From: a virus
Taxonomy: Duplodnaviria; Heunggongvirae; Uroviricota; Caudoviricetes
IMG/VR virus record: IMGVR_UViG_2690316286_000008
Length of the DNA: 25,738 bases
Reading direction: 5' to 3' (one strand)
Shown: in pieces, positions 1-25,738 of the stretch
How the letters are laid out: each line of letters starts with the position of its first letter
Position numbering within the stretch: position 1 is the stretch's first letter
Position numbers and translations under genes: made by a program
The notes under the pieces: generated by a model
Seen by the model: the letters and a program-made list of their open reading frames with translations, nothing else
Database searches by the model: none
Told to the model about the DNA's origin: nothing

Positions 1-682
1 GCGCAGTTGGTGTTGTTGGCGTTCCGGTCAGTGCCGGGCTGTTTAATGGGGCTTTCTTGTTCGTTTCATCCATTACTGCCTTAACGGCTTTTGGTGTCGC
101 TGCCAGCGTTTCAGACGTGCTGTTGGTGGCGTTGCTGAGCTGGACAAGGCCTTTTGCGGTCAGCGAGGCGTCCGGGTGACGTCGTGACTGTTCATGCTCT
201 TTCAGTTTGTCATCCACGTAATTCACTGTGGCCATCACCATGGTGTTATCCACGGTAAGCGCCACAGTGGCAGTGCTGGATACGGTCAGAATGGTGCGAA
301 ATGTTTGTGCACGTCCGGATCCTTCGGCAACGGTTGGCTTGTAACTTTCGGCAGTATTGCCTACCGCGATCAAATCGCCGTGCTCATCAAACACACCAAT
401 TTCCCGGATCCAGAATCCGCCCGTTTCAGGAGGAATAACCAGCTCCGCAATAATGTGGTTCTGATGTGTTGCGTCCAGGGTGACGCGATTAACGGTATGT
501 CGCCACACCTCATGCACAAGACGGGTCTGCTTACTGTCTGGCGTGGGTAAAGTACCGCCGCCGTCACCCACGGCCATATGTGTCAGGCGGACAGGTTTCC
601 CATCTGGCGCGGTTGCCTGCGCTAATTTTTTTGCACCCGTATCGGTGATAATGGTTTTAAATTTTCGTGTTGTGGTACTCAT
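1..682 (-). CDS. H: Tail fibre protein gpH, N-terminal part only (gene continues past window start)
   Basis: Minus-strand ATG at 682-680; translation MSTTTRKFKTIITDTGAKKLAQ... with conserved P2 gpH N-terminal domain motifs (HEVWRH, IAELVIPPE, YVDDK..EHEQSRRHPDASLTAKG, SETLAATPKAVK); open to position 1. Confidence 0.85.
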   Translation of the reverse strand, partial: MSTTTRKFKTIITDTGAKKLAQATAPDGKPVRLTHMAVGDGGGTLPTPDSKQTRLVHEVWRHTVNRVTLDATHQNHIIAELVIPPETGGFWIREIGVFDEHGDLIAVGNTAESYKPTVAEGSGRAQTFRTILTVSSTATVALTVDNTMVMATVNYVDDKLKEHEQSRRHPDASLTAKGLVQLSNATNSTSETLAATPKAVKAVMDETNKKAPLNSPALTGTPTTPTA

Positions 683-684
683 GC

Positions 685-1215
685 TTAATCGTCCGGATAA
701 ATGGTAATGACTTCACCGTCGTAAGTTGCTGCTGCCGCGAAAATATCTCCCTGAATCTCCTGAATGATATTCAGCCCTGTCATGTGGCGGCTGACCGGGC
801 GGGCATCAGCAATCAACCGCTCCATTTCCAGATACATTTCCTCCGTCACGCCACTGTCCAGCGTGCCAACATCAATCTTGAATGTTCCGGGTTCGCCGTT
901 GAACTCCCACCACTCAGACACGCGAATGAGGTATCCCAGCGGCTCAATGGCCCGTCGCAGGGCGCTGATGGTTCCTTTGTGTCGGTGTATCAGCCATGCA
1001 TCACGAATCACCTGTCGCTTTGTCTCTTCCGGCCAGTTGCGATCCCAGCGGTCAACGGAAAACGCCCAGGCGAGATAAGGCAGCAGATGCACCGGGCAGG
1101 TGTCCGGCGACCACAGCGTGTTGAGGTCTGCCGGAATGTCTGTAATGCGTGTTCCGACGGCTTCGGCACAACGCATGAAATTGCTGGCTGATGGTGGTAA
1201 CAGTGAATTACTCAT
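685..1215 (-). CDS. I: Baseplate assembly protein gpI
   Basis: ORF 685..1248 trimmed to in-frame ATG at 1215 (176 aa) that abuts gpJ stop; position between J and H as in P2. Confidence 0.8.
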   Translation of the reverse strand: MSNSLLPPSASNFMRCAEAVGTRITDIPADLNTLWSPDTCPVHLLPYLAWAFSVDRWDRNWPEETKRQVIRDAWLIHRHKGTISALRRAIEPLGYLIRVSEWWEFNGEPGTFKIDVGTLDSGVTEEMYLEMERLIADARPVSRHMTGLNIIQEIQGDIFAAAATYDGEVITIYPDD

Positions 1216-2104
1216 TACGCCCACCTTCGCTGATGGTGAATGACTCACAGCGCGCCGCCTGTATGTCGCTGATGGCCATATTCTGTGTGGGTTCGATTAT
1301 CTCCACGCGTTGCACACCGTGCACATGCAGTGCGGCAGCAATGGCGGACAACGCCACGTCCTGACCGATAAGCCCCTGCTCAGCCAGCCACTTCCTGAAC
1401 GACGATTCAGCCGCAGCCAGAATAGGTTCGGATTCCGGACCGGGGTAAAAGTACAGTTTTGCATTCAGCCGCCATGTCACGATTCTGGCACTCTGTACGG
1501 TCAGGCGGTCGGCCACCGGGCGGGTATCCTCTGCATTCAGAACGGCGCGAACGGTATTAAGCAACGCCTCCGTTGCTGTGCCGTCGCCCTCAGTGGACAG
1601 GATGGAAACCGTCACATTTGCCGGAGACGGACTGATGGCCCGCGCATCGCGCACCAGACCGCTGGCGCTGCGGGCAAAATACTCGTATGCGCCTGACGGG
1701 CCTGCAACACTCAGGCCGTCATACGCCCGCTGCGCCCGCAGTCTCAGCGAGGTGTCGTTCTCCATCACCACGTCGGTGGTATCCGTTGCCGGAGTGATAA
1801 CCAGGCGCTTTGTGTTCATATTGCCCGCGAGGTTGTCCAGGTCTGTTCCGGCGCTGTGGCTCAACATGCAGGCGCGTGCGGCCTCATTGACCCGCTGGCG
1901 TAACAGCATTTCACGAAACGACATGGTTTGAGCGATAACGTTCAGGGGTTCCGATTCCAGTTCCAGTGCGGCGGAGACGACTTCACGCTGTTCGGCGGGA
2001 TAAGCTGCAATCATCATGGCCTTTGTGTCAGCCAGAATTGCCTCAAAGTCAGGCTCCGCGATGATGGCGGGTTCCGGTAACTGGGAAAGGTCAACGGCAG
2101 GCAT
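1208..2104 (-). CDS. J: Baseplate assembly protein gpJ
   Basis: 298-aa ORF, syntenic with P2 J between W and I; size matches (~300 aa). Confidence 0.85.
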   Translation of the reverse strand: MPAVDLSQLPEPAIIAEPDFEAILADTKAMMIAAYPAEQREVVSAALELESEPLNVIAQTMSFREMLLRQRVNEAARACMLSHSAGTDLDNLAGNMNTKRLVITPATDTTDVVMENDTSLRLRAQRAYDGLSVAGPSGAYEYFARSASGLVRDARAISPSPANVTVSILSTEGDGTATEALLNTVRAVLNAEDTRPVADRLTVQSARIVTWRLNAKLYFYPGPESEPILAAAESSFRKWLAEQGLIGQDVALSAIAAALHVHGVQRVEIIEPTQNMAISDIQAARCESFTISEGGRNE

Positions 2105-2107
2105 GAT

Positions 2108-2458
2108 TTACTCCCTCAGCGTGATGGTTAATTCAACATTCTGCATGGTCTGCATGACAGTGCCCGACAGCGTCACCCCGGCGTGGCCTCCTGCCTTCCA
2201 GACAACGTCGATGGCGTTCAGGGCAATGCGTGGTTCCCATCGTGTCAGTGCAATCACGGTAGCACTCATGCATTGCAGACGCGTGGTGTTATTCATGGGT
2301 TCGTCAATCAAATCAGGCACAAGGCTGCCATATTCCCGTCGCATAACCCGGCTTGCCAGCGGGGTGGTCAGGATGTCCCTGACTGACTGTTTCAGGTGCG
2401 CCATATCGTTCAGGTTTCCCGTCCCGTCCGGGTTCATTCCTGTGTAGCGGGTTGTCAC
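2108..2458 (-). CDS. W: Baseplate protein gpW
   Basis: 116-aa ORF, GTG start overlapping V stop (GTGA); translation MTTRYTGMN... resembles P2 gpW; synteny. Confidence 0.8.
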   Translation of the reverse strand: MTTRYTGMNPDGTGNLNDMAHLKQSVRDILTTPLASRVMRREYGSLVPDLIDEPMNNTTRLQCMSATVIALTRWEPRIALNAIDVVWKAGGHAGVTLSGTVMQTMQNVELTITLRE

Positions 2459-3036
2459 TGCGGGCCTCCTGTCGAATCGCTGCCACCTTTAACGCCACCG
2501 TGCTTATGCGTATGCACTGTGATGCCGTTTGAGGTGAAATCGCCGCCGCTGTGCGTGATATTGCCGCTCATCGTTCCCCCTTTTGTGACGTCAAGCGTCG
2601 CTGTTCTCAGAAGGTCTGTGCATTCCACGACAGGCGTGTTCAGTGTCACGCTGATGGATGCCTGCAAAGTGGCCGTTTTCATGCCGCTTGCGCTCAGTGC
2701 GCCTGCGTCCGCGTCGTAGCGGAACACCGCGCCGTCCGGCGCGCTGACCACGATTTCTTTCAGGCTTTTGCCGGGTGCCGGAATGGCATCACTCCACAGG
2801 CTGCCGATTATCATGGCGGTTTCCGGGTTGCCGCCGATGCAGGCAATTGCCACCTGTTCGCCTGGTGATGGCGGAAACCACACGTTGAAGTCTCCCGCGC
2901 GCGTGGTGTTCCAGCGCAGCCAGCCTGTTTCCAGTTCGCCGCTGCGAACGCGCACGCACCAGGATTCCTCATCAACTTCAGAGATGATCCCGGTGCGGAT
3001 GATATTGCTCAGCAGTCGCATGAGTTCTGCGCTCAT
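2455..3036 (-). CDS. V: Baseplate spike/assembly protein gpV
   Basis: 193-aa ORF; synteny between S and W; ATG at 3036 overlaps S stop. Confidence 0.82.
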   Translation of the reverse strand: MSAELMRLLSNIIRTGIISEVDEESWCVRVRSGELETGWLRWNTTRAGDFNVWFPPSPGEQVAIACIGGNPETAMIIGSLWSDAIPAPGKSLKEIVVSAPDGAVFRYDADAGALSASGMKTATLQASISVTLNTPVVECTDLLRTATLDVTKGGTMSGNITHSGGDFTSNGITVHTHKHGGVKGGSDSTGGPQ

Positions 3037-3668
3037 CGTACAGCCTCCGCAATCCGGCCCAGCACCGTGTTATAAATCAGGCGCTCATCTGCCTGGCTGA
3101 TACCCAGCAGCTCACGTACCGGGTAATCGGTGAAAATGCCCGGCGCAACCTGATCGCGCTCACCGAACTGATGAACGCGTGCAATACGTGCGGCCACGCC
3201 GCTGTAACCCACCGTCACACCGGAAGCATCTGCACGGGCTTTCAGGTAGCGGGCGGTGCGCAGTTTTACGAACATGGAGACGCGCCTGGTGCTGTCCTGG
3301 TTGATGCGCCGGGTGCGTATTTCCAGAAAACGGTCGATGTCATCCCGGTAAAACGTGCGGATATTGTTTTTATCCTCATCCCACCCGGTGATGGTTCGCC
3401 CGTATTTCCCCGTGTCGTGATGCCAGTTTTTCAGCGTGCGTGCTTCGTTATTCCAGATAAAGCGAATGCGCTCCTGTATCCGGGTTACGCGGCGTCTGCG
3501 TGGTGTCCATGCGGTCCCGTCCGGCGCTTTCTGTGACCGGATACGCGCCTGCTGGGCGCGGCGTAAATCCTGTGCCAGCTTTCTGGCGATGTTATTAATG
3601 GCCTGCTGATTCAGGCTGTCGCGGATAGCCTCAAAGGTTTCATCCACGCGGGTGAATGCCTTATCCAT
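3033..3668 (-). CDS. S: Tail completion / virion morphogenesis protein gpS-like (longer than recalled P2 S)
   Basis: 211-aa ORF directly downstream of R; C-terminal block ...RIARVHQFGERD... resembles gpS family; start ATG at 3668 overlaps R stop. Confidence 0.65.
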   Translation of the reverse strand: MDKAFTRVDETFEAIRDSLNQQAINNIARKLAQDLRRAQQARIRSQKAPDGTAWTPRRRRVTRIQERIRFIWNNEARTLKNWHHDTGKYGRTITGWDEDKNNIRTFYRDDIDRFLEIRTRRINQDSTRRVSMFVKLRTARYLKARADASGVTVGYSGVAARIARVHQFGERDQVAPGIFTDYPVRELLGISQADERLIYNTVLGRIAEAVR

Positions 3669-4128
3669 CGCTTTCCCCCCACGTCACATCCTGGAATACA
3701 TGCGACCAGTCGCCTTCGGAAGAGGGCAGGCGGGGTTTTGGCTCCGGCAGGTGTTCTGCCTGCGGTGTGCCCTGACTGCTGCGCGTGATGCGAACGCGTT
3801 CCCGCAGGGGGAGCGTAAACAGGAGATCGGCGCTGTCATCGTCATTGATAACGGCGGAAAATTTGATGTCCTGATTACGCTCCGGATTGAGCAACAACTG
3901 TGGCTGATTTTCGGATAACCACGCCAGCAGCGGCAGCGTGAGGTCGTCCAGCTCTCCGGCGTAATCCATGACAAACATCACTATCTGATAGCGGTAAACA
4001 AACGATGGGGTTTCTCCGGTCGTTTCAATGTTGCCGCTCTCCACGAAAATGGTGAATTTTTCCGGGTTGGCATGACACCACCGGCATGAACGGGTCATGG
4101 CTTCACGCAGGGAATCAGTTTTCAGCAT
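3661..4128 (-). CDS. R: Tail completion protein gpR
   Basis: 155-aa ORF, same size and position as P2 R. Confidence 0.8.
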   Translation of the reverse strand: MLKTDSLREAMTRSCRWCHANPEKFTIFVESGNIETTGETPSFVYRYQIVMFVMDYAGELDDLTLPLLAWLSENQPQLLLNPERNQDIKFSAVINDDDSADLLFTLPLRERVRITRSSQGTPQAEHLPEPKPRLPSSEGDWSHVFQDVTWGESDG

Positions 4129-4405
4129 GGTTGTTGTCCTCGTTGTTCAGTCGTTGCAGCCTGCGCTGTTCCAGTAATTCAATGGCCCGCTTATCGGCGT
4201 TACAGGTTTCCAGTGCGTCCATGAGGCTGTCGCTCCATATCCCGATGTTTCCCCATGATGGCGTCACCGGAAACGGCGGGGGAAGTACGGGGGCGGTCAG
4301 CCCTTCCGGGATGAAACGGAACGACGGCGGCGGCGCGGACGCGTTCTGCGTGCTGGTGCAACCGCTCAGTAAAGCGAGCGTCAGGAACAGCGCGGGCACA
4401 TGCAT
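4115..4405 (-). CDS. lysC: Outer-membrane spanin (LysC/Rz1-like lipoprotein), embedded in alternate frame of lysB
   Basis: ORF 4115..4435 in +1 frame within lysB 3' half; internal ATG at 4405 gives signal peptide plus lipobox (LTLALLSGC) and Pro-rich body typical of o-spanins. Confidence 0.6.
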   Translation of the reverse strand: MHVPALFLTLALLSGCTSTQNASAPPPSFRFIPEGLTAPVLPPPFPVTPSWGNIGIWSDSLMDALETCNADKRAIELLEQRRLQRLNNEDNNHAEN

Positions 4406-4673
4406 CTGTCGTGATATCGTTGCGTAGCTGTTCACGTCGGATTTCCCCTTCCTGTTGTCGGTTCTGGCGCGCTGTCATGACGTCACGCAGTACACCGGAT
4501 GCGGTGCTGATGATGGTGCCGGCCTCTTTCAGGGTCCGGCTGTAATCGTCCAGTTGCGCCTGTGTATAACGGTTGTGTCCGTCTTCCTGCCCCAGTCTGA
4601 ATGTCTGCCAGAGTGTTATGGTCAGCAGCGTGAGGACGGTCAGTGCCATCATCAGGATGTAACGCACTTTCAT
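4200..4673 (-). CDS. lysB: Inner-membrane spanin (LysB/Rz-like)
   Basis: 157-aa ORF with N-terminal TM segment (ILMMALTVLTLLTITLW) and charged coiled-coil body; immediately downstream of endolysin K (ATGA overlap). Confidence 0.65.
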   Translation of the reverse strand: MKVRYILMMALTVLTLLTITLWQTFRLGQEDGHNRYTQAQLDDYSRTLKEAGTIISTASGVLRDVMTARQNRQQEGEIRREQLRNDITTDACARAVPDARFTERLHQHAERVRAAAVVPFHPGRADRPRTSPAVSGDAIMGKHRDMERQPHGRTGNL

Positions 4674-5218
4674 GACTGGCCTCCGGTGTCACGTAAGCAC
4701 CATGCACGAAAATCAGTACGACGGTTAACCAGTCCCTGTGAGCGTTCGCCGCCGCTGTTCACGAAGTCAGTCAGTCTGTTGCACATGTCAGGCCAGTTGT
4801 GCGCCTGTGCATGTTTCCAGATAGTGGTGCGGTGGTAGTTACGGTTCTTATCCCTGAACCACATAAGATTTCTGCATCCAAGATTAAAGGCGGCATCTGT
4901 CATTGCCTCAAACGCGGACTGTGGCATGGCGTTGCCGCTGAAGTTCTGATTTATGCAGTTTTCTGCATGTTGCATATCATTAACCCAGCGCCCGGCGACT
5001 TCCGTTTCGGTGTACAGACGATTTTCCACATGCCCGGTCGAGCCGCACCCCACGGTCATTACCCCGGCAATATCCCGGTAAGGCGTTGCGCGACAGTCCT
5101 CCCATGTGGCAATGCGGATTTGCGCTTCCGGGCTGGTCCGGAGTTTGTGAGGGGCAATGGAGAACCCCAGCGCCACAATGGCGGCTACGGCGTAACGTTT
5201 AACGGGCAGCTTTATCAT
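4670..5218 (-). CDS. K: Endolysin gpK (phage lysozyme)
   Basis: 182-aa ORF following holin; position and size match P2 K. Confidence 0.8.
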   Translation of the reverse strand: MIKLPVKRYAVAAIVALGFSIAPHKLRTSPEAQIRIATWEDCRATPYRDIAGVMTVGCGSTGHVENRLYTETEVAGRWVNDMQHAENCINQNFSGNAMPQSAFEAMTDAAFNLGCRNLMWFRDKNRNYHRTTIWKHAQAHNWPDMCNRLTDFVNSGGERSQGLVNRRTDFRAWCLRDTGGQS

Positions 5219-5501
5219 GTGTATCGTTATCCCGCAGAATGTTCAGAGCCTGACGCTCACTGTCGTGAAGTGGCCGTGCGTCTGACTGCGCCAGGATACT
5301 GGCGATGAGTTCATTGCGACGCTGCATGGCGGTTTCCATCAGGCGGCGATGTCGCCAGGCATGTAATGCAGACAGAGAACCGAGTAACAACCCGGCAAGG
5401 GCGATTTTTTCACTGATGGTCATCACGCCTATTGTGGTGGCTGTGACTGATGCCCAGAAGGTGATCCAGTCACTCACCCGCTGAAAAAAACCTGTTACCA
5501 T
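5199..5501 (-). CDS. Y: Holin gpY
   Basis: ORF 5199..5708 trimmed to ATG at 5501 (100 aa) which abuts gpX stop; product has hydrophobic TM segments (WITFWASVTATTIGVM, IALAGLLLGSLSAL) and charged C-terminus. Confidence 0.7.
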   Translation of the reverse strand: MVTGFFQRVSDWITFWASVTATTIGVMTISEKIALAGLLLGSLSALHAWRHRRLMETAMQRRNELIASILAQSDARPLHDSERQALNILRDNDTHDKAAR

Positions 5502-5692
5502 AGCTGTATCATCTCTCGTTGTTTTTTCTTCTCCGGCTCCGGCATTTCCACCTCCTGTCCGGCTTCCAGAAATACCTGTCGGCAGAGTCCGGGGTTGGCA
5601 TCCAGCACCTTTTCGGTGACGCCCTGCGTCGTGCCGTAGTACCGGAAACAGAGCGAATCCACGGTGTCGCCTTCCAGTGTCTTCACTTTCAT
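5495..5692 (-). CDS. X: Tail protein gpX
   Basis: ORF 5495..5725 trimmed to ATG at 5692 (65 aa) forming ATGA overlap with L stop; size matches P2 X. Confidence 0.7.
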   Translation of the reverse strand: MKVKTLEGDTVDSLCFRYYGTTQGVTEKVLDANPGLCRQVFLEAGQEVEMPEPEKKKQREMIQLW

Positions 5693-6186
5693 CAGCACAA
5701 CTCCGCAAAGATTCGCGGGCGGCACAGAATGTCAGAGATGGCCCAGCTCACATCGCGCCACAAATCCGATGTCTGTATATCCAGTGCGTCCGCCCGGCGG
5801 TCGCCCTTGTCCGTTGTGTCCGCATCGCGGTAACGCTCCAGAATCAGGGCGCGTGTGGCGGTATAAACAGCATTGCGCCAGTGCCAGAGATTGACGCTTT
5901 CTCCGTTAATTACAGGTGCCGGAACATCGGCCAGCGTCTGATGGCCAGCCGCCTGCTGTTCCTGCTGCCATGCTTCCAGCTCGCGGGTAACGTGTGCCAC
6001 GGCCCCGGTGGCGGTATGCAGCAGGCGGGAGGTGGTCACGCGGCCCGGCAGTCGTACCGCCAGACGCAGCTCGCGCAGCACAATATCCGGCCAGAATGCA
6101 CCCGCTGAAATACGGGTATCGCCATCTTCGGTGTCGGTGATGTCGTCCTCTGCGGGTCCGGGTTCAGTTCTGGCAACCATACTCAT
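5692..6186 (-). CDS. L: Head completion protein gpL
   Basis: ORF 5692..6195; first ATG at 6186 preceded by AGGAG; C-terminal region ...LADVPAPVINGESV...ERYR...DELWRD... matches gpL family. Confidence 0.8.
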   Translation of the reverse strand: MSMVARTEPGPAEDDITDTEDGDTRISAGAFWPDIVLRELRLAVRLPGRVTTSRLLHTATGAVAHVTRELEAWQQEQQAAGHQTLADVPAPVINGESVNLWHWRNAVYTATRALILERYRDADTTDKGDRRADALDIQTSDLWRDVSWAISDILCRPRIFAELC

Positions 6187-6261
6187 GGGGTTCACTCCTG
6201 AAAAAATCGGGCGGTGGGTGCGCGGTGTAAACGGTCACGGAGCCAAACCGGAACACCGCGC

Positions 6262-6387
6262 NNNNNNNNNNNNNNNNNNNNNNNNNNNNNNNNNNNNNNN
6301 NNNNNNNNNNNNNNNNNNNNNNNNNNNNNNNNNNNNNNNNNNNNNNNNNNNNNNNNNNNNNNNNNNNNNNNNNNNNNNNNNNNNNNN
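6262..6387. other. Assembly gap (run of 126 N)
   Basis: Literal N characters in the sequence. Confidence 0.97.
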
Positions 6388-6419
6388 CCGCGCACGCCGC
6401 CCGCTGACGGGGTCAGTCG

Positions 6420-7220
6420 TTAACCGCGCTTCGCCTTCTGCGTCGCGGTGGTTTTTCGTGTTGCAGGCTTCCGCGTTGTCTTTTTACTTTCGCTGCTTTC
6501 GTCCTGCGCCTGCTGTGCGCTGGCGTCTTCTGGTGCGGCTGCGGAATCGGCTTTTTTCAGGGCGCGGGAAAGGGTTGCAATCTCGCGTTTCACACCTGCG
6601 TTCTGGTTCAGATGCATCGCTTCGCGCAGCAGCTTCAGTGATGAGGCCATGCTGTCCGCATCGCTCAGGCCACGGCGGGCAAAGGCGCACGCCTTGCATA
6701 ATTTGGCGCGCACTTCGTCCGGCATATCCTGGTTGGCGACAATTTCCCAAAGTGTGTCCAGTGGTTCGATAAAGACGGACAAATCCGCGTCGGCATCCGT
6801 CCCGGCCTGCGTCAGTACCGGATTGCAGATTTCTTCGGTCAGCACTGTGGCAGCAGTACGGCCAAAGTTATCCGGCATGATGAGGTTGTGACGGACCGCA
6901 TACGCACCAATACGCAGCGCAAGCGGAAGATCGCCGCAGTCAATCGCCCACACCATCAGCGTGGCAATCACTTCGTCCTGTTGCCCGCCGTCAGCCTCCA
7001 GCGTTCCCTCAATCCAGCCGGAAAAGTCCGGCAACAACGCTTTTTTGATGTCGGCTTTCGCGCTTCTGGCCTGTACGCCCTTAAGCCGGGCCTGTGCCAG
7101 ACGCAGACGATACAGCACCTCTTCATGCGCGGTACGCGCGGCGTGGTCCACACCTTCATTCGCCCGGCCTGCGCGCTGTGCCATCACGTTCTGCCAGTGT
7201 TGCTGTGCAGGAGTAATCAT
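6420..7220 (-). CDS. M: Terminase small (endonuclease) subunit gpM
   Basis: 266-aa ORF; conserved ...DMPDEVRAKL... and ...NAGVKREI... blocks as in P2 gpM; basic C-terminal tail; synteny. Confidence 0.85.
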   Translation of the reverse strand: MITPAQQHWQNVMAQRAGRANEGVDHAARTAHEEVLYRLRLAQARLKGVQARSAKADIKKALLPDFSGWIEGTLEADGGQQDEVIATLMVWAIDCGDLPLALRIGAYAVRHNLIMPDNFGRTAATVLTEEICNPVLTQAGTDADADLSVFIEPLDTLWEIVANQDMPDEVRAKLCKACAFARRGLSDADSMASSLKLLREAMHLNQNAGVKREIATLSRALKKADSAAAPEDASAQQAQDESSESKKTTRKPATRKTTATQKAKRG

Positions 7221-7265
7221 TTTTTCTCTCCGTTACAGGCGGGCATGATGCCCGCCGTGAGTTGA

Positions 7266-8318
7266 TTAGCTGTCGGCGAACTTCAGGCCAGTGACCATCG
7301 CGCACTTGCCATAGTCTTCAACGACATAAGCGTCATTGATGGACTGGTAGGTGGCGATGCGGTTGTATTCCGGTTCGTCTTTCATCAGACGACGCATTGA
7401 ACCTTTCTGCCAGTAAATCGACAGGTTGTTGAATGAGGTGATCAGCATCGTTGCATCCGGGAAGAACGGTGCAAGGAACACACCCAGCCCGCCAATGGTG
7501 CGCGATGACAGGATGAGCTGCCCGGCAAGTAATTCCGCATTGGGATTCTGGCCGCTGATGCTGTTCAGCACTGGCAGACGCAGCGAGTTAAACAGGTTGC
7601 GCCCCATAATCACCACGAGGTCGTCAGCTTCCTTGTGCCATTCATCCAGCAGAGATGAGCGCGCGTCCTGTACCAGTGCATCAGGGTTCGCGTATTTACC
7701 CGCGTGCGCCACGGTGTTGTCCATGTTGCGGGAAGTCAGCGTCACGTCATTCATTACGCGCTCGCTGGCATTGGTTCTGATGTGCTCCAGCCACCCCACG
7801 TTAACGTCCTGAAGCAGCTTGTTGGTGCTGAAGTTGGACTCATCCGCGTGAGATGTGCCGTTGAAACCGATCATGATGCGGTCAAGTGCCACCTGTCGGG
7901 CAATCTGTGCGCTGATGCGGGACTGAAAATCGCTGTGTGCCGACCAGGCATCAAGCTGCGGATACGAAATAAACGTGTCGTAGTTCACCTGTTCGCACTG
8001 GTATTTGCGGTTTTTCAGATCAACCACGTTATTCGGGTTACGGCGTTTTGTTCCGTCATAACTGGTATTTGTGCGTGCAATCGGTCCTGTGGTGTCCAGG
8101 AGGATTTTTTCGCCTTTCTGGTCGGTCACGCCGATCACGTTAATTTTTTTTGTAAGTTCGGTGCTATCCTTTGAGGCGTTTTCAAAACGTTGCTGCACCG
8201 CAGGTTCCACGGTAAATCGCGATACCAGTGCAGAAACCGGGATATTGTTAAGCGACGCCTGCTGCGCCATATAGCAACCCAGCTTGTTGCGGGTAATATC
8301 TGACATCACCAGATTCAT
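7266..8318 (-). CDS. N: Major capsid protein gpN
   Basis: 350-aa ORF; RBS AAGGAG upstream of ATG 8318; matches P2 N in size, position and motifs (FTVEP, LVVIMGR, NLSIY, YVVEDY). Confidence 0.9.
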   Translation of the reverse strand: MNLVMSDITRNKLGCYMAQQASLNNIPVSALVSRFTVEPAVQQRFENASKDSTELTKKINVIGVTDQKGEKILLDTTGPIARTNTSYDGTKRRNPNNVVDLKNRKYQCEQVNYDTFISYPQLDAWSAHSDFQSRISAQIARQVALDRIMIGFNGTSHADESNFSTNKLLQDVNVGWLEHIRTNASERVMNDVTLTSRNMDNTVAHAGKYANPDALVQDARSSLLDEWHKEADDLVVIMGRNLFNSLRLPVLNSISGQNPNAELLAGQLILSSRTIGGLGVFLAPFFPDATMLITSFNNLSIYWQKGSMRRLMKDEPEYNRIATYQSINDAYVVEDYGKCAMVTGLKFADS

Positions 8319-8341
8319 AAAAAATTTGCTCCTTTGTCTTA

Positions 8342-9178
8342 TCAGAAGTCAGCCAGCTGGTCGGAGGCTGCGCCCGTTGCGGTGAACCGGTTCTGCGGAT
8401 CGCCGTCCTGCGTGCGCAGTTTTTCCTTCAGTGCTGTCAGCTCCGTGGTCAGTAAAGTGATTTTCTGGCTGTCCTGCTGATGGCGTGTTTCCAGCGCATT
8501 AAAACGGTCGATAATGTCGGCCTGTGACGTTGCGACGCTTTCCACCGCTTCCTGAATACGGGAGAAACTGGCGTCATCCGCTTTGCGGCCACGACCAATA
8601 ATCCCCATTACGCGGTTAAACCACTGGGTGCCTTCTTCCTGGCGTTGTTCTGCCATTTCGATGATTTCAGACTCGATGGCTTCGGAGATAAGCGGTGCTT
8701 CACCCTGGATACTGTTGAACGTCATCACCGCCTGACGTTGCTGTGCCGTGAATTTCAGGCGCTCAGTGCCCAGGCTTGCCGGGGTGTCGGTCATCGCCAG
8801 CCCGACCAGATAGGCGCGCCCGTTAACGGAGAACTGCGGGTGCAGTTCGATACTGGAATAGATTTTCTTGCCGTCCGCGACAAGCTGCTTCATGCGCTCG
8901 GTCGGTTCGATTTCTGCATACAGCGCAGTACGTCCGGCCAGCGGACCTTCCGTAATGTCTTCCGTACTCAGTGCGGTGACATCGCCCATTGCGGAAAATT
9001 CGCTTGACGGGCATGGCGAGAGATAGTGCTCAACGTTCACGCGGGCAGCGTAAACATCCGGGTTGAAGTTCTCGGCGGCTTCACGCAGATGCACCGGACT
9101 GATTTCACGGCCATCAACAGTTGATCCGGAGACAGCCACGCGAAACTTTTTGCGGGATGTCTTTTTTTCATTAGCCAT
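8342..9178 (-). CDS. O: Capsid scaffolding protein gpO
   Basis: ORF 8342..9211 trimmed to ATG at 9178 (MANEKKTSRKKFRVAV...) by homology to P2 O N-terminus; coiled-coil C-terminus. Confidence 0.85.
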   Translation of the reverse strand: MANEKKTSRKKFRVAVSGSTVDGREISPVHLREAAENFNPDVYAARVNVEHYLSPCPSSEFSAMGDVTALSTEDITEGPLAGRTALYAEIEPTERMKQLVADGKKIYSSIELHPQFSVNGRAYLVGLAMTDTPASLGTERLKFTAQQRQAVMTFNSIQGEAPLISEAIESEIIEMAEQRQEEGTQWFNRVMGIIGRGRKADDASFSRIQEAVESVATSQADIIDRFNALETRHQQDSQKITLLTTELTALKEKLRTQDGDPQNRFTATGAASDQLADF

Positions 9179-9332
9179 AGTTTTTGCCCCTCTGACTGGT
9201 TCTTCAGTCATGATGGCAAAGCGTAACAGGCTGATACAAAGGGCTTTTGTTGTAAGAAAACGGCCAGAACAGGGGGTTAAGGAGAACGGTTTCGCGCGCG
9301 GGTAATCTTCCTGTAATTACTCAGGGGGAGCA
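9179..9332. promoter_or_regulatory. Divergent late-promoter region between O and P (expected Ogr-dependent promoters)
   Basis: Position between divergently transcribed O and P operons as in P2; no promoter elements verified. Confidence 0.35.
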
Positions 9333-11084
9333 ATGATTCAGGACGCTTTTGTGCGCCAGCGTGCGCGGCAACTTTACTGGCAGGGTTATCCGCCCGCAGA
9401 AATATCACGTCTGATGGGAATAAACCCGAACACGATTTATGCGTGGAAAAAACGCGACCAGTGGGATGAAACGCCACCCGTGCAGCGTGTCACGCAGTCC
9501 ATCGATGCGCGCCTCATCCAGCTTACTGAAAAACAGAATAAAACAGGTGGTGACTTTAAGGAAATAGACCTGCTGACCCGGCAGCTTAAAAAACTGCATG
9601 ATGGCCAGCCGGATGCGACGGCCACAGGAAAGAAAGGCCGGGCGAAAAAACTCAAAAATCATTTCACGCCGGAACAGATTGCCGCACTGCGGGAAAAAAT
9701 CATCAGCAGGCTGGAGTGGCATCAGCGGGGCTGGTTTGACTCCCTGACGCTTTGCAGGGAAGCCGGGATACGTAACAGGATGATCCTGAAATCCCGACAG
9801 ATTGGGGCGACCTGGTATTTTGCACAGGAAGCACTGCTGATGGCGCTGCGTGACGATGTGGCACAACCTTACCAGCGTAACCAGATTTTTTTGTCTGCGT
9901 CGCGTCGTCAGGCGTTCCAGTTTAAAAGCATTATTCAGAAGGCCGCGGCTGAAGTCGATGTGGAGCTGAAAGGGGGCGATAAAATCATCCTCTCCAACGG
10001 CGCAGAGATGCATTTTCTCGGCACTTCTGCTGCGACGGCGCAATCTTACACGGGCAATTTTTATTTTGATGAATTTTTCTGGGTCAGTCGCTTTGCTGAA
10101 CTGCGCAAGGTGGCTGGCGCTATGGCAACCCTCAGCGGACTGCGGCGCACCTGCTTCTCCACGCCATCCACCGAAACGCACGAGGCATACGCCTACTGGA
10201 ACGGCGACCGCTGGAACGAGAAAAAGGCCGCGCATAAACGCCAGCGTTTTTCTGTGGACTGGAAAACGCTGCATAACGGGCTTATCTGCCCTGACCGGAC
10301 GTGGCGGCAAATTGTCACGCTGGAAGATGTGGTTAATCACGGCTGGAAACACACCGATATTGATGAAATTCGTGATGAAAACACCGAAGACGAGTTCCGC
10401 AATCTCTATATGTGTGAGTTTGTCCGCGAAGGGGAATCGGCATTTAACCTGAATATCCTGATTGGCTGCGGTGTTGACGGATACGACGACTGGAAAGACT
10501 GGAAACCCTTTGCCCCCCGCCCGATGGGGAATCGTCCGGTATGGATTGGGTATGACGCAAACGGCAGCAGTGGTAACGGCGACAGCGGCGCTGTGTCCGT
10601 GGTGGTTCCTCCGGCTGTTCCTGGTGGTCGTTTCAGAACGGTGGAGACGCGACGCGTTCAGGGGCTGGAATTTGAAGAGCAGGCCAGAGTTATTGAAGAG
10701 TTCACGTATCGCTACAACGTGGAACACATCGGCATTGATGCGACGGGCGGGCACGGGGATGCCGTCTATCAGATAGTGAAACGGTTTTTTCCCGCCGCCA
10801 TCCCTTACACCTTCACGCTGTCATCAAAACGGTCGCTGGTACTGAAAATGCTGCAAATAATGCGTGCCGGGCGGTGGGAATACGATCGCGCCGAACGCGA
10901 GCTGGTTGCGGCCTTTAACGCCGTGCGTAAGGTGAAAACACCGGGCGGTTTTATCACTTACGAAACGGACCGCGCGAGGGGGATCAGCCACGGCGACCTT
11001 GCGTGGGCAACCATGCTTGCTGTCATTAACGAACCGATTGGCGGCGAAGGAGAAAACGAGCGTTTCACGGTTATGGAGTTCTGA
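9333..11084 (+). CDS. P: Terminase large (ATPase) subunit gpP
   Basis: 583-aa ORF with RBS GGGGGAG; size and position equal P2 P; stop overlaps Q start. Confidence 0.92.
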   Translation: MIQDAFVRQRARQLYWQGYPPAEISRLMGINPNTIYAWKKRDQWDETPPVQRVTQSIDARLIQLTEKQNKTGGDFKEIDLLTRQLKKLHDGQPDATATGKKGRAKKLKNHFTPEQIAALREKIISRLEWHQRGWFDSLTLCREAGIRNRMILKSRQIGATWYFAQEALLMALRDDVAQPYQRNQIFLSASRRQAFQFKSIIQKAAAEVDVELKGGDKIILSNGAEMHFLGTSAATAQSYTGNFYFDEFFWVSRFAELRKVAGAMATLSGLRRTCFSTPSTETHEAYAYWNGDRWNEKKAAHKRQRFSVDWKTLHNGLICPDRTWRQIVTLEDVVNHGWKHTDIDEIRDENTEDEFRNLYMCEFVREGESAFNLNILIGCGVDGYDDWKDWKPFAPRPMGNRPVWIGYDANGSSGNGDSGAVSVVVPPAVPGGRFRTVETRRVQGLEFEEQARVIEEFTYRYNVEHIGIDATGGHGDAVYQIVKRFFPAAIPYTFTLSSKRSLVLKMLQIMRAGRWEYDRAERELVAAFNAVRKVKTPGGFITYETDRARGISHGDLAWATMLAVINEPIGGEGENERFTVMEF

Positions 11085-12130
11085 TGAGCAGAAAAAATAA
11101 AAAAGTGCGCATGAGTTCACGCATTGATCTCGCTGATGCGCTCAGGAAAGAATCGTCGCTCAGTGCATTCACATTTGATGGTCCTTACCGCCTGACCGGG
11201 CATGACCTGCTGGACAATATGTACTGTGCTGATAACGGGCGGTGGTATGAAACCCCGGTGGACTGGTACGGTCTGGCAAGAGCTGCCCGGCAAACGTCCT
11301 GGCATCAGTCTGCGCTTTACTTTAAGCGCAATGTATTGCTCGGCTGCTATATTCCGCACCCGCTGCTTTCCCGGCAGGATTTCTCGGCGCTGGCGCTGGA
11401 CTGGTTTGTGTTCGGTAACGCATTCCTTGAGCTTCGGAGCAATATGCTCGGCGAACCGCTTAAATTACGGCACGCCCTGGCGAAATACATGCGACGCGGA
11501 AGCGATCTTGAATCATGGTGGTATGTGCAGGATGGCAAGGATGCGTTTCAGTTTCGTCCTGGCAAAGTGTGCCACCTGATGAATCCGGATATTAACCAGG
11601 AAATCTACGGCATGCCGGAATATCTTGGCGCATTACTCTCGGCCAGCCTTTCTCATTCGGCGGACATGTTCAGAAAACTGTACTACGACAACGGATCCCA
11701 CGCCGGGTGCATCATCTACATCGGTGCAGCGCAGGTAAACCGCGAAAGCATGGACTCCCTGAAAGAAACGCTACAGGGGGCACGTGGTGGTGGTGCGTTT
11801 AAAAACGTGCTCATTCATGCGCCCAACGGGGGCAAAGAGGGGGTGCAAATTTTGCCGTTCCAGCAGATCACCGCAAAGGATGAGTTCATGAATGTTAAGG
11901 CGGCATCCCGTGATGATGTGCTGGCTGCGCACCGCGTTCCGCCGCAACTGATGGGGGCGATGCCGGGCGAAAAAAGTGCGTTTGGTGATGTGGAGAAGGC
12001 CGCGCGGGTTTACGCAATTAACGAGCTGATGCCCGTCATGGAGGCCATGAAGCACATCAATGACTGGCTTGGCGAAGAGGTGATCCGCTTTAACCCTTAC
12101 GCACTGTTAGACACCCAGCCCACATCCTGA
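11084..12130 (+). CDS. Q: Portal protein gpQ
   Basis: 348-aa ORF immediately after P; size and position equal P2 Q. Confidence 0.9.
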   Translation: MSRKNKKVRMSSRIDLADALRKESSLSAFTFDGPYRLTGHDLLDNMYCADNGRWYETPVDWYGLARAARQTSWHQSALYFKRNVLLGCYIPHPLLSRQDFSALALDWFVFGNAFLELRSNMLGEPLKLRHALAKYMRRGSDLESWWYVQDGKDAFQFRPGKVCHLMNPDINQEIYGMPEYLGALLSASLSHSADMFRKLYYDNGSHAGCIIYIGAAQVNRESMDSLKETLQGARGGGAFKNVLIHAPNGGKEGVQILPFQQITAKDEFMNVKAASRDDVLAAHRVPPQLMGAMPGEKSAFGDVEKAARVYAINELMPVMEAMKHINDWLGEEVIRFNPYALLDTQPTS

Positions 12131-12621
12131 CGCGCTTCGCTTGTCTGCTGCTTCGCCGGGGCATAAAAAATTTATGCCCCGACTCTCCAGCTCCTGTATC
12201 AGTCAGATAATTTCACGACGCTTTCCTGCTGATTGCCATCATCGACAGTCAGACTCTTACGCAATCCCACCTCGTTGACTGCATATTCTCGCCGTCTCAG
12301 TGCGATTTTGACGGCCTTACCTTTCACCCCATCAAATCAAAAGCCCTCACGTCTTTTTCACGCTCAGCGTGAGAAATACAGCCATTCTGTTGTATCTCTG
12401 CGACATCGTTCAGGGAATGCTATTTACCCCCTGAAACGCGGGCTGTTCCCCCGTCACCTGCGCGCAGAAAAAACGCGTTTTTTTGTGCATGCACGGATCC
12501 TTGACGGATCCAGCCGCCACGCGGGCCGGAAGGGCAAAAAGTCGTTCAAAAAAATTGTGCAAATTTGTGCACTATTGTGCATTTATAAAATCAACTAAAA
12601 AACACCTAGTGTGACTTACCT
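12131..12621. other. Non-coding region expected to contain cos (packaging site), rich in palindromes and phased repeats
   Basis: Synteny (cos lies beside Q in P2); partial resemblance of reverse-complement of 12511-12523 (GCGTGGCGG) to the start of the recalled P2/186 cohesive-end sequence; not verified. Confidence 0.4.
12555..12581. repeat. Three TTGTGCA direct repeats phased at exactly 10 bp (a fourth copy at 12483-12489)
   Basis: Read directly: attgtgcaaatttgtgcactattgtgcattt. Confidence 0.85.
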
Positions 12622-12807
12622 CTACCACTCGATCGGCACGTAGTCATTAAGTTCCGGAGACCAATTGCACTTTTCACATCTGTGTTTTCCATTCTGGCAG
12701 ATACATAAACGATAACGGCCACAATGCGGGCACCCATTTTCACCATTATCATAATCACCGAGCGACCATTCCTGCATAAGCAGCTCTTCTTCATCATCAT
12801 TTAGCAT
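12622..12807 (-). CDS. Small Cys-rich zinc-ribbon protein (61 aa), unknown function
   Basis: ATG at 12807 preceded by AAGGGGG RBS; CPHCG...CIC...CEKC cysteine pattern; acidic N-terminus; last gene of cargo operon. Confidence 0.55.
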   Translation of the reverse strand: MLNDDEEELLMQEWSLGDYDNGENGCPHCGRYRLCICQNGKHRCEKCNWSPELNDYVPIEW

Positions 12808-12821
12808 TAATCCCCCTTGAG

Positions 12822-13061
12822 CTATTTACTCTTCTCGGCCCTCAAAATCATACGAGAACCATCATCCAGCTCCCAATTAATTTCACCGCCTTCTGCCATG
12901 ACTAGATGCCAAACGAGTTGAGCGGCCTCGTTGGTTACATCGCGACCGCGATCATTTCCTACGCGGCGTTTTGTTCCGTCTCCTAAGTCACGCATTTTTG
13001 CCAATACGATGGTTTTTGATAGCGGTGAAAAACCAAGCTGTAGTCGTGCTGAATTACTCAC
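12822..13061 (-). CDS. Hypothetical small protein (79 aa, GTG start)
   Basis: GTG at 13061 overlapping stop of upstream gene (GTGA) with AAGGGGG RBS 6 nt upstream; stop TAG lies inside RBS of next gene. Confidence 0.5.
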   Translation of the reverse strand: MSNSARLQLGFSPLSKTIVLAKMRDLGDGTKRRVGNDRGRDVTNEAAQLVWHLVMAEGGEINWELDDGSRMILRAEKSK

Positions 13062-13582
13062 TGGCTGCCCCCTTTGTACTGTGTTAACTCTTCCTGCTCC
13101 TGCATCATGCGATTGACCTGAACGCGTGTGCGTCGAACGGCAAAATTAAATTGAAACATGAGCCGGAACATTTCTGATGCTTCCGTGTGAGCATCACGGA
13201 TAGGTGACAGGCGGTACAGTTCTGCCTCCGTAGCTTGTTGAATCAATGACAGATCAAATTGAAGTGCGGGTCTGGTACATTTTGCACATCTGGCAGCAAG
13301 CTCCGGTATTAGTCTCTTAACGAAGGTGTTTTGCACCGCTTTGTTGATTTGTGTCTGCATCCAAATCGCAAATTTCAGCGAACGCATAAGTTTGATAGCC
13401 TCGGGCAGCGGCAGATAGATCATGCTGGTAGATTTGGGTGGTTGGTGAACCATCTTCACGGATACGCGATTTCGCAGCGTTCGGAAAATCGTGTTCCCAA
13501 CAACAGCTTCTACGGATACAGGACAGGGAGCCAGACCAGCCCGCAGTGCTTCTTTCATTAGCATGTATTCGTATTTTTTCAT
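13058..13582 (-). CDS. Hypothetical protein (174 aa), unknown function
   Basis: ATG at 13582 with GAGGA RBS; no family recognised by eye. Confidence 0.6.
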   Translation of the reverse strand: MKKYEYMLMKEALRAGLAPCPVSVEAVVGNTIFRTLRNRVSVKMVHQPPKSTSMIYLPLPEAIKLMRSLKFAIWMQTQINKAVQNTFVKRLIPELAARCAKCTRPALQFDLSLIQQATEAELYRLSPIRDAHTEASEMFRLMFQFNFAVRRTRVQVNRMMQEQEELTQYKGGSQ

Positions 13583-13642
13583 CGTGTTTTCCTCGTGCGG
13601 GGCGACAGTGCACCCCGATAAAATTAAAAGCCGTCAAATTCG

Positions 13643-13954
13643 TCATTCAGGAAATAATGCCCGGATATTCCCTGCTATCTGACTGGTTATCTGTGCGGTT
13701 GGTACTGGCTGTGGCACGGGGCGTTCTGTCCTGGTTTGTGTCACCGATAACGCCTCATCGTCAGCCCATGCAGCCAGTCGGTAAGCCTCTGCTGGATTCA
13801 TTTTCAGAAGTGCCAGCCCGGCCAGAAAAGCCACGCGTTGGCCGCTTTTGCGGGCTTCTGGTGTAAGGCTGCCCAGCCAGGCGCATGCTTCGCTTTCGTT
13901 CTTGACGGTCGCAGGCTTCAGATAGAAACTTATCCGTCTGGTTGGTGTCGTCAT
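13643..13954 (-). CDS. parR: ParR-like DNA-binding protein (type II partition adaptor-like), 103 aa
   Basis: ORF 13643..14089 trimmed to ATG 13954 (AGGAG RBS, 4 nt after parM stop); blocks RRISFYLKP and RVAFLAGLALL...NP parallel R1 ParR (RRTIAFKLNP, RAALTAGLALY..DP), and terminal NIRALFPE parallels ILRSLFPKE. Confidence 0.65.
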   Translation of the reverse strand: MTTPTRRISFYLKPATVKNESEACAWLGSLTPEARKSGQRVAFLAGLALLKMNPAEAYRLAAWADDEALSVTQTRTERPVPQPVPTAQITSQIAGNIRALFPE

Positions 13955-13958
13955 TGGT

Positions 13959-14918
13959 TTACTCCTTGTCCATTGCGTACAGCCCATTAACCAGAGCAAA
14001 CTGTGGCACCCCGTCCGCGATGAAAGTCGCATTAACTCCGCAGGCTTCGCGGATAGCGGGTGCCACAATCTCCGCCCCTCCACCGACAACCATCACCCGC
14101 CCGTAACCCGAAAAACCCGCCAGCGCGCGGATCACGCGTTGTTTCAGTGTTTCTTCCTTTTCACGAATAACCGCCATCAGGCTGGCGTAATGCGCGTCAT
14201 TGTGGATGTGCTGGCGCAGCCAGGCTTCATCATGGCGATGTTCGATAATGGTATTGGCGATGTGGTGACTGGTGCGCATACCGTTAGTGGCCATCACCGA
14301 CAGTACGGCATCGGCCATCAGAGAAACGCCTACGTGTGGATCGCAAAACACCTGGCTGATACCTGCCAGTTGCCCCTGAACCTTTGCCACATCCAGCGTG
14401 GTTCCGCCCAAATCCACAATCAGCAGGGATTCAAACGGACTCATGTCAGCCAGTGCCTTAAAGCCAGCCGGAATGGATTCAGGCATAACCCGCACGTTAC
14501 GGATAGTGAATGCTTCGCCGTTCTGGTACTCCACCGGGCGCATAACGTTCGCTTTTTTGCGGTTGATGTTGGCCATGTCCGGCTGTGCGTTTGTGTCGAA
14601 ATACTCGCTCAGTGGCAGGGTGACAACCACATCCACCTCCTGTGGCGTGATGCCTGATTTGACCAGCGCGTGATGAATGGCAATGACATTTACATCGCTG
14701 TACTGGTATTGCGTGTCGGTTGTCTGGACAAAGCGATCGCTGACCGGATCAAAACCATAGCGCACGCCATCAAGCATGTAGTTCGCGGGCTGCATGCCAC
14801 CGAACGGCGCAGACCATTCCGACTTGAAGCTGTTCGGGCTGATGGCGTTGCGGCGTTCGCCGTTCTCAGTCCATGCCAGCTTGATGTTGGTGGAGCCGTC
14901 GTCGATACAAATTTTCAT
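13959..14918 (-). CDS. parM: ParM/StbA-like actin-fold ATPase (319 aa)
   Basis: Translation MKICIDDGSTNIKL...YSDVNVIAIHHAL...MPESIPAG...LLIVDLGGTTLD...VMVVGGGAEIV...LVNGLYAM aligns along full length with recalled plasmid R1 ParM, including phosphate-binding and adenosine motifs. Confidence 0.85.
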   Translation of the reverse strand: MKICIDDGSTNIKLAWTENGERRNAISPNSFKSEWSAPFGGMQPANYMLDGVRYGFDPVSDRFVQTTDTQYQYSDVNVIAIHHALVKSGITPQEVDVVVTLPLSEYFDTNAQPDMANINRKKANVMRPVEYQNGEAFTIRNVRVMPESIPAGFKALADMSPFESLLIVDLGGTTLDVAKVQGQLAGISQVFCDPHVGVSLMADAVLSVMATNGMRTSHHIANTIIEHRHDEAWLRQHIHNDAHYASLMAVIREKEETLKQRVIRALAGFSGYGRVMVVGGGAEIVAPAIREACGVNATFIADGVPQFALVNGLYAMDKE

Positions 14919-14945
14919 GTCGCTTTTCCTTATGTTGATTAATTA

Positions 14946-15062
14946 ATCGTTTACGGGATTCTGAAATCCCGTTTTTGCCTGTTTTGTGCGCGCTTCATAT
15001 ATCGCTGCGCGTTTTTTGCTCATTTACGGGATTCGTGAGTCCCGTTTCTGTCTGTTTTTTGT
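14946..15062 (+). terminator. Cluster of three plus-strand hairpin+T-tract elements (two are near-identical ~40-bp copies with palindrome ACGGGATT..AATCCCGT) between parM start and end of gene A
   Basis: Read directly: tttacgggattctgaaatcccgtttttgcctgtttt (14950-14985) and tttacgggattcgtgagtcccgtttctgtctgtttttt (15023-15060), plus gcgcgc..gcgcgtttttt between. Confidence 0.55.
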
Positions 15063-17817
15063 TTCCACTGGTCAGGCCACCCCGCAGCAGGTCTGCTTTG
15101 CGGCGGGCGCGTTCAGTGGTTTCACTGATTCTCTGTGCGTGCTCTGCGTCGCGGATGGCGCGCAGCATGTCAGAAAGCACGGTAACGGGTGTTTTCATGG
15201 TGTTCTGGTCCTGCTGAAGTGTGGATGCCAGGCGTGCGGCGGCTTCAGGGTCTGATGCCCCCAGCTGTGTCAGATAGCTGGCGACCGGGTTATGGCGGAT
15301 CTCCGTGCTGCTTACGCCATGATTACGGCTCAGGCGCTGCCAGAGCTGCGTGATTCGGCTGTCCGGGCGGGTATCCGGTTTGCGTACAATTTCAAATCCC
15401 TGCGGTGCAATGATGCTGCCGTCAACGTACAGACTGCCGCCCCGTAACAGGTGCTGCATCTGTTGTTCACCGATATGCAGGCCGAGAGATTCAGCAGACT
15501 CCCGCCATTCTTTAGCGAGTAATTCGTGGTTATCAGGCAAAGGCCGCTGCTGTTTGCGGCTCTGTGTCCAGCTCTGCATTTCATCACTGCTGTTTTTTGC
15601 CTGTTTGTCACGAAGCGAACGCATCAGCGCCCGGCGTTCGTGCCGTTTCAGTGAGCGCATCCATTCATCCACATCAACGCCGTCAGGGAGCTGCGGCCAC
15701 GGTGCTGGCCGTTCTTCCGGCTGTTCTGTCCCGTTGTTGTCCGTTTCCTGTACACGGGGACAGTTATTGCCACGAGTCCAAGGGGCGGCAGGGCCGCCCT
15801 GAAGGTCAAAACCATTTTCGCGGGCGCTGTCTTCCGCTTCCGGTTTGCGTCTTACCAGCTTCCAGTTATCCGGATGCGTGCACACACGGGAGGATTCCCC
15901 GATGAGTGGTGACCAGATCCCGTAAATCTGTACGCTCTGTTCGCCGTAATCGTTCAGCTCATCGGCGAGGTCGTAGGCGGTGCGAATCAGGTAGTCTTTG
16001 CGTGGAACAAGTACGCCGCCCTGTTTCTCTATGTAGGTGGCAAAACATCCGGCATCAGCGGCGGCAAGAACCGCATCCATTGCGTCATCCTTCAGCCGTT
16101 GCGGGCCTTCCGGGTTGCGTGCCATCTGGCTGGCAAGGCGGCGCAGTTCACGCCATACCTGGCGGGAGGGGATGCCAAAGAACTGGAACTGGCGGACCCG
16201 GTGAAGGCGCGCCCAGCCGATGGCGCGTTCCACGCTCTCGGCCATTGATTTTCCGGTTTCGTGGTCAACGCGTGGCTTGCCCGTTTTCGGGTCGATGCCA
16301 TCCACGGCGCGGCTGTCCAGGTTTTTCCCGATGTAGGTGGCGATGTAGCTGGTTGGCGTGCCTTTTGAGCCGTCTACATACTCCGCCTTAAAGCGCGGAG
16401 TTATGTCATCGCCCAGCTCGTGACGATCTTCCTGAATGGCAATATCGCGGGTGTGGGACACAATGGTGTCGATTTCTTCCGGATGAGCAAAGACCATCAT
16501 ATGCCAGTGCACGGTGCCGTCATGGTGAGGCTCCGCCGTGCGGATGCCATACCAGCGCAGGCCGTCGCGGTTCAGTTTTTTGCGGACCGTCGCAAAAAAC
16601 GTGTTAACCAGGTAATCGCTGGAGTCGCGCATTGTGGCCCCGTTCCATTTGGGATTCGGATGACCGTTCTCCGTTGTGGCGTGGTATTTTGACGGGCAGG
16701 TGACAGTCAGAAACACCGCTTTGTCGCCACGGGCTTCGGCCAGAAGTTCCAGCCCCTTCATGGTGGCCATCATTTCTGCCTTACGGTGAACCGGGTTACT
16801 TACTCCCGCGTAATACACCGTCTCGAGATCAATCGTGAACCCGTCTTCATTTTCCAGCATGAAACTTTTCAGGAAATCGCGTGTTTTCTCGCGCTGTGCG
16901 CGAAACTCGCTTAACGCGTCCTGGCTCAGATAGGGCGATGTTTTTCTGGAAACCAGACAGGCGGCGCGAAGTTGTTCTTCTCTCCACTCGCAACGTAACA
17001 GCCACAGTTTGCGTTTCCACCATTCCGCACAGGTCAGGCGAAGGATTGCGCCCGGCAGCAGTTCTGTGTCCGGTTCGTGCCTCCGGTCTTTGTCTGTTGT
17101 CAGTGCGTCATAATGCGGAGGCATGGCGTGTAAGTGTAACGCCATGCGGGCCAGCATCTGATACGCCTTCAGCGTTACATCCATGGTCAGCTCGCCATCA
17201 GTCGCGCCAAAACCATCGCAGAGTTTTTCGAAGGTGCTGCTGAACATCGCCGCCGTCATGGTGGCCAGCGTCTGTATCTGGTGTTTGTTGAGTTGCGGCA
17301 GGTAAAGCAAATCGTCCAGGCGTTCACGTCCGGCAAGGGAGCGATAACCCGGTGTCAGCCAGTGTCCGTCAGTGCGATCCAGACGTTCGAATATTTTGCG
17401 CAGGGTTCCGCGTGCATAGCGTTCCGCCTGCCAGCTCTTTTTGCCTTTCCGGCGATCGGCTTCCTGTTTTTTGCGCAGGAAGGAGAGGTGGCGAATAAGC
17501 GGATCGCGCAGATAGGACGGCAGCAGGCGCAGCGAGGCCATGGCTTCATCCACCGCGCCGCGTGCCTGTTTTCTGGCGTCTCCTGCCAGTGTGATGGTTT
17601 TGTCCTGTTTTTCCTGTGCGTCCAGGCTTTTATTAATCAGGTTGCCCAGTGGCGTGGCGGAGAACGCCGCATCAGCCATTTCCTGGCGGCGCTCGTTCTC
17701 TGCCCGGTGGGCATCCAGCCAGGAGGAAAGCGCGGATTCAGGAGCGGGGATCCCCGTTCCTTCACGCCCCACTGCGTGGCGCGGTTGTTGCCAGTCCCTG
17801 ATGTACTCTGCCGTCAT
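14995..17817 (-). CDS. A: Replication initiation protein gpA (rolling-circle endonuclease) with C-terminal extension
   Basis: 940-aa ORF; HUH-like motif HDGTVHWHMMVFA and paired tyrosines SYIATYIGKN typical of P2 A family; N-terminus resembles P2 A. Confidence 0.88.
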   Translation of the reverse strand: MTAEYIRDWQQPRHAVGREGTGIPAPESALSSWLDAHRAENERRQEMADAAFSATPLGNLINKSLDAQEKQDKTITLAGDARKQARGAVDEAMASLRLLPSYLRDPLIRHLSFLRKKQEADRRKGKKSWQAERYARGTLRKIFERLDRTDGHWLTPGYRSLAGRERLDDLLYLPQLNKHQIQTLATMTAAMFSSTFEKLCDGFGATDGELTMDVTLKAYQMLARMALHLHAMPPHYDALTTDKDRRHEPDTELLPGAILRLTCAEWWKRKLWLLRCEWREEQLRAACLVSRKTSPYLSQDALSEFRAQREKTRDFLKSFMLENEDGFTIDLETVYYAGVSNPVHRKAEMMATMKGLELLAEARGDKAVFLTVTCPSKYHATTENGHPNPKWNGATMRDSSDYLVNTFFATVRKKLNRDGLRWYGIRTAEPHHDGTVHWHMMVFAHPEEIDTIVSHTRDIAIQEDRHELGDDITPRFKAEYVDGSKGTPTSYIATYIGKNLDSRAVDGIDPKTGKPRVDHETGKSMAESVERAIGWARLHRVRQFQFFGIPSRQVWRELRRLASQMARNPEGPQRLKDDAMDAVLAAADAGCFATYIEKQGGVLVPRKDYLIRTAYDLADELNDYGEQSVQIYGIWSPLIGESSRVCTHPDNWKLVRRKPEAEDSARENGFDLQGGPAAPWTRGNNCPRVQETDNNGTEQPEERPAPWPQLPDGVDVDEWMRSLKRHERRALMRSLRDKQAKNSSDEMQSWTQSRKQQRPLPDNHELLAKEWRESAESLGLHIGEQQMQHLLRGGSLYVDGSIIAPQGFEIVRKPDTRPDSRITQLWQRLSRNHGVSSTEIRHNPVASYLTQLGASDPEAAARLASTLQQDQNTMKTPVTVLSDMLRAIRDAEHAQRISETTERARRKADLLRGGLTSGNKKQTETGLTNPVNEQKTRSDI

Positions 17818-17823
17818 AGTGAT

Positions 17824-18189
17824 TTACTTCGTCATGCCATTCAGGGTGTCGCGGCAGACTGTAGCCAGCCGCTGAATTTCCAGCACGGTGTCTTCTGTGT
17901 CGGCATGGCGATGTGTGATGCGGATGCTGTCGGCAATCACATCGACGATTGCAGAGGATGGGCGCTGGTAAATGCCAATAACGGACGGGGTGCCACCTTC
18001 AATGCGGTAAAGCCTGTAATTTCCCTCGTGGCTGTCAATCATGTAGCGACCATCAATAACAATCTTTCCGTCAGCGAGCTGCGGTACAGGCAGGGATTTC
18101 AGGTACATGTCATAACGATCACGCACGCGAGCGGCAAGATCACGCTCTGTGTTGAGCAGGTATTCAAGAAAGTCGTTGGCGAGAATCAT
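17824..18189 (-). CDS. Hypothetical early-operon protein (121 aa)
   Basis: ATG 18189 with AAGAGGA RBS; stop 6 nt before A start. Confidence 0.6.
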   Translation of the reverse strand: MILANDFLEYLLNTERDLAARVRDRYDMYLKSLPVPQLADGKIVIDGRYMIDSHEGNYRLYRIEGGTPSVIGIYQRPSSAIVDVIADSIRITHRHADTEDTVLEIQRLATVCRDTLNGMTK

Positions 18190-18330
18190 TGCGGCAATCC
18201 TCTTGTTACAGATGTGCGAAGGCCTCCCGCCGCAAGGTGCAGGAAAGGCCCGGAACAGGAATTAATGGAGTTTGTTTTGCTGCCGGATGAGCTGCTGAAG
18301 CCCGACGTGGTTTCCGGCAGTTGGAGGTGC

Positions 18331-18576
18331 TCATGCTCTGATTTCCCTCAGTAGCTGGTTGAACATCTGGGTTAGTGGGTTGCTACACCCAAACGGCATC
18401 AGGTTTACCTGATAAGAAAAGCGACCGCCTGTTTTGCGCTCTTTTCTTGTGACTAAACCGCTGCGCCAGAGACGGCGTAGCTCCGCATTAATGGTTGTGG
18501 TTGGTGTATTCAGTGCTGCGGCGATTTCTCCACTGCTACAACCCGGATTGGCAGCGATGTAGTCCAGAATGGTCAT
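18331..18576 (-). CDS. Small putative winged-helix DNA-binding protein (81 aa)
   Basis: ORF in early operon; LRRLWRSGLVTRKERKTGGRFSY resembles a winged-helix recognition helix plus wing. Confidence 0.5.
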   Translation of the reverse strand: MTILDYIAANPGCSSGEIAAALNTPTTTINAELRRLWRSGLVTRKERKTGGRFSYQVNLMPFGCSNPLTQMFNQLLREIRA

Positions 18577-18776
18577 CTGCGTGACTCCTGTACCTGTCTG
18601 ATAAGATTCACCTGCACCACGTTGGTGGCGCAGAAGTAAGTGCCGTCAGTGAGATAGATATGATGTGCATCCTTTTCTGAACGGTGTTTGTCGATTGTGG
18701 TAATCAGGCGTTCGTCAACTTCGTATTCACGTCCTCTGGAGGTGAAACGAACGACAGGAAAATGCTTAATTGCCAT
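18573..18776 (-). CDS. Hypothetical small protein (67 aa)
   Basis: ORF 18573..18827 trimmed to ATG 18776 preceded by strong AAGGAGG RBS. Confidence 0.5.
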   Translation of the reverse strand: MAIKHFPVVRFTSRGREYEVDERLITTIDKHRSEKDAHHIYLTDGTYFCATNVVQVNLIRQVQESRR

Positions 18777-18862
18777 TACGCCTCCTTGGCGTGTGCGAAT
18801 ACCTCCGCGAATGCGGATTGTTTTCACATTTTCTTATTTAACCTAGGGTCTTATTTGCGCGG

Positions 18863-18976
18863 TTATTCTTCAGTGAAAAAGCGTTCAATCTTTTTTACTG
18901 AATTAATAATTCGCATAATCCCAATGGCGCAGACCACCGAAATAATCAGAACAAGCCATGAAATAAATATACTCAT
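18863..18976 (-). CDS. Candidate 37-aa hydrophobic membrane peptide (MSIFISWLVLIISVVCAIGIMRIINSVKKIERFFTEE)
   Basis: Manually translated; ATG overlaps stop of upstream gene (ATGA); single predicted TM helix; below ORF-track size cutoff. Confidence 0.3.
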   Translation of the reverse strand: MSIFISWLVLIISVVCAIGIMRIINSVKKIERFFTEE

Positions 18977-19215
18977 GCGATATTTCCCAGCTTATACGGT
19001 TCAATATGTTCCCCGCATTCTGCGGCACAGATCAGCTCGGAAAGTTCGTTAAGTGCATCCAGATCATCAGCGTAAAAAGCCACGTCATACAGACTTCGGA
19101 TTGCTCTGGTCAATGAGTCACGGGCCGCACGTTCAGCATGAGCGCCTGATGCACTTAAGCGAAAATAAAAACGCTCAAGTGCTTTGTTAATGAGAGTTTT
19201 ATATTCTTTGCCCAT
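18973..19215 (-). CDS. Hypothetical small early protein (80 aa)
   Basis: ORF with ATG at 19215, AAAGGG RBS; early-operon position. Confidence 0.5.
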   Translation of the reverse strand: MGKEYKTLINKALERFYFRLSASGAHAERAARDSLTRAIRSLYDVAFYADDLDALNELSELICAAECGEHIEPYKLGNIA

Positions 19216-19226
19216 CACAACGCCCT

Positions 19227-19514
19227 TTAATCTGCTTTCTGTATTTCAGCTTCTGAATCCATACAAATAATTTCGATATAGGGTTCATCGCCATTAACCT
19301 GGCGTGCCTTTTCATCTTCGCTGATGATTTCTCGTACGGTCTGGTACGGAAGTTCCACAAGCAGTCGCGTGCCGTTCAGATAAACGTAAGTGGCTTCGTC
19401 GGCTCCGTTTTTACCCGCCGGAGTCACTCCGTCAATAGCGGATGCACGTAATAACAGTTCACCGCGAAAATCAATAAAACGGATAAATACACCTTGTGCA
19501 TTGTCTTTGGTCAT
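19227..19514 (-). CDS. Hypothetical early protein (95 aa)
   Basis: ORF 19227..19628 trimmed to ATG 19514 with AGGTG RBS 5 nt upstream, 10 nt after stop of preceding gene. Confidence 0.5.
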   Translation of the reverse strand: MTKDNAQGVFIRFIDFRGELLLRASAIDGVTPAGKNGADEATYVYLNGTRLLVELPYQTVREIISEDEKARQVNGDEPYIEIICMDSEAEIQKAD

Positions 19515-19524
19515 AAAGCACCTG

Positions 19525-19863
19525 TTATAAATCAGCCTGTTTAATAAAACTTTGCCCGCGAAGCAGACGATCAACCGTGCGAAGTGCTTCGTATAATGTG
19601 AAATCCTGCCCGAACTGATTGTCGCCACAGCTCAGTGCAAAAATGCGGTTTCCGGTAAACGGATTGCGTGGGCATTTGTGGATCACGATTCCAGCTTTCT
19701 CAATCAGCCAGGCGTGCTCGCCGATTTGTTTTACTGGGTAGCCATCCGGCGTTGCGTGTGTATCACTCAGGCTGTAGCGGATGTTGCTGCGTGATGCACT
19801 GGTAGTGAAACGGTTAGCGTGGCGTTCTGTTCCGGTACAAAAATTACGGCGTTGCTTCAGCAT
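19525..19863 (-). CDS. Hypothetical early protein (112 aa)
   Basis: ATG 19863 with GAGGTG RBS; immediately downstream of cox-like gene. Confidence 0.5.
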   Translation of the reverse strand: MLKQRRNFCTGTERHANRFTTSASRSNIRYSLSDTHATPDGYPVKQIGEHAWLIEKAGIVIHKCPRNPFTGNRIFALSCGDNQFGQDFTLYEALRTVDRLLRGQSFIKQADL

Positions 19864-19877
19864 AAAATGACACCTCG

Positions 19878-20156
19878 TTATTTTGTCATCTGCACGTATT
19901 TCTCTGCGTTTCTGATGGTTTTCAGGAAAATTGCGAAGAGATTTACTTTGCGTTTTGTGTTTCTTCCTTCTTGAGTAACGGGAATTACCGATCTATCAGC
20001 CTGCCTTCTTACAGCGAGAATGCTTTGATTTGTGCGTTTCGCATAATCCTCTAGGCTTTCTTCAAGTACCGGTAGCCCATGTTCATTACGGTATGGGTAG
20101 AACGCCGCCAAACGCTCAAAATCCGCTTGTTCGTATGTGTTAAGGACTTTTGCCAT
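19878..20156 (-). CDS. cox: Cox/Apl-like small excisionase-regulator (92 aa), first gene of early operon
   Basis: Size and position (divergent from C repressor) equal P2 cox / 186 apl; sequence similarity not confirmed by eye. Confidence 0.55.
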   Translation of the reverse strand: MAKVLNTYEQADFERLAAFYPYRNEHGLPVLEESLEDYAKRTNQSILAVRRQADRSVIPVTQEGRNTKRKVNLFAIFLKTIRNAEKYVQMTK

Positions 20157-20251
20157 GGTGTGATAACCTATTCAATCTGGTGCTATTTGTGGCTCTTTGT
20201 AGCGTCAAGTGGCACTCAACTGATAACCAATATAGTATTCAGGTGCACACC
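20157..20251. promoter_or_regulatory. Immunity switch region (face-to-face early and repressor promoters, operator repeats)
   Basis: Between divergent cox and C; direct repeats TTTGTGGC / TTTGTAGC 10 bp apart (about 20187-20204) and TGATAACC twice (20161-20168, 20221-20228); TATAGT -10-like box at 20231-20236. Confidence 0.5.
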
Positions 20252-20563
20252 ATGTCAATAGAGATATCAAAGAAGCTAAAAGCAATTCGAGAATCTGAGG
20301 GGCTTAGTCAGGCAAAGTTCGCGGATTCAATAGGTATTGCGGTTGGTACGGTTAAGCAATACGAGACTGGTATTCGAGGTGTGGGAACGGAGGTTTTACT
20401 GAAAATCACAATGCACCCGGAATTTAAAAAATACACTACGTGGTTGATGAGTAACGAAACAAATGAGGCTGCTGGGCAGATCAGTCCTTCTCTCTCCCCT
20501 GATGGGCCAGAAAACACATCGTCTTCTCAAAAATCCCGCAAGACTGGCACACAGCCCGGCTAA
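20252..20563 (+). CDS. C: Immunity repressor C (HTH, P2 C-like), 103 aa
   Basis: ORF 20150..20563 trimmed to ATG 20252 (AGGTG RBS); helix-turn-helix block LSQAKFADSIGIAVGTVKQYETG; C-terminal ...FKKYTTWLMSNE... resembles P2 C. Confidence 0.8.
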   Translation: MSIEISKKLKAIRESEGLSQAKFADSIGIAVGTVKQYETGIRGVGTEVLLKITMHPEFKKYTTWLMSNETNEAAGQISPSLSPDGPENTSSSQKSRKTGTQPG

Positions 20564-20612
20564 TCATGGAACGCTGGGGGCATGGTGGTCTTGTAACGCT
20601 GGGGCTTCACGA

Positions 20613-21590
20613 ATGAGCATAAAATCAATTCCGGGAGGGTATCTTCTTGACATGCGTCCTGAGGGGCGTAAAGGCAAACGCATTCGCAAAAAATTTAAAA
20701 CGAAATCGGATGCAGTTTTATATGAGCGGTGGGTGCTGGCGCAACAGCATAACAATGAGTGGAAAGGAAACTCCATTGATCGCCGTCCGCTGTCAGTGCT
20801 TATTGACTTGTGGTGGAAATACCACGGCCAGCTAATGAAGTCAGGGCATAACACGCGCCTTAAATTGCTGCGCTTGAGTGAGGCAATGGATGACCCGTGC
20901 GTGCATAAACTTAATACAACGATGCTCACCGAGCTACGTGTGTCCAGGATAGAGCAGGGGATACAGCCCAGCACCATAAATCGAGAGATTGGGGCGTTAA
21001 GCGCGATGTTTACCGCACTCATCTCATCCGGCCATTTTCTTAACGATAACCCCGTTCAAGGCCTTAAAGGAATGAAGGTTAACGAGCGTGAAATGGGATA
21101 TCTGAGTAAGTCTGAATGTGTTCAGTTGCTGGATGCACTGGCTGAAAATCCCGATGAACGGCTGGCCGTCGAAATCCTTCTGTCGACCGGGGCGCGATGG
21201 GGCGAGGTAGCGGCACTGGAGCAGCGCCGTGTTCTTCATTGTCGAATCACTTTTTCAAAAACGAAGAACAGCAAAAACCGTACCGTTCCTATTTCTGAAA
21301 GCCTGTTTGAAAAGATCAAAAAACGGGGCGGGAAACTGGTGTTTCCGACGCTGGATTATTCATTGGTTCGCGATGTCATCAAAACGGTCGCACCTGATGT
21401 TCCTGACGGCCAGGCTGTTCATGCGCTGCGCCACACCTTCGCCAGTCATTTCATGATGAACGGCGGCAATATTCTGACGCTCCAGAAAATTCTGGGGCAC
21501 GCAAAGATTCAGACAACGATGATTTATGCCCATCTTGCGCCGGATTACTTGCAGGATGCGGTGAGGTTTAATCCCTTGGGAGGAATGTAA
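20613..21590 (+). CDS. int: Tyrosine integrase, P2 Int family (325 aa)
   Basis: ORF 20463..21590 trimmed to ATG 20613 (MSIKSIPGGYLLDMRPEGRKGKRIRKKF... parallels P2 Int N-terminus); catalytic motifs LSTGARWGEV, HALRHTFASHF, MIYAHLAPDYLQDA. Confidence 0.9.
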   Translation: MSIKSIPGGYLLDMRPEGRKGKRIRKKFKTKSDAVLYERWVLAQQHNNEWKGNSIDRRPLSVLIDLWWKYHGQLMKSGHNTRLKLLRLSEAMDDPCVHKLNTTMLTELRVSRIEQGIQPSTINREIGALSAMFTALISSGHFLNDNPVQGLKGMKVNEREMGYLSKSECVQLLDALAENPDERLAVEILLSTGARWGEVAALEQRRVLHCRITFSKTKNSKNRTVPISESLFEKIKKRGGKLVFPTLDYSLVRDVIKTVAPDVPDGQAVHALRHTFASHFMMNGGNILTLQKILGHAKIQTTMIYAHLAPDYLQDAVRFNPLGGM

Positions 21591-21592
21591 CT

Positions 21593-22093
21593 ATGGAAAT
21601 AAAAAAACCTACAAAAAAAGAGTTATATGACTATTTACTATCGAAATATATAGAAGATAAATGCAAAGAAGAAGCTGATGAAATCAATAAGAAGTCGATG
21701 AGTCGTGTCAAAAAACATAAAGAGCGGCTGATGGAGATTACGCCAGAAATCTTCTTCCGTTTCTTGTCTGAGAAGGGGGTCTCCAGTGTCTGCCCTTCAT
21801 GTGGATCGTCGCGATTATCTGTTCCAGAAAGTATGGATCTTTGCTGGGATAAAAATAAGAAACCAGAAAATTTTAACAATCTACCCCTGGAGGAACAGAG
21901 TGAGTTAATTAAAGAGAACATAAAGCATTATGTATCTTATGCTTTTTTGGGTGATGTTAAGAGCATACCTGATATGCGCAAAACTTATTACACGCTGCAT
22001 TGCCTGAATTGTGGTTACCTGAGCCTTTATCGTACGTCTGCGGTGCTGAAGTGGTTGGAGAAAGACAAAGCGCAGGATGGTGATAATGGGTAA
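21593..22093 (+). CDS. AT-rich zinc-ribbon protein (166 aa), unknown function
   Basis: ATG 2 nt after int stop, GGGAGGAA RBS inside int 3' end; CPSCG...CLNCG motifs; Lys/Glu-rich N-terminus; low G+C relative to flanks. Confidence 0.6.
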   Translation: MEIKKPTKKELYDYLLSKYIEDKCKEEADEINKKSMSRVKKHKERLMEITPEIFFRFLSEKGVSSVCPSCGSSRLSVPESMDLCWDKNKKPENFNNLPLEEQSELIKENIKHYVSYAFLGDVKSIPDMRKTYYTLHCLNCGYLSLYRTSAVLKWLEKDKAQDGDNG

Positions 22094-22631
22094 TGTAGCA
22101 AGAAATCTTTTCGGTAATTCAGCAGGTAGTGTGTCGCATTCTGAGCGTGATGTGCTTTATCATGGTGGCGATGGCGGCAGTAGTGGAGGCGGAATGTCAG
22201 ATAAACTTGAAAGGCGAATTGAGCGGCTCGAAGGTGATTTATCGCTAACAAGAAACGACCTTGCGACGCTTGCTGAACGCACTACAAACCTCTCAACTAA
22301 AGCCGATGTTGGTGAGGTGAAAGGTGAACTCAAAGCAGACATAGCACATCTGAAAGGTGATCTTGAATGCGATATTGCGAATCTGAAAGGTGAGCTTAAA
22401 TCTGATACAGCTAACCTGAAAGAGCAGCTCAAATCAGACATTAACAGCCTGAAGGGTGAGCTTACCGAAGCGATGGATAAACGCTTTGACAAGATTATGG
22501 ATGAGATGAATCGGCGGTTTGACAAGGTTGATGATAATACGAAGTGGCGTTGGAGTGGCATTATTGTGCCAGTGTGCACAACCATTTTCACAGCGGCGGT
22601 TGCTGTATTTGTTGCTAAATTTGTTGGCTGA
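22077..22631 (+). CDS. Coiled-coil protein with C-terminal transmembrane anchor (184 aa from first ATG; 145 aa if start is ATG 22194 with GGAGG RBS)
   Basis: Repeated LKGELK/LKGDLE heptad-like units then hydrophobic tail WSGIIVPVCTTIFTAAVAVFVAKFVG; overlaps upstream gene stop; architecture resembles DUF1640/XhlA-like tail-anchored proteins. Confidence 0.6.
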   Translation: MVIMGNVARNLFGNSAGSVSHSERDVLYHGGDGGSSGGGMSDKLERRIERLEGDLSLTRNDLATLAERTTNLSTKADVGEVKGELKADIAHLKGDLECDIANLKGELKSDTANLKEQLKSDINSLKGELTEAMDKRFDKIMDEMNRRFDKVDDNTKWRWSGIIVPVCTTIFTAAVAVFVAKFVG

Positions 22632-22740
22632 TGATCCACAAATTGACCACATCTCTGTTATTTGTTGTGGTTGGCTGTGTTTTTGTGTGTCTGTAAGTCT
22701 TTGATAATTACCTAACTTATTGATTTTTGTTTGTGTTTAT

Positions 22741-22767
22741 GGCCGCTCTGCGGCCTTTTTTCTTTTC
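22741..22767 (+). terminator. Rho-independent terminator-like hairpin upstream of btuC
   Basis: GGCCGC-tct-GCGGCC stem followed by TTTTTTCTTTT. Confidence 0.55.
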
Positions 22768-22823
22768 ACTGTCGAAGAGTCACCGTAAAATCAACGCCAT
22801 GACACTTCAGCAGAACGGATACC

Positions 22824-23804
22824 ATGCTGACACTTGCCCGCCAACAACAGCGACAAAATATTCGCTGGTTATTATGCCTGTCAGTTTTGATGCTGCTGGC
22901 GCTTCTCTTAAGCCTTTGCGCCGGTGAACAATGGATTTCGCCAGGTGACTGGTTTACTCCTCGTGGCGAACTGTTCGTCTGGCAAATTCGCCTGCCACGT
23001 ACGCTGGCTGTATTGCTGGTTGGTGCGGCGCTGGCTATATCCGGCGCTGTAATGCAGGCGTTGTTTGAAAATCCTCTGGCAGAACCTGGACTACTTGGCG
23101 TCTCTAACGGCGCAGGCGTGGGGCTTATCGCCGCGGTATTGCTTGGGCAAGGGCAACTCCCCAACTGGGCGCTAGGGCTGTGTGCGATTGCTGGCGCGCT
23201 TATCATCACTTTAATACTCTTACGTTTCGCCCGTCGTCATCTTTCGACCAGTCGGTTATTGCTGGCTGGCGTTGCATTAGGGATTATCTGTAGCGCACTA
23301 ATGACGTGGGCTATCTACTTTTCCACCTCTGTTGATTTACGTCAGCTGATGTACTGGATGATGGGCGGTTTTGGCGGCGTAGACTGGCGGCAAAGCTGGC
23401 TGATGCTGGCATTGATCCCCGTGTTGTTGTGGATCTGTTGTCAGTCCAGGCCGATGAATATGTTAGCACTTGGCGAGATCTCGGCGCGGCAACTGGGTTT
23501 ACCCCTGTGGTTCTGGCGCAATGTGCTGGTGGCAGCGACCGGCTGGATGGTTGGCGTCAGTGTGGCGCTGGCGGGTGCTATCGGCTTTATTGGTCTGGTG
23601 ATCCCACATATTCTTCGGTTGTGTGGTTTAACCGATCATCGCGTATTACTTCCCGGCTGCGCGCTGGCAGGGGCGAGCGCAGTGCTGCTGGCCGATATTG
23701 TAGCGCGCCTGGCATTAGCTGCCGCAGAGCTGCCTATTGGCGTGGTCACCGCAACGTTGGGTGCGCCGGTGTTTATCTGGTTATTGTTAAAAGCAGGACG
23801 TTAG
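22824..23804 (+). CDS. btuC: Vitamin B12 ABC transporter permease BtuC
   Basis: 326-aa translation matches E. coli BtuC along its length as recalled ([17 protein letters not shown]...LLLKAGR). Confidence 0.95.
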
Positions 23805-23866
23805 CCGCAAAAAGACGGTCTATGATTAAAAGCTAAGATTTTTACTGACCACACCCAGGAGAAACG

Positions 23867-24418
23867 ATGCAAGATTCCATTCTGACGACCGTAGTGAAAG
23901 ATATCGACGGTGAAGTGACCACGCTGGAGAAGTACGCCGGTAATGTGCTGTTGATTGTCAATGTCGCCTCAAAGTGTGGCTTAACGCCGCAATATGAGCA
24001 GTTGGAGAATATTCAGAAAGCCTGGGCCGATCGAGGTTTTGTGGTGCTGGGATTCCCGTGCAACCAGTTTCTGGAACAAGAACCGGGCAGCGATGAAGAG
24101 ATTAAAACTTACTGTACCACCACATGGGGGGTGACGTTCCCGATGTTCAGTAAGATTGAAGTTAACGGCGAAGGACGCCATCCGCTGTATCAAAAATTGA
24201 TTGCCGCAGCGCCGACCGCAGTCGCGCCGGAAGAGAGCGGATTCTATGCCCGTATGGTCAGCAAAGGTCGTGCACCGCTGTACCCTGATGATATTTTATG
24301 GAATTTTGAGAAATTTTTAGTTGGCAGGGACGGATTGGTCATCCAGCGTTTTTCCCCGGATATGACGCCGGAAGACCCCATTGTGATGGAAAGCATTAAA
24401 CTGGCGTTGGCAAAATAA
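23867..24418 (+). CDS. btuE: Glutathione peroxidase-family protein BtuE
   Basis: 183-aa ORF with GPx motifs (NVASKCG, WNFEKFL); position between btuC and btuD. Confidence 0.93.
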
Positions 24419-25167
24419 TGTCTATTGTGATGCAGTTACAGGATGTTGCGGAATCTACCCGCCTGGGGCCACTTTCTGGCGAGGTTCGGGCTGGGGAGAT
24501 CCTGCACCTGGTGGGGCCGAATGGCGCGGGTAAGAGTACCTTACTGGCACGAATGGCCGGAATGACCAGCGGTAAGGGAAGTATTCAGTTCGCGGGGCAA
24601 CCACTGGAAGCATGGTCCGCAACAAAACTCGCGCTGCATCGCGCCTATCTTTCACAACAGCAGACGCCGCCGTTTGCAATGCCGGTCTGGCACTATCTGA
24701 CACTGCATCAGCACGATAAAACGCGTACCGAACTACTGAATGATGTCGCAGGGGCGCTGGCTCTTGATGACAAACTCGGACGTAGCACCAATCAACTTTC
24801 CGGCGGTGAATGGCAACGCGTACGTCTTGCTGCGGTGGTGCTGCAAATCACACCACAAGCCAATCCCGCAGGCCAATTGCTGCTTCTTGATGAGCCGATG
24901 AACAGTCTTGATGTTGCGCAACAAAGTGCGTTAGACAAAATTCTGAGCGCTCTGTGTCAGCAAGGACTGGCGATTGTGATGAGCAGTCACGATCTCAACC
25001 ACACATTGCGTCATGCGCATCGGGCGTGGTTGCTAAAAGGTGGAAAAATGCTGGCCAGTGGACGCAGAGAAGAGGTGCTCACGCCGCCAAATCTGGCGCA
25101 GGCCTATGGGATGAATTTTCGCCGTCTGGATATCGAAGGTCACAGAATGCTGATTTCGACCATCTGA
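24418..25167 (+). CDS. btuD: Vitamin B12 ABC transporter ATP-binding protein BtuD
   Basis: Walker [10 protein letters not shown], signature LSGGEWQRV, Walker B LLLLDEP; 249 aa. Confidence 0.95.
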
Positions 25168-25244
25168 TTTCATTAGTATCTTGAAAATCGGGTAATTACG
25201 ACGCTAAATTAATGCAAGAATAAAAAACAGAGGAACCGTACGGA

Positions 25245-25709
25245 ATGCGTTTCTGCCTTATTTTGATCACAGCACTGTTTCTGGCCGGGTGTAGCCACCA
25301 TAAAGCACCGCCGCCAAATGCCAGACTTTCTGATTCGATTACCGTTATTGCCGGTTTGAACGACCAGCTACAAAGCTGGCATGGCACGCCGTATCGTTAT
25401 GGTGGCATGACGCGGCGCGGTGTGGACTGTTCGGGATTTGTGGTTGTAACGATGCGCGATCGTTTCGATTTGCAGCTGCCCCGAGAAACCAAAGAACAAG
25501 CCTCTATCGGCACGCAAATTGATAAAGACGAGTTGCTGCCTGGTGACCTGGTCTTTTTCAAAACGGGTTCCGGACAAAATGGTTTGCATGTAGGTATTTA
25601 CGATACCAACAACCAATTTATCCACGCCTCTACCAGCAAGGGAGTGATGCGTTCCTCACTTGATAATGTCTATTGGCAGAAAAATTTCTGGCAGGCGAGA
25701 CGAATCTAA
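25245..25709 (+). CDS. nlpC: NlpC/P60-family lipoprotein NlpC
   Basis: Lipobox LAGCS, catalytic Cys context DCSGFV; 154 aa; RBS GAGGAA. Confidence 0.9.
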   Translation: MRFCLILITALFLAGCSHHKAPPPNARLSDSITVIAGLNDQLQSWHGTPYRYGGMTRRGVDCSGFVVVTMRDRFDLQLPRETKEQASIGTQIDKDELLPGDLVFFKTGSGQNGLHVGIYDTNNQFIHASTSKGVMRSSLDNVYWQKNFWQARRI

Positions 25710-25738
25710 ATAGCTGCGCGGAATAGTAGATCACTTTG

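Follow-up and report, generated by a model that had tools for sequence, protein, structure and literature searches.

In an integrated P88-like prophage, the five minus-strand genes between replication gene A and portal gene Q probably represent two separate entities, namely a partition cassette for circular phage genomes at 13643 to ~15062 and accessory genes of independent history at ~12603-13642. The prophage (Xuanwuvirus) lies in a stretch of 25,738 nucleotides, called the window below, and adjoins btuC. Since the int gene at 20463-21590 is followed within ~1.2 kb by btuC, btuE, btuD and nlpC, this is an integrated copy. Judged by gene content and comparison of relatives, parM, parR and their leader make up a compact partition cassette of R1 type (type II) immediately after A, and the parMR pair is linked to the replication module and not to the cargo.

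Gene layout

A preliminary description of this DNA had reported five co-oriented, tightly packed genes, and this was confirmed when spacings and ribosome-binding sites were read from the sequence (Table 1). The stop codon of A is separated from the parM ATG by 76 nt, parM from the parR ATG by 4 nt, and parR from the ATG of the 174-aa gene by 60 nt; the 174-aa and 79-aa genes share a GTGA stop/start overlap, and 14 nt lie between the 79-aa and 61-aa genes. An AGG/GGAG-type ribosome-binding site is found 6-9 nt 5' of every start. The genes occupy the hotspot position of P2-like prophages between gpA and gpQ/cos, with the flanks as originally named. The program-called parR frame (TTG start, 148 aa, 13643-14089) runs into parM; parR in fact starts with the ATG at 13954 (103 aa), the position from which the PHROG and Pfam matches extend and which RefSeq annotates in relatives. 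A 64-aa frame at 12606-12800, which overlaps the 61-aa gene in another frame, is probably spurious.

Table 1. Features of the region between gpQ and gpA (positions in the window).
Feature	Position	Strand	Remarks
gpQ portal	11084-12130	+	context; cos-side boundary of the hotspot
terminator-like hairpin with T-run	12557-12572	-	just past the variable segment, within the conserved cos-side flank
61-aa zinc-ribbon accessory gene	12622-12807	-	phrog_24897
79-aa DUF7446 accessory gene, GTG start	12822-13061	-	PF24233, phrog_1578
174-aa accessory ORF	13058-13582	-	cassette includes 60-nt leader 13583-13642
parR, predicted ribbon-helix-helix centromere-binding adaptor, 103 aa	13643-13954	-	PF10784, phrog_2515
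parM, actin-fold partition ATPase (predicted), 319 aa	13959-14918	-	Pfam and PDB matches
par leader repeat 2	14947-14988	-	palindrome ACGGGATTTCAGAATCCCGT, 14953-14972; 34 nt 5' of parM ATG
gpA replication initiator, 940 aa	14995-17817	-	PF05840, E 6.6e-131; par cassette joined to 3' end
par leader repeat 1	15020-15061	-	palindrome ACGGGACTCACGAATCCCGT, 20 bp, 15026-15045; direct-repeat family D1, inverted repeat I2

ParM and ParR

The original identification of the first two genes as parM and parR proved correct in Pfam, PHROG and PDB comparisons. ParM matched the Pfam families StbA_N (E 2.7e-82) and ParM C-terminal domain (1.3e-68), and aligned full-length (residues 2-316, E 8.5e-93) with the R1 ParM structures (1MWK and others), with the nucleotide-binding motifs DDGSTNIK, DLGGTTLD and GGGAE kept. 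It is 99.7% identical to ParM of phage P88. Conjugative plasmids from the same hosts have a ParM that is ~50% identical, and outside the lineage the phage-plasmid D6 has the nearest phage ParM (47.8% identity). For 69 distinct parM alleles dN/dS was 0.05, with synonymous divergence reaching 0.24. As predicted from these matches, ParM is the actin-fold ATPase of a type II (ParMRC) partition system, with its motifs intact.

ParR matched PF10784, Plasmid_stab_B (E 9.4e-23), and phrog_2515 (E 3.6e-55), and a family profile built from 19 homologues had the N-terminal domain of pB171 StbB/ParR (2JD3, E 0.0015) as its best PDB match; the AF2 monomer model was too poor for confirmation of the fold. 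Several divergent allelic types of ParR exist. Residues 1-65 are conserved, residues 66-95 form a hypervariable linker and the C-terminal NI..(L/F)FP tip is invariant, a division mirrored in the dN/dS values of the ribbon-helix-helix part (0.14), the linker (0.36) and the tip (0.035). A helix is predicted at residues 86-100. The NI..FP motif is unchanged across types that are otherwise ~50% identical, and the RRISFYLKP stretch (the DNA-reading strand) is likewise identical among all types, as are the palindromes described below. ParR thus has the predicted make-up of the small ribbon-helix-helix adaptor that a type II system carries directly downstream of parM.

The par leader

The leader of ~140 bp contains two 20-bp palindromes, 73 bp apart. 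In the window the full palindrome pattern occurs at these two sites only (4 strand-matches versus 0.56 expected), and both palindromes were kept in 53 of 53 distinct leaders, irrespective of ParR type. Repeat 1 overlaps the final ~20 codons of gene A in this phage. In the relative L090, whose A gene is a different one and which has an additional gene of 151 aa, both repeats are found within a 184-nt non-coding leader; this position, together with their retention in the 53 leaders, indicates that the repeats belong to the cassette. The leader also has phased A-tracts and an excess of AAAC, which was observed 7 times in 135 nt (0.76 expected) at spacings of 7, 10, 33, 30, 10 and 22 nt. We consider the two repeats together a candidate parC centromere and ParR operator. 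Because the palindromes also resemble plus-strand terminators, and because their arms gave no informative covariation among the 53 distinct leaders, ParR binding at these sites is only putative. The candidate centromere is minimal, consisting of just the two palindromes. The leaders of D6 and of one IncF plasmid measure 270-340 bp and bear several repeated motifs (at least 3 copies detected) that are unrelated to the P88-like palindromes.

A promoter-like site was not found in the par leader, including a consensus promoter between the palindromes, and from A to 12572 no minus-strand terminator-like sites were found between genes. Three such sites lie inside coding sequence, two in parM and one in the 79-aa gene.

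Linkage to gene A and the boundary of the hotspot

The parMR pair (at least 80% of the query covered) was present in 1278 complete E. coli genomes versus 1319 with this A gene, and the element occurs in 24% of complete E. coli genomes. ParM was 98-100% identical in 86 of 86 loci regardless of what lies downstream, and some relatives combine a ParM at 99% identity with a portal at only 30%. The distance of 76 nt between A and parM is kept in nearly all related loci. Homology breaks exactly at the parR stop in 55 of the 86 loci, the break points of the variable segment being 13642-13647 on this side and 12581-12602 on the other, where cos-side homology to relatives starts again. These genome counts and identities led us to reject parM-parR as exchangeable cargo: ParMR is a conserved core block in this branch of P2-like phages and the three small genes are not. 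For ParMR, this is the outcome that the preliminary description had itself named as refuting its reading.

Nearly all parMR copies in complete E. coli genomes (1453/1455) were chromosomal. Taken with the location of the present copy beside btuC, this means that any extrachromosomal phase must be short or rare. PLSDB yielded a single phage-sized circle, the 34,461-bp record pZ1323PEC0009-2; it comprises an entire P88-like genome, circularised beside int, and also carries a Hok/Gef gene. In every case in which the int-side end was inspected (this window, L089 and L092), the tyrosine integrase was retained, and the only replicon seen in the window was the rolling-circle initiator A, with no plasmid-type theta replicon. 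A prophage kept extrachromosomally, as in a phage-plasmid, is not what these observations describe.

The three small genes

Content that differs between close relatives was confined to ~12603-13642, where comparison of the cos-A interval across 62 related loci gave 51 distinct segments and 29 gene arrangements, with parMR constant. The proposal that the whole block is exchangeable cargo therefore held for this segment and failed for parMR. The 174-aa, DUF7446 and zinc-ribbon genes occurred together in only 4 of the 62 loci. The 174-aa gene was seen in 9 of 62, where its neighbours formed three different sets, and it also occurred beside Ead/Ea22 or ClpX-zinc-finger genes; DUF7446 and the zinc ribbon also occur without it. 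With parMR tracking A and the trio dispersed in this way, neither a five-gene unit nor a co-inherited defence unit could be upheld.

The 174-aa protein had no match in Pfam, PHROGs, NCBIfam, PADLOC or PDB; among 5.8 billion proteins its family amounts to only 8 clusters, each of them enterobacterial, and its AF2 model has a pLDDT of 50. The 79-aa protein belongs to DUF7446 (PF24233, E 9.7e-17), and lambdoid and P22-like phages carry the same gene, at 80-91% DNA identity, in their ea/ead early region. For the 61-aa protein, which has CxxC...CxxC spacing, the match was phrog_24897 (E 2.6e-46), and its gene follows DUF7446 in 5 of 5 loci of this data set. From their distribution the three appear to be independently shuffled accessory genes. 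DUF7446 at least, the one gene among them that was followed into other phages, would share a pool with the lambdoid ea/ead early genes.

None of the five proteins matched PADLOC 2.0 at E up to 0.1, which speaks against the suggested new defence module. Proteins of relatives at the same site did give PADLOC matches (IetA-, AbiLi- (AbiL-), RmrA-, PDC-M04A- and PDC-M11A-like), so the method works at this locus, and its description as a defence hotspot stands.

Discussion

The ParMR cassette and the hotspot are already known. Rousset et al. (2022, Cell Host Microbe, PMC9122126) described the gpA-gpQ hotspot with a putative partitioning system in about one quarter of P2-like phages, and Pfeifer et al. 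(2021, NAR, PMC7969092) flagged the partition genes of P88 as those of a possible phage-plasmid, an episomal/integrative element. Theirs is the same element at the same gpA-gpQ locus, so the combination had wrongly been taken for undescribed; the frequency is also alike, with our 24% of complete E. coli genomes against their 'around a fourth' of P2-like phages. Where those papers see an interchangeable hotspot system, we find it fixed next to A, with variability starting at the parR stop. No experimental evidence for any ParMR step in P88-like phages was found in the literature searched.

The order of leader repeats, parM and parR is that of R1 ParMRC (the parA locus) and of pB171/IncF StbAB/ParMR; ParM aligns with R1 over its full length, and ParR shares the Pfam family and matches the pB171 structure. 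Unlike these systems, the P88-like cassette belongs to a phage that integrates, and is joined to the 3' end of a gene for rolling-circle replication; its leader of ~140 bp has two palindromes as against an R1-type array of ~10 iterons, its ParR is shorter (103 aa), and it has no recognisable promoter of its own. SrpMRC of SXT/R391 is similar in being an actin-type partition system of a normally integrated element that acts on the excised, rolling-circle-replicating circle through a compact centromere in the 5' leader, the four 13-bp repeats of srpC (PMC4489591), which the four palindrome half-sites in two pairs resemble. However, SrpR is unrelated in sequence to ParR, and stabilisation by SrpMRC was shown experimentally, whereas the P88 cassette is known here from sequence. 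AlpAC/alpS of the Corynebacterium glutamicum prophage CGP3 likewise pairs an actin-like protein with a DNA adaptor in an integrated prophage. That system is switched on early and recognises repeats within its leader, and the excised circle depends on it for efficient replication. Its actin family is a distant relative only, its adaptor gene precedes the actin gene, and its repeats number 24. The three small genes take the position of old/tin of P2, between cos and the replication module, but show no sequence kinship to Old/Tin, are not known to cause exclusion and point the same way as the early operon. DUF7446 and the neighbouring Ead/Ea22 and ClpX zinc-finger families are shared with the ea region of lambda and P22.

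The likeliest role of ParMR would be segregating or positioning phage circles while these are outside the chromosome, following infection or excision. Attached to the tail of the early (cox...A) replication operon, the cassette would be transcribed with that operon after infection or induction, and the three small, separately mobile genes would probably be read through from the same transcript; we infer this early read-through solely from the absence of consensus signals. ParR dimers would bind the palindromes, the conserved ParR tip would capture the ends of ParM filaments, and filament growth would push sister circular phage genomes apart. The presumed pay-off is that A-replicated circles, whether excised or not yet integrated, would be positioned and inherited by both daughters and not lost, the same job that SrpMRC does for excised SXT/R391 and AlpAC for induced CGP3. 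P2-type phages reach many copies in lytic growth, and partition is not obviously needed then. Going further, we suggest tentatively, as a possibility about which we remain doubtful, that ParMR with its uncommonly small two-palindrome centromere may be an integral part of the rolling-circle replication module, neither cargo nor a device of plasmid lifestyle, that acts between infection or excision and integration or packaging.

Plasmid prophages have precedents in P1 and D6, and P2-type repressors shut off the early operon in lysogens. If P88-like phages were true phage-plasmids, ParMR would keep a repressed low-copy prophage over many generations. This idea, raised by Rousset et al. and Pfeifer et al. 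(PMC9122126, PMC7969092), fits the relation to D6 ParM, the P2-like Burkholderia phage KS14 that can be a plasmid prophage (PMC3091744) and the single circular record with its Hok/Gef gene; phage-plasmid-like maintenance remains the best of the earlier suggestions, though not a new one. We nevertheless think stable plasmid lysogeny rather unlikely, given the chromosomal location of almost every copy, the lone phage-sized circle in PLSDB, the retained integrase, a window with rolling-circle A only, and the position of parMR, seemingly lacking a strong promoter of its own, in an operon that is repressed in lysogens.

Far less probable still is that the cassette is a hitch-hiking relic, captured once from a plasmid and useless to the phage: sharp boundaries and plasmid ancestry would agree with this, but the strong purifying selection on parM at the synonymous divergence reached, the nearly equal genome counts of parMR and the lineage's A gene, and the conserved short tip of ParR do not. 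It is about as improbable that prophage ParR/ParM interferes with incoming IncF-type plasmids or rival P88-like phages through partition incompatibility, by titrating or poisoning their ParMRC. The ~50% identity to ParM of co-hosted conjugative plasmids, and divergent ParR types that might reflect avoidance of cross-talk, would suit such interference; on the other hand, neither the DNA-reading strand nor the palindromes vary with ParR type, so that predicted specificity does not differ, the D6 and IncF plasmid leaders bear unrelated repeats, and expression in lysogens is doubtful. The idea of a single new system made of all five genes around a ParM filament, directed against phages or plasmids or causing abortive infection, draws on tight gene packing and on a hotspot where relatives carry defence-like genes, yet it is largely refuted by shuffling, with ParMR followed by at least 29 different downstream gene sets. 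It also conflicts with the lack of PADLOC matches and with ParM, ParR and repeats that bear all hallmarks of an ordinary partition cassette, and we give it hardly any weight.

With the partition system and the hotspot both in print, and with three further genes that are shuffled accessory genes of an ordinary kind, the finding adds little as a discovery. What is new is that the hotspot boundary in this lineage is the parR stop, not gene A, and that a compact cassette of ~1.4 kb with a candidate two-site centromere has been defined that is directly clonable. Why an integrating rolling-circle phage keeps ParMR under strong purifying selection was raised in two papers; the answer would bear on how temperate phages avoid loss between cell entry and integration, and on the line between prophage and plasmid. 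Should ParMR prove to be such a part of the replication module, about one quarter of E. coli strains could host a prophage family able to adopt a facultative episomal carrier state that is inherited.

Gene content of the interval between A and Q

According to the ORF list and the sequence, five genes lie downstream of the replication gene A, all in the same orientation on the minus strand, and beyond them come cos and the portal gene Q. The preliminary description of these genes was borne out, with spacings from A onwards of 76, 4, 60, -4, and 14 nt and ribosome-binding sites as it had stated. For parR, the ATG at 13954 was taken as the start, and a longer ORF with a TTG start was set aside. 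A 64-aa ORF (12606-12800) that overlaps the zinc-ribbon gene but reads in a different frame is probably spurious. The zinc-ribbon gene itself was left unannotated by RefSeq in strain FDAARGOS_943 despite 100% identity there (compare 3495-3677 in the related locus L003).

Features of the interval between replication gene A and portal gene Q
Feature	Position	Strand	Remarks
Replication gene A	14995-17817	-	940 aa, PF05840
parM	13959-14918	-	both ParM Pfam domains
parR	13643-13954	-	103 aa; PF10784 and phrog_2515
174-aa gene	13058-13582	-	without any database match
DUF7446 gene	12822-13061	-	DUF7446 protein
Zinc-ribbon gene	12622-12807	-	61 aa, phrog_24897
Hairpin and T-run	12572-12557	-	terminator-like; in the conserved flank, directly beyond the variable segment
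Portal gene Q	11084-12130	+	bounds the interval beyond cos

Conservation of parMR and exchange of the downstream segment

Among 5426 complete E. coli genomes, parM-parR was found in 1278 (90-99% identity, at least 80% of the query covered) and an A gene of the P88 type in 1319; 12606-13642 was covered to 80% in no complete genome. We also compared 86 related loci, comprising 80 from IMG/VR, three species representatives, and three annotated records. ParM was 98-100% identical in all 86, whatever genes followed, even where a portal of another type, just 30% identical, was present, and in nearly all of them parM started 76 nt after A. In 55 loci, homology to the window ended at 13642-13647, the position of the parR stop; in the remaining loci it ended within the 3' half of parR. 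It resumed at 12581-12602. Between these break points, 62 loci held 51 different segments in 29 gene arrangements. Three IMG/VR loci had the same three small genes together as the window. In other loci, the neighbours of the 174-aa gene were Ead/Ea22-like or ClpX-zinc-finger genes, and those of the DUF7446 and zinc-ribbon pair were different again. Taken together, the genome counts, the ParM identity, the break points, and the gene arrangements indicate that parMR is a fixed part of the P88-like lineage and that the exchangeable part is confined to about 12603-13642. The earlier idea of an exchangeable interval between cos and A thus stood for this segment and failed for parMR, and the five genes do not form one unit, since members of the trio occur apart.

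Break points often fell inside the 3' half of parR, and the hotspot boundary therefore sometimes cuts into this gene. In L004, L027, L038, L041, L044, L047, L054, L058, L068, and L085, A-parM-parR was 96-99% identical to that of the window and the portal only 30%; these loci have exchanged their head and packaging module and retained the replication-partition module. A ParM search of genome contigs returned only three near-identical loci, so that no deep phylogeny was obtained. One of these (L005, NZ_JBQPOM010000071.1) is labelled Vagococcus sp.; its ParM is 98% and its portal 100% identical, and it is most likely enterobacterial contamination of the assembly.

The segment at 12603-13642 is a real hotspot, as had been proposed. 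At the same site, relatives carry an IetA-like ATPase (E 3.6e-89) followed by a 734-aa protein, RmrA-like, AbiLi-like, PDC-M04A, and PDC-M11A proteins, or a PDC-S23/PDC-M59B-like protein that is Fic/Doc-like by motif. The small genes of the window and of many relatives differ in kind from these defence-like genes. Lambdoid and P22-like phages have the DUF7446 gene (80-91% DNA identity) in their ea/ead early region, where its neighbours are Ea22, EaD, ClpX-zinc-finger, Erf, and anti-RecBCD genes. In L090, a more distant ParMR-bearing P2-like phage, the stretch after parR (4015-6684) holds a 66-aa gene, SSB, a ClpX zinc finger, a homologue of the 174-aa protein, Ead/Ea22, and 75-aa and 167-aa genes, an accessory set that is replication/recombination-flavoured rather than defence. 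The 174-aa family comprises only eight clusters, all enterobacterial, and an AF2 model from a 5-sequence alignment (pLDDT 50) was too poor for a fold search. Nothing but adjacency, in a minority of phages, ties the trio to ParMR.

Three TGCACAA repeats with 10-11-bp spacing lie at 12551-12580 in the conserved cos-side flank, overlapping the terminator-like hairpin. We considered them as a downstream centromere and rejected this, because the flank is shared with the ParM-less phage 500465-2; packaging or termination is a more likely role for them than partition.

ParM, ParR, and a candidate centromere

The alignment of ParM with crystal structures of R1 ParM was full-length (E 8.5e-93), its phosphate-binding and adenosine motifs were intact, and parM dN/dS was 0.05. 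ParR fell into at least seven allelic clusters, with identities as low as 49%, beside 98-100% identical ParM (for example in L004, L020, L029, L040, L055, and L074). Common to all clusters were the N-terminal strand RRISFYLKP, both helices, and an invariant C-terminal NI..FP tip, and the differences were concentrated in a hypervariable linker of ~30 residues (66-95); the corresponding dN/dS values were 0.14 for the N-terminal part, 0.36 for the linker, and 0.035 for the tip. The ribbon-helix-helix (RHH) fold requires a dimer, and the AF2 monomer model of ParR was poor (pLDDT 56), with only noise in a Foldseek search against the PDB (best E 2.6). We therefore relied on the ParR family profile, which matched the pB171 ParR structure 2JD3. 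Judged from its sequence, this ParR would have the anatomy expected of a working one, with a DNA-binding RHH domain joined by a flexible linker to a peptide that captures ParM.

Upstream of parM lie two 42-nt direct repeats, each with a 20-bp palindrome ACGGGAyTC-N-AATCCCGT, 73 bp apart. The palindromes were conserved in 53 of 53 distinct leaders, with an invariant GGGA/TCCC core. Phased A-tracts abound in the leader (AAAC seven times against 0.76 expected). Repeat 1 falls within the last ~20 codons of the 940-aa gpA (window 14995-15061). In L090, where the A gene is another one and an additional 151-aa gene is present, both repeats lie in a 184-nt non-coding leader (L090 2483-2665), so that they belong to the par module, and the gpA reading frame appears to have been extended into a captured par cassette. 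We infer that the leader repeats are a candidate centromere. The nearest layout is srpC of SXT/R391, which has four repeats in two pairs; the leaders of the related phage-plasmid D6 and of an IncF plasmid are 270-340 bp long and contain several repeat motifs, for which at least three copies were detected. Co-variation of the palindromes with ParR type, sought as proof that ParR binds them, was absent, the seven clusters sharing both palindromes and N-terminal strand, and a search for compensatory arm changes, which bear on RNA hairpin versus protein-binding site, gave one-sided changes only, with no double changes, and was uninformative.

Integration and expression

The region matched Escherichia phage P88 (Xuanwuvirus, Peduoviridae) and Citrobacter phage phiSM at 97% identity in two blocks. 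The copy in the window is integrated: past a tyrosine integrase gene (20463-21590), a run of btuC, btuE, btuD, and nlpC begins within about 1.2 kb, and the int-btuC junction is common to 23 complete E. coli genomes at up to 99.9% identity (98.4-99.9% among the matches listed). Between integrase and btuC (21593-22631) are two low-GC ORFs of 166 and 184 aa, the latter with a DUF1640/CCDC90-like coiled coil; the two may be either cargo of the phage on the far side of int or an islet of their own. One complete E. coli assembly includes a 34,461-bp circular 'plasmid', pZ1323PEC0009-2 (L092, NZ_CP148288.1), which is an entire P88-like genome closed next to int, on the attP side. A Hok/Gef gene is present near ogr as well, so that both stability modules of R1, parMRC and hok/sok, have relatives on this circle. 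A match to a 26.8-kb Shigella boydii 'plasmid' was rejected as episome evidence, being a linear, IS-ridden fragment.

Our scan found no promoter-like site in the par leader, no consensus sigma-70 promoter for parM, and no terminator-like minus-strand site between the genes from A to the hairpin and T-run. A candidate parM promoter between the palindromes (ATGAGC-16-TATATG) was given no weight, being weak, overlapping the stop codon of A, and differing in some relatives. In relatives, the whole early gene series, beginning with cox and passing A to reach parR, is co-oriented with short gaps. The lack of such sites and this co-orientation suggest that parMR and the following genes form the tail of the early operon, which would be on after infection or induction.

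Likely function of ParMR

ParMR would segregate or position extrachromosomal phage circles during short non-integrated phases. We consider this moderately likely, by analogy with two tested precedents for actin-type partition in an element that is normally integrated, and because the cassette and the replication gene stay together. SrpMRC stabilises excised, rolling-circle-replicating SXT/R391 (PMC4489591), and with AlpAC, induced CGP3 circles are attached to filaments and the system is needed for efficient replication (PMC4446434). Stable plasmid lysogeny, as suggested in the literature (Rousset et al., Pfeifer et al. 2021), is consistent with the circular P88-like genome carrying Hok/Gef and with KS14, a P2-like plasmid prophage; however, location was overwhelmingly chromosomal (1453 of 1455 parM-parR copies in complete E. 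coli genomes) and the integrase was kept in all relatives examined at their int-side end, and we regard such lysogeny as rather unlikely.

A five-gene defence system, the possibility raised at the outset, is very unlikely, PADLOC having returned no match for any of the five proteins. It is likewise highly improbable that ParMR serves in plasmid interference, or that it is a functionless relic, the ParR anatomy arguing against decay.

The gene combination is not new, and the ParMR element is already known, as it was reported by Rousset et al. and by Pfeifer et al. 2021, the latter placing P88 among putative phage-plasmids and suggesting episomal and integrative states (PMC7969092). Our literature search found no experimental study of the P88-like ParMR system. 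What remains of interest is the biology of a very common par cassette.

Follow-up and report, generated by a model that had tools for sequence, protein, structure and literature searches.

Three small genes downstream of parMR in a P88-like prophage: probable mosaic accessory cargo of the gpA-gpQ hotspot

Gene layout and prophage setting

The window (i.e., the whole stretch of 25,738 nucleotides that was analysed) is a chromosomally integrated P88-like (P2-family) prophage, in which a terminase gene was also identified and whose right end carries an integrase followed by btuC, btuE and btuD. The features relevant to the three small genes studied here are as follows.

11084..12130, portal gene (gene Q), a 348-aa open reading frame aligned with the RefSeq 'phage portal protein' of locus L001
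12546..12581, minus strand, end of the variable slot, where the conserved flank of all related prophages starts
12622..12807, minus strand, 61-aa gene, ATG start, phrog_24897
12808..12837, minus strand, junction before the 61-aa gene, reading ..AGT AAA TAG, CTC, Shine-Dalgarno AAGGGGG (12812-12818), ATTA
12822..13061, minus strand, 79-aa gene, GTG start, DUF7446 (PF24233) / phrog_1578
13054..13082, minus strand, portable junction of the 174-aa and DUF7446 cassettes, with Shine-Dalgarno AAGGGGG at 13068-13074, a 6-nt spacer and GTGA at 13058-13061
13058..13582, minus strand, 174-aa gene, ATG start
13583..13649, minus strand, 67-nt leader of the 174-aa gene, which carries a GAGGA ribosome-binding site and travels with that gene
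stop at 13643, start at an ATG equivalent to 13954, minus strand, parR, Plasmid_stab_B (E 9e-23), RefSeq homologues of 103 aa
13959..14918, minus strand, parM, RefSeq homologues annotated ParM, 319 aa
14995..17817, replication gene A (Phage_GPA, profile E 7e-131)

All three open reading frames proposed by the first-pass annotation at 12622-13582 are present on the minus strand after parMR, and they encode 174, 79 and 61 aa. Given their dN/dS of 0.09 to 0.38 against homologues, they are under purifying selection and are genes rather than chance open reading frames. Direct reading also bore out the TGA/GTG overlap at 13058-13061 (minus strand ...CAAAGGGGGCAGCCAGTGAG...) and the AAGGGGG ribosome-binding site shared by two of the genes, which is found at 13068-13074, 6 nt before the GTG of the 79-aa gene, and at 12812-12818, separated by 4 nt from the ATG with which the 61-aa gene starts. 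The 174-aa gene has a GAGGA of its own, with 7 nt between it and the ATG. The 79-aa gene ends in a TAG (12822-12824) that had been placed inside the ribosome-binding site of the zinc-ribbon gene; this stop instead adjoins the site, lying 3 nt upstream of its AAGGGGG and 14 nt ahead of the ATG that follows.

Since gene A and parMR, which lie upstream, and the small genes are transcribed in the same direction, and since no convincing terminator was found between gene A/parMR and a hairpin at 12557-12572, co-transcription of the trio with gene A and parMR is most likely; the three genes would thus be made as the tail of the gene A/parMR transcript. The hairpin itself is weak and terminator-like, with a U7 run, and is located inside three TTGTGCA repeats at 10-bp phasing. 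A sigma-70 promoter scan returned one weak site within the 79-aa gene and none upstream of the cluster.

The three genes sit between replication gene A and portal gene Q, i.e., in the cos-proximal gpA-gpQ hotspot. A search for a P2 cos 19-mer gave no match. The content of this slot is variable while its flanks are constant: the conserved flank stops at 12581 and restarts at 13642, the homology of loci L001-L003, L007, L008 and L010 stops at 12581, and P88, Shae_phiSM and Chuche have flanks 95-96% identical and a different cargo. In P2-like prophages this hotspot is rich in anti-phage systems, about one third of those tested being active against phage, and non-defence genes are also present (Rousset et al. 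2022, PMC9122126). Arrangements homologous to the present locus appear in Table S5A of the same study, where WP_000759755, a homologue of the 174-aa protein, is placed in this hotspot and labelled 'hypothetical' (Rousset et al. 2022, PMC9122126).

The three protein families

No family had been recognised for the 174-aa protein, and this still stands, as it has no match in Pfam, PHROGs, PADLOC, NCBIfam or PDB. No match was obtained by tblastn in 50,697 phage records, and no relatives were found in the GTDB species-representative genomes scanned. A phmmer-type search of 5.8 billion proteins gave only 8 clusters, and an HMM search of 1.84 billion representatives gave only 3, all of them close relatives. 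It is a very narrow orphan family, seen solely in the P2-like gpA-gpQ slot. The protein is basic (pI 10.0), soluble and mostly helical, with no TM segment, and its gene presents a dN/dS of 0.23-0.38 against homologues.

The 79-aa protein matches DUF7446 in Pfam with an E-value of 9.7e-17 and a score of 61 bits (gathering threshold 24.1; residues 7-77 on profile positions 2-67 of 70), and phrog_1578 with an E-value of 2e-32. Its homologues form more than 372 clusters across Enterobacterales, with PF24233 in every homologue listed, and dN/dS ranges from 0.09 to 0.31. The family is common in lambdoid exo-xis regions (in lambdoid prophage L005 the gene lies between recT and xis/int) and in P1-like plasmid prophages, and is also found in 21 isolated phages of several genera. 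Its usual length is 81-82 aa; the product has 79 aa here because the last codons belong to the junction before the 61-aa gene. The C-terminus had been faintly likened to AbrB/MazE antitoxins, which is unsupported: Pfam gives DUF7446, and no AbrB/MazE fold was found. In the predicted structure, four strands are followed by a helix and two further strands. The exclusion of known families by fold is nevertheless weak, because the models are poor (pLDDT of 49.5 for the AlphaFold2 model of the 174-aa protein and of 62.8 for the 79-aa protein).

The 61-aa protein matches phrog_24897 with an E-value of 2.6e-46 and belongs to a family of 36 clusters, which also occurs in nin-type and early gene arrays; its gene has a dN/dS of 0.09. 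The cysteine pattern and acidic N-terminus described earlier hold (C26-x2-C29-x5-C35-x-C37-x6-C44-x2-C47; pI 4.4). Among 27 family sequences at 56-95% identity, C26, C29, C44 and C47 are invariant and form two CxxC knuckles, C35 is also invariant, and C37 is nearly so. Judged from this pattern, the protein is a predicted four-Cys zinc ribbon, a generic fold class. Zn_ribbon_IS1595 (PF12760) stays below its gathering threshold for the window protein (17.1 bits versus 25.4), and the best E-values over the 27 family members, 2.5e-4 for PF12760 and 2.2e-3 for the TFIIB zinc ribbon (PF08271), are likewise sub-threshold and generic. Two more specific assignments were rejected: a TraR/DksA-like protein such as lambda orf73 (hhalign of the family alignment against orf73 gave 0.13% probability and an E-value of 0.45, and Pfam gave no zf-dskA_traR match), and an Ogr/Delta zinc finger, which had no Pfam match.

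The profile scans of the trio in Pfam, NCBIfam, PADLOC and PHROGs thus yielded DUF7446, two unnamed PHROGs and a sub-threshold zinc ribbon; models of toxins, antitoxins and defence systems matched none of the three. A literature search returned nothing on DUF7446, PF24233, the PHROG identifiers phrog_1578 and phrog_24897, or the RefSeq accessions.

Junctions and distribution of the three cassettes

The 174-aa, 79-aa and 61-aa genes are independently mobile cassettes, not a conserved module. In a census of 39 loci, homologues of the 174-aa gene that are 47-95% identical have an Ead/Ea22-like or a YafO cassette downstream (about 28 non-clonal loci), and DUF7446 plus the 61-aa gene follow only the 100%-identical 174-aa allele. 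The trio was seen only in one E. coli O28ac / Shigella sonnei lineage, whereas each of the three genes is found alone or beside other partners. The 174-aa gene is held by 29 of 5426 complete E. coli genomes, and all 24 of these 29 that were listed are annotated with ead/Ea22 alongside, or its remnant; at loci L002, L018, L032 and L043 the homologue has neither DUF7446 nor an intact Ead downstream. Conversely, locus L004 lacks the 174-aa gene but has the DUF7446 plus 61-aa segment at 98.9% identity, DUF7446 DNA occurs in 171 complete E. coli genomes and the DUF7446 plus 61-aa pair in only one, and in Salmonella P2-like prophages the 61-aa gene is the sole cargo next to cos, preceded by some 190 nt that belong to it. 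The gene that precedes the 174-aa gene also varies by locus, being parR, a ClpX-type zinc-finger gene or a 55-aa gene.

The exact trio proteins are found on 643-908 contigs and are intact in many isolates of the lineage. This persistence is compatible with clonal descent, and a lineage-specific joint function may also exist. Single genes are nonetheless disrupted in some isolates: the 174-aa gene is split in L047 and the 61-aa gene is truncated in L195, in each case with the other two intact.

The cassette breakpoints fall at 12581/12582, at about 12837, at 13054-13082 and at 13649. Homology to the 174-aa/Ead loci ends at 13054, and that to L004, the locus with DUF7446 and the 61-aa gene, at 13082, so that alignment identifies 13054..13082 as the apparent recombination joint of the 174-aa and DUF7446 cassettes. 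The same junction was seen between unrelated gene pairs. Its 19-mer is present in at least 120 IMG/VR contigs. In the sample examined, the genes that precede it come from 8 unrelated families and those that follow it from 16, likewise unrelated, in many different pairings; the partners include DUF2737, Ead/Ea22 and PAPS-reductase cassettes. The main joint, AAGG(A/G)GGCA..CAGTGAG, provides both a Shine-Dalgarno site and the GTGA stop/start overlap; given this sequence, the upstream genes all end in ..KGG(N/K/S)Q before the stop and the downstream genes all start with MS... The junction before the 61-aa gene is common to Salmonella loci without the DUF7446 gene, and homology to L011-L013 spans 12428 to 12837.

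These results change how the packing of the genes is to be read. The packed ends and the shared ribosome-binding site had been taken as functional coupling; because the shared joint supplies both the Shine-Dalgarno site and the overlap, tight packing and a repeated ribosome-binding site are a signature of shuffling, not of partnership.

The 67-nt leader of the 174-aa gene shows much stronger conservation than the gene itself: 60-66 of its 67 nt (about 90-99%) are identical in all loci, even where the protein is only 47-52% identical. This conservation is at the nucleotide level, since the frame of an upstream ATG relative to the main open reading frame differs between loci (0, 1 or 2), which also rules against a uORF or a coding extension. 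A search of Rfam for a known RNA gave no match. The leader contains a 7-bp G+C hairpin (13598-13617), and its fold was no more stable than those of shuffled sequences (z of -0.15).

By homologous recombination at short conserved gene-boundary sequences, whole genes can be exchanged even where their flanks are otherwise unrelated. Such boundary 'linker' sequences in phage mosaicism are said to go back to Susskind and Botstein and their modular theory of 1978, and were reportedly treated for HK620 by Clark and colleagues in 2001; both works are among the references of PMC3029335. The 19-nt joint and the 67-nt leader behave in the same way. Unlike those linkers, however, the joint described here spans phage types (P2-like, lambdoid and P1-like plasmid prophage) and imposes a C-terminal ..KGGNQ and an N-terminal MS.. 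on unrelated proteins.

Known systems, competing explanations and significance

A close likeness is to the exo-xis or 'ea' region of lambdoid phages (lambda orf60a, orf63, orf61, orf73, ea22 and ea8.5; P22 ea/ead), where small, overlapping, nonessential early genes are arranged in arrays. The joint of lambda orf73/ea22 has a Shine-Dalgarno site and GTGA in the same architecture as the joint between the 174-aa and 79-aa genes, and Ead/Ea22-like genes, which belong to the lambdoid pool, are the usual neighbours of the 174-aa gene. Ea22 affects the lysis-lysogeny decision (PMC10834534). The 79-aa gene shares with this pool both the junction and the location between recT and xis/int, the 174-aa gene only the junction. 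There are also differences: tblastn found no homology of the three proteins to those of the lambda exo-xis region, and the trio lies in a P2-family phage downstream of parMR rather than under pL. With P2 old and tin, which are gpA-gpQ cargo (PMC9122126), the trio shares the slot, its constant flanks and its highly variable content, yet in contrast with the known defence cargo of the hotspot it has no known or predicted anti-phage activity, matches no defence model and resembles lambdoid early-region accessory genes.

Taken together, the region is probably mosaic accessory cargo of a P88-like prophage hotspot, made of three one-gene cassettes that act as independent small proteins. The cassettes would be the orphan 174-aa gene with its 67-nt leader, the DUF7446 gene and the gene of the acidic 61-aa zinc ribbon, presumably joined through homologous recombination at short junctions common to many temperate enterobacterial phages. 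From this context we infer that each product alone is a small protein- or nucleic-acid-binding modulator, like those encoded by the exo-xis ('ea') and nin regions of lambdoid phages, and may serve early development, host take-over or counter-defence.

The first-pass annotation had instead proposed a toxin-antitoxin-like or effector-plus-regulator module in a defence island. The place was well chosen, since the genes do lie in the gpA-gpQ hotspot; the unit did not hold, as the three are found together with a single clonal allele only. A single module that combines a 174-aa effector, a DUF7446 antitoxin and a zinc-ribbon regulator is suggested by the small adjacent genes with overlapping ends, as in type II systems such as MazEF and the YafO family, and by the YafO-family toxin cassette that is alternative cargo at the same position in sister prophages. 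We consider it extremely unlikely, given that it is largely refuted by distribution: the trio is limited to one identical allele, four loci carry the 174-aa homologue without DUF7446 or an intact Ead, and both DUF7446 and the 61-aa gene are widely distributed independently of the rest of the trio. Moreover, pairing is not conserved, disruptions of single genes are tolerated, no toxin or antitoxin domain was found, and the stop/start overlap is a generic linker. That the 174-aa protein is an accessory of ParMR partition or of gene A replication, with the two downstream genes as unrelated passengers, is very unlikely as well. The gene is usually found directly after parR or one gene further on, and a basic, helical protein, as predicted here, would be compatible with DNA binding; yet only 29 of about 1530 E. 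coli genomes matching a query of the parR region plus flanks hold it, P88, Shae_phiSM and Chuche match the slot flanks only (about 38% of the query), no phage record searched encodes it, and locus L009 has a 47%-identical homologue in a P2-like prophage without parMR.

Given that the slot is a proven anti-phage reservoir, one or more of the three genes could be a single-gene defence or exclusion factor. In its full form, i.e., at least one gene expressed on its own in the lysogen, for example from a ParR-controlled parMR promoter, and acting like P2 tin or old, this explanation is rather unlikely. Besides the hotspot itself, it draws on the Salmonella prophages in which the 61-aa gene stands alone beside cos with its own upstream DNA, on the confinement of the 174-aa family to the slot, on its absence by tblastn from all 50,697 phage records, and on the conserved leader, which could be a regulatory site. 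However, no PADLOC model matches, the proteins are small and have no enzymatic domain, membrane domain or TM segment, the DUF7446 and 61-aa families occur in early-operon arrays (lambdoid, P22-like and others) where lysogen expression is not expected, and the hotspot also houses non-defence genes (Rousset et al. 2022, PMC9122126).

Independent one-gene cassettes being the favoured account, the trio is likely to be ordinary in kind and to hold little surprise for a specialist in phage genomics. Two further readings would go beyond this. In one, selection for exchangeability would keep the 19-nt joint and the 67-nt leader as dedicated sites of cassette exchange across lambdoid, P1-like and P2-like phages. 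The other sees in the 174-aa protein, whose leader is about 90-99% conserved against as little as 47% for the protein and whose family was seen solely in the cos-proximal slot and in no phage record, a possible new regulator or anti-phage factor made in the lysogen. These two do not depend on each other, and the one estimate given to both is low.

For the annotation of phage hotspots, the results suggest that tight packing, a stop/start overlap and a repeated ribosome-binding site are by themselves no sign of a toxin-antitoxin or multi-gene defence unit. A false lead is thereby removed, the packing here being what the shuffling of cassettes at a common junction leaves behind. The sequence AAGGRGGCARMCAGTGAG is a simple marker of where cassettes meet in the accessory regions of temperate phages of enterobacteria, and it could help delimit single-gene units in functional screens. 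Items for follow-up are the orphan 174-aa family, with its unusually conserved leader and its restriction to the P2-type hotspot, and DUF7446 and the phrog_24897 zinc ribbon, two widespread small families present in many prophages.

Location and reading frames

The first-pass annotation's claim of three small open reading frames downstream of parMR was confirmed from the sequence, with ParM and a Plasmid_stab_B ParR found upstream. The frames, all on the minus strand, are:

13058..13582, minus strand, 174-aa gene
12822..13061, minus strand, 79-aa gene
12622..12807, minus strand, 61-aa gene

In comparison with homologues, dN/dS is 0.23-0.38 for the 174-aa gene, 0.09-0.31 for the 79-aa gene and 0.09 for the 61-aa gene. 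Given this purifying selection, all three are real genes. GAGGA stands 7 nt ahead of the ATG of the 174-aa gene. Where this gene ends and the 79-aa gene starts, the minus strand reads ...CAAAGGGGGCAGCCAGTGAG; the reported GTG/TGA overlap is present as GTGA at 13058-13061, with AAGGGGG 6 nt 5' of it. The 79-aa gene ends in ...AGTAAATAGCTCAAGGGGGATTAATG, where the second copy of AAGGGGG is indeed found, but the TAG stop, placed by the annotation inside this ribosome binding site, lies 3 nt before it.

The DNA flanking the three genes (the trio) is 95-96% identical to phage P88, Citrobacter phage Shae_phiSM and Escherichia phage Chuche, and the trio itself is absent from these three phages. A Phage_GPA replication protein of 940 aa is encoded upstream of parM, and the portal and large terminase genes lie on the opposite side of the trio, which is thus located in the cos-proximal gpA-gpQ hotspot described by Rousset et al. 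2022 (PMC9122126). The same study places a partition system in this hotspot in about one quarter of P2-like prophages, and reports both defence systems and other genes from it. At the window's right end (20463-25167), the integrase (20463-21590) is followed by two unassigned ORFs, one of 166 aa and one of 184 aa, the latter with coiled-coil matches; both may be further cargo. After them come btuC, btuE and btuD. The window therefore holds a chromosomally integrated P2-family prophage, situated beside the btu operon.

Several other features were observed around the slot. The mechanically called ParR frame (13643-14089, 148 aa, TTG start) reaches into parM; homologues in RefSeq start at an internal ATG equivalent to 13954 (103 aa), 4 nt past the parM stop. 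Two 42-nt direct repeats 73 bp apart (14947-15061) cover the gene A 3' end together with the spacer ahead of parM; each includes a 20-nt palindrome, ACGGGATTTCAGAATCCCGT or a variant, making them a candidate parC centromere or ParR operator. Three TTGTGCA repeats with 10-bp phasing (12551-12581) stand exactly at the slot's conserved edge, overlapping a terminator-like hairpin; they are kept in all related prophages, those of Salmonella included, and may bind a protein near cos. A perfect 11-nt inverted repeat (CGGGGCATAAA / TTTATGCCCCG, 12155-12183) immediately after the portal gene is probably its terminator. The P2 cos 19-mer had no match anywhere in the window.

Cassette borders and junctions

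Taking the cassette borders from BLAST breakpoints divides the region as follows:

up to 12581, cos-side flank, conserved in all relatives
12428-12837, 61-aa gene and flank, shared with Salmonella P2-like prophages that have neither DUF7446 (the family of the 79-aa protein) nor the 174-aa gene
12100-13082, DUF7446 and 61-aa genes, present at 98.9% identity in E. coli FDAARGOS_943, downstream of a ClpX-type zinc-finger gene and a 75-aa gene
13054-13649, 174-aa gene and leader, shared with prophages in which Ead/Ea22 comes next

The genes thus move independently. Among 39 loci with a 174-aa homologue, a ClpX-type zinc-finger gene often stands before alleles at 47-95% identity, and behind them comes either an Ead/Ea22-like gene or a single cassette, made up of a hypothetical gene and YafO, that has spared just 72 nt of Ead; DUF7446 and the 61-aa gene follow only the 100%-identical allele. 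This allele is abundant (1373 index blocks list the exact protein, and exact copies of the trio proteins are present on 643-908 contigs labelled E. coli O28ac or Shigella sonnei), which reflects one successful lineage. Within that lineage, one locus (L047, about 2573-4360) has its 174-aa gene split by an insertion of ~1.2 kb, and in another, from S. sonnei (L195, 3001-3114), the 61-aa gene is truncated at the contig end, probably at an IS element; the other two genes are intact in each. In four sister prophages (L002, L018, L032 and L043), the 174-aa homologue is followed by the 72-nt Ead/Ea22 remnant, a 197-aa hypothetical gene and a gene for a YafO-family toxin; here the same slot has taken up a true toxin cassette.

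The joint between the 174-aa and 79-aa genes is ACAAAGGAGGCAA(C/A)CAGTGAG in slightly mutated form. This sequence also connects the 174-aa gene to a downstream Ead, and connects a 75-aa gene, DUF2737 or a P1-like plasmid gene to a downstream DUF7446. In at least 120 IMG/VR contigs (L052-L171), and also in loci L001-L006, the 19-mer AAAGGAGGCAAMCAGTGAG marks where one gene gives way to the next. The 142 upstream ORFs recovered at these junctions belong to eight unrelated families (Ead/Ea22-like, DUF2737 and the 174-aa family among them), all with ..KGG(N/K)Q ends, and the 137 downstream ORFs to sixteen (including Ead/Ea22, DUF7446 and PAPS reductase), all with MS.. starts, paired in many combinations. 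The 19-mer forces a common C-terminus and a common N-terminus onto unrelated proteins. Loss of the TGA in the joint has produced fusions of an upstream gene with DUF7446 (proteins P0048 and P0049). The lambda orf73/ea22 boundary has the same design of Shine-Dalgarno sequence and GTGA. The window and the Salmonella loci have in common about 30 nt directly 5' of the 61-aa gene, a stretch into which the final three codons of this DUF7446 fall, which is why this copy has 79 aa instead of the usual 81-82. Given that unrelated cassettes share these junctions, the packed gene ends and repeated ribosome binding site are marks of cassette exchange. Boundary sequences of this kind were reportedly discussed for lambdoid mosaicism by Susskind and Botstein in 1978 and by Clark et al. 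in 2001.

The 67-nt leader of the 174-aa gene (13583-13649, minus strand) is identical at 60-66 of 67 nt (90-99%) in every locus, even where the 174-aa homologue is only 47-52% identical and the upstream gene differs. It contains a 7-bp G+C hairpin (13598-13617) and a TTGACG motif, and has no match in Rfam. A conserved coding extension was rejected, since the frame relative to the main ORF varies among loci. In some loci a variable poly-C tract brings an upstream ATG into the reading frame, so that the protein has 196-197 aa, and four IMG/VR contigs retain the leader with the ATG lost (ATA).

Protein families

The annotation recognised no family for the 174-aa protein, and searches of Pfam, PHROGs, PADLOC, NCBIfam and PDB likewise yielded no match. 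Its own family is tiny: eight clusters among 5.8 billion proteins, three representatives among 1.84 billion (HMM search), 24 loci in IMG/VR and 29 of 5426 complete E. coli genomes, with no relative in GTDB species representatives or among 50,697 phage genome records. With a pI of 10.0 the protein is basic, and it lacks transmembrane segments.

The 79-aa protein is a clear member of DUF7446 (phrog_1578), whose relatives form more than 372 clusters across Enterobacterales. DUF7446 DNA is present in 171 complete E. coli genomes, carried by chromosomes as well as by plasmids of ~48-95 kb, and the family is found in 21 isolated phages of several genera. In a lambdoid prophage (L005) it lies between recT and xis/int, beside DUF2737, DUF4752 and Ead/Ea22 genes; in L006 it sits on a P1-like plasmid. 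A poor structural model of the 79-aa protein (pLDDT 62.8) gave no match to AbrB/MazE or to any other informative fold.

The 61-aa protein belongs to phrog_24897 (36 clusters), in which the four cysteines of two CxxC knuckles, C35, W14, W49 and an LGDY motif are invariant. In Pfam it has only sub-threshold generic zinc-ribbon matches, and a TraR/orf73-like identity was rejected on comparison. A Klebsiella grimontii protein (P0198, 169 aa) carries this sequence at its C-terminus behind ~110 unrelated residues, probably a read-through from an upstream cassette and not an informative domain fusion.

Explanations and proposed working

The annotation had read the trio as a toxin-antitoxin-like or effector-plus-regulator module. 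This finds no support, as the breakpoints separate the cassettes and the trio occurs with only one identical 174-aa allele. A toxin-antitoxin or other three-part module is contradicted by distribution, by domain searches and by natural knock-outs, gains nothing from the fold search, and is extremely improbable; the trio is very probably a mosaic. That the 174-aa protein assists partition or replication is also most unlikely, given that its gene is rare among parMR-bearing prophages and a homologue occurs in a prophage without parMR. The hotspot location, and the fact that in Salmonella no cos-proximal cargo other than the 61-aa gene is present, would suit a stand-alone exclusion or defence gene; yet the trio matches no defence model and its families occur in the early arrays of many phages, which leaves this explanation unlikely, if less so than the other two.

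Given that the early region, gene A, parM, parR and the trio share one direction, and that no convincing terminator-like site precedes a weak hairpin and U7 at 12557-12572, the three proteins are probably made from the last part of that transcript. The Shine-Dalgarno sequence and overlap would ensure translation of any inserted cassette. Judging from context, each product might act alone as a small binding protein of the lambdoid exo-xis/nin type, an assignment we offer tentatively; Ea22 of the exo-xis region biases the lysis-lysogeny decision (PMC10834534). As a whole, mosaic cargo encoding such lone binding proteins is the explanation we lean towards.

The trio thus adds to the cargo of a hotspot already known, and a process of a familiar kind has put it together from one orphan family and two that are catalogued yet uncharacterised. 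Of most interest here are the portable 19-mer joint and the ultra-conserved leader.

Follow-up and report, generated by a model that had tools for sequence, protein, structure and literature searches.

A ParMRC-like cassette with a candidate centromere beside gene A of P88-like prophages in Escherichia coli

ParMRC systems of type II are plasmid stability devices, and low-copy extrachromosomal residence is one of their traits. In the ParMRC locus of the low-copy plasmids R1 and R100 (par, or stbAB), a cis site is followed by parM and then parR, and the centromere (parC) consists of two sets of five tandem 11-bp iterons with an embedded sigma-70 promoter. The co-crystal structure 4A62 shows ParM bound between subdomains IA and IIA by the C-terminal 17 residues of ParR, and R1 ParR also represses its own operon (PMC3794156). 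Related modules occur in other settings. The P1-like phage-plasmid D6, a 91-kb plasmid prophage for which a partition role is obvious, carries a StbA/ParM protein. In the integrated prophage CGP3 of Corynebacterium glutamicum, the actin-like ATPase and adaptor AlpAC, with the upstream site alpS, are induced early; the adaptor binds the upstream site, and the excised, circular phage DNA needs the system to replicate efficiently (PMC4446434, PMC5539076). A chromosomal ParMR pair of Anabaena is described in a preprint as repurposed into a cell-shape cytoskeleton (bioRxiv 10.1101/2025.06.27.661541).

Here we analyse a parM–parR pair in a 25,738-nucleotide stretch of DNA (hereafter the window) from the IMG/VR record IMGVR_UViG_2690316286_000008. 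Its candidate cis site, parM and parR stand in the same order as in R1/R100, with repeats directly upstream of parM, and its ParR belongs to the same Pfam family as R1 ParR and shares the C-terminal ParM-binding motif. Unlike the R1/R100 system, the pair lies on an integrating P2-like phage, its ParR is only ~22% identical to that of R1, and its candidate centromere comprises two 42-nt repeats with 20-bp palindromes and no recognisable sigma-70 promoter. The nearest plasmid relatives are those of IncL/M, IncK2/Z and IncFIA/FIC plasmids, with ParM proteins 51–52% identical to the phage protein; D6 ParM is 48% identical, but the P88-like phages integrate. The likeness to AlpAC is one of gene content, integration and an upstream candidate site; CGP3 belongs to another host phylum and another phage type, whereas the ParM studied here is a close relative of R1 ParM. 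The textbook role of ParMRC in plasmid inheritance is inapplicable to an integrated prophage, yet the cassette occurs in about a quarter of completely sequenced E. coli genomes. We put at roughly 0.5 the probability that it is a complete ParMRC-like cassette, fixed in the replication/early module of P88-like phages, that moves or positions circular phage DNA in the manner of AlpAC. Why an integrating phage should need a segrosome, as the first-pass annotation had asked, is a fair question, for which AlpAC provides a precedent (PMC4446434). The type of system is already known; what is new is an uncharacterised ParMR member in P88-like phages.

The locus in an integrated P88-like prophage

The pair is carried by a P2-type, P88-like (Xuanwuvirus) prophage in E. 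coli that adjoins btuC (Table 1). The presence of gpA, portal, terminase and integrase genes identifies it as P2-like, and host btuC, which begins at position 22824, places it as integrated. The right flank, btuC–btuE–btuD, has matches in 5426 of 5426 E. coli genomes. Gene A lies directly upstream of parM on the same strand. The parR start is 4 nt past the parM stop, and each of the two genes has an AAGGA(G) ribosome-binding site. The cargo genes 3' of parR encode a 174-aa protein without family, a 79-aa DUF7446 protein and a 61-aa zinc-ribbon protein, and the gene content here varies among otherwise near-identical prophages. A simple consensus scan of the A–parM junction found neither a sigma-70-like promoter nor a sense-strand terminator; such a scan may overlook a weak or ParR-regulated promoter, so that expression of parMR in the lysogen is possible. 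No Rfam family was found across the whole window.

Table 1. Features of the cassette and its surroundings, in window coordinates
Feature	Position	Strand	Description or basis
Portal gene	11084-12130	+	
Variable cargo genes downstream of parR	12622..13582	-	before portal gene
parR	13643..13954, stop codon included	-	103-aa ribbon-helix-helix adaptor
parR codons 87-103	13646..13696	-	amphipathic C-terminal helix AQITSQIAGNIRALFPE; predicted ParM-binding tail
parM	13959..14918	-	319-aa actin-like ATPase, R1 ParM/StbA family
Candidate parC / regulatory block	14919..15061	-	two 42-nt direct repeats (family D1)
Palindrome 2, ACGGGATTTCAGAATCCCGT	14953..14972	.	gene A–parM intergenic region; repeat family D1 + pattern search
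Gene A	14995..17817	-	replication endonuclease, 940 aa; PF05840 Phage_GPA, E 6.6e-131
Palindrome 1, ACGGGACTCACGAATCCCGT	15026..15045	.	within gene A 3' end; pattern search
Tyrosine integrase	20463..21590	+	Pfam Int_N and Phage_integrase

ParM, ParR and the C-terminal tail

The 319-aa protein matches the R1 ParM structures 1MWK and 4A62 end to end (residues 2–316; E 8.5e-93 against PDB sequences) and is 47% identical to an R1-type plasmid ParM over its full length. It also matches the Pfam families PF06406 (StbA_N; E 2.7e-82) and PF21523 (ParM C-terminal domain; E 1.3e-68), both far above their gathering scores. The nucleotide-site residues D6, D7, N30, Q73, K123, E148 and D170 (R1 numbering) are all kept. 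By sequence, then, this is an actin-fold (ASKHA) ATPase of the ParM/StbA family with conserved residues at the nucleotide-site positions that were checked. In NCBIfam no model scored above its cut-off for ParM or ParR, a null that is uninformative because the equivalog models were made for other ParM clades. Among plasmid ParMs, the closest are 47–52% identical.

The 103-aa product of the downstream gene is a ParR, with a match to PF10784 (Plasmid_stab_B) at E 3.8e-23 and 81.6 bits against a cut-off of 25. It also matches PHROG 2515 ('partition protein'), whose profile length is 103, and RefSeq already annotates the identical 103-aa open reading frame. A profile built from a ParR alignment matches the pB171 ParR structure 2JD3 (E 1.7e-10), whose N-terminal ribbon-helix-helix domain is homologous; to align the two, a large gap must be opened past roughly residue 65 of the phage ParR, which has nothing equivalent to the additional helices in the N-terminal domain of pB171 ParR. 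A single-sequence phmmer search of ParR against the PDB gave no meaningful match, the R1 ParR peptide in 4A62 being under the 20-residue limit. Much of the first-pass annotation is borne out by these results: the full-length alignment with R1 ParM, all five of the motifs it listed (IDDGSTNIK, YSDVNV, MPESIPAG, DLGGTTLD and GGGAE), the ParR identity of the 103-aa protein and the setting inside an integrated P2-like prophage. Profile, structure-database and context evidence together uphold its call of a bona fide type II ParM–ParR pair.

Its further suggestion that ParR has lost the C-terminal tail did not survive. In multiple alignments the phage terminus, N96-I-R-A-L-F-P-E, falls on the motif at the very C-terminus of R1 ParR and of 14 other diverse ParRs. 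Across the family this motif reads [ED]T[RK]xNAxx[LM]F[PG], with N-[AI]-x-x-[LM]-F-[PG] as the part found in the phage protein; the R1 version is ETKKNAMKLIN and the phage version ...GNIRALFPE. The R1 residues on which the phage terminus falls are part of the 17-residue peptide seen with ParM in 4A62 (PMC3794156). N96 is invariant in the alignment with the 15 diverse ParRs, and N96, I97, F101 and P102 are invariant among 25 phage ParRs. The tail NIRALFPE is found in 77 of 80 IMG/VR loci. Close homologues of the protein are all 101–104 aa long, and it is thus full length for its lineage. In an AlphaFold2 model of the ParR monomer, used for secondary-structure pattern only (pLDDT 59, with the fold weakly modelled), a helix at residues 87–100 follows a disordered segment at 62–86.

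The claim of tail loss arose from matching the terminal 'LFP' to residues 80–82 of R1 ParR. These belong to a separate internal 'SLFP' motif that is missing from the phage protein. A system in which ParR has no ParM-binding tail and contact with ParM is lost might be read from this superficial resemblance and from the shortness of the phage ParR (103 aa, compared with 116–148 aa in plasmid ParRs). We regard it as very improbable: multiple alignments set the phage terminus on the family-wide motif with its invariant Asn, a terminal helix is predicted, and many plasmid ParRs end in the same way, ...N[AI]xxLFP[DEGRS]. Correcting the 'SLFP'/'LFP' misalignment removes a false hint of decoupling. 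What the phage protein lacks is most of the linker and an internal helix (about residues 68–82 of R1) that plasmid ParRs mostly possess. The ParRs of IncL/M, IncK2/Z and IncFIA/FIC plasmids have tails (...ETRNNIKNLFPDDE and ...ETRKNVQHLFPDDD) near-identical in motif to the phage tail but are 138–147 aa long and contain both the internal helix and a long linker. ParR thus keeps its predicted ParM-binding tail, and the shortening falls in the middle of the protein. With the internal helix missing, ParR and parC may assemble into higher-order structures in another way, or less well.

A candidate centromere at the gene A–parM junction

Directly upstream of parM are two 42-nt repeats (15020–15061 and 14947–14988), 73 bp apart and placed on either side of a GC-clamped, AT-rich spacer. 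Each repeat holds one 20-bp palindrome. The block that contains them reaches into the 3' end of gene A, taking in its final 22 sense codons and its stop codon. The palindrome pattern occurs at these two sites only in the window (four strand matches against 0.52 expected), and none of 100 shuffles reached four. The palindromes keep a fixed position in most of the 76 IMG/VR loci. At every locus compared, conservation of the block runs as far as the parM ATG; at one (L015) homology starts near the start of repeat 1. In the Hafnia lineage both GGGAT...ATCCC cores are kept while the flanks have diverged. On these grounds we treat the repeat/palindrome block as a candidate parC.

The block resembles neither kind of centromere with which it was compared. 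A weight matrix of R1 iterons gave four matches in 14919–15075 against about one expected, but many equal or better matches lie elsewhere in the window; the matrix, only weakly enriched here, does not single out an R1-like parC. The plasmid parC regions compared are iteron arrays, T-rich in some cases and A/C-rich in others, in which nothing resembles the phage palindromes; the T-rich arrays of IncL/M, IncK2/Z and IncFIA/FIC plasmids bear no relation to the block.

The palindromes could instead be plus-strand terminators or elements of RNA structure. They do score as terminator-like hairpins on the plus strand, but a terminator there makes little sense, the plus strand being antisense to parM. 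Folding of the junction as RNA gave z = −4.1, attributable to the presence of two similar palindromes, and the positions that vary among the 76 loci, where diversity is low, are not compensatory partners.

Distribution, selection and probable function

The gpA–parM–parR arrangement is present in 1304 of 5426 complete E. coli genomes, with up to three copies per genome. Wherever the contig covers the upstream region, the order is fixed as gpA, a gap of 76–113 bp, parM and parR. The synteny is held in prophages of E. coli, Cronobacter and Hafnia and in the isolated phages P88, Shae_phiSM, Chuche and PhiR44_2. ParR is 103 aa long in 80 of 80 IMG/VR loci. The module is thus common, strongly conserved and already annotated; in the searchable literature we found no experiments or expression data on the ParMR of P88/P2-like phages and no functional study of this ParM.

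Selection on the cassette bears on whether it is a relic, captured from a plasmid, functionless now and persisting beside the essential gene A. An integrated prophage seemingly has no need for such a cassette, and some copies are broken, with parM in four pieces in phage 503458 and disrupted in two of the 76 IMG/VR loci. In the other 74 (97%), however, parM is intact. The dN/dS of parM is 0.02–0.08 in four of five comparisons, the fifth (L009) giving 0.24 on nine substitutions only; against the Hafnia copy it is 0.046 at a dS of 0.61, with 92 synonymous and 20 non-synonymous differences. For parR the values are 0.12–0.43, so that all lie below 1, and the tail motif does not vary even among ParR alleles separated by a dS of about 1. 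This strong purifying selection argues for use and against decay. Moreover, plasmid records contain this type of ParR and parC block only with the whole phage present, which points to an ancient capture and a phage-specific lineage. The cassette is not a decaying plasmid remnant, and a relic without function is improbable.

Because the cassette follows gene A with no detected promoter or terminator between them, and because lysogeny is by integration, its target is most likely the extrachromosomal circular phage genome. In the AlpAC-like reading that we favour, ParR dimers, through their N-terminal ribbon-helix-helix domains, would bind the repeat/palindrome block straddling the end of gene A; the C-terminal ParR helix would dock in the ParM cleft between subdomains IA and IIA; and ParM-ATP filaments would push or position the parC-bearing DNA. 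ParMR might thereby distribute or place the circles as they replicate, so that replication and packaging are efficient, or secure inheritance before integration. The biological role and the timing of expression are most likely those suggested by analogy with CGP3, in which case circular phage DNA would be acted on after infection or induction. If the cassette does organise replicating phage DNA, the AlpAC paradigm would reach the classical P2 phages and the bacterial host that is understood best, through a protein closely related to R1 ParM, whose structure is known.

Replication by the P2-type gpA is rolling-circle and lytic. A more specific version of the favoured reading, to which we give somewhat less than even odds, is a phage-exclusive, minimal ParMRC, expressed from the early operon, that acts on the monomeric circles arising from rolling-circle replication, or on an infecting genome that has yet to integrate, and positions or separates this DNA. 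Its candidate parts would be a ParR reduced to ribbon-helix-helix, short linker and tail, and a two-repeat centromere. If this is true, the phages would offer a virus-encoded actin-like cytoskeleton, tractable in E. coli, that serves lytic DNA replication or packaging and not plasmid inheritance. The deeply diverged ParR alleles (below) on an invariant ParM might in addition limit interference between co-resident P88-like prophages. A naturally minimal ParR with a two-site candidate centromere would help to set the minimum requirements of a ParMRC segrosome.

Plasmid-style maintenance, in which ParMRC would sustain the phage as an episome of low copy number, either a facultative phage-plasmid or a carrier state, and so stabilise non-integrated lysogens, or lysogens in hosts without the attachment site, is unlikely. 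It would match the role of ParMRC elsewhere and the use by D6 of a related ParM, and one record (NZ_CP148288.1) is a complete circular 'plasmid' of 34,461 bp that amounts to the whole genome of a P88-like phage, including integrase, cox, A, parM and parR. This circle may, however, simply be phage DNA that had excised or been induced and was picked up in the assembly. Only two of the 1444 cassette places in the complete E. coli genomes are on plasmids, the other 1442 being chromosomal, and the remaining plasmid records are a linear fragment or replicons of 227 kb to 1.4 Mb with the phage inserted. Nor does the phage look like a plasmid prophage with its own replicon: no plasmid replicon is evident, the replication protein is a P2-type gpA endonuclease, host sequence flanks the prophage, every copy examined in full has an integrase, and NZ_CP148288.1 is the one stand-alone circle found.

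The ParR alleles introduce another alternative. At least three alleles, far diverged from one another (dS about 1), stand beside near-identical parM genes (dS 0.02), with the breakpoint inside parR, and the cassette borders the A-to-portal region of variable gene content. Both observations would suit a repurposed module, an idea raised in the first-pass annotation and considered here with the ParR tail present, in which ParR chiefly regulates transcription of the A/parM junction or of the cargo, or ParM filaments serve a non-segregation role such as the proposed manipulation of the host cell or exclusion of related phages. The repressor activity of R1 ParR and the Anabaena cytoskeleton would be precedents. 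We nevertheless consider repurposing doubtful. Neither ParM and ParR nor any of the three cargo proteins encoded after parR matched a PADLOC defence model, every dN/dS value lies below 1, and the tail and the checked ParM nucleotide-site residues are conserved. The N-terminal DNA-reading strand is invariant among the phage ParRs, so the alleles are not different in likely DNA specificity, and recombination anchored in the conserved parM is a simpler account of the mosaicism.

A ParM–ParR pair in the replication module of a P2-like prophage

Two open reading frames (ORFs) occupy window 13643-14918 on the minus strand. The 319-aa product matches the Pfam families StbA_N (E 2.7e-82) and ParM C-terminal domain (E 1.3e-68) with end-to-end coverage, and its residues 2-316 align with the R1 ParM crystal-structure sequences 1MWK, 4A61, 4A62 and 5AEY (E about 1e-92). 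It is 47% identical to an R1-type plasmid ParM, relative to which D6, D7, N30, Q73, K123, E148 and D170 (R1 numbering) are all kept. The 103-aa product matches PF10784 (Plasmid_stab_B, the StbB/ParR family; E 3.8e-23), and a profile containing it matched pB171 StbB (2JD3; E 1.7e-10), which we take to be the sole solved enterobacterial ParR. Because these domain and structure-sequence matches are joined by every motif listed in the first-pass annotation, its claim of a ParM and ParR pair is borne out and other ASKHA enzymes are excluded for the 319-aa protein. By sequence, the pair is placed in the R1-type ParM/ParR family, and it would be expected to work in like manner.

The window is a segment of E. 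coli chromosome. Its right end carries btuC, btuE, btuD and an NlpC/P60 gene present in 5426 of 5426 complete E. coli genomes, and its right-hand part as a whole is 99.7% identical to O26 strains; the phage that hosts the pair integrates. The prophage is P2-like. Its tail, lysis and head genes lie to one side together with gpO/N/M, terminase and portal; to the other lie an early operon that includes the gene for the 940-aa replication endonuclease gpA, then the repressor region and a tyrosine integrase. Among named phages it is closest to P88 and other Xuanwuvirus (Peduoviridae) members. The cassette is already correctly named in RefSeq, in GenBank records of these phages ('plasmid segregation protein ParM' and 'partition protein') and in PHROGs, which lists both proteins as phage 'partition protein' families; we found no published study of P88-like phage ParMR in the literature searched. 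The head-gene region includes 126 consecutive N, which stand for masked or unknown bases, at window 6262-6387. Between integrase and btuC, two ORFs (21593-22631, plus strand) encode a 166-aa protein without a family and a 184-aa coiled-coil-like protein, both labelled hypothetical in matching genomes; they may be prophage cargo lying outside int or belong to the host island.

Within the stretch from gene A (encoding gpA) to the portal gene, parMR lies directly past gene A, and the remaining gene content varies by prophage. The order gpA, a gap of 76-113 bp, parM, a 4-nt gap, parR, variable cargo and portal gene is kept wherever a contig includes the upstream region (E. coli, Cronobacter, Hafnia, IMG/VR contigs and isolated virions). 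parMR can therefore be counted as a fixed component of the replication module, with cargo variation setting in past parR. The 174-aa cargo protein of the window has no Pfam, PHROG or PADLOC match. The cargo set differs among near-identical prophages, and elsewhere comprises ead/Ea22-like, ClpX-type zinc finger, YafO toxin, or 351-aa and ASCH proteins.

Features of the parMR region in window coordinates
Feature	Position	Strand	Remarks
42-nt direct repeats	15020-15061 and 14947-14988		Upstream of parM; 81% identical; starts 73 bp apart
parM ORF, 319 aa	14918 to 13959	-	AAGGA(G) ribosome-binding site in front
parR ORF, 103 aa	13954 to 13643	-	AAGGA(G) ribosome-binding site in front; begins 4 nt past parM stop
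Cargo genes past parR	12622-13582	-	174-aa protein; 79-aa DUF7446 protein; 61-aa zinc-ribbon protein (PHROG 24897)

The ParR C terminus and ParR alleles

The first-pass annotation had proposed that this ParR may lack the C-terminal tail that binds ParM. We aligned phage ParR with plasmid-locus ParRs of four types (R1-type IncF, IncFIA/FIC, IncK2/Z and IncL/M) and, separately, with 15 cluster representatives recovered by searching 1.8 billion proteins exhaustively with a profile. Both times the phage terminus ...SQIAGNIRALFPE lined up with the motif at the very C terminus of every other ParR (for example, ETKKNAMKLIN in R1, ETRNNIKNLFPDDE, ETRKNVQHLFPDDD, RKNAASLFPR and TRKNAKNLFPE), and the asparagine N96 is invariant. 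One representative (P0096) is an R1-type ParR, with the terminus ...AMKLIN; PMC4949242 prints reverse primers for R1 parR that encode the same end. The 'SLFP' of R1 (residues 79-82) is a separate internal motif, [ILM]x[SAV][VIL][FL]P, that closes a helix common to most plasmid ParRs. In the 15-representative alignment, phage ParRs are without that helix and most of the linker after it, which accounts for their length of 101-104 aa versus 116-148 aa. The supposed loss of the tail was a misalignment, and the surprise attached to it disappears. Since the peptide bound between ParM subdomains IA and IIA in PDB 4A62 is the C-terminal 17 residues of ParR (PMC3794156), and the phage terminus aligns with the C-terminal motif, phage ParR is predicted to keep the ParM-binding element.

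AlphaFold2 models of 25 phage ParRs place helices at residues 20-61, disorder at 62-86 and a terminal helix at 87-100, with an overall pLDDT of 59, a low value expected for a monomer modelled of an obligate dimer. N96, I97, F101 and P102 are invariant in these 25 proteins, which differ by up to 50%. In IMG/VR, ParR is 103 aa long in 80 of 80 loci and ends in NIRALFPE in 77. Together with the alignments, these observations indicate a ParR that is full length for its own lineage, with a predicted tail. A tail-less system in which ParM and ParR are decoupled is refuted by the ParR alignments, and we give it next to no credence.

Comparison of window parM and parR with three homologous loci (L009, L012 and L015) showed that parR is a mosaic with an abrupt internal break. 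On one side of the break, parM and roughly the first 15 parR codons share about 99% identity across E. coli prophages (dS about 0.02); on the other, the remaining parR sequence diverges to a dS of about 1 and 51-55% protein identity and falls into at least three allelic types. Neither the N-terminal strand TRRISFYLKP, which in ribbon-helix-helix proteins reads the DNA, nor the tail varies. All alleles keep this strand and a C-terminal NIxA[LMF]FP motif, so both predicted functional ends are retained in each. The simplest reading of the mosaic is recombination of the adjoining variable cargo region, anchored in conserved parM. In one allele lineage, a 42-aa ORF right past parR (L012 6309-6437) contains an internal piece of ParM, PVEVDVVITLPLSEYFDT, which corresponds to ParM residues about 92-109; the ORF resembles a recombination scar from a second parM copy.

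A candidate centromere overlapping gene A

In each 42-nt repeat upstream of parM, an A/C-rich stretch is followed by a 20-bp palindrome (ACGGGAyTC...GAATCCCGT), and the two palindromes are the sole such sites in the window (four strand matches versus 0.52 expected). Repeat 1 lies inside the final codons of gene A, encoding its last 22 sense codons and stop (window 14995-15061). At L015 the end of gene A differs: the gene is split (877 + 153 aa; L015 4492-4953), and homology to the window starts at approximately the start of repeat 1. gpA can therefore probably do without its extreme C terminus, the sequence of which would be shaped by the cis element. Hafnia-lineage copies (parM dS 0.6) keep both GGGAT...ATCCC cores at the same spacing amid changed surrounding bases.

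Like R1 parC, in which two iteron sets surround the promoter, the phage block has two repeat blocks around a central AT-rich spacer. It comprises two units, whereas R1 has ten iterons, and is without the iteron architecture of a classical parC; two iterons are enough for R1 ParR binding (PMC4949242). An R1-iteron weight matrix is barely enriched on the block, no sigma-70 consensus promoter was detected in the gene A-parM junction, and the palindrome hairpins score as terminators solely on the antisense (plus) strand. The junction RNA (14905-15075, minus strand) folds at -35.8 kcal/mol (z -4.1 versus shuffles), with the two palindromes pairing mutually around a central GC hairpin. This fold may serve mRNA processing or stability, or may simply follow from the DNA repeats; two similar palindromes would by themselves raise folding above that of shuffles. 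Because of these differences from R1 parC, the block is a candidate, rather than a demonstrated, parC/operator. This two-palindrome element overlapping gene A and the minimal ParR are the variant features of the cassette. A further cluster of R1-iteron matrix matches, in A/C-rich low-complexity sequence just upstream of btuC (22661-22742, minus strand), is probably compositional.

Selection, proposed role and distribution

Window parM is separated from its Hafnia copy by 92 synonymous and 20 non-synonymous changes (dS 0.61, dN 0.028, dN/dS 0.046). dN/dS is 0.02-0.08 in four of five window comparisons; the fifth, against L009, gives 0.24 from nine substitutions only. parM is under strong purifying selection, and parR is also constrained (dN/dS 0.12-0.43). 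In IMG/VR, parM is intact in 74 of 76 copies, with frame disruptions at L049 and L096; in Escherichia phage 503458 (NC_049341.1 / CP025874.1) parM is found as four tblastn pieces. All protein parts of the ParMRC machine are present, intact and under selection. These selection data argue against a functionless relic, which we consider very unlikely.

The remaining question is why a very common integrating E. coli phage keeps an actin-like segregation machine. As no promoter or sense-strand terminator was detected between gene A and parM, transcription of parMR probably accompanies that of the early (replication) operon, and so would follow infection or induction rather than take place in the repressed lysogen. 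Because of this probable timing, its DNA target would be the circular extrachromosomal phage genome; P2-type replication, a rolling circle initiated by gpA, yields monomeric circles. Through its tail, parC-bound ParR would catch the ends of ParM filaments, whose growth would separate or position the phage circles. AlpAC of the integrated prophage CGP3 provides a direct precedent: the actin-like AlpC and adaptor AlpA are induced early, and AlpA binds upstream of the alpAC operon. We give an AlpAC-like movement of extrachromosomal circular phage DNA by ParMR a probability of about 0.5. A repurposed regulatory or other role for the pair seems unlikely.

The cassette departs from plasmid partition systems on one operational criterion, since it is not plasmid-borne. 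Searching complete E. coli genomes with parM and its upstream block gave matches in 1304 of 5426 (24%), at 1442 chromosomal and 2 plasmid places. Plasmid-database records with the phage ParR/parC type always include the whole phage; most of these records are large replicons or probably mis-assembled, and a linear fragment accounts for one. In the phage database this ParM is confined to 14 P88-like records. The P1-like phage-plasmid D6 has a homologue 48% identical, and true plasmid ParMs reach at most about 52% identity. This confinement and divergence point to an old, phage-specific ParMRC lineage rather than a recent capture. Facultative episomal maintenance, which we regard as improbable, has a single circular record as its sole support: NZ_CP148288.1 (34,461 bp), filed as a plasmid from E. 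coli, comprises an entire P88-like genome with integrase, cox, A, parM, parR and structural genes, and stems either from an excised or induced genome that assembly picked up or from an uncommon episomal state.

Follow-up and report, generated by a model that had tools for sequence, protein, structure and literature searches.

A mobile gene pair coding for a zinc-ribbon protein and a predicted tail-anchored DUF1640-type stalk downstream of the integrase gene of a P2-like prophage: a tentative candidate for a phage exclusion module

The analysed DNA, referred to below as the window, is 25,738 nt long and carries a P2-like prophage of Escherichia coli inserted beside btuC. Two genes, called here gene 1 and gene 2, are located directly after the int stop codon (Table 1). 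The ATG of gene 1 (21593) lies 2 nt past the int TAA (21588-21590) and its Shine-Dalgarno sequence is found within int, just as described in an earlier note made from the sequence alone. The gene preceding int, that of a P2 C-type immunity repressor, bears the RefSeq name 'helix-turn-helix transcriptional regulator'. On the other side of the pair the boundaries are set by comparison with related genomes: ETEC1739, with other cargo, aligns from window position 22631 on, and K-12 only from 22741. The Q-A slot of the prophage holds ParM/StbB-like genes, and the only Rfam match, a sub-threshold one to STnc540, falls in the host junction.

Table 1. Features of the repressor-int-gene 1-gene 2 region and of the adjoining prophage end (window positions)
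Feature	Position	Strand	Basis or remark
Pc-like sigma-70 promoter (putative), 5' of repressor gene	20209..20236	+	consensus scan
Pe-like promoter (putative), facing the Pc-like one	20258-20229	-	consensus scan
P2 C-type immunity repressor (HTH_3)	20252..20563	+	Pfam HTH_3 E=1e-9; phrog_147 E=5e-34
Tyrosine integrase of P2-like prophage	20613..21590	+	Pfam Int_N, Phage_integrase; phrog_1; RefSeq 'phage integrase'
Gene 1 Shine-Dalgarno sequence GGGAGG	21578..21583	+	within last int codons, read from sequence
Gene 1, 166-aa soluble zinc-ribbon protein (predicted)	21593..22093	+	phrog_4293, AF2, pN/pS
Zinc knuckle 1, C67-P-S-C70-G71 (CPSCG, residues 67-71)	21791..21805	+	
Zinc knuckle 2, C137-L-N-C140-G141 (CLNCG, residues 137-141)	22001..22015	+	
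Gene 2, long form, 181 aa	22086..22631	+	comparative start evidence; frame open in 14/14 loci
Gene 2 N-extension, 36 codons, predicted disordered	22086..22193	+	AF2, open frame, pN/pS
Internal GGAGG (22185-22189) and ATG 22194	22185..22196	+	RefSeq start, 145-aa short form
Beta-layer-type motif L-S-T-K-A-D-V, stalk start	22290..22310	+	T71, K72, D74 nearly invariant (alignment A3)
Five 11-residue repeats (LKGELKxDIAx type), coiled-coil stalk	22317..22478	+	TRF; align to 6H9L repeats
C-terminal TM helix (predicted), residues 159-177 of 181	22560..22616	+	Kyte-Doolittle, AF2
Phage-derived attR arm, 32% G+C	22632..22740	+	common to prophages with different cargo
Host intrinsic terminator, downstream of ihfA, prophage/host junction	22741..22765	+	6 G-C pairs then T-run

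When the + strand was scanned from the Pc-like promoter to the pair, no promoter-like site was revealed, and the terminator at the host junction is the first strong one on this strand past that promoter. This suggests that a single repressor-int-gene 1-gene 2 transcript may start at the Pc-like promoter; the Shine-Dalgarno sequence of gene 1 within int, the 8-nt overlap of the two genes, and the synteny with repressor genes in three phage types (see below) agree with it. As the tail of a repressor-integrase operon the cassette would probably be expressed in the lysogen.

The G+C content of 500-nt windows over the prophage part is 53.4 +/- 4.9%, while that of gene 1 is 38.5%, the lowest in the prophage and matched by only 0.2% of the 500-nt prophage windows; its opening 100 nt have 24.0%, which agrees with the quarter estimated by eye in the earlier note. 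The respective values for gene 2, int, and btuC are 45%, 49%, and 55%. In a comparison of five E. coli alleles the pN/pS ratio of gene 1 was 0.12; within gene 2 it was 0.17 in the N-extension and 0.20 in the remainder. Purifying selection acts on both genes, and the two ORFs, each with homologues, are real and not chance ones. Two antisense ORFs, 21631-21921(-) and 22160-22639(-), were dropped in view of the homologues and low pN/pS of the + frames.

The gene 1 product comprises a long N-terminal helix, a CxxCG knuckle, an insert of ca. 66 aa, the second CxxCG knuckle, a C-terminal helix, and an acidic tail, and the two knuckles are those already recognised in the earlier note. C67, C70, C137, and C140 do not vary in alignments A1 and A2, and a set of 63 relatives has all four of them, together with one Trp, without exception. 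The two conserved CxxC knuckles are brought together in the fold, as in a zinc ribbon. The AF2 model has a mean pLDDT of 82.8. The relatives, 18 close and 90 remote cluster members, are all single-domain proteins of 57-180 aa. The PHROG match is phrog_4293 (E=8e-23), while in the Pfam scan no family exceeded the cut-off, Zn_ribbon_13 and other zinc-ribbon models being sub-threshold. None of the BFVD matches, TFIIS-type and zinc-binding proteins among them, was significant, and PDB sequences searched with a profile built from the relatives yielded no match below E=0.5. The features described indicate a soluble cytoplasmic zinc-ribbon protein, for which zinc binding is predicted. In RefSeq gene 1 is annotated as 'hypothetical protein' only, and a homologue belonging to class C is left unannotated in two genomes.

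The gene 2 product is predicted to be a tail-anchored inner-membrane protein with a DUF1640-type stalk. Its N-extension contains SERDVLY followed by a glycine hinge, GGDGGSSGGG; the AF2 pLDDT is below 50 at residues 1-31, and residues 1-36 are predicted disordered. There are no in-frame stops in the extension, with 1-8 in the other frames. The AF2 helix is interrupted at residues 68-71, in agreement with the beta-layer-type motif at the start of the stalk, and the repeat region that the earlier note had pointed out was detected by TRF as a 33-bp (11-aa) tandem repeat, period 33, at 22318-22422. Its copy number ranges from 1 to 7 among close homologues, the stalk length presumably varying by gain or loss of 11-residue repeats. 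The TM helix, also expected from the earlier note, is the Kyte-Doolittle 19-mer maximum (mean 2.43) and lies within an AF2 helix of residues 153-180; KWRW comes before it and no more than KFVG after it, W154 is nearly invariant, and a C-terminal TM helix is seen in all 12 lineages. The stalk is probably trimeric and would project into the cytoplasm.

The assignment of the stalk rests on comparison with the DUF1640/CCDC90-like family (Pfam PF07798, gathering cut-off 33.5 bits), which comprises human MCUR1 and CCDC90B and the trimeric stalk of PDB 6H9L. Gene 2 reaches 24.1 bits (E=3.7e-5) over positions 68-170 of the 175-position profile, which is below the cut-off, and its relatives P0042 and P0057 score 33.1 and 41.0 bits, respectively. 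The beta-layer motif of the family, [aliphatic]-A-T-K-[polar]-[DE] (PMC4786415), is present as L-S-T-K-A-D, with Ser replacing Ala, and in relatives as FATKSD or FATKAD, with six repeats of it in L023. The gene 2 alignment profile (A3) matches chain A of 6H9L, an entry with three chains, at E=1.3e-6, repeat on repeat. Gene 2 shares with the family the T-K-x-D motif, the 11-residue repeats, and the C-terminal TM helix, and RefSeq calls it a 'DUF1640 domain-containing' or 'CCDC90 family' protein. Unlike in DUF1640 proteins, the folded N-terminal head is absent, the match beginning at profile position 68; it is replaced by the 36-aa disordered extension and the glycine hinge. Moreover, unlike DUF1640 genes, gene 2 is the obligate partner of a zinc-ribbon gene and is carried by temperate phages.

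Apart from this stalk, neither protein matched a solved fold, and Pfam and NCBIfam gave no informative family for either protein or for the divergent versions. None of them matched a defence model of PADLOC-DB v2.0.0, in which the best result for gene 1 was DUF3800_VII (E=0.005, 14 bits) and the gene 2 matches were limited to coiled-coil LmuB and ZorA (<= 21 bits). The latter two, as well as apolipoprotein and Mer2 matches of gene 2, are sub-threshold coiled-coil similarities and were treated as compositional noise. A holin or XhlA-like lysis protein was also rejected, the PHROG matches being weak and the genes lying outside the lysis cassette.

The earlier note had left three possible starts of gene 2, 22077, 22086, and 22194, the last being the one with a good ribosome-binding site. 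With the start at 22086, gene 2 shares its first 8 nt with the end of gene 1 (ATGGGTAA), and an 8-nt overlap or a stop-start abutment is also found in the Salmonella, Providencia, Klebsiella, 186-like, lambdoid, and SPN3UB versions, with an overlap of 0-11 nt in all lineages. An equivalent of 22077, in turn, is absent in Providencia, while the 22086-type 8-nt overlap is kept there, and 22077 was therefore discarded. The ambiguity can be resolved, as comparative data favour 22086, the start coupled to the gene 1 stop and conserved in every lineage. The overlap of the two genes reported in the earlier note holds for 22077 and 22086 but not for the RefSeq CDS, which begins at 22194. Nevertheless, the part of the earlier observation that concerned this internal start also stands: in 10 of 11 variants GGAGG, written with the rare GGA codon, precedes the internal ATG by 4-7 nt, and Met37, the residue at this start, is nearly invariant in alignment A3. 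Since both starts are conserved, the strong ribosome-binding site of 22194 does not make it the sole one, and two gene 2 isoforms originating from a dual start are likely.

The integrase is found in 299 of 5426 E. coli genomes, and the cargo that follows it varies: the exact pair is present in only 23 of the 299, a chimera in 16, a divergent pair in 86, a single unrelated 131-aa gene in 158, and other cargo in others. At least five cargo types were distinguished after the same int beside btuC, with breakpoints at int nt 962-978 and at window position 22631. Gene 1 is exchanged in one block with the N-extension while the stalk stays ~98% identical, the junction between class A and class C being located at 22173-22181. 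The pair is an accessory, exchangeable mobile cassette in the int-attR cargo slot. The recent horizontal acquisition proposed in the earlier note has to be corrected in that it was no one-off event: the pair belongs to a family of cassettes that recurs among the temperate phages of enterobacteria. In 12 divergent lineages, from Providencia to Klebsiella, a zinc-ribbon gene is coupled to a hinge/stalk/TM gene that follows it. Versions of the pair are found in phage SPN3UB and in prophages of Salmonella, Klebsiella, and Providencia. In P2-like, 186-like, and Rac-like lambdoid prophages the pair follows an immunity repressor gene in the same orientation; in the 186-like prophage it lies between cI and int, and in the lambdoid one (L028) immediately after the CI-like gene, where rexAB is located in lambda. 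Some pairs stand alone in chromosomes, outside prophages and defence islands. A tblastn search of 50,697 phage records with gene 1 and its lambdoid version gave no match, none of the sequenced P2-like coliphage isolates carries the pair, which in this group is confined to prophages, and a locus search with alignment A1 retrieved only two species-representative genomes.

For P2-like phages the int-att interval is reported to be a minor hotspot of defence genes, comprising 3% of P2 defence systems (PMC13586616, NAR 2026). The layout of the slot given there is reproduced here, with int ending at 21590, the cassette at 22631, the attR arm at 22632-22740, and host DNA from 22741, and related elements have other cargo between these conserved flanks. 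The pair family together with the 131-aa gene fills ~95% of slot occurrences, the pair family alone ~40%, and with such low diversity the slot bears less resemblance to the hyper-variable defence hotspots of the classic type.

The arrangement resembles several known systems. Like lambda rexA and rexB, the two genes are co-oriented and follow an immunity repressor, with one product predicted soluble and the other inner-membrane, and the pair is variably present. However, it has no sequence similarity to Rex (no Pfam or PHROG match), and RexB is a multi-pass protein, as opposed to the one TM helix at the C-terminus of the gene 2 product. The S105/S107 holin-antiholin of lambda is a dual-start membrane protein, and the two conserved in-frame starts could similarly give isoforms of the small gene 2 product; those of gene 2 are, however, 36 codons apart instead of 2, the gene is outside the lysis cassette, and its TM helix is C-terminal. 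In the P2-related Vibrio phage K139, the exclusion gene glo, coding for a single periplasmic protein, is situated between the repressor and int; like the pair, it is an accessory gene of a P2-family phage within the lysogeny operon formed by repressor and int. K139-like phages have a cI-int hotspot (Rousset 2022, PMC9122126). With the P2 lysogenic-conversion genes old, tin, and fun(Z) the pair shares a low G+C content, accessory character, and swapping between conserved flanks; it differs from them in lying outside the main Q-A hotspot and in coding for proteins unrelated to Old, Tin, and Fun (for P2 hotspots see Rousset 2022, PMC9122126; NAR 2026, PMC13586616).

The pair may be an exclusion or abortive-infection module with new components, expressed in the lysogen; we infer this anti-phage role from the cargo slot, the operon-like layout, the conserved pairing, the selection on both genes, the genomic context, and the protein anatomy, and hold it tentatively, at a little short of even confidence. 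The reading gains contextual support from the immunity repressor genes that precede the pair in three phage types. As to the prior expectation for defence, six of eight randomly chosen P4 satellites with unknown-function genes in the defence locus protected against phages (PMC13586616). The stalk, anchored in the inner membrane and cytoplasmic, would end in the flexible N-extension, on which the soluble zinc-ribbon protein could dock and thereby be tethered under the membrane. Such a complex would act as a lysogenic-conversion module against other phages by exclusion at DNA entry, or, alternatively, as a Rex-like sensor with a membrane effector leading to abortive infection. A single C-terminal TM helix with a four-residue periplasmic tail would be an unusual effector, which speaks against such a role, as do the negative PADLOC-DB, Pfam, and NCBIfam results, the low diversity of the slot, and the copies outside prophages and defence islands. 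The internal start would yield a short stalk devoid of the docking extension, and the ratio of the long to the short form could therefore tune the activity. It is possible, although we regard it as doubtful, that the pair represents an undescribed immunity family of temperate phages that blocks or aborts infection by means of a tethered zinc-ribbon sensor, a trimeric stalk of variable length, and a dual start.

Other explanations have to be weighed against the exclusion or abortive-infection reading. Decaying or non-functional DNA, i.e. a host gene remnant or spurious ORFs in the AT-rich att arm, could be suspected from the poor annotation described above, but is extremely improbable: such a reading is effectively refuted by the pN/pS of 0.12-0.20, the invariant Cys and Trp residues, the confident AF2 model of gene 1, and the retention of the pair from Providencia to Klebsiella. 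Since homology to K-12 begins only at 22741, the pair is no host remnant either, a possibility which the earlier note had raised against its own interpretation. A toxin-antitoxin-like addiction module stabilising the prophage, in which the stalk would be the toxin, the zinc-ribbon protein its neutraliser, and any anti-phage effect secondary, is better founded, and yet improbable. As in type II operons, the two genes are small, in the antitoxin-then-toxin order, translationally coupled by the stop/start overlap in all lineages, mobile, and sometimes stand-alone, and gene 1 co-varies with the N-extension of gene 2. Unlike in those operons, no known toxin or antitoxin family was matched in Pfam, PADLOC, or NCBIfam, no HTH or RHH domain that could serve autoregulation is recognisable in gene 1, and the promoter scan found no dedicated promoter-like site before the pair. 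Moreover, one locus (L053) keeps an intact gene 2 next to an IS-truncated gene 1, which a lethal toxin should forbid.

We likewise consider it unlikely that the pair is a non-defence lysogenic-conversion or self-regulatory module, a membrane scaffold sequestering the zinc-ribbon protein or a host factor, which would affect host physiology or the induction, integration, or excision of the prophage. A membrane-scaffold role has been proposed for eukaryotic DUF1640 proteins such as MCUR1. The homology of the stalk to the DUF1640/CCDC90 family, the location of the pair in a repressor/integrase operon in three phage types, and the low cargo diversity of the slot would fit such a module; on the other hand, the partner-binding N-terminal head of DUF1640 is missing, no DNA-binding or regulatory domain was detected, and the pair is missing from many prophages that carry this int, and is therefore dispensable for the phage life cycle.

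Should the exclusion reading be correct, the pair would present a new architecture of an exclusion system, a soluble zinc-ribbon protein with a tail-anchored stalk and an unusual conserved dual start, and bacterial DUF1640 proteins, the mitochondrial relatives of which continue to be a matter of debate, would be given a role. For the prokaryotic relatives of mitochondrial MCUR1/CCDC90B, both this role and the functional partner would be the first; no functional study was found in the literature on DUF1640/CCDC90 proteins of phages and prophages, on the protein accessions, or on tail-anchored exclusion proteins. It is well established that new anti-phage systems can be found among the cargo of P2-like prophages and P4-like satellites. 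Finally, the comparison corrects public annotation, as the RefSeq start of gene 2 is 36 codons short and class C gene 1 is missing in some genomes.

The window matches the chromosome of RM8426 (E. coli O26) with 99.9–100% identity over the queried stretches; it contains the right-hand two-thirds of a P2-like prophage plus the junction of this with btuC–btuE–btuD–nlpC. The btuC side is matched in all 5426 complete E. coli genomes, and since prophage-free ones, e.g. K-12, align only from position 22741 onward, the prophage ends at about 22740. The gene pair, gene 1 coding for a zinc-ribbon protein and gene 2 for a stalk protein with a transmembrane (TM) helix, is located within the prophage, between the int stop and the attR arm, beyond which lies a host intrinsic terminator. 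Rfam gave a match below threshold (22.1 bits vs the gathering score of 38; E=0.076) to the enterobacterial sRNA STnc540, running from the attR arm across the host terminator into the btuC leader; judging by this match, insertion of the prophage may have occurred within or next to the STnc540 locus.

Coordinates of features in the window and in the comparison loci (L-numbers, own coordinates)
Feature	Sequence	Position (strand)	Remarks
ORF	window	12233-12598 (+)	no Pfam match
ORF	window	13058-13582 (-)	no Pfam match
Main P2 cargo hotspot	window	13646-14918 (-)	portal/terminase genes to replication endonuclease
Replication endonuclease (gpA-like)	window	14995-17817 (-)	940 aa
Pc-like promoter	window	20209-20236	opposite a Pe-like promoter
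GGGAGG of gene 1	window	21578-21583	inside int
int stop	window	21590
Gene 1	window	21593-22093 (+)	166 aa; starts 2 nt past int stop
Gene 2, rejected start	window	22077	ATG
Gene 2, inferred coupled start	window	22086	181 aa
N-extension of gene 2	window	22086-22193	ends in glycine hinge
Class C junction	window	22173-22181	in glycine hinge
Gene 2, probable second start	window	22194	145 aa; RefSeq start
Gene 2 end	window	22631
attR arm, phage-derived	window	22632-22740	32% G+C
STnc540 match	window	22700-22823	sub-threshold
Host intrinsic terminator	window	22741-22765	prophage/host junction
Class C gene 1, unannotated	L002 (strain 2D)	4522-4920	132 aa
Class C gene 1, unannotated	L016 (strain DEC5B)	about 4480-4878	132 aa
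Alternative cargo	L015	4486-4881	131 aa
Alternative cargo	L018	4477-5617	257 aa + 125 aa
Two small envelope proteins	L023 (186-like)	3804-4896	135 aa, 203 aa
Gene 2, six repeat units	L023 (186-like)	5431-6063
Gene 2, broken	L024	5431-5983	two ORFs
Rac-like lambdoid gene 2 partner	L028	5377-5931	184 aa
Rac-like lambdoid gene 2 partner	L029	5377-5907	176 aa
Gene 1 relative and csy1-csy4	L026	2537-7240	type I-F Cas
Chromosomal copy	L053 (IMG/VR contig)	2497-5782	hinT-ycfL-lpoB

All that the earlier note had described of the pair was borne out, including the start of gene 1 just behind int with its ribosome-binding site inside int, the two CxxCG knuckles of its product (CPSCG, residues 67–71, and CLNCG, 137–141), and the 33-bp tandem repeat and C-terminal hydrophobic helix of gene 2. 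The G+C content of the first 100 nt of gene 1, put by eye at about a quarter, is 24%; that of the whole gene, 38.5%, is the lowest of any 500-nt stretch in the prophage part (mean 53.4%, sd 4.9), and that of gene 2 is 45%. Comparison of five E. coli alleles gave a pN/pS of 0.12 for gene 1; in gene 2 the ratio is 0.17 over the disputed 5' part and 0.20 over the remainder, and the int tail also has 0.20. These low values indicate real genes under purifying selection.

The gene 1 product is a zinc ribbon from a small family not otherwise described. Nothing in Pfam, NCBIfam or PADLOC scored above threshold, and the protein is assigned to PHROG 4293 (function unknown). Among 5.8 billion proteins a word-indexed search detected 18 relatives, exclusively from E. 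coli, Shigella, Salmonella and Providencia, and a full profile search over 1.84 billion cluster representatives only 90 clusters, every member being 57–180 aa long with no extra domain. The four cysteines and Trp154 are the sole residues invariant over 63 relatives; conserved blocks lie ahead of the first knuckle (VTPExFxxFLxEKG) and at the second (YxxxCxNCG...VxxWxE, followed by an acidic tail). In the AlphaFold2 model, of high confidence (mean pLDDT 82.8), a beta-rich zinc-ribbon core carrying an insert is preceded by a long helix at the N-terminus and followed by a C-terminal helix.

The same layout of gene 2 emerges from AlphaFold2 and from sequence analysis: a stretch predicted to be disordered (residues 1–36) that closes with a glycine/aspartate hinge (GGDGGSSGGG), then a helix (37–67), a break at the LSTKAD motif, a long helix (72–146) with five 11-residue repeats, and a TM helix with just four residues behind it. 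Length differences between close homologues are multiples of 11 residues (1 to 7 repeats), and the homologue profile matches PDB 6H9L, a three-chain entry, repeat over repeat (E=1.3e-6). The TKxD motif matches the beta-layer motif given for DUF1640 membrane proteins (PMC4786415). Gene 2 shares the motif, repeats and TM helix of the DUF1640/CCDC90 family but fails the Pfam CCDC90-like threshold (24.1 bits vs 33.5), the match being confined to the stalk and TM part and the family head domain being absent; by sequence it is a head-less relative of these proteins. Positively charged residues (KWRW) lie ahead of the TM helix and the tail at the C-terminus is minimal, so by the positive-inside rule the stalk should be cytoplasmic.

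The start of gene 2 had been regarded as ambiguous among three sites, only 22194 having a good ribosome-binding site. The latter part stands: the internal ATG at 22194 is nearly invariant, with GGAGG 4–7 nt ahead of it in 10 of 11 variants, using the rare GGA codon where adjacent glycines are coded by GGT or GGC. However, 22086 is supported as well. The downstream gene usually overlaps the gene 1 stop by 8 nt (4, 11 and 1 nt in one case each) in Salmonella, Providencia, other E. coli lineages, a 186-like and a lambdoid prophage, Salmonella phage SPN3UB and one chromosomal copy, and in the class C (see below) and Klebsiella versions it opens with GTG abutting that stop. The 27–38 codons from the coupled start to the internal Met are stop-free in all 14 loci, about ten of whose lineages are mutually divergent, while the other two frames hold 1–8 stops; on shuffling, an open frame arises by chance with a probability of 0.04–0.17 per locus. 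At the protein level the N-extension shows a loose (E/D)RD(V/F)x(L/Y) motif and the glycine hinge. From the coupled overlap, open frame and protein-level features we infer that 22086 is a genuine start, 22194 probably being a second one. The ATG at 22077 has no Providencia equivalent and is unneeded.

The same integrase was found in 299 of the 5426 E. coli genomes, and what lies behind it varies. The window type (class A) occurs in 23 genomes; class C (16 genomes) has another zinc-ribbon gene and another N-extension on the same stalk (ca. 98% DNA identity). The class B proteins (120-aa zinc ribbon and 145-aa hinge/stalk/TM protein; 86 genomes, presumably at this site in each) are recognisably of the same families, yet highly divergent. 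A single unrelated 131-aa gene, the commonest cargo of the slot, occurs in 158 genomes (presumably also at this site in each), and rare cargo includes a pair of 257 and 125 aa; none of these three proteins has a Pfam or PADLOC match. The left breakpoints lie inside the final 16 nt of int, the right one no more than 2 nt from the gene 2 stop. Recent horizontal acquisition had been suggested from the composition, which is indeed atypical, and the cargo is exchangeable, but the pair belongs to a mobile cassette family and is no one-off recent arrival. In strains 2D and DEC5B the class C zinc-ribbon gene, intact and overlapping the int 3' end, is unannotated in RefSeq, and all these records give the internal Met as the sole start of gene 2.

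Outside E. coli P2-like prophages, the pair adjoins btuC in Salmonella, lies in a P2-like element in Klebsiella and near ogr in Providencia, between cI and int in a 186-like prophage, and directly 3' of a CI-type repressor gene in Rac-like lambdoid ones; it also forms gp24/gp25 of SPN3UB, with further copies in Klebsiella phages and stand-alone chromosomal loci. The Rac-like partner lacks the glycine hinge and carries a periplasmic (PA)n repeat of differing copy number past the TM helix. In one 186-like prophage (L023) gene 2 has six tandem ATK(A/S)DLQ units, and two more small envelope proteins are encoded on the same strand between cI and the pair, one with a signal-peptide-like N-terminus (135 aa) and a tail-anchored one with a Flk_N domain and a C-terminal TM helix (203 aa); in L024 gene 2 is split within the array, which suggests repeat-mediated frameshifting or decay. 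In the chromosomal copy L053, gene 1 has been truncated by a pair of IS elements, with IS256-like and IS5-like transposases, and the coupled gene 2 (141 aa) is intact. Gene 1 is almost always accompanied by its partner. The one exception found, a distant 147-aa relative in L026, lies directly upstream of csy1–csy4, its sole downstream ORF coding for a hydrophobic product of 55 aa and not for the usual partner, with neither cas1 nor cas2-3 in view at the locus.

In P2 the Pc and Pe promoters face each other, and a Pc-like promoter likewise lies opposite a Pe-like one here. The promoter scan found no further promoter-like site on the + strand ahead of the cassette, and the first strong terminator past the Pc-like promoter is the host one. 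Together with the Shine–Dalgarno sequence inside int and the coupled starts, this suggests that the cassette forms the distal end of the repressor–integrase operon, so it would be made in the lysogen, as is supported by its recurrence behind the repressor, in the same orientation, in 186-like and lambdoid contexts. Lysogenic-conversion genes, such as old, tin and fun of P2, are marked by cargo-slot position, dispensability, atypical composition and a link to the immunity operon; the pair shows these marks and is most plausibly of this kind. It resembles lambda RexA/RexB in joining a soluble and a membrane protein behind a repressor, but differs in sequence and membrane topology.

An anti-phage module is the reading we tentatively prefer, with a probability somewhat below even. 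Gene 1 and the N-extension change as a single block while the stalk stays the same, and the N-extension is therefore proposed as the docking site of the zinc-ribbon protein; the two would form a complex tethered to the membrane on its cytoplasmic side, the place of phage DNA entry. The int–att interval has been reported to be a minor hotspot for defence in P2-like phages, and of the unknown cargo tested from P4 hotspots most was protective (PMC13586616; for cargo hotspots of P2-like phages see PMC9122126). Against this stand the lack of homology of either protein, or of the divergent versions, to the known defence proteins of PADLOC-DB v2.0.0, the low cargo diversity of the slot and the copies outside prophages. 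An addiction module of the toxin–antitoxin type is unlikely, and so is a scaffold or regulatory role unrelated to defence; that the DNA is non-functional is scarcely credible and is contradicted by the selection data. A literature search found no experimental study of either protein. As accessory cargo of a P2 hotspot, and putatively an exclusion module, the pair is an element of a known kind; for its components, obligate pairing, conserved dual start and repeat-number variation no description was found in the literature.

Elsewhere in the prophage, the main P2 cargo hotspot codes for two proteins, one a ParM/StbA-like actin ATPase of 319 aa (StbA_N E=3e-82), the other a Plasmid_stab_B protein of 148 aa; this plasmid-partition-like cargo is reported from about a quarter of P2-like phages (Rousset et al., PMC9122126). 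Two further ORFs without a Pfam match are listed in the table. The gpA-like replication endonuclease has 940 aa, P2 gpA being markedly shorter (about 760 aa).
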